64,000 nucleotides of DNA, taken from positions 34 through 64,033 of the forward strand of contig NZ_JAHAHT010000002.1 of the NCBI RefSeq assembly GCF_018373095.1, written 5' to 3'. The position numbers were made by a program, and so were the translations under genes. The notes beneath the pieces were generated by a model. That model was not told the DNA's origin and ran no database searches. It worked only from the letters and a program-made list of their open reading frames with translations. The stretch comes from Haemophilus parahaemolyticus. GTDB lineage: Bacteria; Pseudomonadota; Gammaproteobacteria; Enterobacterales; Pasteurellaceae. Of this stretch, positions 1 to 64,000 are shown in pieces; within the stretch, counting starts at the first letter, position 1, and each line of letters starts with the position of its first letter.

Positions 1-2099
1 GTTTATATAAACCAGAAGATGTTCACTATATGGATATTTCAACCCAACAAGTGGTGTCTGTGGCTGCTGCACTTATTCCGTTCCTGGAGCACGACGATGC
101 GAACCGTGCGTTGATGGGTGCGAACATGCAACGTCAAGCAGTTCCAACATTACGTGCGGACAAACCGTTAGTGGGTACAGGTATGGAAAAACCTATCGCT
201 CTTGACTCTGGTGTAGCTGTAGTTGCAAAACGCGGTGGTGTGGTGCAATACGTTGACGCATCACGTATCGTGGTGAAAGTCAATGAAGATGAAACGATCC
301 CAGGCGAAGCGGGTATCGACATTTACAACTTAATCAAATACACCCGTTCAAACCAAAACACCTGTATTAACCAAATTCCTTGTGTGAATTTAGGTGAGCC
401 AGTAGCACGTGGTGAGATCTTAGCAGACGGTCCTTCAACAGACTTAGGTGAATTAGCGTTAGGTCAAAACATTCGCGTGGCATTTATGCCTTGGAATGGT
501 TATAACTTCGAAGACTCAATGTTAGTGTCTGAACGTGTGGTTCAAGAAGACCGTTTCACGACAATCCACATTCAAGAATTATCTTGTGTAGCACGTGATA
601 CCAAGTTAGGTGCGGAAGAGATCACCGCGGATATTCCAAATGTGGGTGAATCTGCATTAAGCAAACTAGATGAATCAGGTATCGTTTATGTGGGTGCGGA
701 AGTCAAAGGTGGCGACATCTTAGTGGGTAAAGTAACCCCTAAAGGCGAAACCCAATTAACGCCAGAAGAAAAACTTTTACGTGCAATCTTTGGTGAGAAA
801 GCATCTGATGTTAAAGACTCTTCATTACGCGTACCAAACGGCACTTCAGGTACGGTTATTGATGTTCAAGTCTTCACGCGTGATGGTGTACAAAAGGATA
901 AACGTGCATTAGAAATCGAAGAAATGCAGCTTCGTGAAGCGAAAAAAGACTTAACCGAAGAGTTAGAGATCTTAGAGGCGGGCTTATTCGCACGCGTACG
1001 TAGCCTTTTAGTGGAAGGCGGCGCGGCAGAAGCGACTTTAAATGCAGTTTCTCGTGAAAAATGGTTAGAACAAACGCTTGAAGATGAAGCAAAACAAAAT
1101 CAATTAGAACAACTTGCAGAACAATATGATGAATTACGTAAAGAGTTCGAACGTAAACTTGAAGTTAAACGTAATAAGATTATTCAAGGCGATGATTTAG
1201 CTCCTGGCGTGTTAAAAGTGGTGAAAGTGTATCTTGCTGTGAAACGTCAAATCCAACCAGGGGATAAAATGGCGGGTCGTCACGGTAACAAAGGGGTTAT
1301 CTCAAAAATCAACCCAGTTGAAGATATGCCATACGACGAAAACGGTCAGCCTGTGGAAATCGTGTTGAACCCTCTGGGCGTTCCATCACGTATGAACATC
1401 GGTCAGATCTTAGAAACCCACTTAGGTTTAGCGGCGAAAGGTATCGGTGACCAAATTAATGCGATGATTAAACAGCAACAATCAGTGGCGAAATTACGTG
1501 AATATATCCAAAAAGCGTATGATTTAGGTCACGGTTCACAAAAAGTGGATTTAAGCACCTTCTCTGATGAAGAGATTATGCGTTTAGCTGAAAACCTCCG
1601 TAAAGGTTTACCGCTTGCAACACCAGTGTTTGATGGTGCACACGAAAGCGAAATCAAAGGCTTATTAGAGCTTGGCGGCTTACCAACATCAGGTCAAATT
1701 ACCTTATTTGATGGTCGCACAGGGGAGAAATTCGAGCGTCCTGTAACCGTAGGTTATATGTATATGCTCAAATTGAACCACTTAGTTGATGATAAAATGC
1801 ACGCTCGTTCAACAGGTTCTTATAGTCTTGTTACTCAACAACCGCTTGGTGGTAAAGCACAATTCGGTGGCCAGCGTTTCGGTGAGATGGAGGTTTGGGC
1901 ATTAGAAGCATATGGTGCGGCTTACACTCTACAAGAAATGCTTACAGTGAAATCGGATGACGTGAATGGTCGTACGAAGATGTATAAAAACATCGTAGAT
2001 GGTACGCACTACATGGAACCAGGTATTCCAGAGTCGTTCAACGTAATCACCAAAGAAATCCGTGCATTAGCGATTGATATGGAGTTGGATGAGGCGTAA
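1..2099 (+). CDS. rpoB: DNA-directed RNA polymerase subunit beta. Partial: only the C-terminal ~699 codons are in the window; the frame is open from position 3.
   Basis: The translation matches the RpoB C-terminal half (e.g. ...[25 protein letters not shown]..., ...[19 protein letters not shown]). It lies immediately upstream of rpoC. Confidence 0.97.
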
Positions 2100-2361
2100 T
2101 TAGAGGTTAACGGAGAAAGAAAAGCTCTCTTCTTTAGTAAAGAGGGGCTGTGGGAGATTTGATAGCAATGTGAAATCTCCCAATGTACTCCGTTTTTACT
2201 TCTGCCAAATCTCCCCTAACCCTTCTTTACCAAAGAGGGAGACGGGAACAAGCGGTCAAATTTGCAAAAAATTTTACAAATCGAACCGCTTGCAATCGAA
2301 AAAAAATTTATAAGGTGGGCGAAGCCTGCCAAGCAAAACAACCTCAAACTAGGGGCAAAAA
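2100..2361 (+). promoter_or_regulatory. rpoB-rpoC intergenic region with several alternative stem-loops and an inverted USS pair. Likely a processing or partial attenuation site.
   Basis: GGGAGATTT at ~2148 can pair with AAATCTCCC at ~2173 or ~2206. CTCTTCTTTA..AAAGAGGGG and CCCTTCTTTA..AAAGAGGG are palindromes. ACAAGCGGTC at 2248 faces GACCGCTTG at 2283. E. coli has an RNase III site and attenuator at this junction. Confidence 0.4.
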
Positions 2362-5300
2362 GTGAAAGACTTAGTTAAGTTTTTAAAAGCACAATCTAAA
2401 TCAAATGATGATTTTGATGTAATTAAAATCGGTTTAGCCTCACCAGATAAGATTCGTTCTTGGTCTTTTGGTGAAGTGAAAAAACCAGAAACCATCAATT
2501 ACCGTACCTTTAAACCTGAGCGTGATGGTCTTTTCTGTGCACGTATTTTCGGGCCGGTAAAAGATTACGAATGTTTATGTGGCAAATACAAACGCTTAAA
2601 ACACCGTGGTGTAATTTGTGAAAAATGTGGCGTTGAAGTAACCCAAACTAAAGTTCGTCGTGATCGTATGGGTCATATCGAATTAGCTTGCCCTGTGGCA
2701 CATATCTGGTTTTTAAAATCATTACCGTCCCGTATCGGTTTGATTTTAGATATGCCATTGCGTGATATTGAACGTGTGCTTTATTTCGAAAGCTATGTGG
2801 TAACAGAACCAGGTATGACTGATTTAGAAAAAGGTCAGTTATTAACTGAAGAACAGTTCATGGACGCAGAAGAGCGTTGGGGCGATGAGTTTGATGCGAA
2901 AATGGGTGCAGAAGGTATTCAAGCGTTATTACGCGATATGGATTTAGAGCACCAATGTGAAATGATGCGTGAAGAGTTACAAGAAACTAACTCTGAAACT
3001 AAACGTAAAAAAATCACAAAACGTTTAAAATTATTAGAAGCGTTCCAACAATCTGGTAACAAACCAGAATGGATGGTAATGACTGTGTTGCCAGTGCTTC
3101 CACCAGATTTACGTCCATTAGTACCACTTGATGGTGGTCGTTTTGCGACATCAGATCTGAACGATTTATACCGTCGTGTGATCAACCGTAATAACCGTTT
3201 AAAACGCTTATTAGACCTCGTAGCACCAGACATTATCGTGCGTAACGAAAAACGTATGTTGCAAGAGTCTGTAGACGCGTTATTAGATAACGGTCGTCGT
3301 GGTCGTGCGATTACAGGTTCAAACAAACGTCCATTAAAATCTCTTGCCGATATGATCAAGGGTAAACAAGGTCGTTTCCGTCAGAACTTGTTAGGTAAAC
3401 GTGTTGACTATTCGGGTCGTTCGGTAATTACCGTAGGTCCATACTTACGTCTTCACCAATGTGGTTTGCCGAAAAAAATGGCATTGGAATTATTCCGTCC
3501 ATTTATTTACTCAAAATTAGAAAACCGTGGCATTGCATCAACAATCAAAGCTGCGAAGAAAATGGTTGAGCGTGAAGAGCCGATCGTATGGGATATTCTT
3601 GCAGAAGTTATCCGCGAACACCCGATTCTTCTAAACCGTGCACCAACCCTTCACCGTTTAGGTATTCAGGCATTCGAGCCAATCCTTATCGAAGGTAAAG
3701 CAATCCAGTTACACCCACTTGTTTGTGCAGCGTTCAATGCGGACTTCGATGGTGACCAAATGGCGGTTCACGTTCCATTAACGTTAGAGGCACAGTTAGA
3801 AGCACGTGCGTTAATGATGTCAACCAACAACGTACTTTCACCAGCAAGTGGTGACCCAATTATTGTTCCATCTCAAGACGTTGTATTAGGTTTGTACTAT
3901 ATGACTCGTGAGAAAGTAAACGGTAAAGGCGAAGGAATGTACTTCTTAGACCCACGCGAGGCAGAAAAAGCCTATCGCACAGGTCAAGCAGAGTTACATT
4001 CACGTGTTAAAGTACGTATTACTGAATATGTGAAAAATGAAGCGGGCGAATTTGAACCAAAAACTTCATTAATCGACACCACAGTTGGTCGTGCAATTTT
4101 ATGGATGATCGCACCGAAAGGTATGCCATACAAATTATTCAACCAAACGTTAGGTAAAAAAGCGATTTCTAAGCTCATCAACGAATGTTACCGTCGTTTA
4201 GGCTTGAAAGAGTCTGTATTACTTGCTGACCAAGTAATGTACACAGGTTTCGCATATGCGGCACGTTCTGGTGCATCAGTGGGTATCAACGATATGGTGA
4301 TCCCAGCACAAAAAGAAGAGATCATCCGTGCAGCAGAAGCAGAAGTTGCTGAGATCCAAGAGCAATTTAACTCAGGTTTAGTAACCGTAGGCGAACGTTA
4401 TAACAAAGTAATCGATATTTGGGCTGCGGCGAACGAACGCGTGGCGAAAGCGATGATGGACAACCTTTCAACGGAAGAAGTGATTAACCGTGAAGGTAAC
4501 CCAGAAAAACAAGCTTCATTCAACAGCATCTTTATGATGGCGGACTCTGGTGCACGTGGTTCTGCAGCTCAGATTCGTCAGTTAGCAGGTATGCGTGGTT
4601 TGATGGCACGTCCAGATGGTTCGATCATCGAAACTCCAATCACGGCGAACTTCCGTGAAGGCTTGAACGTTCTTCAGTACTTTATTTCAACCCACGGTGC
4701 ACGTAAAGGTCTTGCCGATACGGCGTTGAAAACTGCGAACTCTGGTTACTTAACTCGTCGTTTAGTAGATGTAGCACAAGACTTAGTAATCATCGAAGAC
4801 GATTGTGGTACTTCAGAAGGTATCGTAATGACTCCACACATTGAAGGTGGTGATGAAAAAGTACCATTACGCGAATTAGTATTAGGTCGTGTAGCAGCTG
4901 AAGACGTATTAAAACCAGGTTCAGAAGAAGTATTAATTCCGCGTAACACCTTAATCGATGAAAAATGGTGTGATGTGATTGATGAGAACTCTGTTGATAG
5001 CATCAAAGTACGTTCTGTTGTAACTTGTGATACCGATTTCGGTGTGTGTGCGAAATGTTACGGACGTGACTTGGCACGCGGTCACTTAATCAACCAAGGT
5101 GAAGCAGTGGGTGTTATTGCGGCACAATCAATCGGTGAGCCAGGTACACAGTTAACCATGCGTACGTTCCACATCGGTGGTGCGGCATCTGCGGCAGCCA
5201 AAGAGTCTAGCGTACAAGTAAAAAACAACGGTACGATCAAGTTAGCAAATGCGAAATTCGTTACTAACAAAGAGGATAAGTTGGTATTAACTTCACGTAA

Positions 5301-6648
5301 CACTGAATTAACCGTGATTGACACCTTCGGTCGTACCAAAGAGAACTATAAAGTTCCTTACGGTGCAGTGCTTTCTAAACACGACGGCGATGAAGTGGCA
5401 GTAGGCGAAGTAGTTGCAAACTGGGATCCGCATACAATGCCAGTTATCTCAGAGGTATCAGGTCGCATCCAATTCAGCGACATCGTCGATGGTCTAACCG
5501 TTACTCGTCAAACGGATGAATTAACAGGTGTATCATCAATCGTGGTACAAGATGTGGGTGAGCGTGCAACTGCAGGTAAAGATTTACGTCCAGCATTACG
5601 CTTAGTGGATGCAAACGGTAATGATATCTTAATCCCTGGCACAGATGTTCCTGCACAATACTTCTTACCGGGTAAAGCGATTGTAACGCTTGATGATGGT
5701 GCAGAAATCGCAGTGGGTGAAGCATTAGCACGTATTCCACAAGAATCTGTAGGTACGAAAGATATTACCGGTGGTCTTCCACGCGTTGCAGACTTATTCG
5801 AAGCACGTAAACCGAAAGAACCAGCAATCCTTGCGGAAATCTCAGGTATCGTTTCATTCGGTAAAGAAACCAAAGGTAAACGCCGCTTAGTAATCACTCC
5901 TGCAGAGGGCGAAGCATACGAAGAAATGATTCCAAAATGGCGTCAGCTCAACGTATTCGAAGGCGAAATGGTACAACGTGGTGACGTGATTTCTGATGGT
6001 GCAGAAACGCCACACGATATCTTACGTTTACGCGGCGTACACGCAGTAACCAACTACATCGTGAACGAAGTACAAGAAGTTTACCGCTTACAAGGGGTAA
6101 AAATTAACGATAAACACATCGAAGTTATCGTTCGCCAAATGTTGCGTAAAGCAATCATCACCAACGCTTACGACTCAGAATTCCTTGAAGGGGAACAAGT
6201 GGAAGTGGCACGCGTGAAAATTGCAAACCGCAAACGTGCAGCAGAAGGCAAACCGTTGGTAGAATTTGAACGTGAATTGCTAGGTATCACCAAAGCATCA
6301 CTTGCGACTGAATCATTTATCTCAGCGGCATCGTTCCAAGAAACTACCCGTGTGCTTACCGAAGCAGCCGTTGCAGGTAAACAAGACGAATTACGAGGCT
6401 TGAAAGAGAACGTTATCGTAGGTCGTTTAATCCCAGCAGGTACAGGTTTTGCTTACCACAAAGCACGTGCAGAAAAACGTGCTGCGGCAGCTGCAGGACA
6501 AGCGGTTGATTTTGCAGAAACTTTTGCAAATCCAACCAACAGTTTTGCCACTGATGCAGACATTGAAGCAGAGTTTGAGTTCGTCGCTGACGACGCAACC
6601 CAAAGCTTAGCTGCTTTGTTAAATGCAGAAATGGATTCAGAAGAGTAA
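2362..6648 (+). CDS. rpoC: DNA-directed RNA polymerase subunit beta prime (GTG start)
   Basis: 1428-aa ORF with the zinc-finger CxxC..CxxC, NADFDGD catalytic motif and full-length RpoC similarity. Conserved rpoBC synteny. Confidence 0.98.
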
Positions 6649-6656
6649 TCCAGAAG

Positions 6657-6726
6657 GTGGGCTTCTAGCCCACCAATTAAAGATAGAGAAAGCCCTCAGG
6701 ACATTGAGTTCTGAGGGTTTTTATTT
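6657..6726 (+). terminator. rpoC terminator made of two consecutive hairpins
   Basis: GGTGGGCttctaGCCCACC at 6657-6675, then AGCCCTCAG..CTGAGGGTTTTTATTT at 6691-6726. Confidence 0.6.
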
Positions 6727-6873
6727 ATGCGAAAACGAAAATCTTTGCTAAAGCGATGATGAAAAAATAGAAAAATAATTATTTCTGAACGAATTAAATT
6801 TTGTAGAAGAAAATTGGGGATTGTACCAAAAAAAGGTATAATCCCCTTAATTTTTTATGATAAAGAGAACGTT

Positions 6874-7680
6874 ATGAGTAATATTCCATTAAGAAACGAA
6901 CAAGAAATCGAGAAACTTCGTGAAGCCTGCAAATTAGCTTCCGATGTGTTAGTAATGATTGAACCTTATGTGAAAGAGGGCGTGAGCACAGGCGAATTAG
7001 ACCGCATTTGCCACGAATATATGGTTAATGAGCAGAAAGTAATTCCTGCTTGTTTAAACTATCACGGATTCCCAAAATCAACCTGCATTTCTATTAATGA
7101 AGTAGTTTGCCACGGAATTCCAAGTGATGACAAAAAGCTGAAAAAAGGTGATATTGTAAACATCGATGTCACGGTAATCAAAGACGGCTATTTCGGCGAC
7201 AACTCCAAAATGTATGTGGTAGGCGAGCCTTCTATTCGTGATAAACGCTTATTAGAAGTAACACAAGAATCACTTTACATTGGCTTACGCCAAGTAAAAC
7301 CAGGCATTCGCTTAAAAGAGATCGGCACAGCGATTCAAAAATATGTGGAAAAAGAAGGCTTCTCTGTGGTACGTGAATATTGCGGTCACGGCGTAGGCAC
7401 AGAGTTCCACTGCGATCCACAAGTCTTGCACTACAACGGTGACGATGGTGGTGTAGTGTTAAAAGAAGGCATGGTGTTTACCATTGAACCAATGGTCAAT
7501 GCAGGCAAAAAAGAGATCCGCACGATGAATGATGGCTGGACAGTAAAAACCAAAGACCGTAGCCACTCAGCTCAATATGAACACCAAATTGTGGTGACCA
7601 AAGATGGCTGTGAAGTGATGACCATTCGTGATGAAGAAATTGCCGAAGGGCGAATTTCGCGTGTAATGGTGAATGTATAA
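6874..7680 (+). CDS. map: methionine aminopeptidase type I
   Basis: MSNIPLRNEQEIEKLREACKLA... shows full-length MAP similarity and the metal-binding residues (HGIP, CGHGVG). The ATG at 6874 is preferred over the longer ORF that starts at 6814. Confidence 0.95.
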   Translation: MSNIPLRNEQEIEKLREACKLASDVLVMIEPYVKEGVSTGELDRICHEYMVNEQKVIPACLNYHGFPKSTCISINEVVCHGIPSDDKKLKKGDIVNIDVTVIKDGYFGDNSKMYVVGEPSIRDKRLLEVTQESLYIGLRQVKPGIRLKEIGTAIQKYVEKEGFSVVREYCGHGVGTEFHCDPQVLHYNGDDGGVVLKEGMVFTIEPMVNAGKKEIRTMNDGWTVKTKDRSHSAQYEHQIVVTKDGCEVMTIRDEEIAEGRISRVMVNV

Positions 7681-7700
7681 AATTTAATTCTTTAAAGTAA

Positions 7701-7738
7701 AAGGCTGATTGATTTCCTCCAATCAGCCTTATTTTTAC
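7701..7738. terminator. bidirectional rho-independent terminator downstream of map
   Basis: AAGGCTGATTGatttcctccAATCAGCCTT followed by ATTTTTACT. Confidence 0.6.
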
Positions 7739-7842
7739 TCCTTCGGCAAGCGAGAAAGGATACCCACGCCAACGATAGTATCTGCTGTCACAAATTTCAG
7801 TGCTGCTTTCGCCGCTATTTTCTTCATTTCTTGTTGGTTCAT
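7735..7842 (-). pseudogene. rpiA: 5' remnant of ribose-5-phosphate isomerase A: 35 codons, of which only the first ~27 residues are RpiA-like.
   Basis: The minus-strand frame reads MNQQEMKKIAAKAALKFVTADTIVGVG, then ILSRLPKE*. This matches the E. coli RpiA N-terminus [31 protein letters not shown] and diverges where the GTGST motif should be. The rest of the gene is missing. Confidence 0.6.
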
Positions 7843-8093
7843 TACGTTTTCCTATTATTGCTTTAAAGATAAAAATTGGTCTCAATGTGTGCCAAAGAGC
7901 AAGCTACATCAAGTGATAATTTGTCATAAGTCATTTGAAAATTTTTCTGAAAATAAAAAATTTTGTTTTGCTAATTTTCCGCTAATTTTTCCTCTCTAGA
8001 ATACACACCATCAAGAGTAGAGATGCTTTTGGTCATAATGATTTTAAACTCTATGAAAATAAACTATTTTTACATGCTTACAAGGAGCAACTT

Positions 8094-8717
8094 ATGAAAA
8101 AATCAGTAAAAACTTTAGCAGCAACATTATTAGCAGGTATTATGGCTTTCGGTGCAATCAATGCAAATGCAATGTCTCCAAAAGACCAAGATGCTTTGGG
8201 TAAAGCTAAAATCACGGCAGCACAAGCATTATCTACCGCACAAACAAAAATCGGTGCCGATGCGAAAATAAAAAGTATTGATTTTAAACATCACTACTTT
8301 GGTAAAGATCATTTTGAAGTTGAAATGTTTGCTAACGGTCAAAAACAAAAAGTGGCAGTAGATGCAGCAAGCGGTGATATTTTAGGCGTGGAAAGCAAAG
8401 CCCTTAAAACCGTGAAAGTTAGCCCAACAGCAGATATTGCACCACAAGTGAACTTCGCTCAAGCAATGGACACCGCGGTAGCAAAAACGGGCGGTAAAGT
8501 GGCAGAAGCGGACTTAGAATATAAACGCGGTATGGTATTCTACAAAATTGAAACCGTAAACAATGGTGTGGTTTATAAAGTGGCGGTAGATGCAAACAGC
8601 GGGCAAATTATTGATATGCCACAAAAACATGAAGGTAAACATCATAAACACGCTCGTTTTGAAAAAGGCGAACGTCACAAACATCCTCAAAATGAAGGCG
8701 GTTTCCGTCAAAACTAA
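8094..8717 (+). CDS. secreted tandem-PepSY domain protein with a His-rich C-terminal tail
   Basis: Signal peptide MKKSVKTLAATLLAGIMAFGAINANA. Two PepSY-like repeats (...FEVEMFANGQKQKVAVDAASGDILGVE and ...VFYKIETVNNGVVYKVAVDANSGQIIDM). The tail is HEGKHHKHARFEKGERHKHPQNEGG. Confidence 0.8.
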   Translation: MKKSVKTLAATLLAGIMAFGAINANAMSPKDQDALGKAKITAAQALSTAQTKIGADAKIKSIDFKHHYFGKDHFEVEMFANGQKQKVAVDAASGDILGVESKALKTVKVSPTADIAPQVNFAQAMDTAVAKTGGKVAEADLEYKRGMVFYKIETVNNGVVYKVAVDANSGQIIDMPQKHEGKHHKHARFEKGERHKHPQNEGGFRQN

Positions 8718-8743
8718 TCTTATCTTCGCATTGTGCGATGTCG

Positions 8744-8768
8744 GGCGGATGTATTTCCGCCTATTTTT
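8744..8768 (+). terminator. hairpin plus T-run after the PepSY gene
   Basis: GGCGGAtgtattTCCGCC followed by TATTTTT. Confidence 0.5.
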
Positions 8769-8808
8769 CGATAAAATCTCGTCAATTTTTTGATCCTTCA
8801 TTTTTACT

Positions 8809-9474
8809 ATGCGAATTTTATTGGTCGAAGACGACAAAATGATTGCCGAAGCGGTATCGAACGGCTTAAAAACCGCTCGTTATGCGGTGGATTGGGTAAA
8901 CAACGGCAACACGGCAGAACAGGCGTTAAACAGCCAACAATATGATTTGGTGTTGCTCGATTTGGGTTTACCAGGGCAAGATGGTTTGCAAGTACTGAAA
9001 CATCTCCGACAAGAGAAAAACAATACGCCTGTGTTGATTGTCACCGCGCGTGATGATTTGGATAGTCGCTTGGCAGGCTTAGACGGTGGGGCGGACGATT
9101 ACATTATTAAACCTTTTGATTTGTCCGAATTACTTGCCCGCATTCGTGCTGTCCTGCGTCGCCAAAGCGGACAAAGTACACCATTGTTAAGTAACGGTGC
9201 TATAACCCTCAATCCGACGAATTACCAAGTTACTCTCGCTGATCAACCGATGCCGATTGAGCTTAGCAACAAAGAGTTTTCCATTCTGCAAGCCTTAATG
9301 ACAAGACCAGGGATTATCCATTCTCGTGCCGATTTGGAAGATAAAATCTACGCGTGGGGCGATGAGGTGGAGAGCAACGCCATTGATTTTCTGATTCACG
9401 CCTTACGCAAGAAAATCGGCAAAGAGCATATTAAAAATGTGCGAGGCGTGGGGTGGTTGGTGTCTAAAAATTAG
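8809..9474 (+). CDS. OmpR/PhoB-family response regulator, QseB/BasR(PmrA)-like
   Basis: MRILLVEDDKMIAEAV...DLVLLDLGLPGQDGLQVL receiver domain, followed by a winged-helix C-terminus (ALRKKIGKEHIKNVRGVGW). Confidence 0.9.
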   Translation: MRILLVEDDKMIAEAVSNGLKTARYAVDWVNNGNTAEQALNSQQYDLVLLDLGLPGQDGLQVLKHLRQEKNNTPVLIVTARDDLDSRLAGLDGGADDYIIKPFDLSELLARIRAVLRRQSGQSTPLLSNGAITLNPTNYQVTLADQPMPIELSNKEFSILQALMTRPGIIHSRADLEDKIYAWGDEVESNAIDFLIHALRKKIGKEHIKNVRGVGWLVSKN

Positions 9475-9511
9475 TGATACCTCGGATAATAACCTTACCC
9501 TAAGAGGAAAA

Positions 9512-10891
9512 ATGAAAAACTCAATCCAACTCAAACTCACTTTAGCTTTTACTGCCCTTTTCACCGTGGTGGCAGGCATTGCGGGCGGTGTTTCGTTCTA
9601 CGATACTTACCGCGAAACGTACAAACTGCAAGACGATATGTTGGTTCAGCTTTCGGGCTTTGTCAATTCTGTGGAAAATCCGACCGCACTTTCGGGGGAT
9701 TTTCGTCCACCACGCGATAACGATGCACGAATTTATATGCATTTTGAGCGAAACGGCACGCATACAGAAAGTCTTCCGCCGAATTTTCCACAGCAAATGG
9801 AAGATGGTTTCCATACACTCAGAAAAGATGGCAAAAAATACAAAAGAGTCAAACCGCACAAAGAAAATCGCTTTTGGTTTACGTTGAAAAACGCCAATGA
9901 TTTATACCGCACTTACGTTCGTAACACACCCAACGGCAAGATTATCATCACCCAAGAAAATGAATATCGTGAAGAACTGGCATTCCGCAGTGCATGGCAG
10001 AGCGTGATTCCGCTGATTGTGTTGTTGCCGTTGATTATTTTGCTGACCATTTGGATTGTCCGTCTCGCAATGAAGCCTGTAGACAGACTTTCTCACAAGC
10101 TAGAAAAACGCCACGAGCAAAATCTTACACCGTTGCCGACGGAAAAAATCCCGAGCGAAATTCGCGGATTTGTGGTGGAAATCAACCGCTTGCTGGGGCG
10201 AACAGATGAATTTATTCAGCAACAAAAACGCTTTATTGCGGATGCGTCACACGAGTTGCGTAGTCCGATGACTGCACTTTCCTTGCAAGTAGAGCAACTC
10301 GCTCATCAAGATTTGCCTGCTGAAGCCAAAACTCAACTTATCCAAGTGAAACAAGGTCTTCAGCGTAGTCGTAACTTACTAGAACAGCTGCTTTCATTGG
10401 CTCGCATTCAAAATAACAAAATGGAAAACCACAGCGATTTTAACGTGCAGGATATTTTCCGCAGCGTAATTGAAGATTTGCTACCTCTTGCCCTCGATAA
10501 AGATCAGGATTTGGGTGTAACGAATGAGCAAGCAGTCAAGTTCCACGGTTCAGAAACGGATCTCTACTTGCTCGTTAAAACGCTGGTGGATAACGCCATT
10601 CGCTACACACCAAACGGTAGCCAGATTGATTTAAGTGTCAAAGAGAAAGGCGGTAGCATTCAGATCTGCGTAGAAGATAACGGCAACGGCATTCCACCAG
10701 AAGAACGCCAACGTGTGCTAGATCCGTTCTACCGCATTCTTGGCACAGAGCAACAAGGCTCTGGCTTAGGCTTGGCGATTGCTGAGGAGATTGTGAAAAA
10801 TTATGGTGGAAAAATTGAATTAAAAGATTCAGTGAGTTTTGAAACGGGGTTGTTAGTGGAAGTTGAATTACCAACAAGCGGTCAAATTTAG
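9512..10891 (+). CDS. sensor histidine kinase, QseC/BasS(PmrB)-like
   Basis: Two TM segments flank a periplasmic domain, followed by HAMP, the H-box FIADASHELRSPMTAL and HATPase_c N/G boxes (DNGNGIP, GSGLGLAI). The ATG at 9512 has an AAGAGGAAA RBS; the longer ORF from 9437 overlaps the response regulator. Confidence 0.9.
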   Translation: MKNSIQLKLTLAFTALFTVVAGIAGGVSFYDTYRETYKLQDDMLVQLSGFVNSVENPTALSGDFRPPRDNDARIYMHFERNGTHTESLPPNFPQQMEDGFHTLRKDGKKYKRVKPHKENRFWFTLKNANDLYRTYVRNTPNGKIIITQENEYREELAFRSAWQSVIPLIVLLPLIILLTIWIVRLAMKPVDRLSHKLEKRHEQNLTPLPTEKIPSEIRGFVVEINRLLGRTDEFIQQQKRFIADASHELRSPMTALSLQVEQLAHQDLPAEAKTQLIQVKQGLQRSRNLLEQLLSLARIQNNKMENHSDFNVQDIFRSVIEDLLPLALDKDQDLGVTNEQAVKFHGSETDLYLLVKTLVDNAIRYTPNGSQIDLSVKEKGGSIQICVEDNGNGIPPEERQRVLDPFYRILGTEQQGSGLGLAIAEEIVKNYGGKIELKDSVSFETGLLVEVELPTSGQI

Positions 10892-10899
10892 GAAATTTT

Positions 10900-10926
10900 T
10901 TGTAAAAGTGATTAAGGCGATATAAT
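10900..10926 (+). promoter_or_regulatory. putative sigma-70 promoter for the FtsZ-like gene
   Basis: TTGTAA, a ~15-nt spacer and a perfect TATAAT at 10921-10926. AGGAG RBS at 10969-10973, 7 nt before the ATG. Confidence 0.4.
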
Positions 10927-10980
10927 TTGTTGCATTATTTTATTATTCTGCATATAGCTTAAATCAATAGGAGAAGAAAA

Positions 10981-11661
10981 ATGTTTGAGCCGATTTTTGA
11001 AGAAAAAATTATCCCTGTAATTTCTATTGTTGCCAAAGGCGAATTTGGTGTGAGAGTGGTTAATTCGTTGATGTATCCAGCTAAAATTTACTGCTTAAAA
11101 TTTGAAGAACTAGAAGAGTTATCAAAGAATGATATGACATTTATTGTAGCAGATAAACTTAATGAAGAGGAATGGGCAAAAATCCGCCGAGCAACATCAA
11201 ATCCCATTGTTGTTGTAGGCTGTTCAATGCCAGAAGAAGTAGAATTTGCTAGTTGCTCTTTTAATGAAACCTCTACAGAATTATGTAGCAAAATAATAAA
11301 ATCTATTATTGATATCCTGACTCAGGAAGGTTTAGTTGACATTGATTTCGCAGATATTCACCGAATTTTATTTGAATGTGGTAAACACGCTAAAGCTGGT
11401 TATGCTAAAAATATGTTAGCTAAAGATGCGACTAGAAAGATATTAAATCAATTAGGCGATAAATCCGTTTCACTCGACAAAGCGAAAGGAGTATTAATCA
11501 ATATTGTTGCAGGTGAGCAATTAGAATTTAAAGAGGTTGATTTGATTACTCAAACAATCATTGAAAAAACCAACCAAGAAGCAACCATTATTTTTGGCAC
11601 AAGATTTGATACAAATAAATCAGGTAAAGAATTAGATTTAAGCGTGGTAGTAACTTACTAA
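10981..11661 (+). CDS. truncated, GTPase-motif-deficient FtsZ paralog (226 aa), monocistronic
   Basis: The N-terminus MFEPIFEEKIIPVISIVAKGEFGVRVVNSLM aligns to E. coli FtsZ MFEPMELTNDAVIKVIGVGGGGGNAVEHMV. The C-terminal ~110 aa (GLVDIDFADIHRIL...AKGVLINIVAGEQLEFKEVDLITQTI...ATIIFGTRFD...ELDLSVVVTY) aligns to the FtsZ C-terminal domain (GLMNVDFADVRTVM...ARGVLVNITAGFDLRLDEFETVGNTI...ATVVIGTSLD...ELRVTVVATG). There is no GGGTGTG T4 loop, linker or C-terminal peptide. Confidence 0.8.
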   Translation: MFEPIFEEKIIPVISIVAKGEFGVRVVNSLMYPAKIYCLKFEELEELSKNDMTFIVADKLNEEEWAKIRRATSNPIVVVGCSMPEEVEFASCSFNETSTELCSKIIKSIIDILTQEGLVDIDFADIHRILFECGKHAKAGYAKNMLAKDATRKILNQLGDKSVSLDKAKGVLINIVAGEQLEFKEVDLITQTIIEKTNQEATIIFGTRFDTNKSGKELDLSVVVTY

Positions 11662-11665
11662 AATA

Positions 11666-11710
11666 CAAGCGGTAGATTTTGCAATTTGTTTTACAGAATC
11701 CACCGCTTGT
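11666..11710. terminator. bidirectional terminator formed by an inverted USS pair, shared by the FtsZ-like gene and glmM
   Basis: ACAAGCGGTagattttgcaatttgttttacagaatccACCGCTTGT followed by TGTTT. Confidence 0.55.
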
Positions 11711-11724
11711 TGTTTATGGAAGAA

Positions 11725-13056
11725 TTAGTTACGTTTCACTGCTTCCGCAATCTCTTTCGCACAGCTTTGGGCTAACGTTGCATCTTCACACTCTACCATC
11801 ACACGAATAAGCGGTTCTGTACCTGATTTACGTAACAAGATACGTCCTTTTCCTGCTAAGCGTTCTTCTACTGTTTTTGCAACAGCTTTTACTTCTTCGC
11901 TATTGAGTGGGTTTTCACCGCCTGCGAAGCGAACGTTAATTAATACTTGTGGGAAGAGTGGCACGGCTTTTGCTAATTCGTTTAAGGTTAGATTGTGTTT
12001 TACCATTGCCACTAACACTTCAAGCGAGGCAACAATACCATCACCCGTGGTGTTTTTATCTAACACGATGATATGACCTGAGTTTTCACCGCCTAATTTC
12101 CAGCCTTTCTCTTTTAATTGCTCAAGCACATAGCGGTCGCCCACGTTGGCACGTACGAATGGAATAGCAAGCTCTTTTAATGAGAGTTCTAAACTCATAT
12201 TGCTCATCAATGTACCCACTACACCGCCTTTTAATTTGCCCGCACGCAACGCTTCACGTGCCAAAATAAACAGAATTTGGTCGCCATCTACTTTATTGCC
12301 TAAGTGGTCTACCATCATAATGCGGTCGCCATCACCATCGTAAGCTAAACCGATGTCTGCTTCCGACTCTTTCACCACTTTTTGAAGTGCTTTAATGTCA
12401 GTTGCCCCGCATTTTTCGTTGATGTTTAAACCGTTCGGGCGAGTACCAATTTCGATCACATCAGCCCCTAACTCACGCATTACGTTTGGTGCAATGTGGT
12501 AAGTTGCACCGTTCGCACAATCCACCACAATTTTTAAGCCGTCTAAGCTTAATTCGGATGGGAAACCTGCTTTACAAAATTCAATGTAACGACCCGCCGC
12601 ATCATTGATACGGCTCGCCTTACCAAGGTTTGCAGAGTCAACACAATCCATCGGCTCATCTAACATCGCTTCGATCGCTTCTTCCACTTCATCAGGTAAT
12701 TTTTCGCCCACTGATGAGAAGAATTTGATTCCGTTGTCGTAGTATGGGTTGTGAGACGCTGAAATCACGATCCCCGCTTCTGCACGGAAAGTGCGGGTTA
12801 AATACGCAATTGCAGGGGTTGGCATTGGACCGACGAATACCGCAGATAAACCTGCTGCAGTTAAACCTGCTTCAAGTGCTGATTCCAGCATATAGCCAGA
12901 AATACGGGTGTCTTTACCAATAATCACTTTTTTCGTGCCTTGAGTCGCAAGTACTTTACCTGCTGCCCAACCGAGTTTTAACGCAAATTCTGGCGTAATT
13001 GGGAATTTACCGACTTCACCACGTACACCATCTGTACCGAAATATTTGCGAGCCAT
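11725..13056 (-). CDS. glmM: phosphoglucosamine mutase
   Basis: [24 protein letters not shown]... and the active-site SASHNP. Full-length GlmM, 443 aa. Confidence 0.95.
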
Positions 13057-13065
13057 AAATGTTCC

Positions 13066-14589
13066 TTATTTTAAAAAGTATTGATAAGCCAAGCTGTCGC
13101 TCACGTCTTGGTAGCGATAGCCTAATTGTTCTAAATGTTTGGTTAATTCTGCTTCTGAGCCTTCAGCTACAGGGAATGCGGCTAAAATATCGCCGTAGTC
13201 TGCACCGTGTGCACGGTAGTGGAACAACGAAATATCCCAATCAGTTAAGGCTTGTAAGAATGTAAGCAATGCCCCTTTCTGTTCTGGGAAGTCAAAGCGG
13301 TAGAGTTTTTCGTTTTGAATACTAGCCGGTCTGCCACCAATCATATAACGCACGTGGGTTTTAGCGATGTCATCATCTGATAAATCGCTCACATCGTAAC
13401 CATTTTGGCGAAGCTCCTCGAGAATTTCTGCTTTTTCTTGGCTGCCAGAAATACGAACACCTACGAAGATACACGCGTTGGCATCATCTGCATGACGGTA
13501 GTTAAATTCTGTCACCGCACGGCTACCCAGAATTTGGCAAAATTTTAAGAAGCTGCCTTTCTGCTCTGGAATGGTTACCGCTAATAAGGCTTCACGTTTT
13601 TCGCCAATTTCGCAACGCTCAGACACAAAACGCAAGGTATGGAAATTAAGGTTTGCACCTGAGAGCACGCAAGCAAGATTTTCTCCTTCGATGCCGTGCT
13701 TTTTCACATATTTTTTCAAACCTGCAAGCGAGGTTGCGCCCGAAGGCTCCGCCACCGCACGTACATTCTCAAAAATATCTTTCAGTGCCGCACAAATTTC
13801 ATCATTATCGACTAAAACTACATCATCGACATATTGTTTACAAATACGGAAAGTTTCATCGCCAATGCGTTTTACCGCAATACCGTCTGCGAATAAACCT
13901 ACGTGATCTAAATCGACAGGCTGACCCGCTTTTAATGCGTGATATAAACAAGCAGAGTCTTTGGATTCTACCCCAATGACTTGAATTTCAGGCAGAAGTT
14001 GTTTCACGAGCACTGCGATCCCAGCAATCAAACCGCCGCCGCCAACAGGCACAAAAATGCGGTTTAGATCGGAACGTTGCTGAATGAGCTCCATCGCAAT
14101 TGTGCCTTGCCCTGCAATCACGGCTGGAGCATCAAATGGGTGGATAAAGGTCATATTCAACTCTTTCGAAAGCTCAAGTGCTTTGGCTTTGGCTTCGTCA
14201 AAGTTCGCACCATAAAGCAATACTTCTCCACCAAAACCACGCACCGCATCCACTTTAATACTTGGTGTATTTTGTGGCATCACAATTAAGGCACGTAAGC
14301 CTAAATGTTTCGCTGAAAGCGCGACACCTTGAGCGTGGTTACCCGCAGAAGCCGCAATCACACCCGCTTCTTTTTGAGCTTTAGAAAGATTAGAAATCAT
14401 CGCAAATGCCCCGCGTAGCTTAAAGCTATGCACTGGCTGGCGATCTTCACGTTTGATGAAAATATTATTTTTCAAGCGTGAAGAGAGCTTGTCCATTTTT
14501 TGTAATGGCGTGACTTGAGCGAGATCATAAATATTGGAACTAAGAATAGTGCGGAGATAGTCCGTATTCGATTGGATTTGTTGTGTCAT
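13066..14589 (-). CDS. ilvA: threonine dehydratase, biosynthetic
   Basis: MTQQIQSNTDYLRTILSSNIYDL... with the PLP-lysine motif (SFKLRGA) and two C-terminal ACT-like regulatory domains. The start was taken at the MTQQ ATG rather than the longer ORF. Confidence 0.93.
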   Translation of the reverse strand: MTQQIQSNTDYLRTILSSNIYDLAQVTPLQKMDKLSSRLKNNIFIKREDRQPVHSFKLRGAFAMISNLSKAQKEAGVIAASAGNHAQGVALSAKHLGLRALIVMPQNTPSIKVDAVRGFGGEVLLYGANFDEAKAKALELSKELNMTFIHPFDAPAVIAGQGTIAMELIQQRSDLNRIFVPVGGGGLIAGIAVLVKQLLPEIQVIGVESKDSACLYHALKAGQPVDLDHVGLFADGIAVKRIGDETFRICKQYVDDVVLVDNDEICAALKDIFENVRAVAEPSGATSLAGLKKYVKKHGIEGENLACVLSGANLNFHTLRFVSERCEIGEKREALLAVTIPEQKGSFLKFCQILGSRAVTEFNYRHADDANACIFVGVRISGSQEKAEILEELRQNGYDVSDLSDDDIAKTHVRYMIGGRPASIQNEKLYRFDFPEQKGALLTFLQALTDWDISLFHYRAHGADYGDILAAFPVAEGSEAELTKHLEQLGYRYQDVSDSLAYQYFLK

Positions 14590-14683
14590 ATGATTGATTT
14601 TAATGATCTTCCCAAAGGCAGGGATTGAAAGGGTTAGATAGTCGAAAAGGGCGTGTTTAGCACGCCCCATTGCAATTAGTTAA

Positions 14684-15280
14684 TTAGTGTCCACTACAAC
14701 CACAGCCACCATGATTGTGTCCGTGATCATGATGATGGTGATGACCACCGCCACAGCAGCCGTGACCTTCTTCTTCATCGCTGTCGTGACCACCACAGCC
14801 ACAACCGTGTTCGTGACCAGAATGAATGTGACCGTGTGCAATCTCTTCTAAAGTTGCTTCACGTGTACCCACTACTTCTACAGAGAAGAGTAATTCTTGA
14901 CCTGCAAGCATATGGTTACCATCAACCACTACTTCATCGCCATCCACTTCAGTGATCACAACAGGCAATGGACCTAAGTCAGTATCTGCGATAAAACGCA
15001 TACCTACTTCTAATTCCTCTACGCCCATAAATACATCTTTCGGCACACGTTGTACCATATTTTCGTTGTATTCGCCGTAGCCTTCTTCTGGGCTTACACG
15101 CACTTCGAAAGTATCACCAACCGCTTTACCTTCTAATGCCTTTTCTAAGCCTTCAACAAGATTGTTGTGACCGTGTAAGTATTCTAGCGGTTGGTTCACT
15201 GGTGCTTCATCCACTAATACGCCATCTTGAGTACGTACTTGATAAGCAATGCTTGGTACTACGTTTTTAGTAATTTTCAT
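14684..15280 (-). CDS. slyD: FKBP-type peptidyl-prolyl isomerase SlyD with a His/Cys-rich metal-binding tail
   Basis: MKITKNVVPSIAYQVRTQDGVLVDE... FKBP and IF domains. C-terminus HGHIHSGHEHGCGCGGHD...GGGHHHHHDHGHNHGGCGCSGH. Confidence 0.92.
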   Translation of the reverse strand: MKITKNVVPSIAYQVRTQDGVLVDEAPVNQPLEYLHGHNNLVEGLEKALEGKAVGDTFEVRVSPEEGYGEYNENMVQRVPKDVFMGVEELEVGMRFIADTDLGPLPVVITEVDGDEVVVDGNHMLAGQELLFSVEVVGTREATLEEIAHGHIHSGHEHGCGCGGHDSDEEEGHGCCGGGHHHHHDHGHNHGGCGCSGH

Positions 15281-15583
15281 TAAAAATGATCCTTTGTTTA
15301 TATAAAAAATTAACCGCATTGTAGCGGTTTGTATGATATTTGCAAATAGTAAGCGAATTATGACCGCTTGTCTATGAATAGATCTAAAAACCGAGAGAGT
15401 GCATATCTCAAACAGGAATAAAGTTAATTATTTTGATTAAATGTTAAAAGATAATAAACAGCTAAACAAATGTAACTTAATTTAAGTATTTTTGTTTGAT
15501 AAAGCTATATAACAGGCGTAGAATCACACACTCTTCAAAAGTCGGAAATTTTTTATCTTTTAAATTAATTTGAGGACATCAAA

Positions 15584-16186
15584 ATGAGCTTATTCTCAGA
15601 ACCATCTAAACGTCGTTATGGCGTGGCGGTATTTGTTGGTATTATCGCGGGCATTATTTCAGCATTCGTAAAATGGGGTGCAGAGCATCCATTCCCACCA
15701 CGTAGTCCAATTGATTTCTTCGAAGCTGCGTGTAAAGTGGACATCACTGGTTTAACTCAAAACCAAATTTTCGAAGTTTGTTCACGTGCTTTCTTAAATC
15801 CACCACACGTTTTCTTACGCGACTACATCGGTATCGACCCAACAGAAGCAGTATTCACATTTGCAGACCACGCATTTAACTGGATCGGAGTAACTCATAT
15901 GCTTTTCTCATTAGTGTTCGCTATCGGTTACTGTGTTGTGGCTGAAATCTTCCCGAAAATTAAATTCTGGCAAGGTATCGGTGCGGGTATCATCGCAAAC
16001 ATCTGTGTTCACTACATTACATTCCCTGCGTTAGGTTTAACACCACCAGTTGCAGAATGGCCATTATATGAGCACATCTCTGAATTAGTAGGTCACATCT
16101 TCTGGTTCTGGACAATCGAGGTAATTCGCCGCGATTTACGCAACCGTATTACTCACCAACCAGATGTTGATGAAATAAGTCGCTAA
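15584..16186 (+). CDS. YagU-family (DUF1440) inner membrane protein
   Basis: Strong similarity to E. coli YagU: [33 protein letters not shown]... and ...[21 protein letters not shown]. Confidence 0.85.
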
Positions 16187-16196
16187 TTTCTTATTT

Positions 16197-16228
16197 AAAA
16201 AGCCACAATTAAATAATTGTGGCTTTTT
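16197..16228. terminator. bidirectional terminator between the yagU-like gene and the PEtn transferase gene
   Basis: AAAAAGCCACAATTaaatAATTGTGGCTTTTT. Confidence 0.6.
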
Positions 16229-16238
16229 ACACAGTTTA

Positions 16239-17792
16239 TTACTTCAAACGTACATCTACCGCAGGATCTACATCCTTACGGTATTTCTCTTTAATCTGTT
16301 TTTGTAAACCATAGTCGTCTTTATCTGCTTGATTTGAAAACAGATCTTCCTTGCCAAGTTTTGGATTTTGAATCCCCACCCAATGAGCGATGCCTTCTAA
16401 GAAGTTCAATCCAGATTTGAATACTTTATATTCGTGGCGTTCAGTGTCATCAGACGAAATTTTAAATAGCGGAATATTATGGTGTAACTGGCTGTGGCAG
16501 TTTTGGTTGAACAAAATCGCACCATCTTTTTCGTTCGTTTGATGACATAAACCGTGGTCAGAGAAATAGATCATCGAGAATGAACGGTGCGTTTTTTGCT
16601 CGTTCTCTTTCAATTGCTCATAGGTGCGTTTTAAGAAATCATCGGTTTTCTTAATCGATGAGATGTAGCAATTGAGGTAATCATATTGCGGTTTGATTTC
16701 ACCTTCTTTAAAGATTTTCGGATAATCCTCCACGCGGTCACAAGCTAACGGGTGTGAGCCGTAAAGGTGCAATACGATAAAGCGTTTACCTTGTGCAGGG
16801 GCTTCTAACACTTGAGCGAATTTCGGCAAGAGATCAAAGTCACTGTAATTGGTAGAGTTAAAGCTACCACCATTTTTAAGAAATATTGTTTCATCCGCTT
16901 TGGAGGCAAGCGAGGAAATTGGTGTGTCATATTCGCCTAAAAAGCCTTGATTGGAAATCCAATAGGTTTTTACGTCTGCGGATTTTACGAGGTCAAGCAA
17001 GCTCAAATCATAGTGTGGCTCCCAACTTTCTTTGTTTGGCAACGTAAGCATTAAACGCAATGACGCGATGGTGTTTGTACCTGCGGAGGTCATTCCGTCA
17101 ATCAACGTACCGTTCGCACTCGACATAAAAGGGGTGTTTTCCACAGGGTAGCCATAGGCGCGATGGTAATCTTTGCGAGCACTTTCGCCTAATACAATCA
17201 CATAATCATCATATTTCGAATTTTCGAGCGTTGAGCTACCCCAATTGTTCGCTTTTGCCATCTCTTTAAGCGTGTGCATCTCTTTGGTAATTTTTACCGC
17301 AGAATCAACCGCTTGTTTAAGTGGCTCTGCAATAGGTGAATAATAGGCAAAGAGCAAGCCTGAAAGTACCACGAAGGTACGATTGCGTTGGAATTGAATG
17401 CCTGTATTCAAACGGATTTTATATTGCAGCCAGATAAGCAACGGAATTACAAACGCAATGAGGTAGCTGCTGATTGGCATTTGCTGTAAGAACTCTTTGG
17501 TTTCAAGCAAATCCGTGGCAAAAATTGAGGCGATATATTGGTAACTTGGTGCACCAAAATTTAAGCCTGTTGGCGTATAAATTGCGTGAATGATTGCTAG
17601 CGGAAGCAGTAAAAAATAGAAGGCTTTTTTGCTAGAGCTGAGGAAAATAATCAGTACGCTGGTCAGCAGAATTTGCCCGACATCAGGTTCAGGGAACATT
17701 CCTGAACCGATAAGGAGAAAGTAACTGCTGAGTAGGGTAATTGCAAGAATTAATATCAGTGCGGTAGGTTTAGAAAGATTAGCGAGTTTCAT
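16239..17792 (-). CDS. sulfatase-family phosphoethanolamine transferase, EptA/EptB/Lpt-like
   Basis: An N-terminal ~150-aa multi-TM domain plus a periplasmic sulfatase/alkaline-phosphatase-like domain (..[13 protein letters not shown].., ..[13 protein letters not shown].., ..MIYFSDHG..). Confidence 0.8.
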
Positions 17793-17815
17793 AATACAAA
17801 TAGATAAGAAAAACG

Positions 17816-17916
17816 TTTACTCTCTCCCCTCGTAGGGAGAGACAGGAAAATTGCATTTAGCAATTTGTCAAAGAGGAGCAAAAAAGCGGTCAAAAATGAC
17901 CGCTTACTCTCTCCCA
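17816..17916. repeat. a GC-rich palindrome of the CTCTCCC..GGGAGAG family and a 12-bp direct repeat (TTACTCTCTCCC, two copies) flanking a tight USS hairpin
   Basis: tttACTCTCTCCCctcgtaGGGAGAGacagg at 17816-17843. AAGCGGTCAaaaaTGACCGCTT at 17884-17905. A second TTACTCTCTCCC at 17904-17916. Confidence 0.4.
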
Positions 17917-17974
17917 AATTTCAATGCTGAACGCCTTGAAATTATCCCTCTCCTACAAAGGAAAAGGGCAATCA

Positions 17975-19162
17975 TTAAGCCGTTACTTTATTCTTATTTG
18001 TCGTAGCTTTCAATAGAATATAGCCGACAACTGCCGATAAATTCGTTCCAATTAAGATACCTAATTGAGCTAATGGGAGCATATTGCTGCCATCATTATT
18101 ATCCGCACCGAAAGCTAAGCCTGCGATAAAAACAGACATCGTGAAACCAATACCACAAAGCACCGCAATCGCAAAAATCTGTTTGAAATTGACCCCTTGT
18201 GGTAAACCTGCAAGGCGAAGCAACACTGCAACATAGCTGAATAAGAATACACCAACTGGTTTACCAATAAACAAACCCAATGCGATACCTAGTGGCACAG
18301 GTGAAGTCAATTTTTCTAAGCTCATACCATCAAATGAGACGCCTGCATTGGCAAATGCGAAGAGCGGTAGAATCACAAATGAACACCAAGGAGCTAAAAT
18401 ATGTTCTAAGTGGTAAAGAGGTGTTTCACCATTTTTACCTCGTAGAGGGATTGCAAAACCAATGATCACACCAGCCAATGTCGCATGTACACCTGATTTC
18501 AGCACAGATGCCCATAAAATTGATCCGACGATTAAGTAGTGAATCATACTCACTACTTTATAACGGTTCATCGTGAATAACGTAATAATCGCAAGACTCG
18601 CCACAATTAACGCAGGCATACTCATTTCGTGTGAGAAGAAAATAGCAATTACCACAATAGCACCAATATCATCAATAATGGCTAACGCAAGCAAGAACAT
18701 TTTTAGTGGTAATGGCACTTGCTTACTGAGTAATGCGACAATACCTAATGCAAAAGCAATATCCGTCGCCATTGGGATTGCCCAACCACGAACAAGTTCA
18801 GGATCATGGTGATTGATAAAATAGTAAATCAACGCAGGTACAATCATTCCACCAAATGCGGCAAATGCGGGAAGAGAAGCTTTACGCACGCTTGAAAGCG
18901 AGCCTTCAAACATTTCTCGTTTGACTTCAAGTCCAACAAGCACAAAAAAGACCGCCATAAAGCCATCATTAATCCACATTAAAAGTGGTTTATCAATCGC
19001 AAAAGCCCCAACCTTCAACACCACTTGGGTTTGTAAAAAATCAAAATAGACAGATTGTACGCCTGTGTTGGCACAAATAATCGCTAATATAGCCGCGACA
19101 AAAAGCAGGATGCCGCCTGAAGATTCAAGTTTAAGGAAATTCTTAATTTGCCTAATCATCAT
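17975..19162 (-). CDS. nhaA: Na+/H+ antiporter NhaA
   Basis: Full-length similarity to E. coli NhaA (..[21 protein letters not shown].., ..[14 protein letters not shown].., ..[14 protein letters not shown]..). Confidence 0.95.
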
Positions 19163-19345
19163 TCACTCCTTATATTGGCAAAAAACATCGTAAAACAAAA
19201 CTACAACACAAACGGCAAAATTAACCGCTTGCAAGCTTATTCCATTATCTTATAACATTTTTTTATCATAAAAGAAAAGTTATTTTATCCATAATTTTGA
19301 TAAAATATCGTCTATCGAAAATATCAAATTAAAAGAAATTTATTT

Positions 19346-19774
19346 ATGTCAAATCACTGGCTTTATTGGGCACTCGCCTCGGCAGTTTTTGCCTCACTCA
19401 CGGCAATTTTTGCCAAAATAGGTTTGCAAGGCGTCAATTCCGATTTTGCGACCTTTATCCGCACCATCGTTATCATTCTTGCTCTTATTCTTTTTTTAAC
19501 CTACACCCGCAAATGGCAGCCACTTAGCTCGCTCAACGGTAAAAACTGGCTATTTTTAATCCTCTCAGGCTTGGCAACGGGAGCGTCGTGGTTGGCTTAT
19601 TTCAAAGCCTTGCAAATGGGCAATGCCTCACAAGTTGCCCCTATCGATAAATTGAGCCTTGCACTGGTTGCTGTTTTTGCTTTTCTGTTTTTAGGCGAAC
19701 GCCCAAGCCAACAAGAGTGGCTAGGTATTGGCTTAGTAGTTGCTGGCGTATTAACCTTAGCTCTCAAGCGGTAG
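19346..19774 (+). CDS. small EamA-like/DMT-superfamily 4-TM transporter
   Basis: 142 aa with four hydrophobic segments and an EamA-type pattern (..FASLTAIFAKIGLQ.., ..ASWLAYFKALQMGNASQVAPIDKLS..). Confidence 0.7.
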   Translation: MSNHWLYWALASAVFASLTAIFAKIGLQGVNSDFATFIRTIVIILALILFLTYTRKWQPLSSLNGKNWLFLILSGLATGASWLAYFKALQMGNASQVAPIDKLSLALVAVFAFLFLGERPSQQEWLGIGLVVAGVLTLALKR

Positions 19775-19778
19775 ATTC

Positions 19779-20510
19779 ATGGAACACTTTTGCCAAATTG
19801 AGGTGGTGTTTGCCCACAATGATGAGACAATTGCCGAGCCATTTTCACCGCCTGAACATTTTACAGAACGCCAGCTAAAGCGTTGGAAAAGCCGACGAAT
19901 GGCAAAATTTTTGCTGAAAACGTTGCTCAAAAAGCACGGTTTTGATCCGAATTTAGCCGAACAGATTCAGCGAGCAAAAAATGGTCGCCCTTATTTCGCA
20001 CAGCAAGAAATTGATTTTAACATCACACATTCGGGCGATTATGTCGCCATTATTTTTGCGAAAGTGGCAAGTGGGGAACGAAGCCCTGTAGTCGGTATTG
20101 ATTTAGAGCATCCGCAAAAAATTCGCCGTTTTGAACCACTTATCCGCCACTATGCCGATGCGATTGAAGCAGAACAGTTGCTTGAAAAACCACAGATTTT
20201 GACGAATTTAGCAGAACGCTTTTATTTGAGCTGGTGTTTGCGAGAAGCAGTGCTAAAATCGCAGGGAGTGGGGATTATGAAGCTGTCGGAAGTGACTCAC
20301 CGCCCCAATGAGAAAACGATAAAAAGCCAGCATTGTCCGCGAGGTGTTTTGCATTTTTATCATCAATTCCCGTTTTTTCTTGCCTATTTCTTTGGATTTT
20401 GCAACAGATACCAGCTAGATTTATGGGAATGGAAAAAGGGTGGTTTGCAAAAAAACTGTGCATTTCAACCGCTTGTTTATTCAGTCAATGAAGGAATATC
20501 GTATGAGTAA
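19779..20510 (+). CDS. 4'-phosphopantetheinyl transferase, Sfp/EntD/AcpT type
   Basis: PPTase motifs FNITHSGDYVAI, GIDLE and WCLREAVLKSQG. The 3' end overlaps nudF by 8 nt. Confidence 0.8.
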   Translation: MEHFCQIEVVFAHNDETIAEPFSPPEHFTERQLKRWKSRRMAKFLLKTLLKKHGFDPNLAEQIQRAKNGRPYFAQQEIDFNITHSGDYVAIIFAKVASGERSPVVGIDLEHPQKIRRFEPLIRHYADAIEAEQLLEKPQILTNLAERFYLSWCLREAVLKSQGVGIMKLSEVTHRPNEKTIKSQHCPRGVLHFYHQFPFFLAYFFGFCNRYQLDLWEWKKGGLQKNCAFQPLVYSVNEGISYE

Positions 20511-21123
20511 TATCTTACAATTTGGTCAAAAAGACCTCGAAATTATTAAAGAAGAGACTGTCTATAAAGGACATTTTGAGCTAAAGAAAATCCATTTTCG
20601 CCATAAACTTTTTTCAGGCAAATTCAGTGGCGAAGTGGTGCGTGAATTACTTGTTAAAGGCGAAGCAGCAGCACTGATTGCTTACGATCCAAAATTGGAT
20701 AATGTCGTTTTGGTTGAGCAAGTTCGCATTGGTGCATATCAAAAACATTCAGACCAAACCCCGTGGCTACTCGAATTAGTGGCAGGAATGGTGGATAAAG
20801 GCGAAGAGAACCCAGCCGAAGTTGCCAAACGCGAAGCCTTTGAAGAAGCGGGGATTGAAGTCAAAGAGGTCGAACACGCCTTAAGCGTTTGGGACAGCCC
20901 AGGTGGACAATTCGAACGTTTGCATCTTTTCCTCGGTTTAATCGACAGTACCCAAGTCGGCAACGGTTCAATCCATGGTTTGGAAGAAGAAAATGAAGAT
21001 ATTTTAGTACACGTAGTTCCTAGAACCCAAGCCTACCAATGGGTTATTGAGGGAAAAATAGATAACGTGATTGCGGTCATTGGCTTGCAGTGGTTGGAGC
21101 TAAATTACAAAAAATATCGCTGA
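20503..21123 (+). CDS. nudF: ADP-ribose pyrophosphatase
   Basis: MSNILQFGQKDLEIIKEETVYKGHFEL...LLELVAGMVDKGEENPAEVAKREAFEEAG (Nudix box). Near-collinear with E. coli NudF. AAGGAA RBS. Confidence 0.92.
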   Translation: MSNILQFGQKDLEIIKEETVYKGHFELKKIHFRHKLFSGKFSGEVVRELLVKGEAAALIAYDPKLDNVVLVEQVRIGAYQKHSDQTPWLLELVAGMVDKGEENPAEVAKREAFEEAGIEVKEVEHALSVWDSPGGQFERLHLFLGLIDSTQVGNGSIHGLEEENEDILVHVVPRTQAYQWVIEGKIDNVIAVIGLQWLELNYKKYR

Positions 21124-21232
21124 TTTATTAAGTGAAAAGTTTGATTTAGATCATCATTCTATTTATTTTAGCGAGTATAATCAAGTTGCCTATTATAGAG
21201 GCAATTTAATCAATCAATAACAAGAGGTTTAT

Positions 21233-21496
21233 ATGAAAAAAGTACTAACCGCATTAATGGTTTCAGGGATGGTCGCTTCAGCATCGGCAGCTGATTTAAG
21301 TGCAACATGCAAAGAATATTTTGCAGAAATTGATACATTTGTTGCAGCAGTTCCGGCAGCTCAACAAGAAATGATGAAACAACAATACGAAGCAAGCAAA
21401 AAACAAATTACAGCCTTACCCACAGCACAACAAGATATGATGTGCAAACAAGGTTTAGAGCAGCTTAAACAAGCAAAAGCAATGTTACCAAAATAA
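21233..21496 (+). CDS. small secreted periplasmic protein of unknown function with an internal repeat
   Basis: Signal peptide MKKVLTALMVSGMVASASA. Repeated AAQQEMMKQQ / TAQQDMMCKQ units and two Cys. Confidence 0.6.
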   Translation: MKKVLTALMVSGMVASASAADLSATCKEYFAEIDTFVAAVPAAQQEMMKQQYEASKKQITALPTAQQDMMCKQGLEQLKQAKAMLPK

Positions 21497-21565
21497 GTTA
21501 AATTACTACTAAAAAAGAGCCATAAAATGTAAATATTTATTATTTTGCATTTTAGACATAATAGA

Positions 21566-21610
21566 AAAAAGTGTTGGTAAGAATTATGAAAAATAATTAA
21601 CCAACACTTT
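21566..21610. terminator. bidirectional hairpin
   Basis: AAAGTGTTGGT, a 21-nt loop, then ACCAACACTTT. Confidence 0.5.
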
Positions 21611-21624
21611 CCTAAGCCGTGTGA

Positions 21625-21951
21625 TTATTTATAACGTCGCCAGAATGATCTGTTCTGGGTCAATTGTAGCTTGATTTCTATGTCAAGTTCCGCCTCAAGC
21701 GAAGATTCTGTTGTTGCACAAAATTGGATTTTATTAAGACTAACCATCACTTCATTTTGGTTGATAGAAGCCACCTTGCCCACAAAATTATTTACCGTAG
21801 TATTGCTTGTATTGAGCTTAATCCATGGGGCTTTAATCAGCAACATCACCACTCGCCCAAGCGTGAGTGCAAGGCGTTGGCTGCTTTTTTCGGTAATCAT
21901 CGCACAAATCGGGGAATTTAACCCGTCAATCTCCACATCTACCCAAACCAA
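21625..21951 (-). CDS. TOBE-domain (Mop-like molybdate-binding) protein
   Basis: ..RVVMLLIKAPWIKLN.. matches the ModE/Mop motif ILLKAPWVGI. A second Mop-like half follows (NNFVGKVASINQNEVMVSL..). Confidence 0.6.
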   Translation of the reverse strand: MVWVDVEIDGLNSPICAMITEKSSQRLALTLGRVVMLLIKAPWIKLNTSNTTVNNFVGKVASINQNEVMVSLNKIQFCATTESSLEAELDIEIKLQLTQNRSFWRRYK

Positions 21952-22060
21952 TGCCCCTTTTTGCTTAAGGCAGAATAGATAAAATTATTACTAAAAAGTG
22001 GCTTAAAGTCTCACAGTACAAGGCTTTGAACCACTTTTGAAATATAAGTAAAAAACGATA

Positions 22061-22477
22061 TTATTTATTCGCTAATTTTGCATCTAATGATAAAGAACCT
22101 GCCCCTCTCACTAAGAAAAGTAAGAATGCCATACAATACATAATAGCTATTTCGCCTTTGTTTGATAACGGATCTAATACCGTTTCTGGTGTCACATGAA
22201 TAAAGAAATATGCATATGCCATTTGACCTGCTAACAAGAATGAAATGGGGCGAGTGAATAAACCTAATGCTAATAATAAGCCGCCGCCAATTTCTAAGAT
22301 ACCGCCTAACCCATACATTGAGAACAGAGGAACACTACCGTTTCCTCCTGTCATTGAGAAGGGAAATTCAAAGAATTTCGCTGTACCGTGTAATAAGAAC
22401 ATATAGCCGATAACCACACGTGCTAATAAAAATACTACTGGGCTAAGTTTTTCGAATTTTTCAAATACTTGATTCAT
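22061..22477 (-). CDS. DoxX-family membrane protein
   Basis: 138 aa. RVVIGYMFLLHGTAKFF...GLGGILEIGGGLLLALGLFTR is the typical DoxX pattern. Confidence 0.85.
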   Translation of the reverse strand: MNQVFEKFEKLSPVVFLLARVVIGYMFLLHGTAKFFEFPFSMTGGNGSVPLFSMYGLGGILEIGGGLLLALGLFTRPISFLLAGQMAYAYFFIHVTPETVLDPLSNKGEIAIMYCMAFLLFLVRGAGSLSLDAKLANK

Positions 22478-22609
22478 AATGTTTCCTAATAAAGTTAAAG
22501 AAATGTAATAAAAAATATGGCTTGTATTGTAATTGAATCTTTCTGCTTGATCATTCCGATTTTTCTAAATAAACTTTTTAGCTCAGCTTAATAATAGAAA
22601 GTACGAAAG

Positions 22610-23500
22610 ATGAATGATTTTAAAGCGATGTCGGTTTTTGTGACCGTGATTGAACGAGGTTCAATGCAGACTGCAGCAGAAAAGTTGGCGATGACGCCAT
22701 CTGCAATTACCCAGTCGATCCAAAAGCTAGAACAGCAACTCAAAATTAAATTATTAAATCGCACCACCCGCAAAATTTCGCTTACAGAAGCAGGAGAAGT
22801 CTTTTATCAACATGCTAGTCAAATGCAGAAAAGTGCTGAAAATGCAATAAAAAGCGTCGAACTGTTGCGATCTTCTCCGATAGGTACGCTCAGAATTTCT
22901 TGCCCTTCAGGTTTAACCCGTTCTCCGTTTATTCAAGCCTTAAAATTAATTCTGGAAGAACATTCTGATTTCAACATGGATCTTTCTTTTAAGGATGAAG
23001 CGGTTGATTTAATTGAAGAAAGGATAGACATCGCTTTACGTATCGGCACGCGTGCATTGGAAGACAATATGATCGCTCGCCATATTTATGATGTGAAATT
23101 GGCTATCGTGGCACATAAAGATTACCTCGAAAAGCATTTTTTCCCACAAACCCCCGATGAGTTTTATCAGTTAGATTGGATTCATTTTGCTTCACTTGAT
23201 CCCGACTATTTACAACTTTCTAGCCCTTTAGGCAAAGCTCATATTAAACCTAACTATCGTATTAAAACCAATACACTTTTGGCAAGCCGAGACTTAACGC
23301 TGCAAGGCTTAGGCATTTCTCTTCAGCCTATCCTTGAGATAGAAAAAGAGCTTGCTGATGGCACACTTGTGCAACTTTTGCCAGAATGGGAATTGCCGAA
23401 GAACCCGATGTATTTAGTCACTCTTCAGCGGATGCAATCGGAAAAAGTGAGAATAGCGGTAGAAGTAATTGTAGAGTATTTTGAGAAATTGAAAGGTTAA
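22610..23500 (+). CDS. LysR-family transcriptional regulator, divergent from the DoxX gene
   Basis: N-terminal HTH (MSVFVTVIERGSMQTAAEKLAMTPSAITQSIQKLEQQL) plus a LysR substrate-binding domain. Confidence 0.9.
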   Translation: MNDFKAMSVFVTVIERGSMQTAAEKLAMTPSAITQSIQKLEQQLKIKLLNRTTRKISLTEAGEVFYQHASQMQKSAENAIKSVELLRSSPIGTLRISCPSGLTRSPFIQALKLILEEHSDFNMDLSFKDEAVDLIEERIDIALRIGTRALEDNMIARHIYDVKLAIVAHKDYLEKHFFPQTPDEFYQLDWIHFASLDPDYLQLSSPLGKAHIKPNYRIKTNTLLASRDLTLQGLGISLQPILEIEKELADGTLVQLLPEWELPKNPMYLVTLQRMQSEKVRIAVEVIVEYFEKLKG

Positions 23501-24180
23501 GCCCTCGCTAATGTCCAAACTTGTACCTCTTTTACACCTACACGTTTAATCTCTCTGCAAATCGCATTGAGCGTAGAACCTGTGGTCACAACATCATCTA
23601 CAATTGCAATTCGCTCGTAAAATTTGCCCGCTTGTGGCTCAAAACGAAAGGTGTTTTTTAAATTCAAACGCCGTTCTTGAGCGGTGAGTTCACGCTGTGA
23701 AGCGGTATGCCTTATACGGCTAAGGCTTTTTGTATCAAGCGGAATATTCAGCCATCGAGAAAGATGGCAAGCAATCAACTCCGCCTGATTATAGCCTCGT
23801 TTCCAATGGCGTTGCCAAAAAAGTGGCACGGGCAAAATCGCTTCAGGAAGCACCAGACAATGCTCCCGTTGAGCTTGTTTTACAGCTAATAAAAGCAATC
23901 TTGCTAACGGCTGATCTAACCAATATTGCTGATGGAATTTAAAGCGATGAATCCAATCTGCAAGCGGTTTTTTATATACAGAGACTTGCACCATTCGCTG
24001 CCATTTTGGCTCATTTTGCAAACATTCTCCGCAAGATAAACTATTTTCAGCCAACAAACTGCCACAATGTCCGCAATAAGGCGAACAAGATAACAACTTG
24101 ACGCAACGGCTACAAAAGCCGTGATTCACTATTGCCAACGACTTATCACAATGAAAACAGCGGAAACCTAATCTATTCAT
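23497..24180 (-). CDS. comF: competence protein ComF (DNA utilization, PRTase-domain protein)
   Basis: N-terminal Cys-rich zinc ribbon (CFHCDK..CSRC..CGHCGS..CGEC) and a C-terminal phosphoribosyltransferase motif (IAIVDDVVTTGSTL). ComF/GntX family. Confidence 0.85.
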   Translation of the reverse strand: MNRLGFRCFHCDKSLAIVNHGFCSRCVKLLSCSPYCGHCGSLLAENSLSCGECLQNEPKWQRMVQVSVYKKPLADWIHRFKFHQQYWLDQPLARLLLLAVKQAQREHCLVLPEAILPVPLFWQRHWKRGYNQAELIACHLSRWLNIPLDTKSLSRIRHTASQRELTAQERRLNLKNTFRFEPQAGKFYERIAIVDDVVTTGSTLNAICREIKRVGVKEVQVWTLARA

Positions 24181-24220
24181 ACGCCCTCCGCTATTTACTT
24201 TATCAAATTAGCAAAAATAA

Positions 24221-24242
24221 TTTTTCGAGTGCATTCGAAAAG
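24221..24242. promoter_or_regulatory. putative CRP-S-like (Sxy-dependent competence regulon) site upstream of comF
   Basis: On the minus strand, TTTTCGAatgcacTCGAAAAA: an inverted repeat with T-run and A-run flanks about 45 bp upstream of the comF start. It resembles the TTTTGCGATC-GATCGCAAAA consensus with one mismatch per half-site. Confidence 0.4.
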
Positions 24243-24254
24243 TTGAAAAATATT

Positions 24255-25352
24255 TTATTTCAACCAACTTTTTACAAACTCCGCAATTTCATCCACATCA
24301 TTGATATTCAATCGATTTTCTCGTTCAATCGGGTAATCGGTGGCGGTGGCCATGGTCCATTCATCTAGTTCGGGTAAGGGCTTTTTAACCTCTTTTCGAT
24401 GAAGTTGAATTTTGGGTAGAGCCTCGTGTTTAAAGCCTTCGACCAGCACCAAATCAACATCTTTGAAATTGGCAATAATTTGCTGAAAATCGACCGCTTG
24501 TTCGGGCGTTTCGGTCATTAATGCCCAACGTTCATCGCAGGCAATTGCGGTGGGATTCGCTCCCGCTAGACGCAATCGATGGCTATCTTTGCCTGGTTTA
24601 TCTACATCAATGTTATGGTGTGAATGCTTGATTAAACCCACTTTGAGGTTGCAAGCGGTCAATTTTGGAATTAGTTTTTCCAACAGCGTGGTTTTGCCCG
24701 TGCCGCTGTAGCCTGTAATGGCTAGCACGGTGGGGGTTGTACGAGGCATTTCTGCTGTTGCCAATTCCTCTAATGTATTGAAATTTCGAAATGCGGCTGT
24801 TTGATCGGAAAAATCTACCGCAACGCTTTTTTGTTGTTGGAAGAATTGGTATAAGCGGCGTTCGCCCATTTGCAGGTAATCATTCAGTGCTTCTGCGACA
24901 TTGCGATGAATTAACGCAAAAGTCGGGTGCGGACGTTCGCCATCGTGGGCATAAGCAATCTCTGCTTGGTTAATTTGTAAGGCTGTAAGTAGTTTTTTAA
25001 GCAAATTTTCGGGCAAAAATGGAGAATCACAAGGCACGAATAGCAGATAATCGCTTTCAATCTGATGAAAGCCTGTAAGCATTCCACTCAGTGCCCCTTG
25101 GAAATTGGGCATTTCGTCTTGGTAAAAAGGTAAGTGAGGGAAAAACTGCTGATATTCCGCCTGTGAGCGGTTGATATTCAAATAAACTTTTCCATTTACT
25201 GCTGATAATTGTGGGCTAAGACGTTGCAAAATATGTGCAATAAGTGGAAGATTTTGTAGCTTTTGTAAGCCTTTTTCTACGCCATTCATTCGGCGAGCTA
25301 AACCGCCTGCGAGAATTACAGCGTGAATTTGAGGTGAAGTTTTTTCTGTCAT
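24255..25352 (-). CDS. mobAB: fused molybdenum cofactor guanylyltransferase MobA and MobB adapter
   Basis: The N-terminus has the MobA motif (AVILAGGLARRMNG..K). The C-terminal half has the MobB P-loop (VLAITGYSGTGKTTLLEKL). Single 365-aa ORF. Confidence 0.85.
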   Translation of the reverse strand: MTEKTSPQIHAVILAGGLARRMNGVEKGLQKLQNLPLIAHILQRLSPQLSAVNGKVYLNINRSQAEYQQFFPHLPFYQDEMPNFQGALSGMLTGFHQIESDYLLFVPCDSPFLPENLLKKLLTALQINQAEIAYAHDGERPHPTFALIHRNVAEALNDYLQMGERRLYQFFQQQKSVAVDFSDQTAAFRNFNTLEELATAEMPRTTPTVLAITGYSGTGKTTLLEKLIPKLTACNLKVGLIKHSHHNIDVDKPGKDSHRLRLAGANPTAIACDERWALMTETPEQAVDFQQIIANFKDVDLVLVEGFKHEALPKIQLHRKEVKKPLPELDEWTMATATDYPIERENRLNINDVDEIAEFVKSWLK

Positions 25353-25436
25353 AAATAAGGGCTTTTCTTTGCAAAAAGAGTGCTAAAAGTATATGATCCG
25401 AGCCAATTTTCAACAAGATTTTTTAAGGATTTTCCA

Positions 25437-25706
25437 ATGAAATGCAAACGTTTAGAAGAATTATTAGAGCTATTGGGCGACCATTGGCGTAAAAACCCTG
25501 ATTTACATTTGATGGATATTTTGCAGCAGCTCTCGGTAGAGGTGGGCGAACCTGATAACTACCCTGCATTACGTGATGAGGTGTTGATTTATCAGTTAAA
25601 AATGCGTAATGCCGACAAACACGAGCCAATCCCAGGCTTAAAAAAAGATTACGAAGATGATTTTAAAACAGCACTTTTACGTGCACGTGGAATTTTGAAA
25701 GACTAA
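25437..25706 (+). CDS. yihD: YihD-family protein (DUF1040)
   Basis: MKCKRLEELLELLGDHWRKNPDLHLMDILQQL... is near-collinear with E. coli YihD. Same mob<-yihD->dsbA synteny as E. coli. Confidence 0.9.
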   Translation: MKCKRLEELLELLGDHWRKNPDLHLMDILQQLSVEVGEPDNYPALRDEVLIYQLKMRNADKHEPIPGLKKDYEDDFKTALLRARGILKD

Positions 25707-25746
25707 TGTGGTCTAATAGAAACCATATTTTTTAAAGGAAATTAAA

Positions 25747-26385
25747 ATGAAAAAAATGTTATTAAAAACTACATTCGTTGCACTTTCTGCATTTTTCGCA
25801 GTAAATTCGACCGCTTTTGCGTCAAATCCTGTGGAAGGTAAAGAGTACAATATCGTTCGCCAAGCACCATCGGCTCAAAAAGAGGTGCTGGAATTTTTCT
25901 CTTTCTACTGCCCGCATTGCTATGATTTTGAATTGAATTACAAAATTCCTTCACAAATTAAAGCAAACTTGCCTGAAGGCACAAAATTGGTGCAATATCA
26001 CGTGAATTTCTTAGGTCGACAATCTGAAAACTTAACTCGTGCGTGGGCGTTTGCGATGGCTCAAGGCGTGGAAGATAAAGTAAAAACAGCGTTGTTTGAA
26101 GGGGCACAAAAAGATGCGTTTAAATCAATGGACGACATCAAGGCGGTATTCGTGGCAAATGGCGTAAGTGCGGAAGATTTCGATAACGGCATTAACAGCT
26201 TTGTGGTCAATGGTTTGGTAAACAAACAAGTTCAGGCTGCGGAAGAGTTCAAAGTTCGTGGTGTGCCAGCTTTCTTCGTAAACGAGCAGTATGAAATCAA
26301 TTTAAGTGGTTTCTCAGATTCCACCTCAACTAACGATTTCATCAAACGCTATGTAGATGCAGTAACGTTTTTAATTAAAAAATAA
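25747..26385 (+). CDS. dsbA: periplasmic thiol:disulfide oxidoreductase DsbA
   Basis: Signal peptide, active site FFSFYCPHCYDFE (CPHC) and the thioredoxin fold. Confidence 0.93.
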   Translation: MKKMLLKTTFVALSAFFAVNSTAFASNPVEGKEYNIVRQAPSAQKEVLEFFSFYCPHCYDFELNYKIPSQIKANLPEGTKLVQYHVNFLGRQSENLTRAWAFAMAQGVEDKVKTALFEGAQKDAFKSMDDIKAVFVANGVSAEDFDNGINSFVVNGLVNKQVQAAEEFKVRGVPAFFVNEQYEINLSGFSDSTSTNDFIKRYVDAVTFLIKK

Positions 26386-26423
26386 TCGTAAGGCGGCTCC
26401 AAACCCGCCCTACCAAGAAAATT

Positions 26424-26446
26424 AAAGGGCTTTTGCCCTTTTTTTG
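26424..26446 (+). terminator. rho-independent terminator after dsbA
   Basis: AAAGGGCttttGCCCTTTTTTT. Confidence 0.65.
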
Positions 26447-26483
26447 TGATTTTCCCTAGGATATCCATATAAGAGAAATATCA

Positions 26484-27947
26484 ATGAAACTTTCCCACTC
26501 AATTGTATTTGCAATCTTTGGACTAAATCTGACCGCTTTCGCACAGGCAGAAGTGGTGCAACCGCAAGAAAAGAAAATGGCTGAGCCTAAAAATGATTTA
26601 ACCGAACGCTTCCAAGTGGCTCAACCAAAACCTAAAACTCAGCCTGATACAGAACAAACAGAAACATCAGGCACGGTGTCGATGACAAAAGAAGAATTAG
26701 CTCAGCACCCTGATTTAATCGTACGAGGCTTAATTCCAGCTGTGTTACAAAACAACGAACAAGCGGTCGAATTATTGCTGCCGATGTACCAAAACTTGCC
26801 AAAGCAAGATCCATTCTTACGTGAGTGGGCAGAAGCGATTTCGGCTAAAGCACAAGGCAATTTTAGCCTTGCAGTAGAACGTTACCGCTCGCTCTTTGCA
26901 CAAAAATCGGATATTCCTGCTTTGCGTTATCAGCTCGCTCAAGCCCTCTTTTTAAATAACAATAATGAGGCAGCAAAAGACCAATTCCAGAAATTGCGTG
27001 CGGAAAATTTATCGCCCGATTCAGTGGCAATTATCGACCAATATTTGACCGCTTTAAATAAACGTGATCAGTGGAAATTTAGCGGTGGGATGAGCTTCCT
27101 TAACGAGACTAATATCAACAATGCACCTAAAGCGGGCACGAGAGTAGGCGGTTGGGAAGCATGGAAAAAAGAGAGTGCACAGGGCTTTTCTTACTACTTT
27201 AATACGGAGAAAAAATGGTCATTACCAAATCAATTTTTTACCAAAATAGCGTTGGATGCTTCGGGAAAATATTATTGGGATAACAAAAAATATAACGAGC
27301 TTAATGTGCGGACAGGCATCGGTTTAGGCTATCAAACTGCGCGTTTTGAAATTGCTCTTACCCCCTTTACCGAGAAACGTTGGTATGCGGGTGGTTCATC
27401 GGGCAGTGAATCGCTTAAACAATATTCAAAAAACTCAGGTGTGCAGCTTGAAAGTAGTTACTGGCTGAATGAAAAATGGCAACTTTCAAACGTATTGGAA
27501 TATGGTGAACAACGCTACGACTGGCGTAAGCACCTAAACGGCAACAACTATTTGTGGTCAAACACGCTCTTATATGTCCCAAAAAGCGGGCAATATTGGT
27601 TTGCAGGTTTGGATTACAATCGTGAAAATACTCGCGATAAAGACAACGCTTACCAACGCACCAGTGCACGTTTAGGCTGGGGGCAAGAATGGGACTGGGG
27701 AATTTCTAGCCGCATCTCGTTTTCTTATGCGAAGCGAACTTATCAGGCACATCCTGCTCCAGATTTAATCGGCAAAATACAAAAAAATGATGAATATTCT
27801 TCTGCTTTAACGCTCTGGCATCGTGACTTGCATTTCTTTGGCGTGACACCAAAAGTGACGTGGCAATATCAGAAAGTAAGCAGTAATCACCCATTTTATA
27901 GCTACGATAAAAATCGGGTTTATTTTGAGATGAGTAAAACATTTTAA
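26484..27947 (+). CDS. Slam-family (surface lipoprotein assembly modulator, DUF560) outer membrane protein
   Basis: A signal peptide and a ~200-aa TPR-like periplasmic domain. The C-terminal beta-barrel has alternating aromatic strands (..WSLPNQFFTKIALDASGKYYW.., ..GIGLGYQTARFEIALTPF.., ..RISFSYAKRTY.., terminal YFEMSKTF). Size and architecture match Neisseria Slam1/2. Confidence 0.8.
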   Translation: MKLSHSIVFAIFGLNLTAFAQAEVVQPQEKKMAEPKNDLTERFQVAQPKPKTQPDTEQTETSGTVSMTKEELAQHPDLIVRGLIPAVLQNNEQAVELLLPMYQNLPKQDPFLREWAEAISAKAQGNFSLAVERYRSLFAQKSDIPALRYQLAQALFLNNNNEAAKDQFQKLRAENLSPDSVAIIDQYLTALNKRDQWKFSGGMSFLNETNINNAPKAGTRVGGWEAWKKESAQGFSYYFNTEKKWSLPNQFFTKIALDASGKYYWDNKKYNELNVRTGIGLGYQTARFEIALTPFTEKRWYAGGSSGSESLKQYSKNSGVQLESSYWLNEKWQLSNVLEYGEQRYDWRKHLNGNNYLWSNTLLYVPKSGQYWFAGLDYNRENTRDKDNAYQRTSARLGWGQEWDWGISSRISFSYAKRTYQAHPAPDLIGKIQKNDEYSSALTLWHRDLHFFGVTPKVTWQYQKVSSNHPFYSYDKNRVYFEMSKTF

Positions 27948-28084
27948 ACTGTGATATGCTTAATCTTGTTGTAAATAACATTTCTCTTAGTGTTGGAGGG
28001 CAGCTTATCTCCGCCTGATAAATCTTGGAAAATTCAGGGTGGAGATAGCTCTCTACATAGGATTAACGTAAAGATAAAAATAAA

Positions 28085-28636
28085 ATGAAAACACTACCCG
28101 AAATTAAATCTGTTTCTGTCATTGCGAAAACCGCAATTTTCGAAGTGCAATCGGTCGATTTACGTTTTTCTAATGGTGAGGAACGCACCTATGAACGCCT
28201 TACGCCACAACGCCGTTCTTCAGTGATGGTTTTGCCAATTCACGAGGGTAATTTAATTTTTGTACGGGAATATGCCGTGGGTTCTGAGCGTTATGAACTT
28301 ACCTTTCCGAAAGGAATTATAGATGCGGGCGAAGAGCCGATTGAAAGTGCCAATCGTGAGTTACAAGAAGAGATTGGTTTTGGTGCACGTAAAATGGAGC
28401 CGTTACGGAGTTTATACAGCGGTCCGAGTCATATGTTTGGCTTAATGCACGTTTTTGTGGCAGAAGATCTTTATCCATCCAAACTTGAGGGCGATGAACC
28501 TGAACCGCTTGAGCTGGTTCACTATCCGTTGGCAAAAATCGATGAATTACTTGCCTCCCCTGATTTTGCCGAAGCCAGAAATTTATCCGCCCTCTTTTTA
28601 TTAAAAGCATATTTAAATAAGAATACGGAAAAATAG
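28085..28636 (+). CDS. nudE: ADP compounds hydrolase, Nudix
   Basis: ..SVDLRFSNGEERTYERL..REYAVGSERYELTFPKGIIDAGEEPIESANRELQEEIGFGA.. is collinear with E. coli NudE. Confidence 0.9.
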   Translation: MKTLPEIKSVSVIAKTAIFEVQSVDLRFSNGEERTYERLTPQRRSSVMVLPIHEGNLIFVREYAVGSERYELTFPKGIIDAGEEPIESANRELQEEIGFGARKMEPLRSLYSGPSHMFGLMHVFVAEDLYPSKLEGDEPEPLELVHYPLAKIDELLASPDFAEARNLSALFLLKAYLNKNTEK

Positions 28637-28653
28637 AAAAAAAGGACGGAACT

Positions 28654-29484
28654 ATGCAAACACTTAATCAATCCTTGTTGGATAAAATCGTAAAAATCGC
28701 CCAAGATGCAGGTGAACACCTCAAAGATTTTTATGCGAAATCGGTCGAGGTGCACATTAAATCAGACAAAACACCCGTAACTGAGGCGGATCTTTTTTTA
28801 AGCCAATTTATCACTGAACAGTTAAAACAGCTTACGCCATATGTGCCTGTGCTTTCGGAAGAAAATTGCGATATTGCCTTTGAAGAGCGTCAAAAATGGG
28901 ATGAATATTGGATTATCGATCCACTGGATGGCACGCAACAATTTATCAATCGTACTGATCAATTTGCGGTGATTATTGCTCTTGTGCAAAAACAAATTGG
29001 CAAAAATCGCCCTGTCTTAGGCGTTATCCACGCTCCTATCTTGGAAAAGACCTACTTTGCAATGCAACATTTTGGCTGCTATTTGCAAGAAAAAGGTGAA
29101 ATTCGACCGCTTCACGGCTTGAAACAAGCTGGCTATCGCGATCACAATCTGCATATCGCGATTGGTTTCGTACATCCTGATCATATCGAAGATAACCTCA
29201 AACCGCCTTATCAAGCTACTTTTATGGAATATGGCTCAAGCAGTTTAAAATCGGGCTTGGTAGCGGAAGGAATTAGCGATTGCTATATCCGTTTTGGCGA
29301 CACTGGCGAATGGGACACTGCTGCATCAGAAGTTCTACTTAGCGAAATTGGTGGCGAAATTTTTGATCTGCATTTTGAACCGCTCAGTTACAATGAACGC
29401 GAAACGCTGATTAATCCTTATTTTATTATGGTGCGCGACAGCCAGCACGATTGGCAGAATGTCTTTCAATTTAATAAGTTGTAG
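28654..29484 (+). CDS. cysQ: 3'(2'),5'-bisphosphate nucleotidase, inositol monophosphatase family
   Basis: IMPase motifs (..[10 protein letters not shown].., WIIDPLDGT, ..GEWDTAA..). About 276 aa. Confidence 0.85.
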
Positions 29485-29549
29485 CGATTAGTAAAAACAG
29501 CGAAAATGTTGCATTATTGTTAAAACTTATAATCTCATTAGGAATAAAA

Positions 29550-31034
29550 ATGAACATAGAAAATTGTTGTATCGTGATTTTTGGGGCTTCGGGGGATTTA
29601 ACCTTCCGTAAGCTCATCCCCGCACTTTATAACTTACATAAAGTTGGCAGATTAGGCGAGCATTTTTCGGTACTCGGTGTGGCTCGTACGGAATTAAATG
29701 ACGAGCAATTCCGAGCAAAAATGCGTGATGCGTTAATTAAATTTGAGAATGCAAGCGGTGAAACTTTAGATGAATTTTGCCATCACCTTTACTATCAAGC
29801 AGTAAATACTTCCGATGCATTAGATTATGTGAAACTCTTGCCTCGTCTTGACGATTTACACGACAAATATGGTAGTGCGGGCAACACGCTTTACTACCTT
29901 TCAACCCCACCAAGTTTATATGGCGTGATCCCAGAATGCTTGGCAGCACACGGTTTAACCACCGAAGAGTTCGGCTGGAAACGCATTATTGTGGAAAAAC
30001 CATTCGGCTATGATATTCAAACTGCAAAAGCATTAGACGTGCAAATTCACCGCTTCTTTGAAGAGCATCAAATCTACCGTATTGACCACTATTTAGGCAA
30101 AGAAACTGTGCAAAACTTGCTCGTGTTACGCTTCTCAAACGGTTTATTTGAACCACTTTGGAACCGCAATTACATTGATTATGTGGAAATCACAGGGGCA
30201 GAATCAATTGGCGTGGAAGAACGTGGTGGCTATTACGATGGCTCAGGTGCGATGCGTGATATGTTCCAAAACCACTTATTGCAAGTGCTTGCCATGGTTG
30301 CAATGGAGCCACCAGCGATTATCAACGCGGACGCAATGCGTGATGAAGTAGCAAAAGTGCTTTACTGCTTACACCCACTTTCTAACGAAGATTTGAAAAA
30401 TAACCTTGTGCTCGGGCAATACACCGCCGCAGAAATCGATGGTGAAATGGCGAAAGGTTATTTAGAAGAGAAAGGCGTCCCAGAAGATTCCAATACAGAA
30501 ACCTTTATGGCATTAAAATGTGAAATCGATAACTGGCGCTGGGCGGGTGTGCCTTTTTATGTTCGCACAGGTAAACGATTACCAACCCGCGTAACGGAAG
30601 TGGTTATCCATTTCAAAACTACACCGCACCCCGTGTTTAGCCAAAATGCGCCTGAAAATAAATTGATTATTCGCGTGCAACCTGATGAAGGTATCTCAAT
30701 GCGTTTCGGTTTGAAAAAACCAGGTGCAGGCTTTGAAGCAAAAGAAGTGTCAATGGACTTCCGTTATGCTGATTTAGCTTCTCCGAGTCTTCTCACTGCC
30801 TACGAACGTTTATTGTTAGACGCAATGAAAGGCGATGCCACCCTATTTGCCCGTACTGATGCAGTGCACGCTTGTTGGAAATTTGTGCAGCCTATTTTGG
30901 ATTATAAAGCCCAAAATGGTCGTGTCTATGAATATGAAGCAGGTACTTGGGGACCAAAAGAAGCGGATAAGCTGATCGCCAAACACGGCAGAGTATGGCG
31001 TAAGCCTTCAGGTATGATGAAGAAAAAAGTGTAA
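29550..31034 (+). CDS. zwf: glucose-6-phosphate 1-dehydrogenase
   Basis: ..[13 protein letters not shown].. NADP site, RIDHYLGKE active-site motif and the full-length Zwf. Confidence 0.96.
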
Positions 31035-31042
31035 TGAATTTT

Positions 31043-31067
31043 CCCCTCGCCCTTTGTGGGAGAGGGG
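31043..31067. repeat. GC-rich palindromic repeat, copy A of the 16-mer CCCTTTGTGGGAGAGG
   Basis: CCCCTCgccctttgtgGGAGAGGGG immediately after the zwf stop. The 16-mer at 31050-31065 is identical to 32615-32630. Confidence 0.45.
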
Positions 31068-31086
31068 ATATGATAGAGAACCTAAA

Positions 31087-31785
31087 ATGAAAAAAGTTAT
31101 CTTCCCTACCGCTCAACAAGCAGTCGAAAAAATCGCTCAGGAATTGAAAGCATATAGCGAACAACATCATCCTGTGCATATCTCTCTTTCTGGCGGTTCA
31201 ACGCCCAAATTATTATTTAAAACCTTAGCTCAAGCTCCGTTTGCCAATGAAATTCAATGGCAAAATCTCCATTTCTGGTGGGGGGACGATCGTATGGTTC
31301 CACCACAAGATCCTGAAAGCAATTATGGCGAAGTACAAAAACTGCTCTTCGATCACATCCAAATTCCTGCCGAGAACATTCACCGCATTCGTGGCGAAGA
31401 AAATGTCGAACAAGAATTGGTAAGATTTTCGCAAGAATTGACCGCTTGCGTGCCAGATTTAGCCTTCGATTGGATTATTCTTGGAATGGGCAACGACGGG
31501 CACACCGCCTCGCTTTTCCCACATCAAACTAATTTTGATGATCCGAATGTTGCTGTGATTGCCAAACATCCTGAAACAGGGCAAATTCGCATTTCTAAAA
31601 CCGCGAAATTATTGGAAAACGCCAAGCGTATTACTTACTTAGTGACTGGCACGGCAAAAGCGGAAATTTTGAAAGAAATCCAAGAAACGCCCGCAGAAAA
31701 CTTGCCTTATCCAGCTGCAAAAATTCAGGCAAAAAATGGTGTAACAGAATGGTACTTGGATAAAACGGCAGCTAAATTGCTATAA
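31087..31785 (+). CDS. pgl: 6-phosphogluconolactonase, DevB type
   Basis: ..HISLSGGSTPK.., ..FWWGDDRMVPPQDPESN.., ..LGMGNDGHTASLFP.. motifs. Confidence 0.9.
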   Translation: MKKVIFPTAQQAVEKIAQELKAYSEQHHPVHISLSGGSTPKLLFKTLAQAPFANEIQWQNLHFWWGDDRMVPPQDPESNYGEVQKLLFDHIQIPAENIHRIRGEENVEQELVRFSQELTACVPDLAFDWIILGMGNDGHTASLFPHQTNFDDPNVAVIAKHPETGQIRISKTAKLLENAKRITYLVTGTAKAEILKEIQETPAENLPYPAAKIQAKNGVTEWYLDKTAAKLL

Positions 31786-31818
31786 CAAGTTGAGTATCAA
31801 ATATTACAGGCTTGCAAA

Positions 31819-32211
31819 ATGATAGACTACAAAGTGAATGAACCAATTTCAGTTAAACAATTTATTGAATTGCTAAATAAAACAACGCTCGGGGCACGCC
31901 GTCCGTTAGATGATGAAAAACGTGTCGCGGCAATGTTGCACCATGCGGATTTATTAATCACCGCTTGGGATGGTGAACGATTAGTGGGAGTGGCACGTTC
32001 CGTGACGGATTTTGCCTATTGCTGTTATTTATCTGATTTAGCGGTTGATGAACAATATCAAAAACAAAGTATCGGTTTGCAATTGATTGAACACACTAAA
32101 CAAGCCTTACATCCACAAGCCAAAATTGTGCTGTTATCGGCGCCACAAGCCGTGGATTATTATCCGCATATTGGATTTACACAGCATATGAGTGCATGGA
32201 CAAAGAGTTAA
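31819..32211 (+). CDS. GNAT-family N-acetyltransferase
   Basis: 130 aa with the acetyl-CoA binding segment ..YLSDLAVDEQYQKQSIGLQLIE.. Confidence 0.8.
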   Translation: MIDYKVNEPISVKQFIELLNKTTLGARRPLDDEKRVAAMLHHADLLITAWDGERLVGVARSVTDFAYCCYLSDLAVDEQYQKQSIGLQLIEHTKQALHPQAKIVLLSAPQAVDYYPHIGFTQHMSAWTKS

Positions 32212-32271
32212 TTTATTAGTATTGTACGGACTAAAATAAGATATAGATACATTAGATGCGGAGTGGCTTTA

Positions 32272-32604
32272 ATGTTGAATTTAGATAATAAAAAATTTGT
32301 TGCCGTTAAAAACACCTCAAATGGTGAAGTGAGTAGCCAAACAGAATTTCATTACCATCAACAAGGTAAAATGATTTGGGCCGAATATGGTGGTGGTGAA
32401 ATTTTAAAAGGTTTTTTAATTGGGAAATGGATAAACGACACACAAATTGAGTTCACTTATCAGCATTTAAATCAAGCATTAGAAAATCGTTTAGGGAGTT
32501 GCTTAACAACATTTTCAATTGAAAGTGGAAAATTAATTGGCAATGAACAATGGCAATGGTTAGATACTTTTGAAGAAGGATGCTCTTTAATTAAAGAGGT
32601 TTAA
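32272..32604 (+). CDS. hypothetical protein with a predicted all-beta, lipocalin-like pattern. Start ambiguous: GTG at 32263 or ATG at 32272.
   Basis: A 110-113-aa ORF, AT-rich, with GGAG 8 nt upstream of the ATG. No recognisable motif. Confidence 0.45.
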   Translation: MLNLDNKKFVAVKNTSNGEVSSQTEFHYHQQGKMIWAEYGGGEILKGFLIGKWINDTQIEFTYQHLNQALENRLGSCLTTFSIESGKLIGNEQWQWLDTFEEGCSLIKEV

Positions 32605-32610
32605 TGTCTT

Positions 32611-32630
32611 CTCTCCCTTTGTGGGAGAGG
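32611..32630. repeat. GC-rich palindromic repeat, copy B of CCCTTTGTGGGAGAGG
   Basis: CTCTCCCtttgtGGGAGAGG directly after the hypothetical gene's stop. Confidence 0.45.
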
Positions 32631-32667
32631 ATTAACCAATAAAATCAACATACAACTTGAGGTCTTA

Positions 32668-33975
32668 ATGAATTTAAGAGAAAAAATCGATAATAGCCCA
32701 ATGGGCGTTTACCAGTGGGCAATCGTGTTAATGGCTGCCGTAATGAACTTTTTAGACGGCTTTGACGTGCTTGCCATCGCCTTTACTGCAACCAATATCA
32801 GCAAAGATTTTGGCTTGAGCAAAACCGAATTTGGGATGCTCGTGAGTGCAGGGTTAATTGGTATGGTAATCGGCTCAATGGTGCTGGCACCACTTGCCGA
32901 TAAATTCGGTCGTCGCCCAATTTTATTACTTTCTGTAGCATTTTCTGCAGTGGGTTTGGCGGTTTCTGGATTTTCTACTACATCTGAAATCCTTGCGTTC
33001 TCACGTATTCTTACAGGCTTAGGCGTAGGCGGTATTTTGGTAGGCACTAACGTAATCACTAGCGAATATTCATCGAAAAAATGGCGTAGCTTTGCGATTA
33101 GTGTTTATGCAGCGGGCTTTGGTATCGGTGCGATGATTGGCGGGATTATCGCGAAATCGTTACAAGCCGCTTACTCTTGGCACGCTGTTTACTTTGCTGG
33201 TGCCGTAATGACGGCAGTCGTTTTTGTGGTACTTTGGATTTGGTTACCAGAATCAATCGACTACCTCAATTCAAAACAGCCACAAAATGCTAAAGCACGT
33301 TTAAATAAAATTGCACATAAACTCGGCTTTGCAGGCGAATGGGATTTAACGTCAAAAGCAGAGAAAATGGCAGTAAAATTGCCGATCTGGGAGCTATTTG
33401 GCAAAAAATATCTGCGTTCTACGCTATTATTATGGCTCTCATTTTTTGCGATTATGTTCTGCTTCTACTTCATCAGCTCGTGGACCCCTGCGTTGTTAAA
33501 AGAAGCAGGAATGACCATGGAAGAGAGTATCAATGTGGGAATGATGATCTCGCTTGGCGGTGCAGCAGGCTCATTGGTTTATGGCTTAATCGCCAGCCGC
33601 TGGTCTGCACGTAGCGTGTTGATGCTATTTACTGTAGCGTCTTCAATTGCAATTGTAGTCTTTATTCTTTCAAGTGCGAACCTTGCGATTGCAATGGTAC
33701 TTGGCGTGGTAGTCGGTGCGTTAATTAACGGTTGTATCAGTGGTTTATATACCATCAATCCAGCTACTTACGATGCGGATATTCGCAATACAGGTGTGGG
33801 CTGGGCGATTGGTGCAGGTCGTGCAGGTTCAGTACTTGCTCCAACGGTTGCGGGAATATTGCTTGACTCAGGATGGGAAAAACAAACGCTTTATATCGCT
33901 GTAGCGGGTGTGATGTTAATTGCAACTGTGGCATTAGCCTTTAAGAAATCGCACGTAGAGATTAGAAGACAATAA
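32668..33975 (+). CDS. MFS transporter, aromatic-acid/H+ symporter-like (PcaK/MhpT-type)
   Basis: 12 TM segments. MFS signature G..GR.. loop (LADKFGRRPILLLS) between TM2 and TM3. Confidence 0.85.
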   Translation: MNLREKIDNSPMGVYQWAIVLMAAVMNFLDGFDVLAIAFTATNISKDFGLSKTEFGMLVSAGLIGMVIGSMVLAPLADKFGRRPILLLSVAFSAVGLAVSGFSTTSEILAFSRILTGLGVGGILVGTNVITSEYSSKKWRSFAISVYAAGFGIGAMIGGIIAKSLQAAYSWHAVYFAGAVMTAVVFVVLWIWLPESIDYLNSKQPQNAKARLNKIAHKLGFAGEWDLTSKAEKMAVKLPIWELFGKKYLRSTLLLWLSFFAIMFCFYFISSWTPALLKEAGMTMEESINVGMMISLGGAAGSLVYGLIASRWSARSVLMLFTVASSIAIVVFILSSANLAIAMVLGVVVGALINGCISGLYTINPATYDADIRNTGVGWAIGAGRAGSVLAPTVAGILLDSGWEKQTLYIAVAGVMLIATVALAFKKSHVEIRRQ

Positions 33976-34279
33976 GCGGTCGAATTTTAAGAGCATTTCG
34001 TAAAAATGCTCGAAAGCCTCCTCTTTGCTAAAGTAGGGGGATTCGTTAGAAACGTAAATTTTCACTTAAATTTGACCGCTTGTAGGGGAATTTATGGATC
34101 ATACGTTAATTGTTTTTGATATGGATACACATTGCTTAGAGCGTAATATGTGCAGGAAAATCAGTAGTAAATTGGGAAAAGATAATAAAAATTTAACCAT
34201 TTACAGCCCTTATGCATAACGTAGGATAAAATCAAAAATCATGGTGGGCTAAAGCCTACCCTACCAACAGGAGAAAAAA

Positions 34280-35734
34280 ATGTCAGTAAAAGGCGACATC
34301 GGTGTTATCGGCTTAGCCGTAATGGGGCAGAACCTTATTTTAAATATGAATGATCACGGCTTTAAAGTGGTGGCGTATAACCGCACAACTTCAAAAGTGG
34401 ATGAGTTCTTAGAAGGAGCTGCGAAAGGCACAAACATTATTGGGGCGTATTCTTTAGAAGACTTGGCGTCTAAATTGGAGCGTCCGCGCAAAGTGATGTT
34501 AATGGTGCGTGCGGGTGATGTGGTGGATCAATTTATTGATGCATTATTACCGCACTTGGAAGAAGGCGACATCATTATTGATGGCGGTAACTCAAACTAT
34601 CCAGACACAAACCGTCGTGTGAAAGCCTTAGCGGAGAAAGGTATTCGCTTTATCGGTTCTGGCGTGTCAGGCGGTGAAGAGGGTGCACGTCACGGACCTT
34701 CCATTATGCCAGGCGGTAATGCAGAAGCGTGGCAATATGTGAAACCAATCTTCCAAGCGATCTCGGCGAAAACTGAACAAGCCGAGCCTTGCTGTGACTG
34801 GGTGGGCGGCGAAGGGGCTGGTCATTTCGTGAAAATGGTTCACAACGGTATCGAATATGGTGATATGCAATTAATCTGCGAAGCCTACCAATTCTTAAAA
34901 GAAGGTTTAGGCTTAAGCTACGAAGAGATGCAGTCTATCTTTGCAGAATGGAAAAAAACCGAGCTTGATAGCTACTTAATCGACATCACCACCGACATTC
35001 TTGGCTATAAAGATGCCGACGGCGAGCCGTTAGTAGAAAAAATCTTAGACACTGCAGGTCAAAAAGGGACAGGTAAATGGACGGGTATCAACGCCTTAGA
35101 TTTCGGTATTCCATTAACCTTAATCACTGAATCAGTGTTCGCACGTTGTGTATCTTCATTCAAAGACCAACGTTTAGCCGCAAGCCAACTCTTCAACAAA
35201 ACCATCACACCAGTTGAAGGTGACAAAAAAGTATGGATCGAAGCGGTGCGTAAAGCATTATTAGCTTCAAAAATCATCTCTTACGCACAAGGCTTTATGC
35301 TCATTCGTGAAGCATCAGAACAGTTCGGTTGGAATATCAACTACGGTGCAACCGCATTGTTATGGCGTGAAGGTTGTATCATCCGCAGCCGTTTCTTAGG
35401 CAACATCCGTGATGCGTACGAAGCGAACCCAAATTTAATCTTCTTAGGTTCAGACAGCTACTTCAAAGGCATTTTAGAAAATGCGTTAAGTGACTGGCGT
35501 AAAGTAGTGGCGAAATCGATTGAAGTGGGCATTCCAATGCCTTGTATGGCATCGGCTATCACTTTCTTAGATGGCTACACCTCAGCACGTTTACCAGCAA
35601 ACTTATTACAAGCTCAACGTGACTACTTCGGTGCACACACTTATGAACGCACGGACAAACCACGTGGCGAATTCTTCCACACCAACTGGACGGGGCGTGG
35701 TGGTAATACGGCTTCAACCACTTATGACGTGTAA
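34280..35734 (+). CDS. gnd: 6-phosphogluconate dehydrogenase, decarboxylating
   Basis: MSVKGDIGVIGLAVMGQNLILNMNDHGF... and the full-length Gnd (484 aa). Confidence 0.97.
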   Translation: MSVKGDIGVIGLAVMGQNLILNMNDHGFKVVAYNRTTSKVDEFLEGAAKGTNIIGAYSLEDLASKLERPRKVMLMVRAGDVVDQFIDALLPHLEEGDIIIDGGNSNYPDTNRRVKALAEKGIRFIGSGVSGGEEGARHGPSIMPGGNAEAWQYVKPIFQAISAKTEQAEPCCDWVGGEGAGHFVKMVHNGIEYGDMQLICEAYQFLKEGLGLSYEEMQSIFAEWKKTELDSYLIDITTDILGYKDADGEPLVEKILDTAGQKGTGKWTGINALDFGIPLTLITESVFARCVSSFKDQRLAASQLFNKTITPVEGDKKVWIEAVRKALLASKIISYAQGFMLIREASEQFGWNINYGATALLWREGCIIRSRFLGNIRDAYEANPNLIFLGSDSYFKGILENALSDWRKVVAKSIEVGIPMPCMASAITFLDGYTSARLPANLLQAQRDYFGAHTYERTDKPRGEFFHTNWTGRGGNTASTTYDV

Positions 35735-35778
35735 GTATTAAAATAAAAAGGCAATAATAGACCAAAGTATTGGTAAAA

Positions 35779-35828
35779 ATGAGCTTAGATCTTATAGTAC
35801 AAAGCTTTAAGCTCACTTTTACTAACTG
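35779..35828. terminator. long imperfect hairpin between the convergent gnd and holC
   Basis: GTAAAAATGAGCTTA, a 20-nt loop, then TAAGCTCACTTTTAC. One mismatch. Confidence 0.4.
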
Positions 35829-35850
35829 TTTTGTCTATTATGCCTTTATA

Positions 35851-36279
35851 TTAGGAATTTGTTTGTTCTGTTGAAAGTTGCCAGCCTTGCTGACGATATT
35901 GTTTATAACGCTCGCGGGCTTGGATTTTTTCCGTTTCATCTACAGGTACAAACTCAATGACTTGATTAAAACTCGCTATAAATTCAGGGATTTGCACTTG
36001 CAAGCTAATCAATAAATCGCGACGTTGGGCATTGCGTTTGCCTTTCCAGCTGATTTCAATAGGAGTTGGGTATTGCGTCGTTTCGCCAGAAAGATTATGT
36101 GGTACAAAAGAGTCTGGTTCCTTCATCCAAAGTAGCTCGTCAATCTCCAATGCCTGTTGCTCTGTTTCGCACGCAATCAACACGCGTTTACCTAGCCGCC
36201 ATGCTTTTTCTGCTAAATCACATGCTTGCTCATGAATATTATCTTTATTATTTAAAACATAAAATTGAACTTGTTTCAT
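35851..36279 (-). CDS. holC: DNA polymerase III chi subunit
   Basis: MKQVQFYVLNN...KRVLIACETEQQALEIDELLW...SFVPHN is collinear with E. coli HolC. AAGGAT RBS. Confidence 0.9.
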   Translation of the reverse strand: MKQVQFYVLNNKDNIHEQACDLAEKAWRLGKRVLIACETEQQALEIDELLWMKEPDSFVPHNLSGETTQYPTPIEISWKGKRNAQRRDLLISLQVQIPEFIASFNQVIEFVPVDETEKIQARERYKQYRQQGWQLSTEQTNS

Positions 36280-36587
36280 TGAATTATCCTTGAAAAATAT
36301 AAGATATTTGAATTTAAACGTTGTTTTAGCTGTTCCAAACGGCACTCTGGATCTGTACGTTCAATTAAAGTTTTGGCAAGTGTCATAAGTTATCTTTACA
36401 TCAATAGCTTAACATTACTCTAGCATAATGCTTACTTTATTTCGACATAGAATCATCACCCTTAATATTTTTTTATTTTAATTTATTAAATCTCTAAATA
36501 TGGTTAATGCTTGCAAGATGTGGCTTTGAACGTTACAATGCCAGTCTATTTCCCTGTTTTTTATATACTCACCATTGAGGTTTAAGA

Positions 36588-37889
36588 ATGTCAATTTCTA
36601 TCGAAACTTTAGAAGGCTTACAACGCCGTGTAACAATTACCGTAGCAGCAGATAAAATCGAAGCAGCTTACAAAGAACAGTTAAAAGGCTATGCGAAAAA
36701 CGCTCGCGTAGACGGTTTCCGTAAAGGTAAAGTACCTCACTCAATTATTGAACAACGTTTTGGAGTGGCAGCTCGTCAAGAAGTGTTATCTGATGAAATG
36801 CAACGCGCATTCTTTGATGCCGTTATCGCAGAAAAAATCAACCTTGCAGGTCGTCCAACTTTCACCCCAAACAACTACCAACCAGGTCAAGAGTTCTCTT
36901 TCTCTGTTACTTTTGAAGTGTTCCCAGAAGTAGAATTAAAAGGTTTAGAAAACATCGAAGTTGAAAAACCAGTGGTTGAAATCTCAGATGCAGATTTAGA
37001 CAAAATGGTTGATGTTTTACGCAAACAACAAGCAACTTGGGCAGAAAGCCAAGATGCAGCGAAAGCAGAAGATCGCGTAACAATCGATTTCGTAGGTTCT
37101 GTTGACGGCGAAGAATTCGAAGGCGGTAAAGCAACTGACTTCGTACTTGCAATGGGCCAAGGTCGTATGATCCCTGGTTTTGAAGAGGGTATCGTAGGTC
37201 ACAAAGCGGGCGAGCAATTCGATATCGATGTGACTTTCCCTGCAGAATACCACGCTGAAAACTTAAAAGGTAAAGCAGCAAAATTCGCGATCACCTTGAA
37301 AAAGGTAGAAAATATCGTATTACCTGAATTAACGGAAGAGTTCGTTAAAAAATTCGGTAACGCAAAATCAGTTGAAGATTTACGTGCAGAAATCAAGAAA
37401 AATATGCAACGTGAATTAAACAACGCAGTCACTGCACGTGTGAAAAACCAAGTAATCAATGGTTTAATTGCACAAAACGATATCGAAGTGCCTGCAGCAG
37501 CAGTAGCGGAAGAAGTGGAAGTATTACGTCAACAAGCGGTTCAACGTTTTGGTGGTAAACCAGAAATGGCAGCACAATTACCAGCTGAATTATTCGAAGC
37601 GGAAGCTAAACGCCGTGTTCAAGTAGGTTTATTACTTTCAACGGTTATTGGCTCTAACGAATTAAAAGTGGATGAAGCACGCGTTGAAGCGATGATCGCA
37701 GATATCGCATCAGCTTACGAGCAACCAGCTGAAGTAGTAGAATACTATGCTAAAAACCGTCAATTAACTGAAAATATCCGTAACGTAGTATTAGAAGAGC
37801 AAGCGGTTGATGCAGTATTAGCGAAAGCGAAAGTGACTGAAAAAGCGATGTCATTTGACGAGTTAATGCAATCACAAGTTCAAGCCTAA
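36588..37889 (+). CDS. tig: trigger factor
   Basis: [28 protein letters not shown]...GFRKGKVP is the ribosome-binding signature. Full length, 433 aa. Confidence 0.97.
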
Positions 37890-37898
37890 TCTTTAAAG

Positions 37899-37972
37899 CC
37901 GCTCCGCTGTGAGCGGTTTTCGTGTACAAGCGGTTTGTTTTCGCAAAACTTTTGCAAAATTTGACCGCTTGA
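37899..37972. terminator. tig terminator hairpin followed by an inverted USS pair
   Basis: CCGCTCcgctgtGAGCGGTTTT, then ACAAGCGGT...ACCGCTTG. Confidence 0.6.
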
Positions 37973-38003
37973 TTTGCATTATTTGCAACCAAAGAGAGGA
38001 TTT

Positions 38004-38447
38004 ATGGACTTAACGTTTACTCAACAACTTCAACAATTTATTGCAAATCATCCATTGCTAATTGCGGCGTGGGTGGCAGTATTTGTGATTACCCTTTATA
38101 CCTTATTCAAAGGGGCAACCAGCAAATTCAAAGTGATTGAAAATGCCGAAGCAGTGCAATTGGTAAATAATGAAGAAGGTGTGTTCTTAGATGTGCGTAC
38201 TGATGATGAATTTCGTAAAGGGCACATTGTGGAAAGCCACTTAATTCACCCAAGCGACATTAAAGATGGCAAAACCACTTCAATCGACAAATTCAAAGCT
38301 CGCCCAGTTATCGTGATGGATGGTAACGGTTTCGGTGCAACCAAAATTGCAGAACAGCTTGTTAAACACGGCTTTGAAAAAGTTTATGCACTTAAAGAAG
38401 GTATGATGGGCTGGAAAACTGCAAATCTGCCGACAGTAAAAAAATAA
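38004..38447 (+). CDS. yibN: membrane-anchored rhodanese-domain protein, YibN-like
   Basis: An N-terminal TM helix plus a rhodanese fold (..VFLDVRTDDEFRKGHIVESHLI..). The yibN-secB-gpsA-cysE synteny matches E. coli. Confidence 0.85.
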   Translation: MDLTFTQQLQQFIANHPLLIAAWVAVFVITLYTLFKGATSKFKVIENAEAVQLVNNEEGVFLDVRTDDEFRKGHIVESHLIHPSDIKDGKTTSIDKFKARPVIVMDGNGFGATKIAEQLVKHGFEKVYALKEGMMGWKTANLPTVKK

Positions 38448-38456
38448 GGAAATAAT

Positions 38457-38975
38457 ATGGCTGAAGAAAACAAAGTTGCTGAAACAGCAGAACAAGAAGC
38501 ACAACAATTCGAATTCCAAATTCAACGCATCTATGTCAAAGATGTTTCTTTCGAAGCACCAAACCTACCCACCATCTTCAATCAAGAATGGGCACCCAAA
38601 TTAGCTTTTGAACTGGATACTGAAACGCGTGAATTAGGCGAAAATCTTTACGAGGTAGTATTACATATTAATGTTTCAACTACATTAGAAGGCAGTGGCG
38701 ACACCGCATTCATTTGTGAAGTAAAACAAGCGGGTGTATTTACCATCAAAGGTTTAGAAGGCATCCAATTGGCTCACTGCTTATCAGCGCAATGCCCAGA
38801 AATTCTTTACCCTTATGCTCGTGAATTAATCGCAAGCCTAGTAAACCGCGGTACATTCCCAGCATTAAATCTTTCTCCAGTAAACTTTAATGCACTATTT
38901 GCGGATTACCTTGATCGTTTAGAAGCTGCATCAGCGGAAGAAGACGAAGAGAAAAGTAAAGAAAAAGCAAACTAA
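38457..38975 (+). CDS. secB: protein-export chaperone SecB
   Basis: ..[17 protein letters not shown].. and an acidic C-terminus. 172 aa. Confidence 0.95.
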
Positions 38976-38991
38976 TTTTGTTTTTTAGAAA

Positions 38992-39022
38992 GAATAGGTA
39001 TGTGAAAACATACCTATTTTTT
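38992..39022 (+). terminator. rho-independent terminator after secB
   Basis: AATAGGTATGtgaaaaCATACCTATTTTTTT. Confidence 0.7.
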
Positions 39023-39098
39023 TAGATGCGATATAATAAAACATATTCATTTTCCTCTAGTCCATAAAAGAAAGAGGAAACGTTCAAAAGGAAGAATT

Positions 39099-40109
39099 AT
39101 GACCGCAACCTACTCTGCCCCGGTTACCGTGCTTGGTGCAGGCTCTTACGGCACAGCTTTAGCTATTGCACTTGCACGCAACGGACACAAAACTTACCTC
39201 TGGGGACATCAGCCTGAAGCAATGGCAAAATTGGCTGAAGAGAGAATGAACCAAGCCTTTTTGCCTGATATCCCTTTCCCCGAAGCCCTTGACATTGAAA
39301 GCAATTTGGCACAAGCATTAAGTAAAGCACGTGATTTACTGATTGTTGTTCCAAGCCACGTATTTGCCGAAGTGCTACAAAATATCAAACCGTTTATTCG
39401 CCCTGAACATCGTATTATGTGGGCAACCAAAGGCTTAGAACGCAACACAGGTCGATTATTGCAAACGGTGGCTGAAGAGATTTTAGGTAAATCACACTCA
39501 CTAGCGGTCTTATCTGGCCCTACTTTTGCAAAAGAGCTCGCAGCTGGTTTGCCTACCGCTATTGCGCTTGCTTCAAACGACTCACAATTTGCGGATGAAA
39601 TGCAGCAACGCATTCATTGCTCAAAAACTTTCCGTGTCTATATCAACAATGATATGGTCGGTGTTCAATTAGGTGGAGCGATTAAAAATGTAATTGCAAT
39701 TGGGGCAGGTGTTTCAGATGGAATGGGCTTCGGGGCAAATGCTCGCACCGCGTTGATTACCCGTGGTTTGGTTGAAATCAGCCGTTTAGGTGCTTCGCTT
39801 GGAGCTGATCCAAAAACCTTTATGGGAATGGCAGGCTTGGGCGATTTGGTGCTTACTTGTACCGATAACCAATCACGCAACCGTCGTTTCGGTTTAGCAT
39901 TGGGACAAGGCAAAAAAGCAGACGATATTATTGAAGAAATCGGGCAAGTGGTAGAGGGTTTCTACAACACTAAAGAGGCTTATTTACTCGCCCAAAAACA
40001 AGGGGTAGAAATGCCCATCGTCGAGCAAATCTACCAAATGCTGTTCGAAGGAAAAAGTGCCGTGGATGTTGCCAAAGCTTTGTTAGGACGCGAGCGTAAA
40101 GGCGAGTAA
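39099..40109 (+). CDS. gpsA: NAD(P)H-dependent glycerol-3-phosphate dehydrogenase
   Basis: ..[22 protein letters not shown].. Rossmann motif and the full-length GpsA. Confidence 0.96.
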
Positions 40110-40120
40110 AAAGGAAGAAT

Positions 40121-40939
40121 ATGATAAACGCACAACAACAAGCCATCATCTGGCAAGAGATCCGTCAAGAAGCACAGGAATTAGTGGAAAGCGAACCCAT
40201 GCTTGCCAGCTTTTTCCACTCGACTATTTTAAAACACCTTAATCTCGGCAGTTCGTTGAGCTATATTTTGGCGAACAAGTTAGAAAATCCTATTATGCCT
40301 GCGATTGCTCTAAAAGAAATTATTGAAGAGGCATATCGTGCAGATCCGCAAATAATTTTGAGTGCAGCCTGCGATATTGATGCGGTTCGTACCCGAGACC
40401 CTGCGGTAGATAAGTGGACAACGCCGCTGCTTTATCTCAAAGGCTTCCACGCCTTACAAAGCTATCGCGTAACCCATTATTTGTGGAAGCAAGGTCGCAA
40501 AGCGTTAGCAGTTTATCTACAAAATGAGATCTCCGTCGCGTTTGATGTGGATATTCACCCTGCTGCACGCGTCGGCTGTGGCATTATGTTTGACCACGCA
40601 ACAGGTATTGTCGTGGGCGAAACTGCGGTAATCGAAAATGATGTGTCGATTCTGCAAGGTGTGACTCTTGGTGGTACAGGAAAAGAACATGGTGATCGTC
40701 ACCCGAAAATTCGCGAGGGCGTGATGATTGGTGCAGGTGCAAAAATTCTTGGCAATATCGAAATTGGGCAATACGCGAAAATTGGAGCAAATTCGGTGGT
40801 GCTTCAGCCTGTACCCGATCACGCCACTGCTGCGGGTGTACCTGCCAAAATTATCAGTAAATCTTCCGACCAAAAACCTGCCTTTGATATGAACCAATAT
40901 TTTGAGGATACCCAAGGAATGTTTGGAGATGGGATTTAA
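40121..40939 (+). CDS. cysE: serine O-acetyltransferase
   Basis: SATase N-terminal domain plus hexapeptide repeats (..GIVVGETAVIENDVSILQGVTLGGTGKE..). Confidence 0.96.
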   Translation: MINAQQQAIIWQEIRQEAQELVESEPMLASFFHSTILKHLNLGSSLSYILANKLENPIMPAIALKEIIEEAYRADPQIILSAACDIDAVRTRDPAVDKWTTPLLYLKGFHALQSYRVTHYLWKQGRKALAVYLQNEISVAFDVDIHPAARVGCGIMFDHATGIVVGETAVIENDVSILQGVTLGGTGKEHGDRHPKIREGVMIGAGAKILGNIEIGQYAKIGANSVVLQPVPDHATAAGVPAKIISKSSDQKPAFDMNQYFEDTQGMFGDGI

Positions 40940-41006
40940 CCTAGTTTATCTAGTTTAGCGAAACATAAAGAACCTGAAATATAATGAATGGCATATGACA
41001 AAATGG

Positions 41007-42605
41007 TTACTGACATTTGGTTTGTCTACTATGACATTTTGTTTTACTCTCTAGTAAAAACGGCAACAAAGCAAATAGCATCAACATCAATGCGGTAACT
41101 GAAGCATCTTCGGTACGGTAGCTGCCGAGTTGTTGGTAAAGCAAATAAGGCAACGTACTAAAATCAGGCGTGCCAAAAAACGCAATCACCGCAAAACTGC
41201 CTAGGCTCGCAGACATTGATAAGATAAAGGCATTGGCAAGCGGTCGGACTAGGTAATGTTTTTCCGCAATCCACCAGCGGTTGAAGCCCGATAAACCAAG
41301 ACTTCGAGCAAGTTTATCTTGGGCATTGAACGTTTCCCACATAGAAGAAAAGAGCATCGGGTAGACGTAAGGAATTAAGATAATGCCATTCATTACGCCA
41401 ACCAAAACTAGCAGTTGAGTAGTAGAAAGTGAGATATTCATCAGCAATAAAAAGAGCCCGACTGCCAGTAAAAATACGGGTAAAATCAGCGGGTAAGTAG
41501 CGACGCTACCTAAAATTGCGTGTAGAAAATGGTGTTTACGGTAAAGTAATTGACGGGTTTCAAGTGCAATCAGGTAAGTCACGCCAACTGTGGTGATTGA
41601 GGCAATTAAGCTAATCAGCACCGAGAAAAGCGTAGCTTCCCAAAGCTCTAGATTAACAAGGCGTTGCCAAAAGTGAGAAACGGAAATCCCTGCCCAGAGT
41701 ACACTAACAAGCGGTAATAAAATCAATAACGTTTGCAAAATCAAAATGCTTTGCAAACCCAGTTTGCGGCTACCCGCTAAACGTGGCTTCCAAAGTTCAA
41801 CGTTGGTGGTTTGGTTGCTTTGCTTTAAAGCACGTTGTGAGAAGAAGAATAGCAAAGCTTGCAACACAATGCCGAATGCTAATTGCACCATTATCAGCAT
41901 CACGGCTTTAGCAAAATCAAACTCAAAACTCACCGCTTGATAAATCGCTACTTCTAACGTGCTATATTTAGGCCCCCCGCCAAGCATTAAGACGATAGGG
42001 AAACTAGTAAAGCAGATCATAAAAATCGTTAGAAACACATAGGGCAGAATGCGTTTAAACATAGGAAATTCAACAATACGGAAATAATTCCAACCCGAAA
42101 GGTTAAGTTGTGCTGAAAGTTGGTATTGGCTAGACGGAATGAGGGCAAGTGCCTCCACACAATATTTCGTTACAAGCGGAATGTTGAGTAATCCGTGTGC
42201 AATAAGAATACCTTGTAAGCCGTAAATATTGGAGTGCCAATCAATACCAATCCACTTCATTACTTGTGCAATCCAACCTGAATTGCCCCAAATACCAATC
42301 ACGGCAAAAATAATCACAAGTGAAGGAAGCGACCAAACAAAAAGAATGCTTTTATAAAGCCAAGTTTTGCCTTTAAATTCGAGGTAGAAAAAGGCTTTGG
42401 CGAGCAATATGCCGAGAATGGTAGAAATACTGGCAGAAAGCACCGCTTGCAGAAGGCTATATTTGAGGATAGGCAAGGCTTCTATCAGCGAAAAGAGCGT
42501 TTCTTCTTGGCGGTTATCCATCAATGCCCATAAACTAAAGGCGTAAAGCGATACAATGGTTGCGTAAAGTAGCCAAGCGGTGATTTTGGTAAGGTTATTG
42601 AACAT
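41007..42605 (-). CDS. thiP: thiamine ABC transporter permease ThiP (duplicated TMD), without flanking thiB or thiQ
   Basis: Collinear with E. coli ThiP (..GLQGILIAHGLLNIPLVTKY.., ..MLGGGPKYSTLEVAIYQAVSFEFDF.., ..FGTPDFSTLPYLLYQQLGSYRTEDASVTAL..). Start taken at MFNNLTK. Confidence 0.85.
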   Translation of the reverse strand: MFNNLTKITAWLLYATIVSLYAFSLWALMDNRQEETLFSLIEALPILKYSLLQAVLSASISTILGILLAKAFFYLEFKGKTWLYKSILFVWSLPSLVIIFAVIGIWGNSGWIAQVMKWIGIDWHSNIYGLQGILIAHGLLNIPLVTKYCVEALALIPSSQYQLSAQLNLSGWNYFRIVEFPMFKRILPYVFLTIFMICFTSFPIVLMLGGGPKYSTLEVAIYQAVSFEFDFAKAVMLIMVQLAFGIVLQALLFFFSQRALKQSNQTTNVELWKPRLAGSRKLGLQSILILQTLLILLPLVSVLWAGISVSHFWQRLVNLELWEATLFSVLISLIASITTVGVTYLIALETRQLLYRKHHFLHAILGSVATYPLILPVFLLAVGLFLLLMNISLSTTQLLVLVGVMNGIILIPYVYPMLFSSMWETFNAQDKLARSLGLSGFNRWWIAEKHYLVRPLANAFILSMSASLGSFAVIAFFGTPDFSTLPYLLYQQLGSYRTEDASVTALMLMLFALLPFLLESKTKCHSRQTKCQ

Positions 42606-42853
42606 TGAAATACACTTTTTAAATAAACTGCAAAATTCTATCACTTTTCAACCGCTTGTTGGCTGAAAATTAGCTTTATTTTGTAATATAAATGTCAAAA
42701 AATCGTTAAATTAGCTGAATCACTATACAAATTTCGCGGAAAAATGTGAACTCTATCACGTTTTTTTATTTTTTATCGTGAATTTATATTCATTTTATAG
42801 TAAAGTGCAGGCAGTTAAAAAACTTACATTCTTTACGCAGAGAGGAAAATATT

Positions 42854-43114
42854 ATGGCGTATTCTAAAGACGTTGTTATTACAGCTCCAAGTGGTTTACA
42901 CACTCGCCCAGCGGCTGAATTTGTGAAAGCAGCAAAAGGTTTCGTTTCAGACATTACCGTAACTTCAAGCGGTAAATCTGCAAGTGCAAAAAGCTTATTC
43001 AAACTTCAAACTTTAGGTTTAACGCAAGGCACTAATATTACGATTACCGCAGAAGGTGAAGATGAGCAAAAAGCGGTGGATTTCTTAGTCGATTTAATCC
43101 CTACTTTAGAATAA
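42854..43114 (+). CDS. ptsH: phosphocarrier protein HPr
   Basis: ..[40 protein letters not shown]..; His15 and Ser46 context. Confidence 0.97.
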
Positions 43115-43189
43115 TCACTCCCTTTATTGTTCCTATGGCAAGTTTCGGCTTGCCATTGTTTTTACACTACTTTTTAAAAGGATAACATT

Positions 43190-44911
43190 ATGATTTCAGG
43201 TATTTCAGCCTCTCCTGGTATTGTTTTTGGTAAGGCATTAGTTTTAAAAGAAGAGCCGATTGTTCTTAACACTCACAAGATCACCGCAGATCAGGTTGAT
43301 ACTGAAGTAGCGAAATTCTTTGATGGGCGTGCAAAAGCCGCAGCACAATTGACCGCTATTCATGAGAAAGCCTTACGCACATTAGGTGAAGAGAAAGCTG
43401 CGATCTTTGAAGGGCATTTAATGCTTTTAGAAGATGAGGAGCTAGAAGAAGAGATCGTAGGATATATTAACGATAATTTATCAACAGCGGATGTTGCAGC
43501 AAGCAAAGTAATCGATCAGCAAGTTGCTGTACTTTCAGAAATCGATGATGAGTATTTAAAAGAGCGTGCAGGTGATATGCGTGATATCGGTAACCGTTTA
43601 TTACGTAATATTTTAGGTATGCATATCGTAGATTTAGGCGATATCCAAGAAGAGGCGATTCTTGTTGCTTACGATTTAACGCCATCTGAAACGGCTCAAT
43701 TAAACCTTGAAAAAGTATTAGGTTTCGTGACCGATATTGGTGGTCGAACCTCTCACACCTCAATTATGGCACGTTCATTAGAATTGCCTGCCATTGTTGG
43801 AACAAATGACATCACAGCTCGCGTAAACACAGGCGATTTATTGATTTTAGATGCGGAAAATAACCAAATCCATATCAACCCATCTGAAGCACAAATCAAC
43901 GAGTTCAAAACAACACAAGCTCGTATTGCCGCAGAAAAAGCAGAATTAGCAAAATTAAAAGATTTACCAGCTGAAACCTTAGACGGTCATCGCATTGAAG
44001 TAGCAGGTAACATTGGTACAATCCGTGATGTGGATGGTGTATTACGCAACGGTGGTGAATCTGTAGGCTTATATCGTACCGAATTTCTCTTTATGGATCG
44101 TAGCGAATTACCAGGCGAAGAAGAGCAGTTCCAAGCTTATAAAGAGATCGTGGAAGCAATGGGTGGTAAACAAGTTGTCCTTCGTACCATGGATATCGGA
44201 GGTGACAAAGAGTTACCATACTTAGATTTACCAAAAGAGATGAATCCATTCTTAGGCTGGCGTGCAGTTCGTATCGGTTTAACACGTCGTGAGATTTTAG
44301 ATACTCAATTACGTGCGGTATTACGTGCTTCAGCGTTTGGTAAATTAGCGGTAATGTTCCCGATGATTATCTCTGTGGAAGAGATCCGCGAATTAAAATC
44401 TATCGTAGCAAGCTTAAAAGAGCAGCTTCGTTCAGAAGGCAAAGCATTTGATGAAAACTTACAATTAGGTGTGATGGTAGAAACGCCATCAGCAGCGGTA
44501 AATGCACGTCATCTTGCGAAAGAAGTTGATTTCTTTAGTATTGGTACTAACGACTTAACCCAATATACGCTTGCGGTAGATCGTGGTAACGAAATTATCG
44601 CTCACTTATACAACCCATTAACACCATCTGTGTTAAACTTAATTAAACAAGTAATTGATGCTTCACATGCTGAAGGCAAATGGACAGGTATGTGTGGTGA
44701 GTTAGCAGGTGATGTACGTGCAACTGCATTATTACTTGGTATGGGCTTAGATGAGTTCAGTATGAGTGGTATTTCTGTACCACATGTGAAGAAATTAGCT
44801 CGTTCAATCAACTACACTGATGCAAAAGCATTAGCAGACGAAGCATTAGCTCAATCAACTGCTGCAGACATCGAACGTTTAGTAAACGATTTCTACGCTA
44901 AATTAAGCTAG
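43190..44911 (+). CDS. ptsI: PTS enzyme I
   Basis: Full-length EI (573 aa), ..[18 protein letters not shown].. with the active-site His. Confidence 0.97.
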
Positions 44912-44991
44912 TTTTAATTAAAAAGCATACAAAAACGAAATTCTCGTATAAAATATATGAGAATTTTGTTTTATATAACGGAGATCTCCCT

Positions 44992-45492
44992 ATGAGTTTT
45001 TTAAGTAAATTATTTGGTTCTAAACAAAAAGAAGCAAAAGAAATTCAAATCATCGCCCCACTTTCTGGTGAAATCGTAAACATTGAAGATGTACCAGATG
45101 TAGTTTTCTCTGAGAAAATCGTAGGTGATGGTGTAGCAATCCGTCCTACGGGCGACACTATCGTTGCACCAGTAAATGGTACTATCGGTAAGATTTTCGA
45201 AACTAACCATGCGTTCTCAATTGAATCTGAAGATGGTGTTGAGTTATTCGTTCACTTCGGTATCGATACCGTGGAATTAAAAGGTGAAGGCTTCACACGT
45301 ATTGCTGAAGAAGGTCAAAACGTTAAAGTAGGTGAACCAATCATCAAATTTGACTTAGTGACTTTAGAAGCAAAAGCAAAATCTGTATTAACTCCAGTTG
45401 TGATTTCTAATATGGATGAAATTGCTAACCTTGAAAAACGTTCAGGTTCAGTGGTTGCAGGTGAAACAGTGGTTTTAACCTTAACAAAATAA
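44992..45492 (+). CDS. crr: PTS glucose-specific EIIA
   Basis: ..[41 protein letters not shown].. matches EIIA-Glc. Confidence 0.96.
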
Positions 45493-45514
45493 TCATTAAA
45501 AATGCCCGCTTGTA

Positions 45515-45970
45515 TGATCTGCTCCCCAAAAGTTGGACTAAACAACCAACTGACTAAGGTGCAGATTTTTTATGACCAAATACAACACTCTTTTCAAACA
45601 ATAAGTCATCGAATGTTACCTTCAAAATGGTAAAAATTGTGCACTTATCCGTAAACATTTTCAACTTACCAGCAGAACATTGCGACATTAGATTAACCAA
45701 TTTAATCATAGTGAAATCAATGGGTTAGCTGTGCTGGTTAAGAAGCGAAATTACTCACCTAAATTTAAACTTAACGTGATACAAGCGGTTAAAAACAGAA
45801 TATTATTACAGCAAATGATTTAAGACGTTCGAAGAGCTGGAAAAAACGATCCACGAGTACATTCATTATTACAATCATAAACGCATTTAGGGAGCTAAAA
45901 AGAGTGAGCCCTGTGAATGACAGAGCTCAGTCCTTGAACTAAATAAGTCTAACTTTTTAGGTACAGATCA
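45515..45970. mobile_element. internally deleted IS3-family (IS150-group) insertion sequence remnant that keeps both terminal inverted repeats
   Basis: Left end TGATCTGCTCCCCAAAAGTTGGAC. Right end, read as reverse complement, TGATCTGTACCTAAAAAGTTAGAC. The interior encodes an OrfA-like start (MTKYNTLFKQ..ECYLQNGKNCALIRKHFQL) and a frameshifted OrfB C-terminus (TFEELEKTIHEYIHYYNHKRI / RELKRVSPVNDRAQSLN*). Confidence 0.7.
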
Positions 45971-46119
45971 TATAGAGGGCTTTTTTGTATTCATTTGTAG
46001 TTATAATAGACAAAATTGTTGCTGACATTTATTTTTAAAATATTAGCAACAATTTTTATGGCATAGCGATCTGGCTTGTATGAAAAACCTACTATGTAAT
46101 TAGTCGGGTTTCTTTTTCT

Positions 46120-46788
46120 CTATTCTTTCCGTTCAAATACCAGCACTTTATGTTCTAACTTACGCAATAGTACAGTCATAATGCCAGTAATAACAAGATA
46201 AATTGCCCCTGCGATACCATAAATGGTAATTGCATCATATTCCGTGCCGTAAAGCTGTTTAGCGTAGCCCATAATATCTAAAATCGTGATGGTTGAGGCA
46301 AGTGATGTGCCTTTGAAAACCAAAATGATTTCGTTGCTATAAGAAGGTAACGCTCGTTTTAACGCATACGGAATCAAAATTTTGAGCGTATCTAAACGGC
46401 TTAAACCTAATGCTGCACAAGTTTCCCATTGCCCTTTCGGAATCGCTTTTACTGCTCCGTGGAAAAGTTGCGTTGAGTATGCCGCACTATTAAGGGCTAA
46501 AGCCAATACTGCACAAAACCACGCATCAGAAAATAATGCCCAAAGTGGGCTTTGTGTGAGCCATTCAAATTGACCCGGTCCACTATAAATCAGGAAAAAT
46601 TGCACCAATAATGGCGTGCCAGTGAATAACATTAAATAGCCGTTCACCAACCCTTTCAAGATTTTACTTTCCATTGAAAGCAAGAAAGTAAATATAATTG
46701 CCAATACAAAGGCAATGATGAGCGAAACCAGCATTAAGCTCAGGCTAGTTGGAATACCTTGTGCGATAACTAAGAAATAATCCCACAT
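46120..46788 (-). CDS. artM: arginine ABC transporter permease
   Basis: HisM/ArtM family TMD with an EAA-like loop. Last gene of the artPIQM-like operon. Confidence 0.9.
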   Translation of the reverse strand: MWDYFLVIAQGIPTSLSLMLVSLIIAFVLAIIFTFLLSMESKILKGLVNGYLMLFTGTPLLVQFFLIYSGPGQFEWLTQSPLWALFSDAWFCAVLALALNSAAYSTQLFHGAVKAIPKGQWETCAALGLSRLDTLKILIPYALKRALPSYSNEIILVFKGTSLASTITILDIMGYAKQLYGTEYDAITIYGIAGAIYLVITGIMTVLLRKLEHKVLVFERKE

Positions 46789-47459
46789 TATTTGCCTCCT
46801 CGCTCAAAACGGGTGAAACGCAGTTCAAGACGGCGAATAATCACTTGACTAATTAAAGTAATCGCAAGATAAATCAATGCCGCAAAGCCATACCACGTAA
46901 AGGGTTGGTGTTCGTTGGTGTTGATTAAGTCTGCTTGACGCATTAAGTCATCAACGCCGATAAGCGAAACTAATGCGGTATCTTTTAACAATACGAGCCA
47001 TTGGTTACTTAAACCAGGCAAAGCGTGTCGCCATACTTGAGGCATAATGATGTGCAAGAAAGTGTAACGGCGACTTAAACCTAACACCGCACCACTTTCC
47101 CACTGTCCGTTCGGAATCGCTTGAATTGCCCCACGAAGTGATTGTGAAGCATAAGCAGCAAAAATTAAGCTTAACGCTAGCACACCGCTGTTAAAGGCAC
47201 TAAATTCGATGTATTCACCTGTGATTTTTTCGATCAGCTCGGTTGAACCGAAATAGATTAACAACACGACCAAAATTTCAGGTAAACCACGCATTAAAGT
47301 GAGAAAAACCGTGGTTGGTTTGCTGATGCAAGCGGTCTTATTCATCTCCAAACTTACAAAAAGAATGGAAAGTAATAAGCCGACGACAAGCGACGCCAGT
47401 GCAAGCCCAAGCGTCATGAGCGTTGCACTGTAAATTAAAGGAAGATATTCGGTAAACAT
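46788..47459 (-). CDS. artQ: arginine ABC transporter permease
   Basis: HisQ/ArtQ family TMD. Its stop and start overlap the neighbouring genes. Confidence 0.9.
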   Translation of the reverse strand: MFTEYLPLIYSATLMTLGLALASLVVGLLLSILFVSLEMNKTACISKPTTVFLTLMRGLPEILVVLLIYFGSTELIEKITGEYIEFSAFNSGVLALSLIFAAYASQSLRGAIQAIPNGQWESGAVLGLSRRYTFLHIIMPQVWRHALPGLSNQWLVLLKDTALVSLIGVDDLMRQADLINTNEHQPFTWYGFAALIYLAITLISQVIIRRLELRFTRFERGGK

Positions 47460-47462
47460 AGC

Positions 47463-48185
47463 TTACTTGTTTGTCATCCATTTATCGTAGATTTTTTGGT
47501 ATTCGCCGTTCGCTTTAATGGTTGCTAAACCTTTGTTTAACTCATCCACAAGATCTTTGTTGCCTTTGTTGATCGCAATCCCCAAACCATTACCAAAGTA
47601 TTTTTGGTTAGTCACTTTTTCGCCCACAAAGGTTAAATCTGTTTCTTTTGAAAGCATATCGGCTAATACGGCAGTATCACCAAAGATTAAATCAATACGC
47701 CCATTTTTTAAGTCTAAGATTGAATCTTGAATTGAGTTATACGCTTTAGGAGCGTATTGTTTTGCTTCGGCTACAACATATTGTTGGAAAGTTGTCCCAT
47801 TTTGTACGCCTACATTTTTCGCGGTGTTTAAGTCTGCTTTACCTTTTAGGGCAATGAAACTTGCTGAACTATCATAATAGGCATCAGAGAAAAGCACTTG
47901 TTTGCTACGTGCTTCAGTAATATCCATTGCGGAAATAGCACCATCGATACGTTTTTGTTTTACCGCTTGCACTAAGCCATCAAAAGAGAGACTTTTGAAT
48001 GAGCAGTTTGCTTGGATTTCTTTACAAATTGCATTGGCAATATCGACGTCAAAACCGATGATTTCACCTTTTTCGTTGGTTGTTTCAAACGGTGGGTAGC
48101 TTGGTTCCATTGCGAAAGTTAAATCTTTTGCTTGTGCTGAGAAAGTTGCGAATGCAATAGCGGATGCGATAAGTAATTTTTTCAT
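47463..48185 (-). CDS. artI: periplasmic arginine-binding protein
   Basis: Signal peptide [19 protein letters not shown] and a type-3 solute-binding protein fold. Confidence 0.9.
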
Positions 48186-48214
48186 AAGAAAGTCCTTATT
48201 AAATATGTGTTTAA

Positions 48215-48949
48215 TTATTCAGAATGAGAAAGATATTGAGCAAACTCTGCGGTTTTTGGCTGTTCAAAACAACTTGAATCGCCTTGCTCAATAATATGCC
48301 CTTTCTCCATATACACTACTTTGGTTGCCACTTTGCGAGCTACGCCCACCTCGTGCGTTACGATTACCTGCGTGATACCTGTATTTTTCAATTCTTTAAT
48401 AATATCAACCACTTGTGCAGTGATTTCTGGGTCAAGTGCTGCGGTTGGTTCATCAAATAACAACACTTGTGGTTGCATCATCAAAGCACGAGCAATCGCC
48501 ACACGTTGTTGCTGACCACCTGAAAGTTGAAGCGGAAAACGATCAGCAAATTCGCCTAAACGTAAACGTTCTAAATGGGCTTTTGCCTGTGTAATCACTT
48601 CTTCTTTCGATATTCCCAATACTTTCATCGGTGCTTCAATTAAGTTTTGTAGCACGGTCAAATGGTTCCATAAATGATATTGCTGGAACACCATTCCCAC
48701 TTCACGACGAAGTAGCGCTATCTGTTTTGCATCCATTTTGGCGGATAAATTAAAGCTATGTTTCGCCACTTCCAGCGTACCTTCTTGCGGTACTTCCAAT
48801 AAATTCAGTGTGCGAATAAGCGTGCTTTTCCCTGCCCCAGACGGGCCAAGCAACACCACCACATCGCCTTTTTCAACATCAAGATTGATGTCAAAAAGTG
48901 CTTGGTTGTTGCCATAGAAAAAATTGATGTGATGAAGACGAATTGCCAT
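48215..48949 (-). CDS. artP: arginine ABC transporter ATP-binding protein
   Basis: Walker [18 protein letters not shown] signature and Walker [12 protein letters not shown]. Confidence 0.93.
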
Positions 48950-49062
48950 TCGTTAAATCCTGTTAAGTAAACTAAATGAATTGAATGAATATTATGAATT
49001 TTTGCATAATTATGCAAGCAGTTTTTGAGGAAATTTTTGAGGAGGAAGAATATAAATGTAAA

Positions 49063-49087
49063 AGCCGAGGATAATGAATCCTCGGCT
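49063..49087 (-). terminator. perfect 10-bp hairpin terminator, minus-strand orientation
   Basis: AGCCGAGGATaatgaATCCTCGGCT, followed on the minus strand by TTTACATTTATATTC. Confidence 0.55.
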
Positions 49088-49190
49088 AAGGATAGATTAC
49101 ACAACTTTTTACTTCAGGGCTTGGGCGATTTCCACAACTCGCGATGGTGGTAGATAAAATAACTAAGCCAATTAAATATGTTTTATTCAT
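49086..49190 (-). CDS. candidate 34-aa small lipoprotein. Below the ORF-track size cutoff.
   Basis: AAGGAG RBS 6 nt before the ATG. MNKTYLIGLVILSTTIASCGNRPSPEVKSCVIYP*: signal peptide with lipobox IASC and a mature peptide of ~16 aa with two Cys. The terminator hairpin overlaps the stop. Confidence 0.4.
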   Translation of the reverse strand: MNKTYLIGLVILSTTIASCGNRPSPEVKSCVIYP

Positions 49191-49269
49191 AGTAGACTCC
49201 TTATGTATTTTCGCTCAATTTAGAAAAAAAGGGCTGATAAAATCAACCCTCTGAAAAATAAAGAAAAAA

Positions 49270-50226
49270 TTAAGCATTTACAAAGTCTTTGCCTAACTTA
49301 ATATCTGCTTCTAATACTTCTTCAAGTGCTTTTAATTTTTCTTGCTCATATTCACTTAATTGACCAATTGGCAGAATTTCCTCCACGCCTGTTAAACCGA
49401 AACGCACAGGGTGAGCGAAGAATTCTGGGTAACCACTGTCTTTTTTGCTTTCTACATACGCATAACGCACGCAGTCTTCACCTAATAATGCTTTGAATAC
49501 CGCTACGGCAAAACGTGCACCCGCTTCTGCCATTGAAAGGGTTGCTGATCCGCCCCCTGCTTTGGCTTCAACTACTTCCGTTCCTGCATTTTGGATGCGG
49601 TGGGTTAATGATTCGATCTCTTCTTGTGTGAAATCAATTTTACGACCTTCAGATAACGCTTGAGAAAGTAATGGCAGAATGGTTGGGCCAGAGTGCCCAC
49701 CGATGACAGGCACTTTCACGGTTTCAGCGTGTTTTTCTTTTAATTCAGATACAAAGCTTTTCGCACGTACCACGTCTAAAGTGGAAACACCGAATAATTT
49801 ACGTTTGTCGTATACGCCTTTTTTGCGTAATACTTCTGCCGCTAATGGCACCAATGTATTTACAGGGTTACTTACAATACCCACGCACGCATCAGGGCAC
49901 ACTTCTGCTACTTTTTCAACCAAGTTTTTGATGATGTTACCGTTGATGTTAAATAAATCTGCACGGGTCATGCCAGGTTTACGTGCCACACCTGCGGTAA
50001 TTAACACCATATGTGCATCTTTTAACGCAGCAGCTAAGTTCTCTTCGCCTGCATAACCTATTGCTTTTACAGAAGTTGCAATATGGCTAATATCTACCGC
50101 AACACCTGGCGTAACAGGCGAAATATCATAAAGGGCTAATTCTGTGCCTATTGGTAAACGTAATTTTAACAATAATGCCAAAGTTTGACCGATACCACCA
50201 GCAGCACCTAAAAGGGTTAATTTCAT
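49270..50226 (-). CDS. mdh: malate dehydrogenase
   Basis: [21 protein letters not shown].. NAD site, ..[10 protein letters not shown].. and the full-length Mdh. Confidence 0.96.
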
Positions 50227-50384
50227 AAAAAAACTCCTATTAAAATGAAAGAATTTAATCTCAAAATTGGAGAAATTTTAACAGATTTTTACCTAAAAAG
50301 GGGAGTGTGTTCTGTTGAAAATATAATCTGAATCAAGTTTTTACCAAATAATCATTTAATTCATTAAGAAAATTAACAGAACAA

Positions 50385-50436
50385 ATTGCTTTTTATGCAT
50401 AGATACGCAAGAATTCTGCATAGAAATTGAATTTTT
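50385..50436. promoter_or_regulatory. candidate ARG boxes in the mdh/argR divergent promoter region
   Basis: TTTTATGCATAGATACGC and CTGCATAGAAATTGAATT resemble TnTGAATwwwwATTCAnw with 2-3 mismatches each. The region lies upstream of argR, which is typically autoregulated. Confidence 0.3.
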
Positions 50437-50453
50437 AACTGAAAAGGAAACTC

Positions 50454-50906
50454 ATGGATAAACTTTCTGAAGCATTCAAGGCTCTATTAAAAGAAGAAAA
50501 GTTTGGTTCACAAAGCGAAATTGTGACGGCTTTACAGGAGCAAGGCTTTGAAAACATTAATCAATCTAAAGTCTCTCGAATGCTCTCTAAATTCGGTGCT
50601 ATTCGCACCCGCAATACTAAAATGGAAATGGTTTATCAATTGCCGAATGAATTGAGTGTACCAGCCACTTCCAGCCCGTTGAAAAACTTGGTGGTGGACA
50701 TCGATCACAACGATCTACTAATTGTAGTGAAAACCAGCCCTGGTGCGGCACAGTTGATTGCACGCTTGCTTGACTCCATCGGCAAAAGCGAAGGCATTTT
50801 AGGTACTATCGCAGGCGATGACACTATTTTCATTACGCCAACTCGGGGAATAGAGATGGATGATTTAATGCAAACCGTCCGCACTCTATTTGAAAGCTCA
50901 TTTTAA
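50454..50906 (+). CDS. argR: arginine repressor
   Basis: ..[35 protein letters not shown].. winged helix, plus the C-terminal oligomerisation and arginine-binding domain ([10 protein letters not shown]). Confidence 0.95.
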
Positions 50907-51787
50907 TGAACATTTTACTTACAGGTGGCACAGGGTTTATTGGTTCGCATTTAGTGCCCATTTTGCTTGAAAAAGGGCATCAGCTCACGCTCTTATCTCG
51001 TAAAACAAGACAGCCTCAGCAAGCGGTCAAATTTGTGCAAACCCTTGCAAACTCCAGCGATTTAAATGAATTTGATGCCGTGATTAACCTCGCGGGCGAA
51101 CCAATTTTTGATAAACGTTGGACAGAAAAGCAAAAGCAAAAATTGCTCGACAGTCGTGTGAAACTAACCAATCAGCTTGCCGCTCTCTTTGCTAAAAGCA
51201 CACAACCGCCTGCTGTGTTTATTTCGAGTTCTGCCACTGGCTTTTACGGTGATTTGCCGACAGACCAATCTGGTCATGAAAAAACGCCTTCAAGCGGTGG
51301 ATTTACTGCAGAATTATGCAAACAGTGGGAGGTAGAGGCGTTAAAAACAGAAGCCATCACAAGGCTTTGCCTTATCCGCACGGGGATTGTGTTTTCCGAA
51401 CGAGGAGGGGCATTAAAAAGGATGCTCCCACTTTATCGCTTAGGGCTTGGAGGGAAACTAGGTAATGGCAAACAGCATTGGGCATGGATTGCATTAGAGG
51501 ACTATTTGCGTGCCCTATGTTTCTTATTGGAAAATCCGAACTGCGTTGGAGTGTATAATTTCGTTTCACCTTATCCTGTGACCAATGCAGAATTCAACTG
51601 CTGGTTGGCAAAGCGGTGTAGTAAACCTGCATTCTGCCACATGCCTGCTTTTGTATTGAAATGGCTACTTGGCGAACGTTCGGCAATTTTGTTGGATAAT
51701 CAACCGCTTGTACCAACGCATTTGTTGGCGGATGGGTTTGGGTTTAGGTACCCTGATTTGAATTTTTTAAACATAAAATTTTCGTAA
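50906..51787 (+). CDS. TIGR01777/YfcH-family NAD-dependent epimerase-like protein (DUF1731 C-terminus)
   Basis: [16 protein letters not shown] Rossmann motif. Its start overlaps the argR stop (TAATG). Confidence 0.85.
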   Translation: MNILLTGGTGFIGSHLVPILLEKGHQLTLLSRKTRQPQQAVKFVQTLANSSDLNEFDAVINLAGEPIFDKRWTEKQKQKLLDSRVKLTNQLAALFAKSTQPPAVFISSSATGFYGDLPTDQSGHEKTPSSGGFTAELCKQWEVEALKTEAITRLCLIRTGIVFSERGGALKRMLPLYRLGLGGKLGNGKQHWAWIALEDYLRALCFLLENPNCVGVYNFVSPYPVTNAEFNCWLAKRCSKPAFCHMPAFVLKWLLGERSAILLDNQPLVPTHLLADGFGFRYPDLNFLNIKFS

Positions 51788-51856
51788 ATTTATTAGCTAA
51801 TTTTTTCGGCAGTATCTATTAACGAAAAAATTAAGTAACAACACCTAGGAATATTT

Positions 51857-52813
51857 ATGCTACTTGATATCCTCTACCTCGTCATCGGCTTAATCCTCCT
51901 CGTTTGGAGTGCCGATAAATTTGTGGATGGTGCATCAGCTACTGCACGCTACTTGGGGCTTTCGCCTCTACTTATCGGCATTGTGATCGTAGGCTTTGGC
52001 ACATCCACGCCTGAAATGCTTGTCTCAGCCTCTTCTGCATTAGACGGGGCATCTGGCTTAGCGTTGGGCAACGCTTATGGCTCGAACATCTCCAATATTG
52101 CCCTGATTTTAGGGGGGACCGCTGTGATCTCACCAATTTTGGTAGCAAAAGATGTGCTCAAAAAAGAGCTTCCTGCATTGCTGGCAATCACCGCACTTTC
52201 TGCCTATTTTTTAACTGATGCGACAGTTACTCAAACAGAAGCGGTCATTTTATTGGTCATTTTTGCCATTTATATGGGCTGGCGAATTTGGGAGGCGAGA
52301 AAATCGCCCGATGCGGTTGAGGAAGAAGAAAATCAAGCCCCCGTTTCGCTTAAAAAATCGGTGTTCTGGCTTGTAGTCGGCTTATTGCTGTTAGTGGCAA
52401 GCTCAAAATTGATGGTAGTCGGTGCAGTGTCACTTGCCAAAGAGCTAGGTGTAAGCGATTTAGTTATCGGCTTAACCATTGTGGCGGTGGGCACCTCTTT
52501 ACCTGAGCTCGCATCTTCCATTATCGCAGCACGCAAAGGCGAATCTGATTTAGCCCTCGGCAATATTGTCGGTTCAAACCTCTTTAATACCTTGATGGTA
52601 GTTGGCATTGCGGGAGTAATTAGCCCAATGCACGTTGAGCCTGATATTTTCAGCCGCGATATGCTAGTGATGTCTGCACTCACCGTGCTACTCGCTCTCT
52701 GCTGCTATCCATTCAGTCGCAAAAAACAAGGTAAAATTACCCGCTTTGAGGGATTTCTTTTGATACTCTGTTTTGTAGGCTATACTCTCTATTTACTTAA
52801 AAGTGTGGTTTAA
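51857..52813 (+). CDS. yrbG: CaCA-family Na+/Ca2+ antiporter-like inner membrane protein
   Basis: Two alpha-repeat motifs (..GTSTPEMLVS.., ..GTSLPELASS..) and ~10 TM segments. Confidence 0.9.
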   Translation: MLLDILYLVIGLILLVWSADKFVDGASATARYLGLSPLLIGIVIVGFGTSTPEMLVSASSALDGASGLALGNAYGSNISNIALILGGTAVISPILVAKDVLKKELPALLAITALSAYFLTDATVTQTEAVILLVIFAIYMGWRIWEARKSPDAVEEEENQAPVSLKKSVFWLVVGLLLLVASSKLMVVGAVSLAKELGVSDLVIGLTIVAVGTSLPELASSIIAARKGESDLALGNIVGSNLFNTLMVVGIAGVISPMHVEPDIFSRDMLVMSALTVLLALCCYPFSRKKQGKITRFEGFLLILCFVGYTLYLLKSVV

Positions 52814-52814
52814 A

Positions 52815-54560
52815 ATGTTACGTATTCTGATACTTCTCGTAAGTCTCTGCCTCTCGCTTAATGGTCAGGCGGGCTTATTTGATAAAAAACCGACTTTCCT
52901 CGCAAGCCAACAAGCGTTCCAATTTGACGCCAAGCAATCGGGCAACCAATTGGCACTAAATTGGCAAATCGCAGATGGCTACTACCTCTACCAAAAAGAG
53001 GTGCAAATTACCCCAATACAAGCCGAATTGGGTGAGTGGCAATTTCCGCCAGCGGAACGCCATCAAGATGAATTTTTTGGTGATGTGGAAATTTTCCGCA
53101 ACGAACTGAGCTTACAAATTCCGCTAAAATCGTCTCAAAATGGTTCGGTAGAAATTCGCTATCAAGGTTGCACCAAAGGCTTCTGTTATCCGCCTGAAAC
53201 GGTGAGCGTGCCTCTGCAAAATGTGGAAGCACAAGCGGTCGATTCTGCTCAAAATATTGCAAATTCAGCTGTTGCAAATTCTAGCGAAAATTCAACCGCT
53301 TCTAATATGGCAGGCATCAGCCAACAAGACCAACTTGCAAGCCAGCTTTCACAAAATCGCTTGTCGATTTTCTGGTTTTTCGTGTTGGGGGTAGGTTTGG
53401 CATTTACCCCGTGTGTGTTGCCAATGTTGCCACTGCTTTCCGCGATTGTAATCGGCAACCAACAACGTCCAAATAGCCTAAAAGCATTGCTACTCAGCCT
53501 CACTTACGTGCAAGGTATGGCACTCACTTACACCTCGCTTGGTTTGATTGTGGCAGCAATTGGCTTGCCATTCCAAATTGCCTTGCAAAGCCCGCCCGTG
53601 TTAATTGGCTTAGCGATTTTATTTACCTTGCTCGCGGCTTCCATGTTTGGCTTGTTTGAAATTCGCTTGCCAAATGCGTGGCAACAAAAGTTGAATGCAC
53701 TCAGCCAAAAACAATCAGGTGGTGCATTCGGTAGCGTGTTTATCATGGGGATAATCGCAGGCTTAGTTGCCTCACCTTGCACCTCTGCCCCACTTTCGGG
53801 TGCATTGCTTTACGTGGCTCAAAGTGGCGATCTATTCACGGGTGGTTTAGCACTTTATTTGCTCGCACTTGGAATGGGTATTCCACTTGTGTTGATCACT
53901 CTCTTTGGTAACAAAATTCTGCCTAAATCAGGCGATTGGTTACTAAAAGTAAAAACGGCTTTCGGTTTTGTAATGTTAGCGTTACCGATTTTCCTGATTG
54001 CCCGCTTATTACCAACTCAAATTGAACCCTTACTTTGGTCTACTTTAGCATTGGTATTCTTAGGTTGGATGATTAGCGTTATTCCTGCTACAGGTGTGTT
54101 GAAAAATGCGATTCGCATTGGTTTGTTTGCATTGTTTGCTTTATCTGCCTACCCGTGGGCAAATTTAGTGTGGGGCAATAGTTCACATTCAGTAGAAACC
54201 TCATCGCACGCCAAATTTATTCGCATTAGTTCATTAGCGGAATTAGACACTCAACTTGCCGAAGCGAAAGGTAAAAAAGTGATGTTTGATCTTTATGCCG
54301 ACTGGTGTGTCGCTTGCAAAGAGTTCGAAAAATACACTTTCTCTGATGCTAAAGTGCAACAAAAATTAGATGAAATGGTGTTATTACAAGTAGATATGAC
54401 TCGAAACTCATCTGACAACGATGCCATTATGCAACGCTTCCAAATCCTAGGATTACCAACAATTTTGTTCTTTGATGAACAAGGGCAAGAGATAAGCCAA
54501 ATGCGAATCACAGGATTTTTGGATGCTGAACAGTTTTTGGATTGGCTAACAAAAAAATAG
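52815..54560 (+). CDS. dsbD: thiol:disulfide interchange protein DsbD
   Basis: An N-terminal periplasmic alpha domain (..YQGCTKGFCYPPE..), a central TM domain with ..TPCVLPML.. and ..SPCTSAP.. Cys pairs, and a C-terminal thioredoxin-like domain (..YADWCVACKEFE..). Confidence 0.93.
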   Translation: MLRILILLVSLCLSLNGQAGLFDKKPTFLASQQAFQFDAKQSGNQLALNWQIADGYYLYQKEVQITPIQAELGEWQFPPAERHQDEFFGDVEIFRNELSLQIPLKSSQNGSVEIRYQGCTKGFCYPPETVSVPLQNVEAQAVDSAQNIANSAVANSSENSTASNMAGISQQDQLASQLSQNRLSIFWFFVLGVGLAFTPCVLPMLPLLSAIVIGNQQRPNSLKALLLSLTYVQGMALTYTSLGLIVAAIGLPFQIALQSPPVLIGLAILFTLLAASMFGLFEIRLPNAWQQKLNALSQKQSGGAFGSVFIMGIIAGLVASPCTSAPLSGALLYVAQSGDLFTGGLALYLLALGMGIPLVLITLFGNKILPKSGDWLLKVKTAFGFVMLALPIFLIARLLPTQIEPLLWSTLALVFLGWMISVIPATGVLKNAIRIGLFALFALSAYPWANLVWGNSSHSVETSSHAKFIRISSLAELDTQLAEAKGKKVMFDLYADWCVACKEFEKYTFSDAKVQQKLDEMVLLQVDMTRNSSDNDAIMQRFQILGLPTILFFDEQGQEISQMRITGFLDAEQFLDWLTKK

Positions 54561-54580
54561 TGAGATGCTTTTAGTGATTA

Positions 54581-54614
54581 AAAAAGGCTAAATTCCCAAA
54601 GAATTTAGCCTTTC
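54581..54614. terminator. bidirectional terminator between dsbD and pgdX
   Basis: AAAAAGGCTAAATTCccaaaGAATTTAGCCTTT. Confidence 0.65.
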
Positions 54615-54632
54615 GCTATAAAGTTATTTCAA

Positions 54633-55370
54633 TTATTTTACATCGAAATATACTTGTAAATCGTCGCTACCACCAATGTGTTTACCACCGATGAATACTT
54701 GTGGAACAGAAGTACGACCAGTAATTGCACGTACAGAAGTGGTTGAAGCATCTTTACCTAATACGATTTCTTCATATGGTAAGCCTTTCACTTCTAATAA
54801 TGCTTTCGCTTTTGAGCAGAATGGGCAACCAGGTTTAGTAATGATTGACACTGATGGTTTTGCTTCCCAAGATGGGTTTAAGTATTTGATCATTGTGTCT
54901 GCATCAGATACTTTGAACGGATCGCCTGGTTCTTGTGGTTCAATGAACATTTTTTCAACTACGCCGTTGTTCACGAACATAGAATAACGCCATGAACGGT
55001 CACCGAAGCCTAAGTCGTTTTTGCTTACTAACATACCCATACCGCGAGTGAAATCACCATTACCATCTGGAAGTACAGTGACGTTTTGGCACTCTTGATC
55101 CGCTTTCCATGCGTTCATAACAAATGTATCATTTACTGATAAACAAACGATTTCATCTACACCTAATGCATAAAACTCTTTCGCTAATTCGTTGTAACGT
55201 GGTAAATGAGTTGATGAACAAGTTGGGGTAAATGCACCTGGTAATGAGAAAACAACCACTTTTTTGTTGTTGAAAATTTCATCTGTAGTCACATCAACCC
55301 ATGTGTCGCCTTGACGTGTGTGGAATGTAACAGAAGGCACTTTTTGACCTGTCATATCTTTTAAAGACAT
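54633..55370 (-). CDS. pgdX: hybrid peroxiredoxin-glutaredoxin (Prx5-Grx fusion)
   Basis: The N-terminal Prx5 domain has the peroxidatic Cys (..GAFTPTCSSTHLP..). The C-terminal glutaredoxin has CPFC (..KPGCPFCSKAK..). Start at MSLKD with a GGAG RBS. Confidence 0.9.
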   Translation of the reverse strand: MSLKDMTGQKVPSVTFHTRQGDTWVDVTTDEIFNNKKVVVFSLPGAFTPTCSSTHLPRYNELAKEFYALGVDEIVCLSVNDTFVMNAWKADQECQNVTVLPDGNGDFTRGMGMLVSKNDLGFGDRSWRYSMFVNNGVVEKMFIEPQEPGDPFKVSDADTMIKYLNPSWEAKPSVSIITKPGCPFCSKAKALLEVKGLPYEEIVLGKDASTTSVRAITGRTSVPQVFIGGKHIGGSDDLQVYFDVK

Positions 55371-55492
55371 ATTTTTTCTCCAAAACAATAAATAAGAATT
55401 AAAAATCGCACGCATTTTATAGATAAATATGCCATAATTCATCTTATTCTATTGATAGGTAATATTTATAAATAAGTAAGGAAAAGGTTATC

Positions 55493-56383
55493 ATGAACAT
55501 CAGGGATCTGGAATATTTAATTTCATTAGCAGAATATAAACATTTCCGCCGTGCTGCCGATGCATGCAATGTGAGCCAGCCAACATTAAGCGGTCAAATT
55601 CGCAAATTAGAAGACGAATTAGGCACGATTTTACTTGAACGTACCAGCCGCAAAGTGCTTTTCACTCAAGCGGGTTTAGCATTAGTCGATCAAGCCAAAT
55701 CTGTATTACGTGAAGTGAAGGTGTTAAAAGAGATGGCAAGTAATCAGGGCAAAGAGATGTCGGGGCCACTTCACGTAGGCATTTTACCTACGCTCGGTCC
55801 ATACTTGTCACCTATCATCGTACCCGCAATGAAAGAGACATTCCCTGAGCTTGAGCTTTATTTATACGAATTACAAACATCCCAAATGGTGGATCAGCTC
55901 TCTGCAGGTCAGCTCGATTGCGGCATTTTGGCTTTTGTTAAAGAGAGTGAGCCTTTTATCGAAGTACCGCTTTTTAACGAAGAGATTTTGCTTGCGGTAT
56001 CAGATAAGCACGAATGGGCGAAAGAAAAACAACTGCCGATTTCAGTTTTAAAAGATAAAGAACTACTTTTCTTAGATGATGGACATTGCCTACGCACGCA
56101 AACGCTAGATTACTGCTTATCGGTTGGGGCGAAAGAGAGTGCCCATTTTAAAGCGACCAACTTGGAAACACTCCGCAATATGGTGGCAGCTAATGTGGGC
56201 ATTTCGCTGATTCCAAAATTTGCCGCGAAAGAAACAAGCGGTGTGAAATATATCTCATTTTGCGATCCAACACCGTTCCGTGCGATTGGCTTAATTTATC
56301 GCCCAGGTTCACCACTTCGCACCCGTTATGAACGCCTTGCCAAAGGTATCGAAGAAGTGATGAAAAAACAAGATGTTGAATAA
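55493..56383 (+). CDS. oxyR: hydrogen peroxide-inducible genes activator OxyR
   Basis: MNIRDLEYLISLAEYKHFRRAADACNVSQPTLSGQIRKLEDELG is almost identical to the E. coli OxyR N-terminus. Redox Cys in ..DDGHCLR.. Divergent from pgdX. Confidence 0.95.
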   Translation: MNIRDLEYLISLAEYKHFRRAADACNVSQPTLSGQIRKLEDELGTILLERTSRKVLFTQAGLALVDQAKSVLREVKVLKEMASNQGKEMSGPLHVGILPTLGPYLSPIIVPAMKETFPELELYLYELQTSQMVDQLSAGQLDCGILAFVKESEPFIEVPLFNEEILLAVSDKHEWAKEKQLPISVLKDKELLFLDDGHCLRTQTLDYCLSVGAKESAHFKATNLETLRNMVAANVGISLIPKFAAKETSGVKYISFCDPTPFRAIGLIYRPGSPLRTRYERLAKGIEEVMKKQDVE

Positions 56384-56401
56384 TCGACACAGAGATAAAA
56401 A

Positions 56402-57031
56402 ATGAGTCATGTAGGCATTCGAGCACAACAAAAAGAGAAAACCCGCCGTGCCCTTGTAGATGCGGCGTTCAACCAATTGAGTGCCGAAAAAAGTTTCAGC
56501 AACTTAAGTTTGCGGGAAGTCGCACGAGAGGCGGGTATTGCCCCAACCTCATTTTACCGCCACTTCAAAGATATGGACGAACTAGGCTTGGCAATGGTAG
56601 ATGAATCAGGTCTAGTGCTCCGCCAATTAATGCGTCAAGCTCGTAAACGTATTGAGAAAGGCGGCAGCGTGGTTGCCCTCTCGGTGGAAACTTTCTTTGA
56701 ACTGATTAACGACCGCCCAAACGTTTTCCGTTTATTATTACGTGAAAGTTCTGGCACATCGCAAGCTTTTCGAACTGCAGCTTCGCGTGAAATTCAGCAT
56801 TTTGTAGCAGAACTCACTGACTACATCTTAATGAAAAGCCCTGAATTAGAGCGTGAAATCGCTCATATTCAAGCAGAAGGCTTAGTCACTCTCGTTTTTA
56901 CTGCAGGTTCACACGCTTTAGATATGAACAACCAACAACGTGACGAACTCAAAAAACGGGTGATGACCCAACTTAGAATGCTGATGCACGGTGCATCGGC
57001 GTATAACAAAAAACCGAGATCTTACCTTTAA
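56402..57031 (+). CDS. fabR: TetR-family fatty-acid biosynthesis repressor FabR
   Basis: ..[51 protein letters not shown].. is collinear with E. coli FabR. Confidence 0.9.
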
Positions 57032-57079
57032 AATCTAAACTATCTGATAGCCGTCATATTCAATGGATTTAAAAATAAA

Positions 57080-58213
57080 ATGAAACAACAAATCATCTCT
57101 CTCACTCAAAACCTCATCCAGCGCCCTTCTATCAGCCCCAAAGATGAAGGCTGCCAACAAGTGATCGCAGAACGCTTGCAAGCGGTCGGATTTCAGATCG
57201 AATGGCTACCATTTGGCGACACGCTTAACTTATGGGCAACGCATGGGAAAGATTCACCTTGTTTAGCCTTTGCAGGTCATACTGACGTAGTACCTGTGGG
57301 TGATGAAAATGCGTGGACTTACCCCCCATTTGAAGCTCTCATTGTGGATAATATTCTTTATGGACGCGGGGCTGCCGATATGAAAGGTTCGCTCGCTGCC
57401 CTTGTAGTTGCCGCAGAAAATTTTGTGAAAAATAACCCAAACCACGCTGGCAAAATCGCTTTACTCATCACCTCTGACGAAGAAGCCGCCGCCAAAGATG
57501 GCACAGTAAAAGTGGTTGAAACCTTAATGGCACGCAATGAACCCATCCATTATGCTGTAGTGGGCGAACCTTCAAGCGGTAAAGTGCTAGGAGATGTAAT
57601 TAAAAATGGTCGCCGCGGTTCAATCACTGCTGAGCTTTACATTGAAGGCGTGCAAGGACACGTTGCTTATCCACATCTTGCCGAAAACCCTGTGCATACT
57701 TCGCTAAGTTTTTTGACAGAACTCACCACGTACCAATGGGACAACGGCAACGAATTCTTCCCTCCAACCAGTTTGCAAATCGCCAACATTAAAGCAGGCA
57801 CAGGTAGCAATAACGTGATCCCCGGTGAGCTTTATGTGCAATTTAACTTACGCTATTGCACCGAAGTGACCGATGAAGTTATTAAATCAAAAGTTTCCGA
57901 AATGCTGCAAAAACACAGCTTAAAACACCGAATTAGCTGGAACTTGTCAGGAAAACCGTTTCTTGCAGGCAATGGAAAGTTAGTCCAAGCTGCCCAACAA
58001 GCGGTCAAAAATGTAACCAAGATTACACCTCGTTTAGACACCAGTGGCGGCACATCAGACGGACGTTTTATCGCCCTAATGGGTGCCGAAGTAGTAGAAT
58101 TCGGCCCTCTCAATGCCACCATTCATAAAGTGAACGAGTGCGTAAATGTGGACGATTTAGGCAAATGTGGTGAAGTTTATTACCAGATTGCGGAAAAATT
58201 GTTGATTAAATAA
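57080..58213 (+). CDS. dapE: succinyl-diaminopimelate desuccinylase
   Basis: M20 family; ..[10 protein letters not shown].., ..GRGAADMKG.., ..SDEE.. motifs. 377 aa. Confidence 0.96.
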
Positions 58214-58223
58214 TTGTAGAGAC

Positions 58224-58985
58224 GTGTTGTACTCGCCTCTACTCGAAGAACAACATAGTTGCTACATTTTATCTAAACAAGCGGTCAAAAAAATGCCAAA
58301 CTTTGCAAACCTTACCGATATTCTCACGGGCAAAAGCCGTGAGCATTTAATTGCATTGCCGAATGCACTATCGGACAAACACGCCTTGCAACCAGAAGCG
58401 GTAAAAGCTTTTTTAGCATTACAGCAAGCTGCCAAAAATGCAGGCTTTAATTTACAACCTGCCAGCACGTTTCGTGATTTTGAACGCCAGAAACTGATTT
58501 GGAACGCCAAATTTAATGGCGAGCGTAAAGTGCACAATGATAAAGGCAATGCGATTGAGCTGGAAGGCTTGAGTGATTGGCAAAAATGCCAAGCAATTTT
58601 ACGCTGGTCTGCTGTCCCAGGGGCAAGTCGCCATCACTGGGGAACAGAGATCGATTTCTTCGATCCTGATGTACTGCCTGCAGGCAAAAAATTGATGCTT
58701 GAACCTTGGGAATACCAGACAGGTGGTTACTTCCAGCGTTTAACCAACTGGTTGTTGGCAAATGCTGAAACGTTTGGTTTTTACTTCCCCTTTATGCCTG
58801 AAAACAACGAAGGTAAGCTCATTGGCGTTGAGCCTTGGCATATCAGTTATTTCCCTATTGCGGAGCTTTATCAACAACAATTTGCTACAAGCCACCTAAC
58901 ACAAGCCTGGGAAACGGAAGAGGTTGCAGGTAAAGAAGCACTTATCGCCCATTTTGACACGCTTTTTAAAGATTATATTTTGTAA
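58224..58985 (+). CDS. peptidase M15 (VanY/D-Ala-D-Ala carboxypeptidase-like) family protein. Start uncertain: 58224 or the ATG at 58293.
   Basis: M15 zinc-binding motifs ..[11 protein letters not shown].. and ..EPWHISY.. Confidence 0.8.
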
Positions 58986-59752
58986 TGACAATTCAATTGA
59001 TTAACGAAAATGGCGATGAAAACGCCTTCCAAGCCATTTGTGAAAAATGGCAACTACGCCACAATCCAGATGCTATTTTAGCTCTAGTACAAACACCCGA
59101 ACGCTTGGAATTACGCAAATTAGACGAACCAAAATTGGGTGCAATTGCGGTTAATTTTGTGGATGGCACGATGGCACATCGCCGTAAATTTGGCGGTGGA
59201 CGAGGCGAAGCAGTAGCGAAAGCAGTCGGCATTAAAGGTAGCTACTTACCCACCGTAATTGATGCAACCGCAGGGCTTGGGCGCGATGCATTCGTGCTCG
59301 CTGCCATTGGCTGTAAAGTGCAATTGATTGAGCGCAACCCCGTGGTTTCCGCCTTACTGGAAGATGGCTTAAAGCGGGCTTATCAAGATCCTGAAATTGG
59401 CGAATTTATGCAATCAAGGATGGTTTTATTGCCATTTCATACCATTAGTGAATATGCTACTGCGAATGAAGCACCTGTTGATGTGGTCTATTTCGATCCG
59501 ATGTTTCCACATAAACAAAAAAGTGCGTTGGTCAAAAAAGAGATGCGCGTATTCCAACATTTAGTGGGTGCAGATTTAGATTCGGATGATTTTTTCCAAC
59601 CAGCAAAACAAGTAGCTCGCAAACGCGTGGTAGTGAAACGTCCAAATTACGCCCCCTTTATTGCTGAACAAAAACCTGATTTTAGCCAAACGACCAAAAA
59701 TCACCGTTTTGATGTGTATTTATCCCATTTAACAGTTAAAGAAATCTTATGA
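58985..59752 (+). CDS. rsmJ: 16S rRNA (guanine1516-N2)-methyltransferase
   Basis: ..[31 protein letters not shown].. SAM-binding and ..[11 protein letters not shown].. are RsmJ/YhiQ family motifs. Confidence 0.9.
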
Positions 59753-59789
59753 AATAGAGTAAAATAACCAACCATTTGTATAGAGAACT

Positions 59790-60803
59790 ATGAAACTAAA
59801 TTATCTATTAGGCAAACCTCAACAAGCGGGCAGATTAAAAACCGAATTTGCAGATTTTATCGTGCGAGAAGAACTGGGCTACCCACTTGCAGGTGAAGGC
59901 GAATTTGTTGCAGTAAAAGTACGTAAAACCAATGCCAATACCCTTTTTGTAGGCGAGCAGTTGGCAAAATTCGTAGGCATTTCCGCGAAAAATATGAGTT
60001 ATGCGGGCTTGAAAGATCGCCACGCAGTGACCGAGCAATGGTTCTGTTTACATTTAGCGGGTAAAGAAACGCCCGATTTTTCTGCCTTTGAATGTGAAGG
60101 CGTAGAGATCTTAGAAGTGACTCGTCATAACCGTAAAATCCGCACAGGTGCATTGGAAGGCAACTATTTCGAGCTTTTACTACGCGATGTAGAAGAAACC
60201 GATGAACTCAAACAACGCTTGAATCAATTGCAAGCGGTCGGTTTTCCTAATTATTTTACCGAACAACGTTTTGGGCGTGATGGGCATAATTTAACCCAAG
60301 CACAACGCTGGGCAAGCGGTGAAATTTCAGTAAAAGATCGCAAAAAACGCAGTTTTTACCTTTCCGCGGCTCGTTCGGAAGTGTTTAATTTAGTGGTTTC
60401 GCAACGGATTGCCGATCAGCAAATGCAAACAGTGTTATTAGGCGATTATCTGCAGTTGGCTGGCTCAAACAGCTTTTTTGAAGTGAAAGCAGAAGATTTA
60501 GTGCAATCACAACAACGTTTAGATGAAAATGATGTCTTACTCACCGCACCATTGATTGGCGAAAATTCGCTCGAACAGAAGGGTAATGAGCGTGAAAAAG
60601 CGATCGTAGCACAGCATGAAAACTTAATCAGTTTGATGAAAAAAGAGCGAATGAATGCCGCTCGTCGTGCGATATTGTGTAAACCGCAAGATCTCCATTG
60701 GCAGTTTGAACCTGAAGGATTACGCATAACATTCTTTTTAAATTCAGGCAGTTACGCAACGGGATTGGTGCGTGAATTAATCATATTAAACGAAGAAGAA
60801 TAA
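59790..60803 (+). CDS. truD: tRNA pseudouridine(13) synthase
   Basis: Collinear with E. coli TruD (..[15 protein letters not shown].. catalytic Asp; ..[22 protein letters not shown]..). Confidence 0.95.
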
Positions 60804-60807
60804 GAAA

Positions 60808-61587
60808 ATGATGAATATTTTAATGAGCAACGATGATGGCTTTCACGCAGAGGGCATTCAAACCCTCGCACGAATGTTGCGTGAAGCGGGTCATCGTATC
60901 ACCATTATTGCCCCAGATCGCAACCGTTCAGCAGCCTCTAACTGTTTAACACTGACAGAGCCGTTGCGTGTGCAAAAATTTGACGAATTTAACTATGCAG
61001 TGACTTCAGGTACGCCCGCAGATTGCGTGCATTTAGCCTTAAATGGTTTGCTAGAAAATGACTTTGATTTGGTGATTTCGGGTATAAATCACGGAGCGAA
61101 TTTGGGTGATGATATTATCTATTCGGGCACAGTAGCAGCTGCGTTAGAAGGGCGTCATCTGCCGCTGCCTTGCTTGGCAGTTTCACTTGTGGGTAAAAAA
61201 GGTAATGATAAACATTATGGGCATCTGTTTGGTTCGAACCACTTTGAAACCGCTGCTCGCGTGGTGTTAGAGCTTTTGCCCAAACTCAAACCAGAGATGA
61301 TTACACACCGTGAAATTTTAAATATCAACGTGCCCGATCTGCCGTATGAGGCACTAAAAGGCACAATGATTACTCGCCAAGGTAAGCGTTCACAAGCAGC
61401 AGAAATTGTGAAAACCGAAGATCCACGAGGTGGCACAATTTACTGGCTTGGAGCGAACGGCACCGCTATTGATGAGAGCGAAGGCACAGATTTTTATGCG
61501 ATCAACCAAGATTGTGTATCAATTACTCCGCTACAAGTGGATATGACAGCACACCATTCACTCACTGATTTACAACAAATTCTCTAA
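60808..61587 (+). CDS. surE: 5'/3'-nucleotidase SurE
   Basis: ..[49 protein letters not shown].. SurE motifs. Confidence 0.93.
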
Positions 61588-61603
61588 AGAGAAGATAAAG
61601 TTT

Positions 61604-62188
61604 ATGCAATTATTTGGTACAATCTACGACAAAACGATGGTCTGGTCGAAGCACACGTACGCAGCGTATTGGCTCAGTTTTGTGAGCTTTATTGAAGCGA
61701 TTTTCTTCCCGATTCCGCCCGATGTAATGTTGATTCCAATGTCGATGGCAAAACCGCACAATGCGTTTAAATATGCACTTTATACGACCATTTCCTCAAT
61801 ACTCGGTGGCATAATTGGCTACTTTATCGGACTTTATGCATTCGAATGGGTGCAATCATTAATCGCAAACTGGGGAATGCAAGCCAGCTTTGACCAAGCA
61901 AAAGTGTGGTTTGAAGTTTGGGGTGTGGCAGTGGTTTTCCTTGCAGGTTTCTCGCCCATTCCATATAAAGTCTTTACCATTTGTGCAGGTGTAATGCAAA
62001 TGGCATTCTTCCCGTTTGTGATTACTGCAGCCATTTCGCGTTTTGCCCGTTTTATTTTGGTGGCAAAACTTTCAGCATGGGGTGGCGAAAAATATGCGGA
62101 TAAAATCCGCCGTTCGATCGAATTAATTGGCTGGGGTACAATTACGTTGGCAGTAATCGCTTATACTATTTATCAATTTACTAAATAA
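61604..62188 (+). CDS. YqaA/DedA-related inner membrane protein
   Basis: 194 aa with 4-5 TM segments and the ..FFPIPPDVMLIPM.. motif typical of the YqaA/SNARE-associated family. Confidence 0.8.
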   Translation: MQLFGTIYDKTMVWSKHTYAAYWLSFVSFIEAIFFPIPPDVMLIPMSMAKPHNAFKYALYTTISSILGGIIGYFIGLYAFEWVQSLIANWGMQASFDQAKVWFEVWGVAVVFLAGFSPIPYKVFTICAGVMQMAFFPFVITAAISRFARFILVAKLSAWGGEKYADKIRRSIELIGWGTITLAVIAYTIYQFTK

Positions 62189-62203
62189 AAACAGGATCCT
62201 AAT

Positions 62204-62752
62204 ATGAAAAAATCATTCCTTTTATTACCGCTTGTGGCGGCATTTGCATTAACAGCTTGTACTTCAAACAACTCAGCAGAAGTAACTGAAAGTTCATCCG
62301 ACACTCTTCCAAATGGAGGTACTTGGCAACCTGCGGATATTCAGCCAGCTGCGATGCCAAGCGGAATGAACCAACCTGTTTCTATGCCAAGTAAGATGAA
62401 TCAACCCACTTATCAACCCTCCTATACGCCTGCGCGAGTAACCGCAACTGTTGCTCCGTCTGTTGTAGCTTCACGCCCAAATCAGAATGCAACGAATACT
62501 GCAAATTATAACAATAATAGTACCCAAGATAGTATCGGTAACTGCCAGATCGTACGTGATAGTGCAGGCTCTCCAATTTATGCTCAAATGAGCAAAGGAT
62601 GCTATACCAAGAGTAGTTTTACCGTAGGAGCACAAGATACATTATTTTTCATCTCATTCTTGGCAGGTAAATCTGCAGAAGAGGTTGCGGCTCTAAATGG
62701 TATTAGTACAACAACTAAACTTAAAGTTGGACAAACTCTTCGTTTACGTTAA
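62204..62752 (+). CDS. lipoprotein with a proline-rich repeat region and a C-terminal LysM domain
   Basis: Lipobox LTAC. MPSGMNQP / MPSKMNQP repeats. The C-terminal ..GCYTKSSFTVGAQDTLFFISFLAGKSAEEVAALNGISTTTKLKVGQTLRL resembles LysM. Confidence 0.75.
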   Translation: MKKSFLLLPLVAAFALTACTSNNSAEVTESSSDTLPNGGTWQPADIQPAAMPSGMNQPVSMPSKMNQPTYQPSYTPARVTATVAPSVVASRPNQNATNTANYNNNSTQDSIGNCQIVRDSAGSPIYAQMSKGCYTKSSFTVGAQDTLFFISFLAGKSAEEVAALNGISTTTKLKVGQTLRLR

Positions 62753-62764
62753 TAGGTAATTACA

Positions 62765-62950
62765 ATGAAAAAAGTAATGTTATTTGCACTTTCTTGTGCA
62801 TTTTTAACCGCTTGTAGTACGGAAAAGGTACAAGATCCAAATGAATTATCCCCTGGCTTAATGCAACCTGTGGATAGTTCAGGCGCAACAAATGGTAGTT
62901 TTAGTTGGGGTGATTTTCAAAATGCACCAATGCCTGACTCAATGAAATAG
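62765..62950 (+). CDS. 61-aa lipoprotein resembling a duplicated NlpD N-terminus
   Basis: Lipobox LTAC. SPGLMQPVDSSGATNGSF..NAPMPDSM parallels NlpD SPGVMQPVVGTRASNNMG..VNMPSTM in the next gene. Confidence 0.5.
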   Translation: MKKVMLFALSCAFLTACSTEKVQDPNELSPGLMQPVDSSGATNGSFSWGDFQNAPMPDSMK

Positions 62951-62951
62951 A

Positions 62952-64000
62952 AGGATTGATAATGAAAAAAGGTTTTCTGATTTTGCCACTTACCGCAAGT
63001 ATTTTGACCGCTTGTTCGTCTAATTCGCCAGCACCTGTAGTAAATGCTTCAGGTAATAGCGAACTCTCACCAGGAGTAATGCAACCTGTGGTGGGTACAA
63101 GAGCAAGTAATAATATGGGCTGGCAAGCGGCAGATATTCAACCTGTGAATATGCCAAGCACAATGAATAGTCCGGCGGTTTCGACATCAAGTTATCAATC
63201 AACAGCGGTGCAAAACCCTGTTATTCAACGACCTACTCAATCACAAACCACAACTAAAGTAGTGAAAAAAAACAAAACGGTTGAGAAAAAAGTCGATCAA
63301 AACTTTGAAGTTCCACGCGATGCGAACAACGCCCCTATTTACAGCCAGATCAAAAAAGGCTTTTATGATGGCTCTACTTATACTGTTCGCAAAGGCGACA
63401 CCATGTTTTTAATTGCTTATGTAGTCGGTAAAGATGTTAAAGAGATCGCGGCACTCAACAATATGAGAGAGCCATATCAATTGACTGTTGGGCAAAAACT
63501 CAAAACAGGTAAATCGGGCATAGAGACTATTACAGTAGAAGAAACTGTATCTGTGCCATCTCAACCTAAAGTGACTTATCAACAAGGACCAAATGGCACT
63601 ATGTATTCATCAGAGGGAGAAATTACAGGTCCTGTCAAAGCCAGCGTAGGAGCGGTCCCCCCAACAAATCAAAAAATTCAATCATCTATTGAAAAAGCTG
63701 CAAAAAATACTGCTATCGTTGCAACGGCAGCAAGTCCTGCACAGATCAAAGCAACAGAGCAACAGATACAAGTGCAAACAAGTGCTGTCCCAACAAAAGC
63801 AAATAGTACCGTAGCTCTAGATTCGGCAATTAAATGGCAATTACCGACTAATGGACGCATCATTCAAGGGTTCTCAAACTCTGATGGTGGTAATAAAGGG
63901 ATTGATATTGCAGGTCAAAAAGGACAAGATATTCGAGCTGCCGCAGCAGGTAAAGTTGTTTATGCTGGCAATGCCCTTGAAGGCTACGGTAACTTAATTA
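62952..64000 (+). CDS. nlpD: murein hydrolase activator NlpD (LysM plus degenerate M23 domain). Partial: the 3' end runs past the window.
   Basis: Lipobox LTAC. LysM (..YTVRKGDTMFLIAYVVGKDVKEIAALNNMREPYQLTVGQKLK..). M23 start (..WQLPTNGRIIQGFSNSDGGNKGIDIAGQKGQDIRAAAAGKVVYAG..). No stop codon before 64000. Confidence 0.9.

What the first reader, a model, noticed from the sequence alone, without database searches (positions are those of the whole stretch)
7735..11710. Probable acquired or rearranged segment: an rpiA 5' remnant, then a PepSY sensor accessory, a response regulator, a histidine kinase and the FtsZ-like gene, ending at a USS-pair terminator before glmM
Immediately after the map terminator, the minus strand encodes MNQQEMKKIAAKAALKFVTADTIVGVG. 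That is an unmistakable RpiA N-terminus. It then diverges and stops after 35 codons, so rpiA has been truncated here. The next ~3.9 kb carries four genes in a row: a His-tailed PepSY protein with its own terminator, an OmpR-type regulator, a QseC/PmrB-like kinase, and the degenerate FtsZ paralog. This shows that the region between map and glmM has been remodelled. The whole block may travel together as a sensing module whose output includes the FtsZ-like gene.
Basis: partly seen in the sequence, partly recalled or inferred. Interest (0 to 1): 0.55.

Follow-up and report, generated by a model that had tools for sequence, protein, structure and literature searches.

The report
Variable gene slot with rpiA deletion scar
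Between the map and glmM genes of this Haemophilus parahaemolyticus genome, a 3.8-kb deletion left a stump of the rpiA gene beside two independent optional inserts (a known type of three-gene sensor module and a lone shrunken FtsZ copy), which is ordinary genome shuffling in a recombining species, not one mobile four-gene unit.

Summary
The organism is Haemophilus parahaemolyticus. Comparison with about 50 related contigs gives a different reading.

- **Variable slot.** The stretch between the rpiA promoter and the glmM terminator varies within the H. parahaemolyticus/paraphrohaemolyticus population. It is found empty, with the FtsZ-like gene only, with PepSY-RR-HK only, or with both.
- **rpiA stub.** The 35-codon ORF is an in-frame fusion of rpiA codons 1-27 to the last 8 codons of a small transporter-subunit gene (sms). 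A single 3,813-bp deletion made it and removed the SNF transporter, serA and the rest of rpiA. Relatives keep the intact layout.
- **Sensor module.** PepSY-RR-HK is self-contained and of the known DbfQRS/BqsQRS type. It has its own conserved direct-repeat promoter box. It sits elsewhere in Rodentibacter and another Haemophilus, without an FtsZ-like gene. It carries two uptake signal sequences (USS) of the Hin type inside a genome that uses the Apl type.
- **FtsZ-like gene.** It is a separate single-gene cassette with its own promoter. The allele here is anciently diverged from the common one (dS about 2.4, against 0.15-0.30 for its neighbours).

So "remodelled" is right and "travels together" is not supported. 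I could not determine whether another rpiA or an rpiB exists in this genome.

The parts
7701..7730 (.). Bidirectional hairpin terminator of map. It now also ends the chimeric stub ORF.
   Evidence: Terminator scan on both strands. RNAfold gives -18.5 kcal/mol. The region through 7752 is homologous to the map-downstream region of L003, L042, L046 and L050.
7735..7761 (-). Last 8 codons plus stop (ILSRLPKE*) of the methionine/alanine-importer small-subunit gene (sms, Pfam PF16951). This is the left edge of the deletion.
   Evidence: In L003 and L042 the 30-aa sms ORF ends ...GGLILSIKRLPKE*, downstream of the SNF transporter gene. The gene is called, with Pfam PF16951, in L046, L047, L050 and L051.
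7762..7842 (-). rpiA codons 1-27, the right edge of the deletion. Fused in frame to the sms tail, they give the 35-codon ORF 7735-7842.
   Evidence: NCBIfam RpiA NF001924, E=1.6e-5. 26/27 identical to L003 RpiA. The junction sequence is the same, apart from single-base substitutions, in 8 other contigs.
7843..7946 (-). Retained rpiA promoter and 5' leader, present in every configuration of the slot. Its last 10 nt (7937-7946, GAAAATTTTT) are the left copy of the direct repeat that brackets the TCS cassette.
   Evidence: 94-95% identity to L003, L014 and L023 across 7761-7946. A promoter-like site lies at 7895-7866 on the minus strand.
7947..10917 (+). PepSY-RR-HK cassette, about 2.97 kb, absent from L003, L014 and L044. 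It is bracketed by the 10-nt direct repeat GAAAATTTTT (7937-7946) and GAAATTTTTT (10892-10901).
   Evidence: Breakpoints come from blastn and junction alignments. There is no integrase, transposase or tRNA.
7971..8002 (+). Candidate autoregulatory promoter of the module. A direct repeat CTAATT-N5-CTAATT (7971-7987) is followed by a TAGAAT -10 hexamer (7997-8002).
   Evidence: This is the only perfect copy in the 64-kb window. The same architecture lies upstream of PepSY in Rodentibacter (L034) and in L035.
8094..8717 (+). Secreted protein with two PepSY domains and a His-rich C-terminal tail, in the DbfQ/BqsQ position of the module.
   Evidence: Pfam PF03413, E=2.4e-17, two stretches. The alignment with L034 and L035 orthologues shows a conserved signal peptide and His-rich tail.
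8743..8762 (+). Hairpin plus T-run between PepSY and the RR, probably a partial terminator or attenuator.
   Evidence: Terminator scan. A hairpin holds the same position in L034 and L035, where it is built from a Hin-type USS pair.
8809..9474 (+). OmpR-family response regulator, PmrA/QseB-like.
   Evidence: Pfam Response_reg plus Trans_reg_C. NCBIfam PmrA 243.6 bits (cutoff 330) and QseB 215.7 bits (cutoff 345).
9512..10891 (+). Sensor histidine kinase, QseC/PmrB-like, 459 aa. It contains two Hin-type USS cores (ACCGCACTT at 9683-9691 and 9906-9914) and one Apl-type USS at 10874-10882.
   Evidence: Pfam HisKA plus HATPase_c. NCBIfam QseC 227.8 bits (cutoff 475). Homologue alignment. USS positions match those in the Rodentibacter HK.
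10918..11661 (+). Single-gene FtsZ-like cassette, allele B. It has its own upstream region (10918-10980: degenerate palindrome 10917-10933, TATTCT 10944-10949, RBS 10969-10973) and a CDS at 10981-11661.
   Evidence: Relative to L023, window 10896-11665 (770 bp) replaces 19 bp. The upstream region is conserved with allele A and with L002. The gene is the lowest-GC gene in the window, z=-3.6. AF2 model pLDDT 88.7 with an FtsZ fold, TM about 0.7.
11659..11716 (.). Hairpin made of an inverted Apl-type USS pair. It is the shared terminator of the FtsZ-like gene and glmM, and the fixed right boundary of the slot.
   Evidence: Inverted repeat I3. RNAfold -23.1 kcal/mol. The element is conserved in L003, L014 and L023, and an analogous one sits in L017.

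Best explanation
The interval is one haplotype of a multi-allelic structural polymorphism in a naturally transformable, highly recombining Haemophilus parahaemolyticus/paraphrohaemolyticus population. It is not a single acquired island.

The fixed frame is rpiA and its promoter on one side and the USS-pair terminator of glmM on the other. Two independent cassettes come and go between them.

**1. The PepSY-RR-HK module**
- Shown: it has the DbfQRS/BqsQRS gene architecture. It carries its own conserved direct-repeat promoter box and an internal hairpin after PepSY.
- Inferred mechanism: the secreted His-tailed PepSY protein modulates the periplasmic sensor domain of the QseC/PmrB-like kinase. 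The PmrA/QseB-like regulator then activates the module's own promoter through the CTAATT-N5-CTAATT box.
- Inferred origin: it entered this Apl-USS lineage from a Pasteurellaceae donor that uses Hin-type USS.

**2. The solitary miniaturised FtsZ paralogue**
- Shown: it has its own promoter. It has lost the GTP-binding motifs and the C-terminal tail, and keeps the FtsZ C-terminal domain and the T7-loop aspartates.
- Shown: it exists as deeply diverged alleles, and its allele genealogy does not follow the flanking DNA.
- Inferred function: it modulates or caps FtsZ polymers.

**3. The deletion**
- Shown: on this haplotype a single 3,813-bp deletion removed the 5' part of sms, the SNF-type Na+ transporter gene, serA and rpiA codons 28-219.
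- Shown: it fused rpiA codons 1-27 in frame to the last 8 sms codons, next to the map terminator. This explains the 35-codon ORF.
- Inferred: it arose by microhomology-mediated recombination.

The cassettes most likely move by homologous recombination through the conserved flanks after DNA uptake. That step is inferred.
For: **Identity of the organism**
- The proteins equal MBS6008260-65 of an H. parahaemolyticus MAG.
- The window holds 24 Apl-type USS against 4 Hin-type.

**Five configurations of the same slot**
- Empty: L017, where glmM is followed directly by rpiA and serA.
- FtsZ-like allele A only: L003, L014-16, L044, L040.
- TCS only: L023-25, L041, L045.
- TCS plus allele A with intact sms-SNF-serA-rpiA: L042, L046-49, L050-51.
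- Stub plus TCS plus allele B: the window and L001, L004-13, L026-33.

**Breakpoints**
- Window 6600-7752 matches map and its downstream region in the relatives.
- Window 7761-7946 matches the rpiA 5' end plus promoter.
- Window 7947-10917 is the TCS cassette.
- Window 10896-11665 is the FtsZ-like cassette.
- The window lacks L046rc 1691-5503, which is 3,813 bp.

**The deletion**
- The in-frame rpiA'::'sms junction is the same, apart from single-base substitutions, in 8 other contigs. This argues for a single event.

**Autonomy and foreign origin of the TCS module**
- The same trio lies in unrelated contexts in Rodentibacter haemolyticus (HK 78% identical) and in an uncultured Haemophilus (HK 68%).
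- The promoter box is conserved in all three modules and is unique in the window.
- The hairpin after PepSY is conserved in position.
- Two Hin-type USS cores sit at homologous HK positions in the window and in Rodentibacter. The flanking Apl-clade loci have none. The chance of 2 of the window's 4 falling in this block is about 0.012.
- The RR and HK have slightly high GC3 and low codon adaptation.

**Independence of the FtsZ-like cassette**
- Allele B against A gives dS 2.4 and dN 0.45. Against the same relative, glmM gives dS 0.30 and the HK gives dS 0.15.
- Allele A differs by dS 0.01 between contigs whose flanks differ by about 5%.
- Its upstream region is conserved in genomes that lack the TCS.
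- A 32%-identical relative is a lone gene between rnhA and htpG in another bacterium.

**Recombining population**
- The glmM+ilvA tree is star-like. Distances are 5-7% even among contigs that carry the stub.

**Closest characterised module**
- DbfQ binds the DbfS sensor domain. PepSY-TCS neighbourhoods are widespread, including BqsS in P. aeruginosa (PMC12714742).
Against: - The direction of change for the cassettes is not resolved. The 10-nt direct repeat around the TCS block fits either insertion, or deletion in the lineages that lack the TCS. The star-like tree gives no polarity.
- No functional step was tested. That covers PepSY-HK binding, RR binding to the box, and any effect of the mini-FtsZ on FtsZ.
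- The Hin-type USS cores lie in conserved codons (PTAL, YRTY), so part of their conservation could be coding constraint. The enrichment statistic is modest at P about 0.012.
- There is no terminator between the HK and the FtsZ-like gene. On this haplotype the two may therefore be co-transcribed, which would give a local regulatory link that I cannot exclude.
- The microhomology at the deletion junction is short (GGT and a few flanking matches). The mechanism of the deletion is therefore an inference.
Confidence: 0.82

Rival explanations
1. PepSY, RR, HK and the FtsZ-like gene form one sensing module that was acquired and travels as a unit, and the FtsZ-like gene is a transcriptional output of the two-component system.
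For: All four genes are co-oriented, with only 89 nt and no terminator between the HK and the FtsZ-like gene. The combination of TCS and FtsZ-like gene recurs, also with allele A, in L042, L046-51.
Against: Each part occurs without the other in the same slot: FtsZ-like only in L003, L014 and L044, and TCS only in L023-25. The trio in Rodentibacter and in L035 has no FtsZ-like neighbour. FtsZ-like relatives in L002 and the P0009 loci have no TCS neighbour. The RR-type box is absent upstream of the FtsZ-like gene, which keeps the promoter region it has in genomes without the TCS. Synonymous divergence differs about 16-fold between the FtsZ-like gene and the HK.
Confidence: 0.06
2. The rpiA fragment is a by-product of a translocation or duplication. 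On this view an intact serA-rpiA segment was moved elsewhere in this genome, and the stub is only a leftover copy of its 5' end.
For: Ribose-5-phosphate isomerase is normally indispensable, and the haplotype is common in many samples, so some isomerase gene must exist. The region shows other rearrangements. The left flank of serA differs between relatives (SNF transporter and map, against PRT and dnaG). The dcw cluster is no longer next to the FKBP gene in the window.
Against: The junction is a clean in-frame fusion of rpiA codon 27 to the sms tail. Both sides are collinear with the intact layout map-sms-SNF-serA-rpiA seen in L046 and L050, which is the signature of a simple internal deletion. 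No serA, rpiA or SNF transporter sequence lies elsewhere in the 64-kb window. All six different RpiA variants I looked up or found by DNA scan sit at the canonical slot.
Confidence: 0.1
3. The haplotype with both cassettes is ancestral for the species complex. The configurations with only the FtsZ-like gene or only the TCS arose by cassette loss, so nothing was acquired.
For: The slot with both cassettes occurs on both left-flank backgrounds of the paraphrohaemolyticus-like contigs. The 10-nt direct repeat GAAA(A)TTTTT(T) brackets the TCS block, and the genomes without the TCS keep one copy, as expected for repeat-mediated deletion.
Against: The more distant L017 has an empty slot and L002 has only the FtsZ-like gene. 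The TCS carries Hin-type USS fossils and its nearest relatives are in Hin-USS genera. Alleles A and B are far older than the host divergence, and allele A has been exchanged recently. Gain by recombination is therefore also happening. This rival concerns direction only. It is compatible with the main explanation.
Confidence: 0.3

Closest known systems
DbfQRS of Vibrio cholerae and BqsPQRS (PA2659-PA2656 region) of Pseudomonas aeruginosa. These are PepSY-protein plus two-component modules (Nguyen et al., Nat Commun 2025, PMC12714742).
   Same: A small secreted PepSY protein is encoded immediately upstream of, and co-oriented with, an OmpR-family regulator and a periplasm-sensing kinase. The module appears to drive its own promoter. 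In those systems the PepSY protein binds the kinase sensor domain and sets the balance between kinase and phosphatase activity.
   Different: The PepSY protein here has two PepSY domains and a His-rich tail (207 aa, against 135 aa for DbfQ). A hairpin separates it from the RR. The signal is unknown. The BqsS RExxE iron motif is absent (RETYK here), although a membrane-proximal EYRE (ExxE) motif is conserved. Sequence relatedness to DbfS or BqsS was not measured, because I did not have those sequences.
PmrAB (BasRS) and QseBC two-component systems of Enterobacteriaceae
   Same: They are the best-scoring curated models for the RR (PmrA, QseB) and the HK (QseC, PmrB). The candidate binding site is a hexamer direct repeat with 11-bp phasing that overlaps the -35 region, like the PmrA box CTTAAT-N5-CTTAAT (recalled from the literature, not tested here).
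   Different: Scores fall well below the equivalog cutoffs (243.6 against 330, and 227.8 against 475). The half-site is CTAATT, not CTTAAT. Neither PmrAB nor QseBC has a PepSY partner.
Gene remnants left by microhomology-mediated deletion in variable loci (replacement islands) flanked by conserved genes in naturally transformable Pasteurellaceae and Neisseria
   Same: The flanks are conserved and rich in USS. Alternative cassettes occupy one site. No integrase or transposase is present. The flanking sequence is mosaic.
   Different: The deletion here took out two housekeeping genes (rpiA, serA) and produced an in-frame chimeric mini-ORF.
Truncated FtsZ paralogues, for example FtsZ1 of Agrobacterium tumefaciens (bioRxiv 10.1101/2025.09.29.679267), and protein inhibitors of FtsZ such as SulA and MciZ (general knowledge)
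   Same: It is a non-essential extra FtsZ-derived protein that lacks the C-terminal linker and peptide. In Agrobacterium, overexpressing such a paralogue blocks division.
   Different: The Hyphomicrobiales paralogues keep the GTPase domain. This one has lost the G-box and the GGGTGTG signature and about 100 residues of the N-domain. It is a presence/absence cassette with hyperdivergent alleles. SulA and MciZ are unrelated folds.

Membership tests
RpiA (ribose-5-phosphate isomerase A; NCBIfam NF001924, Pfam PF06026), for the 35-codon ORF | N-terminal segment matching the family profile | tested here: met
   Residues 1-27 match profile positions 2-28, E=1.6e-5. They are 26/27 identical to L003 RpiA.
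RpiA (ribose-5-phosphate isomerase A; NCBIfam NF001924, Pfam PF06026), for the 35-codon ORF | Full-length catalytic domain of about 219 aa that reaches the curated cutoff | tested here: not met
   24.4 bits against a cutoff of 192, with no Pfam hit. Codons 28-219 are deleted. It is a remnant, not a functional member.
DbfQRS/BqsQRS-type PepSY plus two-component module | Small secreted protein whose only recognisable domain is PepSY | tested here: met
   Pfam PF03413 only, two stretches. The N-terminal signal peptide with an ANA cleavage motif was read from the sequence and is conserved in orthologues.
DbfQRS/BqsQRS-type PepSY plus two-component module | PepSY gene adjacent to and co-oriented with an OmpR-family RR and a sensor HK, with the neighbourhood conserved across taxa | tested here: met
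   The gene order PepSY-RR-HK is found in the window, L023, L046, Rodentibacter (L034) and L035.
DbfQRS/BqsQRS-type PepSY plus two-component module | PepSY protein binds the periplasmic sensor domain of the HK and shifts it toward phosphatase activity | not testable with these tools
   This needs a complex prediction or a pull-down. The structure tool folds single chains only.
DbfQRS/BqsQRS-type PepSY plus two-component module | Autoregulated promoter upstream of the PepSY gene | tested here: inconclusive
   A CTAATT-N5-CTAATT repeat followed by TAGAAT is conserved in three divergent modules and is unique in the window. RR binding has not been shown.
PmrAB or QseBC equivalogs | Score above the NCBIfam equivalog cutoff | tested here: not met
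   RR: PmrA 243.6 bits against a cutoff of 330, and QseB 215.7 against 345. HK: QseC 227.8 against 475, and PmrB 172.4 against 314. It belongs to the same subfamily but is not an orthologue of either system.
FtsZ (TIGR00065; Pfam PF00091 plus PF12327) | Tubulin/FtsZ GTPase domain with the G-box and the GGGTGTG (T4) signature | tested here: not met
   No PF00091 hit. TIGR00065 scores 62.8 bits against a cutoff of 295. In the alignment GVGGGGGN is replaced by AKGEFGVR, GGGTGTG is lost, and about 100 residues are deleted.
FtsZ (TIGR00065; Pfam PF00091 plus PF12327) | FtsZ C-terminal domain and overall fold | tested here: met
   PF12327, E=7.5e-14. PDB FtsZ hits at E about 2e-11. AF2 model pLDDT 88.7, and Foldseek top hits are FtsZ at TMq 0.6-0.75.
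FtsZ (TIGR00065; Pfam PF00091 plus PF12327) | C-terminal linker and conserved peptide that binds FtsA/ZipA | tested here: not met
   The protein ends at the last strand of the C-terminal domain, with no tail.
Classical genomic island or mobile element | Integrase, transposase or relaxase, a tRNA or att site, terminal repeats | tested here: not met
   There are no such ORFs in 7.7-11.7 kb. There are no tRNA genes in 1-25 kb and no Rfam hits. Only a 10-nt direct repeat flanks the TCS block. No relatives of the FtsZ-like protein covering at least 80% of its length occur on phages or plasmids.

The most novel reading that the evidence does not exclude
The FtsZ-like gene belongs to an undescribed family of about 230-aa "mini-FtsZ" proteins found in host-associated Proteobacteria. 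These proteins have lost GTP binding and the membrane-tether tail, and keep the T7-loop face.

On this reading the family acts as an exchangeable cap or poison of FtsZ filaments. That would be a SulA/MciZ-like function built from FtsZ itself. Its presence/absence polymorphism, ancient alleles (dS about 2.4 at a locus whose flanks differ by about 5%) and high dN/dS would reflect conflict-driven or frequency-dependent selection, for example against phage or competitor factors that target FtsZ.

A second, linked possibility is that strains with this haplotype have truly lost both rpiA and serA. They would then depend on an rpiB-type isomerase and on external serine.
Probability: 0.25. Interest if true: 0.7.

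Novelty: new member of a known kind. Interest (0 to 1): 0.35.

Why it matters
The result replaces a tempting story (a mobile sensing island that controls a cell-division paralogue) with a better supported one. It shows how to read such regions in transformable bacteria. Conserved, USS-rich flanks frame a slot in which unrelated cassettes are shuffled by recombination, and an odd short ORF can be a precise deletion scar.

It gives three practical leads:
- a clean natural set of genomes with and without a DbfQRS-type module, for studying what that module senses in an oral commensal;
- a haplotype that has lost the canonical rpiA and serA, which predicts a metabolic dependency or a backup isomerase;
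- a compact, GTPase-dead FtsZ derivative with unusual population genetics, which could be tested directly as a modulator of FtsZ polymers.

Tried and rejected
1. **A second rpiA in this genome.**
   - tblastn of RpiA, SerA, the SNF transporter and E. coli RpiB against the 64-kb window found only the stub.
   - Six RpiA variants, looked up by exact protein or found by a DNA scan of metagenomes, all sit in the canonical slot of other haplotypes.
   - Proteins from fetched loci could not be looked up.
   - The question stays open.
2. **The genome-contig scan** with the FtsZ-like protein returned only two distant loci, and the window's own species was not returned. The organism was identified through cluster names instead.
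3. **A mobile-element origin** was rejected. There is no integrase, transposase or tRNA, and there are no Rfam, PADLOC or PHROG hits. No FtsZ-like relatives covering at least 80% of the query occur on phages or plasmids.
4. **An RR-type box upstream of the FtsZ-like gene.** Allowing 2 mismatches gave chance-level matches and none in its promoter.
5. **A LexA/SOS box upstream of the FtsZ-like gene**, by analogy with SulA, was considered. The conserved palindrome CGACA-N5-TGTCG does not fit CTGT-N8-ACAG. This was judged by eye only.
6. **A tree of glmM+ilvA** to polarise gains and losses was star-like and recombinant, so it gave no polarity.

Full report
**1. Observation**

- rpoC ends at 6648.
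- map is 6874-7680, followed by a bidirectional hairpin terminator at 7701-7730.
- A 35-codon minus-strand ORF lies at 7735-7842.
- A secreted protein with two PepSY domains and a His-rich tail lies at 8094-8717, followed by a hairpin and T-run at 8743-8762.
- An OmpR-family response regulator lies at 8809-9474.
- A QseC/PmrB-like histidine kinase follows. Its most likely start is 9512, as in its homologues and the NCBI annotation.
- A 226-aa protein at 10981-11661 has only the FtsZ C-terminal domain detectable.
- An inverted pair of Apl-type uptake signal sequences at 11665 and 11702 forms the terminator shared with glmM, 11725-13056.

The first 27 residues of the short ORF match the curated RpiA model at E=1.6e-5. 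They are 26/27 identical to RpiA of H. paraphrohaemolyticus. The DNA of 7761-7946 is 94-95% identical to the rpiA 5' end and promoter of relatives. The remnant is therefore real.

**2. Organism**

Exact-sequence look-ups identify the proteins as MBS6008260-65 of a Haemophilus parahaemolyticus MAG. The window has 24 Apl-type USS against 4 Hin-type. That places it in the Actinobacillus/Mannheimia-like branch of the Pasteurellaceae.

**3. What relatives show**

I collected about 50 related loci, using:
- the FtsZ-like protein;
- RpiA variants;
- HK variants;
- a window neighbour;
- one DNA scan of metagenomes.

The stretch between the rpiA promoter and the glmM terminator occurs in five states.

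| State of the slot | Loci | Notes |
|---|---|---|
| Empty (glmM followed directly by rpiA-serA) | L017 | More distant species, 78% nt identity |
| FtsZ-like allele A only | L003 (H. paraphrohaemolyticus type strain), L014-16, L044, L040 | |
| PepSY-RR-HK only | L023-25, L041, L045 | |
| PepSY-RR-HK plus allele A, next to an intact rpiA | L042, L046-49, L050-51 | Full layout below |
| rpiA stub plus PepSY-RR-HK plus allele B | Window; L001, L004-13, L026-33 | Includes NCBI assembly GCA_977037675.1 |

The fourth state has the full layout rpoC-map-sms-SNF transporter-serA-rpiA<>PepSY-RR-HK-FtsZ-like-glmM-ilvA-FKBP-lpxC-ftsZ. An uncultured Haemophilus (L002) also has rpiA divergent from an FtsZ-like gene (35% identity), with no two-component system.

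**4. The rpiA stub is a deletion scar**

- Window 6600-7752 is collinear with map and its downstream region in L003, L042, L046 and L050.
- Window 7761 onward is collinear with rpiA codon 27 backwards.
- The 3,813 bp between these points in L046 and L050 are missing.
- In the intact layout a 30-codon gene follows the SNF transporter. It is the methionine/alanine importer small subunit, Pfam PF16951, and it ends ...GGLILSIKRLPKE*.
- The window ORF ends ...GVG-ILSRLPKE*.

The 35-codon ORF is therefore an in-frame fusion of rpiA codons 1-27 (7762-7842) with the last 8 sms codons (7735-7761). The crossover sits at a short GGT-containing microhomology. The junction is the same, apart from single-base substitutions, in eight other contigs from different samples, so it arose once.

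This is the signature of a simple internal deletion that removed the 5' part of sms, the transporter gene, serA and rpiA codons 28-219. No rpiA, serA, transporter or E. coli-type rpiB sequence lies elsewhere in the 64-kb window. All other RpiA variants I could trace sit in the canonical slot of other haplotypes. Whether a stub-bearing genome has another isomerase gene therefore remains untested. By inference it must have one, because the haplotype is common.

**5. The PepSY-RR-HK cassette (7947-10917)**

*It is self-contained.*
- The same three genes in the same order lie between unrelated genes in Rodentibacter haemolyticus (HK 78% identical) and in an uncultured Haemophilus (HK 68%). Further HK homologues at 47-54% occur in Basfia, Avibacterium, Actinobacillus porcinus and Neisseria.
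- Upstream of PepSY, all three modules share a direct repeat CTAATT-N5-CTAATT followed about 10 nt later by TAGAAT. In the window the repeat is at 7971-7987 and the hexamer at 7997-8002. The repeat is the only perfect copy in 64 kb.
- A hairpin with a T-run sits between PepSY and the RR in all three modules.
- The RR and HK score best against PmrA/QseB and QseC/PmrB, far below the equivalog cutoffs.

*It matches a known kind.* The architecture is that of the DbfQRS module of Vibrio cholerae and BqsQRS of Pseudomonas. In those systems the periplasmic PepSY protein binds the kinase sensor domain, and such neighbourhoods are reported to be widespread (PMC12714742).

*The likely mechanism is inferred by analogy.* The His-tailed PepSY protein modulates the kinase, possibly in response to a metal or an envelope cue. 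The phosphorylated regulator then activates the module's own promoter.

*Signs of foreign origin.*
- The distribution is patchy and the contexts differ.
- The module is present or absent within the species complex.
- GC3 is slightly high and codon adaptation slightly low.
- Two Hin-type USS cores in the HK gene (9683, 9906) sit at the same codons in the Rodentibacter gene. Rodentibacter is a Hin-USS genome. Otherwise the Apl-clade loci have none. The chance of 2 of the window's 4 falling in this block is about 0.012.

A 10-nt direct repeat (7937-7946 and 10892-10901) brackets the block. This fits either insertion or later repeat-mediated loss, and direction is unresolved.

**6. The FtsZ-like cassette (10918-11661)**

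*Its boundaries and promoter.*
- Relative to the haplotype with only the TCS, a 770-bp segment (10896-11665) replaces 19 bp.
- Its upstream region has a palindrome CGACA-N5-TGTCG (degenerate in the window), a -10-like hexamer and an RBS. The same region abuts the rpiA promoter in genomes without the TCS. The gene therefore brings its own promoter.

*Its protein.*
- It begins MFEPIFEE, like Pasteurellaceae FtsZ (MFEPV.E).
- It has lost the G-box, the GGGTGTG signature, about 100 residues of the N-domain and the whole C-terminal tail.
- It keeps the C-terminal domain and the T7-loop aspartates.
- A high-confidence model (pLDDT 88.7) matches FtsZ structures at TM about 0.7.
- It has no PADLOC or PHROG match. 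It has no relatives on phages or plasmids that cover at least 80% of its length.
- A whole-library HMMER search found only about eight full-length relatives. One of them is a lone gene between rnhA and htpG in another bacterium.

*Its population genetics.*
- It is the most AT-rich gene in the window, GC 0.326, z=-3.6.
- Allele B is 43-44% identical to allele A, with dS about 2.4 and dN 0.45. Against the same relative, glmM has dS 0.30 and the HK has dS 0.15.
- Allele A is nearly identical (dS 0.01) between contigs whose flanks differ by about 5%.
- The cassette therefore has its own history of horizontal exchange, separate from that of the TCS.

*Its function is inferred.* It may act as a GTPase-dead modulator or cap of FtsZ polymers.

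**7. Population context**

A glmM+ilvA comparison is star-like. Distances are 5-7% between almost all contigs, including between contigs that carry the stub. These are haplotypes in a highly recombining, naturally transformable population, not clonal lineages. Together with the USS-rich flanks and the lack of any integrase, transposase, tRNA or known RNA element, this points to one mechanism. The cassettes are most likely shuffled by homologous recombination through rpiA and glmM after DNA uptake.

**8.

The rpiA truncation and the remodelling are correct. The idea of a single acquired four-gene block with the FtsZ-like gene as its output is not supported, for four reasons:
- each part occurs without the other;
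- their promoters differ;
- their evolutionary histories differ;
- the FtsZ-like gene is the usual neighbour of rpiA.

No terminator separates the HK from the FtsZ-like gene. Incidental co-transcription on this haplotype therefore cannot be excluded and should be tested.

**9. Novelty and score**

The sensor module is a new member of a described kind. The stub is an ordinary, if unusually tidy, deletion scar. The slot is a typical recombination-driven variable locus. The mini-FtsZ family and the apparent loss of rpiA and serA are the parts that might repay further work. Overall interest is moderate to low, at 0.35.

Noticed in passing
window 15350 (just past the FKBP gene, 14684-15319): Homology with every relative stops at 15350. 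Relatives continue with lpxC-ftsZ-ftsA-ftsQ-ddl, the end of the dcw cluster. The window continues with a DUF1440 gene, a sulfatase gene and nhaA. This haplotype therefore has a second rearrangement breakpoint that separates glmM-ilvA-FKBP from the division cluster. In relatives the true ftsZ lies only about 5 kb from the FtsZ-like gene, which fits an origin by local duplication.
   Followed up: partly
window 10981-11661, against L046 6173-6865 and L014 9130-9822: Within allele A of the FtsZ-like gene, non-synonymous change equals or exceeds synonymous change (L046 against L014: pN 0.03, pS 0.01; L046 against L003: dN 0.05, dS 0.09). The ends of the gene are far more conserved between alleles A and B than the core. 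This suggests relaxed or diversifying selection and mosaic recombination.
   Followed up: partly
window 10917-10933; L003 about 9955-9970; L002 about 2555-2570: A palindrome CGACA-N5-TGTCG lies upstream of the FtsZ-like gene in alleles A and C. In allele B both arms carry a C-to-T change (CGATA...TGTTG), which would still pair as G-U in RNA. It could be an operator for an unknown regulator or an RNA hairpin.
   Followed up: no
P0008 (497 aa) and P0052 (244 aa), from the representative search: One distant relative of the mini-FtsZ is fused to an N-terminal region of about 270 aa that looks like a helix-turn-helix/WYL-type regulator. Such a fusion might hint at a function in stress or defence. 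The domain assignment was made by eye only.
   Followed up: no
window 23497-24241 (-): A phosphoribosyltransferase-family gene is only 84% identical to the PRT gene that lies directly downstream of serA in L014, L023 and L044. In the window it converges on a LysR gene whose homologue flanks the FtsZ-like gene in L002. This is another trace of repeated rearrangement around serA-rpiA.
   Followed up: no
window 10874-10882: The last codons of the HK gene contain an Apl-type USS (ACAAGCGGT). The TCS-only haplotype L023 has ACAAACAGT at the same place. So a host-type USS exists at the cassette's 3' end in the haplotypes that also carry the FtsZ-like gene (window, L042, L046).
   Followed up: partly
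L031 2234-2895: In one metagenomic contig of the stub haplotype the PepSY gene is split into 45-aa and 130-aa ORFs. This is either a frameshift pseudogene or an assembly error.
   Followed up: no
P0221 and P0222 (RpiA hits on contigs of about 1 kb): Two RpiA sequences have a parahaemolyticus-type N-terminal region of about 170 residues and an H. influenzae-like C-terminus. They are either inter-species recombinants or chimeric metagenome assemblies.
   Followed up: no
window 9512-10891, HK residues about 30-40 and 148-156: Two membrane-proximal periplasmic motifs are conserved from Pasteurellaceae to Neisseria: FYDTYRET-KLQD after TM1 and QENEYREE before TM2. The second contains an ExxE motif like the PmrB iron-binding motif. 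Some Neisseria homologues have RExxE in the first. These are possible metal-sensing residues.
   Followed up: partly

Follow-up and report, generated by a model that had tools for sequence, protein, structure and literature searches.

The proteins known to regulate FtsZ in bacteria (SulA, MinC, SlmA, MciZ and Kil among them) are unrelated to FtsZ itself. The longitudinal interface of the FtsZ protofilament is formed by a donor surface, comprising H10, S9, H8 and T7, and an acceptor surface, comprising the H6-H7 loop, T5, T3 and H1/H2, and the filament is polar, its T7-exposing end growing and its nucleotide-exposed end shrinking (PMC8936486). SulA and MciZ, whose folds are unrelated to that of the protein described here, bind the T7/C-terminal (donor) face of FtsZ, occupying one longitudinal face and blocking growth (MciZ: PMC8936486); the same outcome is proposed below for the present protein, which is predicted to bind the opposite, GTP-bearing face. 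A supposed absence of SulA from Haemophilus was dropped from consideration, as SulA in H. influenzae is discussed in PMC3795038. SulA is LexA controlled, whereas no LexA box is evident by eye in the conserved region upstream of the gene studied here, the palindrome found there having the wrong orientation.

Derivatives of FtsZ have also been described, among them plant ARC3, in which the FtsZ-like domain is degenerate. This FtsZ-derived protein is reported to inhibit FtsZ assembly directly (bioRxiv 10.1101/2024.01.08.574726; PMC12232670), which makes it a functional precedent for the mechanism proposed here; it differs in that it is a eukaryotic protein of several domains, among them MORN repeats, which belongs to the plastid Min system and is controlled by ARC6/PARC6, and common descent of the two proteins is supported through FtsZ itself and no further. 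Among bacteria, FtsZ_3 of Agrobacterium tumefaciens (Atu_4215) resembles the present protein in being truncated and non-essential, in lacking the linker and C-terminal peptide and in existing beside a full-length ftsZ (10.1101/412759). In FtsZ_3, however, a portion of the N-terminal GTPase domain survives (48% identity to E. coli) and it is the C-terminal half that is missing, the reverse of the arrangement reported below, while FtsZ_1 and Magnetospirillum FtsZm, again unlike the present protein, possess a GTPase core that still works. A pairing of a regulator with a small effector is represented by Caulobacter DriD/DidA and Acinetobacter DdaA/AciT, in which the WYL regulators DriD and DdaA activate damage-induced division inhibitors (PMC4211646, PMC13010146). 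The same layout recurs in one sub-lineage of the family described here, although DidA and AciT are small proteins that are neither related to FtsZ nor resemble it, and the allele analysed here has no adjoining WYL gene.

The stretch of Haemophilus parahaemolyticus DNA analysed in this study (64,000 nucleotides, hereafter the window) carries a stand-alone gene for a 226-aa FtsZ paralog, mini-FtsZ, whose product is identical to WP_304106253.1/MBS6008264.1, annotated as a "hypothetical protein." We tentatively propose, with rather less than even confidence, that this is an accessory, fast-evolving protein derived from Pasteurellaceae ftsZ which acts as a one-sided brake on the Z-ring. Such a copy of FtsZ, apparently GTP-dead and with its docking surface kept, may interfere with the division ring or shield it.

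FtsZ elements retained and lost in mini-FtsZ

An earlier note, made from the window sequence, had described a 226-aa stand-alone gene whose product starts like FtsZ, has a replaced G-box, and lacks the GGGTGTG T4 signature, the linker and the C-terminal peptide. These observations were all reproduced (Table 1): residues 1 to 31 align to FtsZ gap-free (MFEP...), KGEFG lies at the T1 position, the T4 signature is absent and the chain stops at S10 (...SVVVTY). The same note had reported H7 and the T7 loop as missing and the loss as a single central block of ~130 aa, both of which proved incorrect; residues 97 to 225 align to E. coli FtsZ 180 to 306, with G117-I126 corresponding to T7, and the loss instead amounts to ~90 residues over at least three deletions. 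On hhalign comparison with FtsZ, S1-T1-H1-S2 and S4 survive in the N-terminal domain, as do the last part of H5 together with S6 and a vestige of the H6/H7 loop; T2-H2-S3-T3, the S5/T5 region and the T4 signature have been deleted. An alternative mapping with one large N-terminal deletion, in which BLASTP placed residues 12 to 97 on FtsZ 119 to 190, was rejected because the profile-profile alignment holds S1-T1-H1 in register from Met1 and the MFEP...G..G segment is gapless.

Table 1. Coordinates of mini-FtsZ and its associated DNA elements in the window
Feature	Position	Strand	Remark
Uptake signal sequence (USS) ACAAGCGGT, 3' end of the kinase gene	10874-10882	+	left flank of the cassette
Promoter-like TTGTAA (10900-10905), 15-nt spacer, TATAAT (10921-10926)	10900-10926	+	
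Inverted repeat GCGATA-N5-TGTTGC	10917-10933	+	
Ribosome-binding site (RBS) AGGAG, 7 nt 5' of the ATG	10969-10973	+	invariant across alleles
mini-FtsZ paralog ORF, 226 aa	10981-11661	+	stop TAA at 11659-11661
Residues 1-98, shrunken N-terminal Rossmann-like domain	10981-11274	+	
Residues 19-23, KGEFG, in place of the FtsZ G-box (T1 loop)	11035-11049	+	
Residues 99-114, helix H7, retained	11275-11322	+	
Residues 117-126, GLVDIDFADI, T7 synergy loop	11329-11358	+	residue roles PMC8936486
Residues 127-226, FtsZ C-terminal subdomain (H8, S7, H9, S8, H10, S9, S10)	11359-11658	+	Pfam PF12327
Inverted-USS hairpin (ACAAGCGGT ... ACCGCTTGT)	11665-11710		bidirectional terminator common to convergent glmM

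Canonical FtsZ (H. parahaemolyticus P0164; P. aeruginosa PDB 2VAW) shares with mini-FtsZ a colinear MFEP N-terminus, H7, the T7 aspartates and the full C-terminal subdomain. By comparison with it, mini-FtsZ has a core ~90 residues shorter, possesses neither the linker nor the FtsA/ZipA-binding C-terminal peptide, and is accessory rather than essential, evolving 10 to 20 times faster. In the alignment, all four donor elements are retained and at least three acceptor elements are gone, every nucleotide-binding loop (the T1 G-box, T2, T3, T4 and T5) and most of the acceptor face having been lost. As the G-box, T2, T3, the T4 signature and T5 are missing, GTP binding is not expected, in agreement with the lack of nucleotide-binding motifs noted earlier. 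Retention of H7 and T7 led to a revised mechanism, in which one specific polymerisation face is considered to be preserved; D122 and D125 of the paralog correspond to the catalytic D209 and D212 of E. coli FtsZ, and the N207 position is occupied by Asp (D-I-D-F-A-D). A confident fold prediction was obtained with AF2 on a 39-sequence alignment (single-sequence input gave a pLDDT of 42), and comprised the two-domain fold of the FtsZ/tubulin superfamily, with a Rossmann-like N-terminal domain, H7 and an FtsZ-like C-terminal subdomain.

Database searches agree with this architecture. PF12327 (FtsZ C-terminal subdomain) was matched with 52.2 bits against a cut-off of 27 (E value, 7.5e-14), PF00091 (tubulin/FtsZ GTPase) was without a match in the Pfam search of the window protein, and the score for the equivalog TIGR00065 (62.8 bits, residues 101 to 225 on model positions 194 to 322 only) lay below the curated cut-off of 295.2. 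The window protein was no closer to TubZ, PhuZ, CetZ or tubulin than to FtsZ in the sequence and structure comparisons, and its whole-chain similarity is confined to FtsZ or tubulin. The earlier remark that it was not recognised as an annotated family was likewise upheld, FtsZ_C being the sole match in Pfam/NCBIfam and PADLOC and PHROGs giving none. Neither the window protein nor five relatives matched a defence model in PADLOC-DB 2.0, in which matches were limited to the WYL part of P0008 and a neighbouring FRG gene (PDC-S15). A phage or plasmid origin was rejected, as family members were absent from PHROGs, from a tblastn search of phage and plasmid records (canonical ftsZ C-terminal halves only) and from BFVD (phage FtsZ and tubulins only). 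A literature search returned no description of the mini-FtsZ family. Current annotation is misleading, since one of the alleles carries the label "cell division protein FtsZ" and yet cannot be a functional FtsZ.

Residue conservation was assessed over 14 family members, with an overall identity of 27 to 45%. The D209 equivalent is Asp in 10 and Glu in 3 of the 14, and the D212 equivalent is Asp in 12; one or both aspartates are lost in two or three members (P0007, P0240 and L024). At the position of L272, a bottom-face assembly determinant of E. coli FtsZ, most members have a hydrophobic or aromatic residue. Just one of the 14 has kept the N207 equivalent, and N208L on its own abolishes assembly of S. 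aureus FtsZ (PMC8936486). Conservation of the T7/H8 segment does not exceed the protein average. The most conserved segment of the family is the T1-like KGEFG loop (identity fraction, 0.85 versus 0.48 overall), within which K19 is 92% and F22 and G23 are 100% conserved; together with D58, W65 and G80, these best-conserved residues (92 to 100%) sit in the remodelled former nucleotide pocket, off the T7 face.

Flanking DNA elements, haplotypes and evolutionary rates

The paralog gene is compositionally atypical, its GC content of 32 to 33% against 43 to 46% in the flanks bearing out the AT-richness previously remarked upon, and its GC3 being 0.23 against 0.34 to 0.49 in flanking genes. Of the rare codons previously listed, AGA (3 of 6 Arg) and ATA (3 of 25 Ile) are indeed employed and are close to zero in the neighbours, while AGG is unused. 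The proposed TTGTAA-N15-TATAAT promoter is present and contains a perfect -10 hexamer; however, it was not called in a consensus promoter scan because of its 15-nt spacer, a suboptimal spacing, and its -10 is not conserved in the L001 and L024 alleles. The predicted AGGAG RBS is in place, as is the inverted-USS terminator (-23.3 kcal/mol; z, -5.5), a hairpin also found in the haplotype without the paralog.

An inverted repeat (family consensus, (T)GCGACA-N5-TGTCGC(A)) lies upstream of all alleles of the H. parahaemolyticus group and of uncultured Haemophilus, and may act as an operator or form a 5' RNA hairpin; the number of its copies in the window (6, versus 2.5 expected) is not above chance. 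A CRP-S site (TGCGA-N6-TCGCA) was considered for the conserved upstream region and rejected by eye, the palindrome spacing being wrong. Among alleles encoding proteins that are just 35 to 45% identical, conservation is seen in the 110 nt upstream, in the RBS and in the terminator, with 83% column identity upstream against ~55% nucleotide identity in the coding region.

Genes for PepSY, a response regulator and a histidine kinase lie directly upstream, as previously reported. The allele encoding 230/234 aa has rpiA upstream in place of this module, and a third haplotype possesses the module and not the paralog; a functional link between the two was rejected because each occurs without the other in sister haplotypes. 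The gene is dispensable, being missing from a common haplotype, and it lies ~5 kb from ftsZ in sister strains. In addition to this presence/absence polymorphism, two alleles of the paralog are 44 to 46% identical between flanks that are 93 to 100% identical. A gene for a wHTH-WYL regulator lies 79 nt upstream of the paralog in an Avibacterium-like lineage and is fused to it in another contig. The A. kilianii member is situated between a PDC-S15 (FRG) gene and hsdR, in a type I restriction-modification operon adjoining ParE/RelB; such a defence island represents one of ~7 genomic contexts, the remainder being between housekeeping genes.

At equal dS, the paralog protein evolves 10 to 20 times faster than those of its neighbours. 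The earlier note had foreseen neither this rapid evolution nor the accessory nature of the gene and its single defence-island setting. Within an allele class, dS is 0.03 to 0.04 against 0.13 to 0.48 in the flanks (two comparisons), which suggests that alleles may have spread by recombination. A recent selective sweep, for which the paralog dS of 0.029 versus L003 against 0.48 for glmM had appeared striking, was discarded; a 300-nt mismatch profile revealed a divergent, locally imported tract from glmM to 5' ilvA and placed the paralog near background divergence, and the claim was accordingly reduced to the lower within-class dS. The T7/H8 segment was the region of highest dN/dS in five of five pairs, unlike the expectation for a surface that binds the ultra-conserved FtsZ face, although this excess is a trend only and not significant when three independent pairs are pooled by hand estimate (~39N:15S, versus 190N:117S elsewhere).

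A putative one-sided Z-ring brake and competing readings

The capping, poisoning and decoy roles envisaged in the earlier note are plausible. According to the proposed model, the T7 face of mini-FtsZ would dock either on a host FtsZ monomer, at its GTP-bearing face, or on the nucleotide-exposed, shrinking protofilament end. No further subunit could then add onto mini-FtsZ, and the membrane would be beyond its reach because it lacks the C-terminal peptide. Since filaments grow via docking of the monomer GTP face on the T7-exposing end, occupation of this face would withdraw monomers from assembly, and the retained aspartates might trigger GTP hydrolysis in those bound. The net prediction is a dose-dependent brake on Z-ring assembly for conditional rather than housekeeping use, conditional use being suggested by the WYL gene that neighbours the paralog in the Avibacterium-like lineage and is fused to it in another contig. 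If this is true, a one-sided, GTP-dead FtsZ derivative would represent a new form of Z-ring control or protection built from the polymer's own interface, and would amount to a natural experiment in the polarity and capping of FtsZ filaments. Against the brake model stand the near-complete loss of the N207 equivalent, the aspartate losses, the unexceptional conservation of T7/H8, the concentration of conserved residues in the former pocket and the dispensability of the gene; the relative in the type I restriction-modification/PDC-S15 island would fit a conflict role better than division control.

The protein might also, though this is doubtful, exemplify a bacterial cytoskeletal pseudo-GTPase, nucleotide-independent, mobile and diversifying, that serves as an on-demand off-switch for the Z-ring (triggered, perhaps, by damage, DNA uptake or infection) or as a decoy for phage or toxin proteins. 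Were this so, bacteria would have their first counterpart of plant ARC3, and a mimic of a division protein would for the first time be seen in genetic conflict. The presence/absence and two-allele polymorphism in near-identical strains, the fast evolution and the defence-island or WYL context met now and then suggest that mimicry of the division machinery may play a part in phage-host or stress conflicts in the naturally competent Pasteurellaceae.

A role as decoy or sponge is, in our estimation, unlikely. Here, mimicry of the C-terminal subdomain and T7 surface would soak up attackers of FtsZ, for example toxins, division inhibitors encoded by phages or prophages, or endogenous ones resembling SulA or MinC, and would either shield the Z-ring or signal the attack to another component. 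The strongly divergent alleles between near-identical flanks, together with presence/absence polymorphism, form a conflict-gene signature, to which may be added the rapid protein evolution, low GC content, suggested recombinational spread, USS sequences on the cassette flanks and the A. kilianii island. The tendency of the T7/H8 face toward the highest dN/dS points the same way, this being the face at which SulA is reported to bind FtsZ (PDB 1OFU), but the rise is not significant when pooled. The empty PADLOC and PHROGs searches, the lack of phage or plasmid copies and the rarity of the defence-island context weaken this reading, and a decoy would have no need of the conserved, family-specific KGxFG/D58/W65 pocket.

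That pocket, which bears no relation to FtsZ function, is one argument for a neofunctionalised scaffold, in which the FtsZ fold is reused for an FtsZ-independent task, e.g., ligand or protein binding in the pocket, and the T7 aspartates are historical or structural leftovers. Loss of N207, and of the aspartates in some members, is consistent with such a scenario, as is the closest bacterial precedent, the truncated Agrobacterium FtsZ_3, which is diffusely localised and produces no division phenotype (10.1101/412759). We nevertheless regard it as rather improbable, as the whole chain resembles nothing except FtsZ or tubulin, a conserved partner gene is lacking in H. parahaemolyticus, and aspartate retention exceeds what is expected at 30% identity.

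The same residues (K19-G-x-F22-G23, D58, W65 and G80) could alternatively constitute a GTP-independent pseudo-acceptor face, by which a capper of opposite orientation would catch the T7 loop where FtsZ filaments grow and, like MciZ, act as a substoichiometric poison. The potent mode of inhibition is to block the end that exposes T7 and grows (PMC8936486), these pocket residues are the most conserved of the family, and H1 and the H6/H7-loop remnant (MPEEVEF, resembling LPKGVKF) are kept. However, deletion of H2, T3 and T5 has removed three of the four acceptor-side contact elements, and the conserved residues may equally be structural filling of an empty pocket; we consider this arrangement quite improbable.

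Finally, it is hard to credit that the gene is a decaying ftsZ duplicate still open by chance, a possibility to which its low GC content, atypical codons, dispensability and a dN/dS of 0.8 for one pair of close alleles (18 non-synonymous against 6 synonymous changes) might point, since intact ORFs of 226 to 247 aa occur in over 10 lineages, among them pairs whose dS is 0.5 to 0.8 or at saturation, dN/dS at moderate divergence is 0.33 to 0.41, conservation of the RBS and upstream region contrasts with divergence of the coding sequence, and family-specific invariant residues and a confidently predicted fold are maintained.

Derivation from FtsZ and the elements retained

The 226-aa mini-FtsZ protein is an FtsZ derivative along its entire chain, beyond its two ends, as evidenced by profile, structure-sequence and fold comparisons, which bear out the derivation claimed in the earlier note. 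Residues 147 to 225 match Pfam FtsZ_C (52.2 bits, E 7.5e-14, cut-off 27), the Pfam search returned no match to the PF00091 GTPase domain, and NCBIfam TIGR00065 (ftsZ), with a cut-off of 295 bits, scored 62.8 over residues 101 to 225 only. Comparison with solved FtsZ structures placed residues 97 to 225 on E. coli FtsZ about 180 to 306 (E 2e-11). The confident AlphaFold2 model (pLDDT 88, pTM 0.86; 39-sequence alignment), which is partly dependent on the FtsZs included in its input alignment, retrieved FtsZ as its top Foldseek match (E 1e-14, TMq 0.70 to 0.73). Mini-FtsZ possesses the FtsZ/tubulin superfamily fold and the FtsZ_C domain; it falls below the score cut-off of a canonical FtsZ and lacks its GTPase domain, T4 signature and C-terminal peptide.

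When a profile of 14 family sequences was compared with one of 25 FtsZ sequences, 225 columns aligned (probability 99.3%, E 1e-20), with residues 1 to 31 (MFEP..., S1, T1, H1) gapless on FtsZ 1 to 31, in keeping with the position-by-position N-terminal match read previously. As had also been read, the G-box and T4 signature are lost: KGEFG replaces GGGGGN, and GGGTGTG is deleted together with the S5/T5 region. FtsZ about 49 to 88 (T2, H2, S3, T3 and most of H3) is missing too; S2 and S4 are both retained. The register of residues 58 to 95 is uncertain, BLASTP giving an alternative one, and all alignments concur that the ends are in place and the nucleotide loops lost. H7 and the T7 loop, which the earlier note had taken to be absent, are in fact retained, as are the end of H5 with S6, the complete C-terminal subdomain and an H6/H7 loop remnant (MPEEVEF, cf. 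FtsZ LPKGVKF). Within T7, D122 and D125 correspond to E. coli FtsZ D209 and D212, and the N207 counterpart is Asp. With its chain ending at S10, the protein has neither the linker nor the FtsA/ZipA-binding peptide, as anticipated.

The gene, its relatives and their contexts

Features at and around the mini-FtsZ gene of Haemophilus parahaemolyticus (window coordinates unless stated)
Feature	Position	Strand	Remarks
rpiA remnant	7762-7842 (within 7761-7946)	-	between map and PepSY gene
PepSY + two-component module	8094-10891		presence/absence cassette between rpiA and glmM
Kinase start, ambiguous	9437-9512		longest form from 9437
Promoter-like elements	10900-10905, 10921-10926	+	TTGTAA, 15-nt spacer, TATAAT; read in sequence
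Conserved inverted repeat	10917-10933		upstream alignment columns about 58-76
RBS	10969-10973	+	AGGAG, 7 nt 5' of ATG
mini-FtsZ ORF	10981-11661	+	ATG start, 226 codons
T7 loop	residues G117-I126		GLVDIDFADI; E. coli GLMNVDFADV
Divergent tract	11627-14026		glmM + 3' part of ilvA
Hairpin	11665-11710		3' of ORF; inverted Apl-type uptake signal sequence pair ACAAGCGGT ... ACCGCTTGT
Genes after slyD	15584-19162		DUF1440, sulfatase-family (EptA-like), nhaA

Of the signals proposed from the sequence, the ribosome-binding site and the terminator were substantiated, the latter folding at -23.3 kcal/mol (z = -5.5 against shuffles), with the convergent glmM on its far side. The promoter elements are present, but a consensus scan made no call at this site because of the 15-nt spacer. 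PepSY, response-regulator and histidine-kinase genes do lie directly 5', and the reported AT-richness holds (G+C 32 to 33% versus 43 to 46% in neighbouring genes; GC3 0.23 versus 0.34 to 0.49). AGA (3/6 Arg) and ATA (3/25 Ile) codons are used as described; AGG is not (0). Overlapping the proposed -10 element is an inverted repeat, (T)GCGACA-N5-TGTCGC(A), a candidate operator or 5'-UTR hairpin found 5' of every allele from the H. parahaemolyticus group and from uncultured Haemophilus. Both arms of the window copy carry C-to-T changes that would preserve pairing only as G-U, in plus-strand RNA.

The exact window protein is deposited as a Haemophilus parahaemolyticus "hypothetical protein" (WP_304106253.1/MBS6008264.1). 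A HMMER scan of 1.84 billion representatives recovered only about nine full-length short relatives (50% clustering level), all from Pasteurellaceae; the remaining matches were ordinary FtsZ, in the C-terminal half only. The 226-aa allele class comprises 26 sequences, the window included, and the 230/234-aa class 87 sequences from H. parahaemolyticus and H. paraphrohaemolyticus, labelled "cell division protein FtsZ" or "FtsZ family, C-terminal domain protein". Further forms occur in uncultured Haemophilus (two), an H. parainfluenzae-like genome (one), Aggregatibacter kilianii (P0007) and an Avibacterium-like lineage. Phage and plasmid collections contained no copies, PHROGs and PADLOC gave no match, and the literature searched held no description of the family, which is classified as a group of uncharacterised FtsZ-derived pseudo-GTPases restricted to Pasteurellaceae.

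Two contexts stand out. In A. kilianii (NRCJ01000004.1, L020 3968-12523), P0007 lies between an FRG-domain gene (PADLOC PDC-S15, E 1.8e-110) and hsdR, with hsdM and hsdS, in that order, ahead of the FRG gene and ParE/RelB after hsdR, which places this family member inside a type I restriction-modification operon. In the Avibacterium-like contig L022, a wHTH-WYL regulator gene (3-755) lies 79 nt 5' of the relative (834-1577), and in L011 (446-1939) regulator and relative are fused in one 497-aa ORF (P0008). The WYL regulators DriD and DdaA switch on DNA-damage-induced division inhibitors, DdaA being responsive to DNA uptake too (PMC4211646, PMC13010146). By analogy, this context would support, as a hint, conditional use of mini-FtsZ as a division brake, but the relative concerned is only 27% identical. 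A conserved 87/88-aa predicted lipoprotein gene lies 3' of the relative in three contigs (L021-L023).

Compared between the orthologues of L001 and L024, the paralog shows dS 0.79, dN 0.257 and dN/dS 0.33, versus dN/dS of 0.019 (dS 0.62) for the flanking rpiA and 0.025 (dS 0.90) for lysR; amino-acid change is 10 to 20 times faster in the paralog at equal synonymous divergence. Further pairs gave dN/dS of 0.37 to 0.41, and the very close pair L002/L017 0.80 (18 non-synonymous, 6 synonymous changes). Within classes, paralog dS is below that of the flanks (0.029 versus 0.125 to 0.48; 0.042 versus 0.26 to 0.33), a contrast due in part to a locally imported glmM tract.

Proposed function and alternatives

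In the longitudinal FtsZ interface, four donor elements (T7 side) face four acceptor elements (nucleotide side), namely, H10 against the H6-H7 loop, S9 against T5, H8 against T3, and T7 against H1/H2; D210 and D213 (S. aureus numbering) keep the catalytic water in place, and a filament lengthens at the end where T7 is exposed and shortens at the end where the nucleotide is (Ruiz et al. 2022, PMC8936486). Mini-FtsZ still has the four donor elements; at least three of the acceptor elements are gone, and so is the nucleotide. What we infer for its function as a whole is that it would act as a one-sided subunit, docking onto the GTP-bearing face of monomeric FtsZ or onto the shrinking filament end; it could itself be neither extended nor tethered to the membrane. 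Assembly-competent FtsZ would consequently be sequestered, possibly with GAP-like stimulation of its hydrolysis. This reading is put forward tentatively, at somewhat short of probable. Against it, the N207 counterpart is retained in only 1/14 members, and in S. aureus FtsZ the single change N208L is enough to abolish assembly (PMC8936486); the gene is also dispensable. The D209 counterpart is Asp in 10/14 members and Glu in 3/14, and that of D212 is Asp in 12/14. The T7/H8 segment overall is conserved no more than the protein average. It tends to the highest dN/dS (0.41 to 1.14; 5N:0S in one pair), a difference that was not significant with independent pairs pooled by hand. Conservation is instead strongest in the former nucleotide pocket, at K19, G20, F22 and G23 of the T1-like loop; D58, W65, G80, C92, D122, D125, L155, Q157 and L158 are also among the best-conserved positions.

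It is unlikely, though worth weighing, that mini-FtsZ serves as a decoy or sponge, diverting antagonists aimed at FtsZ: the population genetics is conflict-like and the A. kilianii copy sits inside a restriction operon beside ParE/RelB, but a defence island is found in only one of about seven genomic contexts, and there is no known antagonist. A neofunctionalised scaffold appears rather doubtful, although it fits the precedent of Agrobacterium FtsZ_3, which has no phenotype (10.1101/412759). An opposite-orientation capper, whose conserved KGxFG/D58/W65 pocket would trap the FtsZ T7 loop, is improbable. A non-functional remnant, such as the decaying ftsZ pseudogene raised as a refuting case in the earlier note, is very improbable for this maintained gene, because ORF length is stable (226 to 247 aa) and free of frameshifts even at saturated dS, and the upstream 110 nt retain 83% column identity, with an invariant AGGAG, across alleles of 35 to 45% protein identity.

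Returning to the one-sided subunit, the nearest bacterial precedent is again FtsZ_3, which keeps the opposite half from mini-FtsZ (10.1101/412759). Among functional analogues, plant ARC3, which is FtsZ-derived and inhibits Z-ring assembly (10.1101/2024.01.08.574726; PMC12232670), comes closest. The retention of T7 with a destroyed nucleotide site, accessory hypervariable genetics and defence-island and WYL contexts make the family a good experimental lead.

Haplotypes at the mini-FtsZ locus

Closely related genomes carry three haplotypes: (i) map, rpiA remnant, PepSY-RR-HK, 226-aa allele and glmM (window, L003-L010); (ii) serA-rpiA, 230/234-aa allele and glmM-ilvA-slyD-lpxC-ftsZ-ftsA-ftsQ (L002, L017-19); and (iii) serA-rpiA, PepSY-RR-HK and glmM...ftsZ, which is paralog-less, since just 82 nt separate the kinase gene from glmM. 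Haplotype (iii) was found in 24/24 contigs read for its glmM variant. Between the window and L002, identity is 88 to 100% over the terminator and glmM and falls to 50 to 78% exactly at the paralog stop codon, the mini-FtsZ proteins being about 44 to 46% identical and GlmM 99%. Uptake signal sequences bound the cassette and would promote its gain and loss, and the exchange of alleles, by natural transformation. Because genuine ftsZ lies about 5 kb from the paralog in haplotype (ii) and the MFEP start is shared (MFEPIFEE in H. parahaemolyticus alleles, MFEPVYET in local FtsZ), a local duplication of ftsZ is a possible origin.

The two-component module and the paralog occur independently, each being found without the other, and a functional link between them is therefore without basis and was rejected. 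The window and the paralog-less haplotype (L027-31) both carry the module, which L002/L017 lack. In its longest form (484 aa), the module's kinase ORF shares 38 nt with the response-regulator gene, and sister-contig callers vary between 484 and 459 aa. The rpiA remnant comprises the first 27 codons (96% identity to H. paraphrohaemolyticus RpiA) and the rpiA-proximal intergenic region; full-length rpiA, serA and an SNF transporter, present at this position in sister genomes, are missing from the window, whose haplotype therefore arose from deletion or rearrangement. After slyD, sister haplotypes carry lpxC-ftsZ-ftsA-ftsQ in place of the window's gene order, so the end of the dcw cluster is not adjacent in this strain; tblastn found no genuine ftsZ in the window. 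Relative to L003, the divergent tract carries 12 to 34 mismatches per 300 nt (mostly 15 to 34), against about 3 to 10 in adjacent windows, and glmM dS is 0.48 between genomes otherwise 96 to 99% identical. The window glmM resembles its H. paraphrohaemolyticus counterpart more closely (dS 0.28), and the tract has the appearance of DNA imported by recombination, the species being naturally competent.
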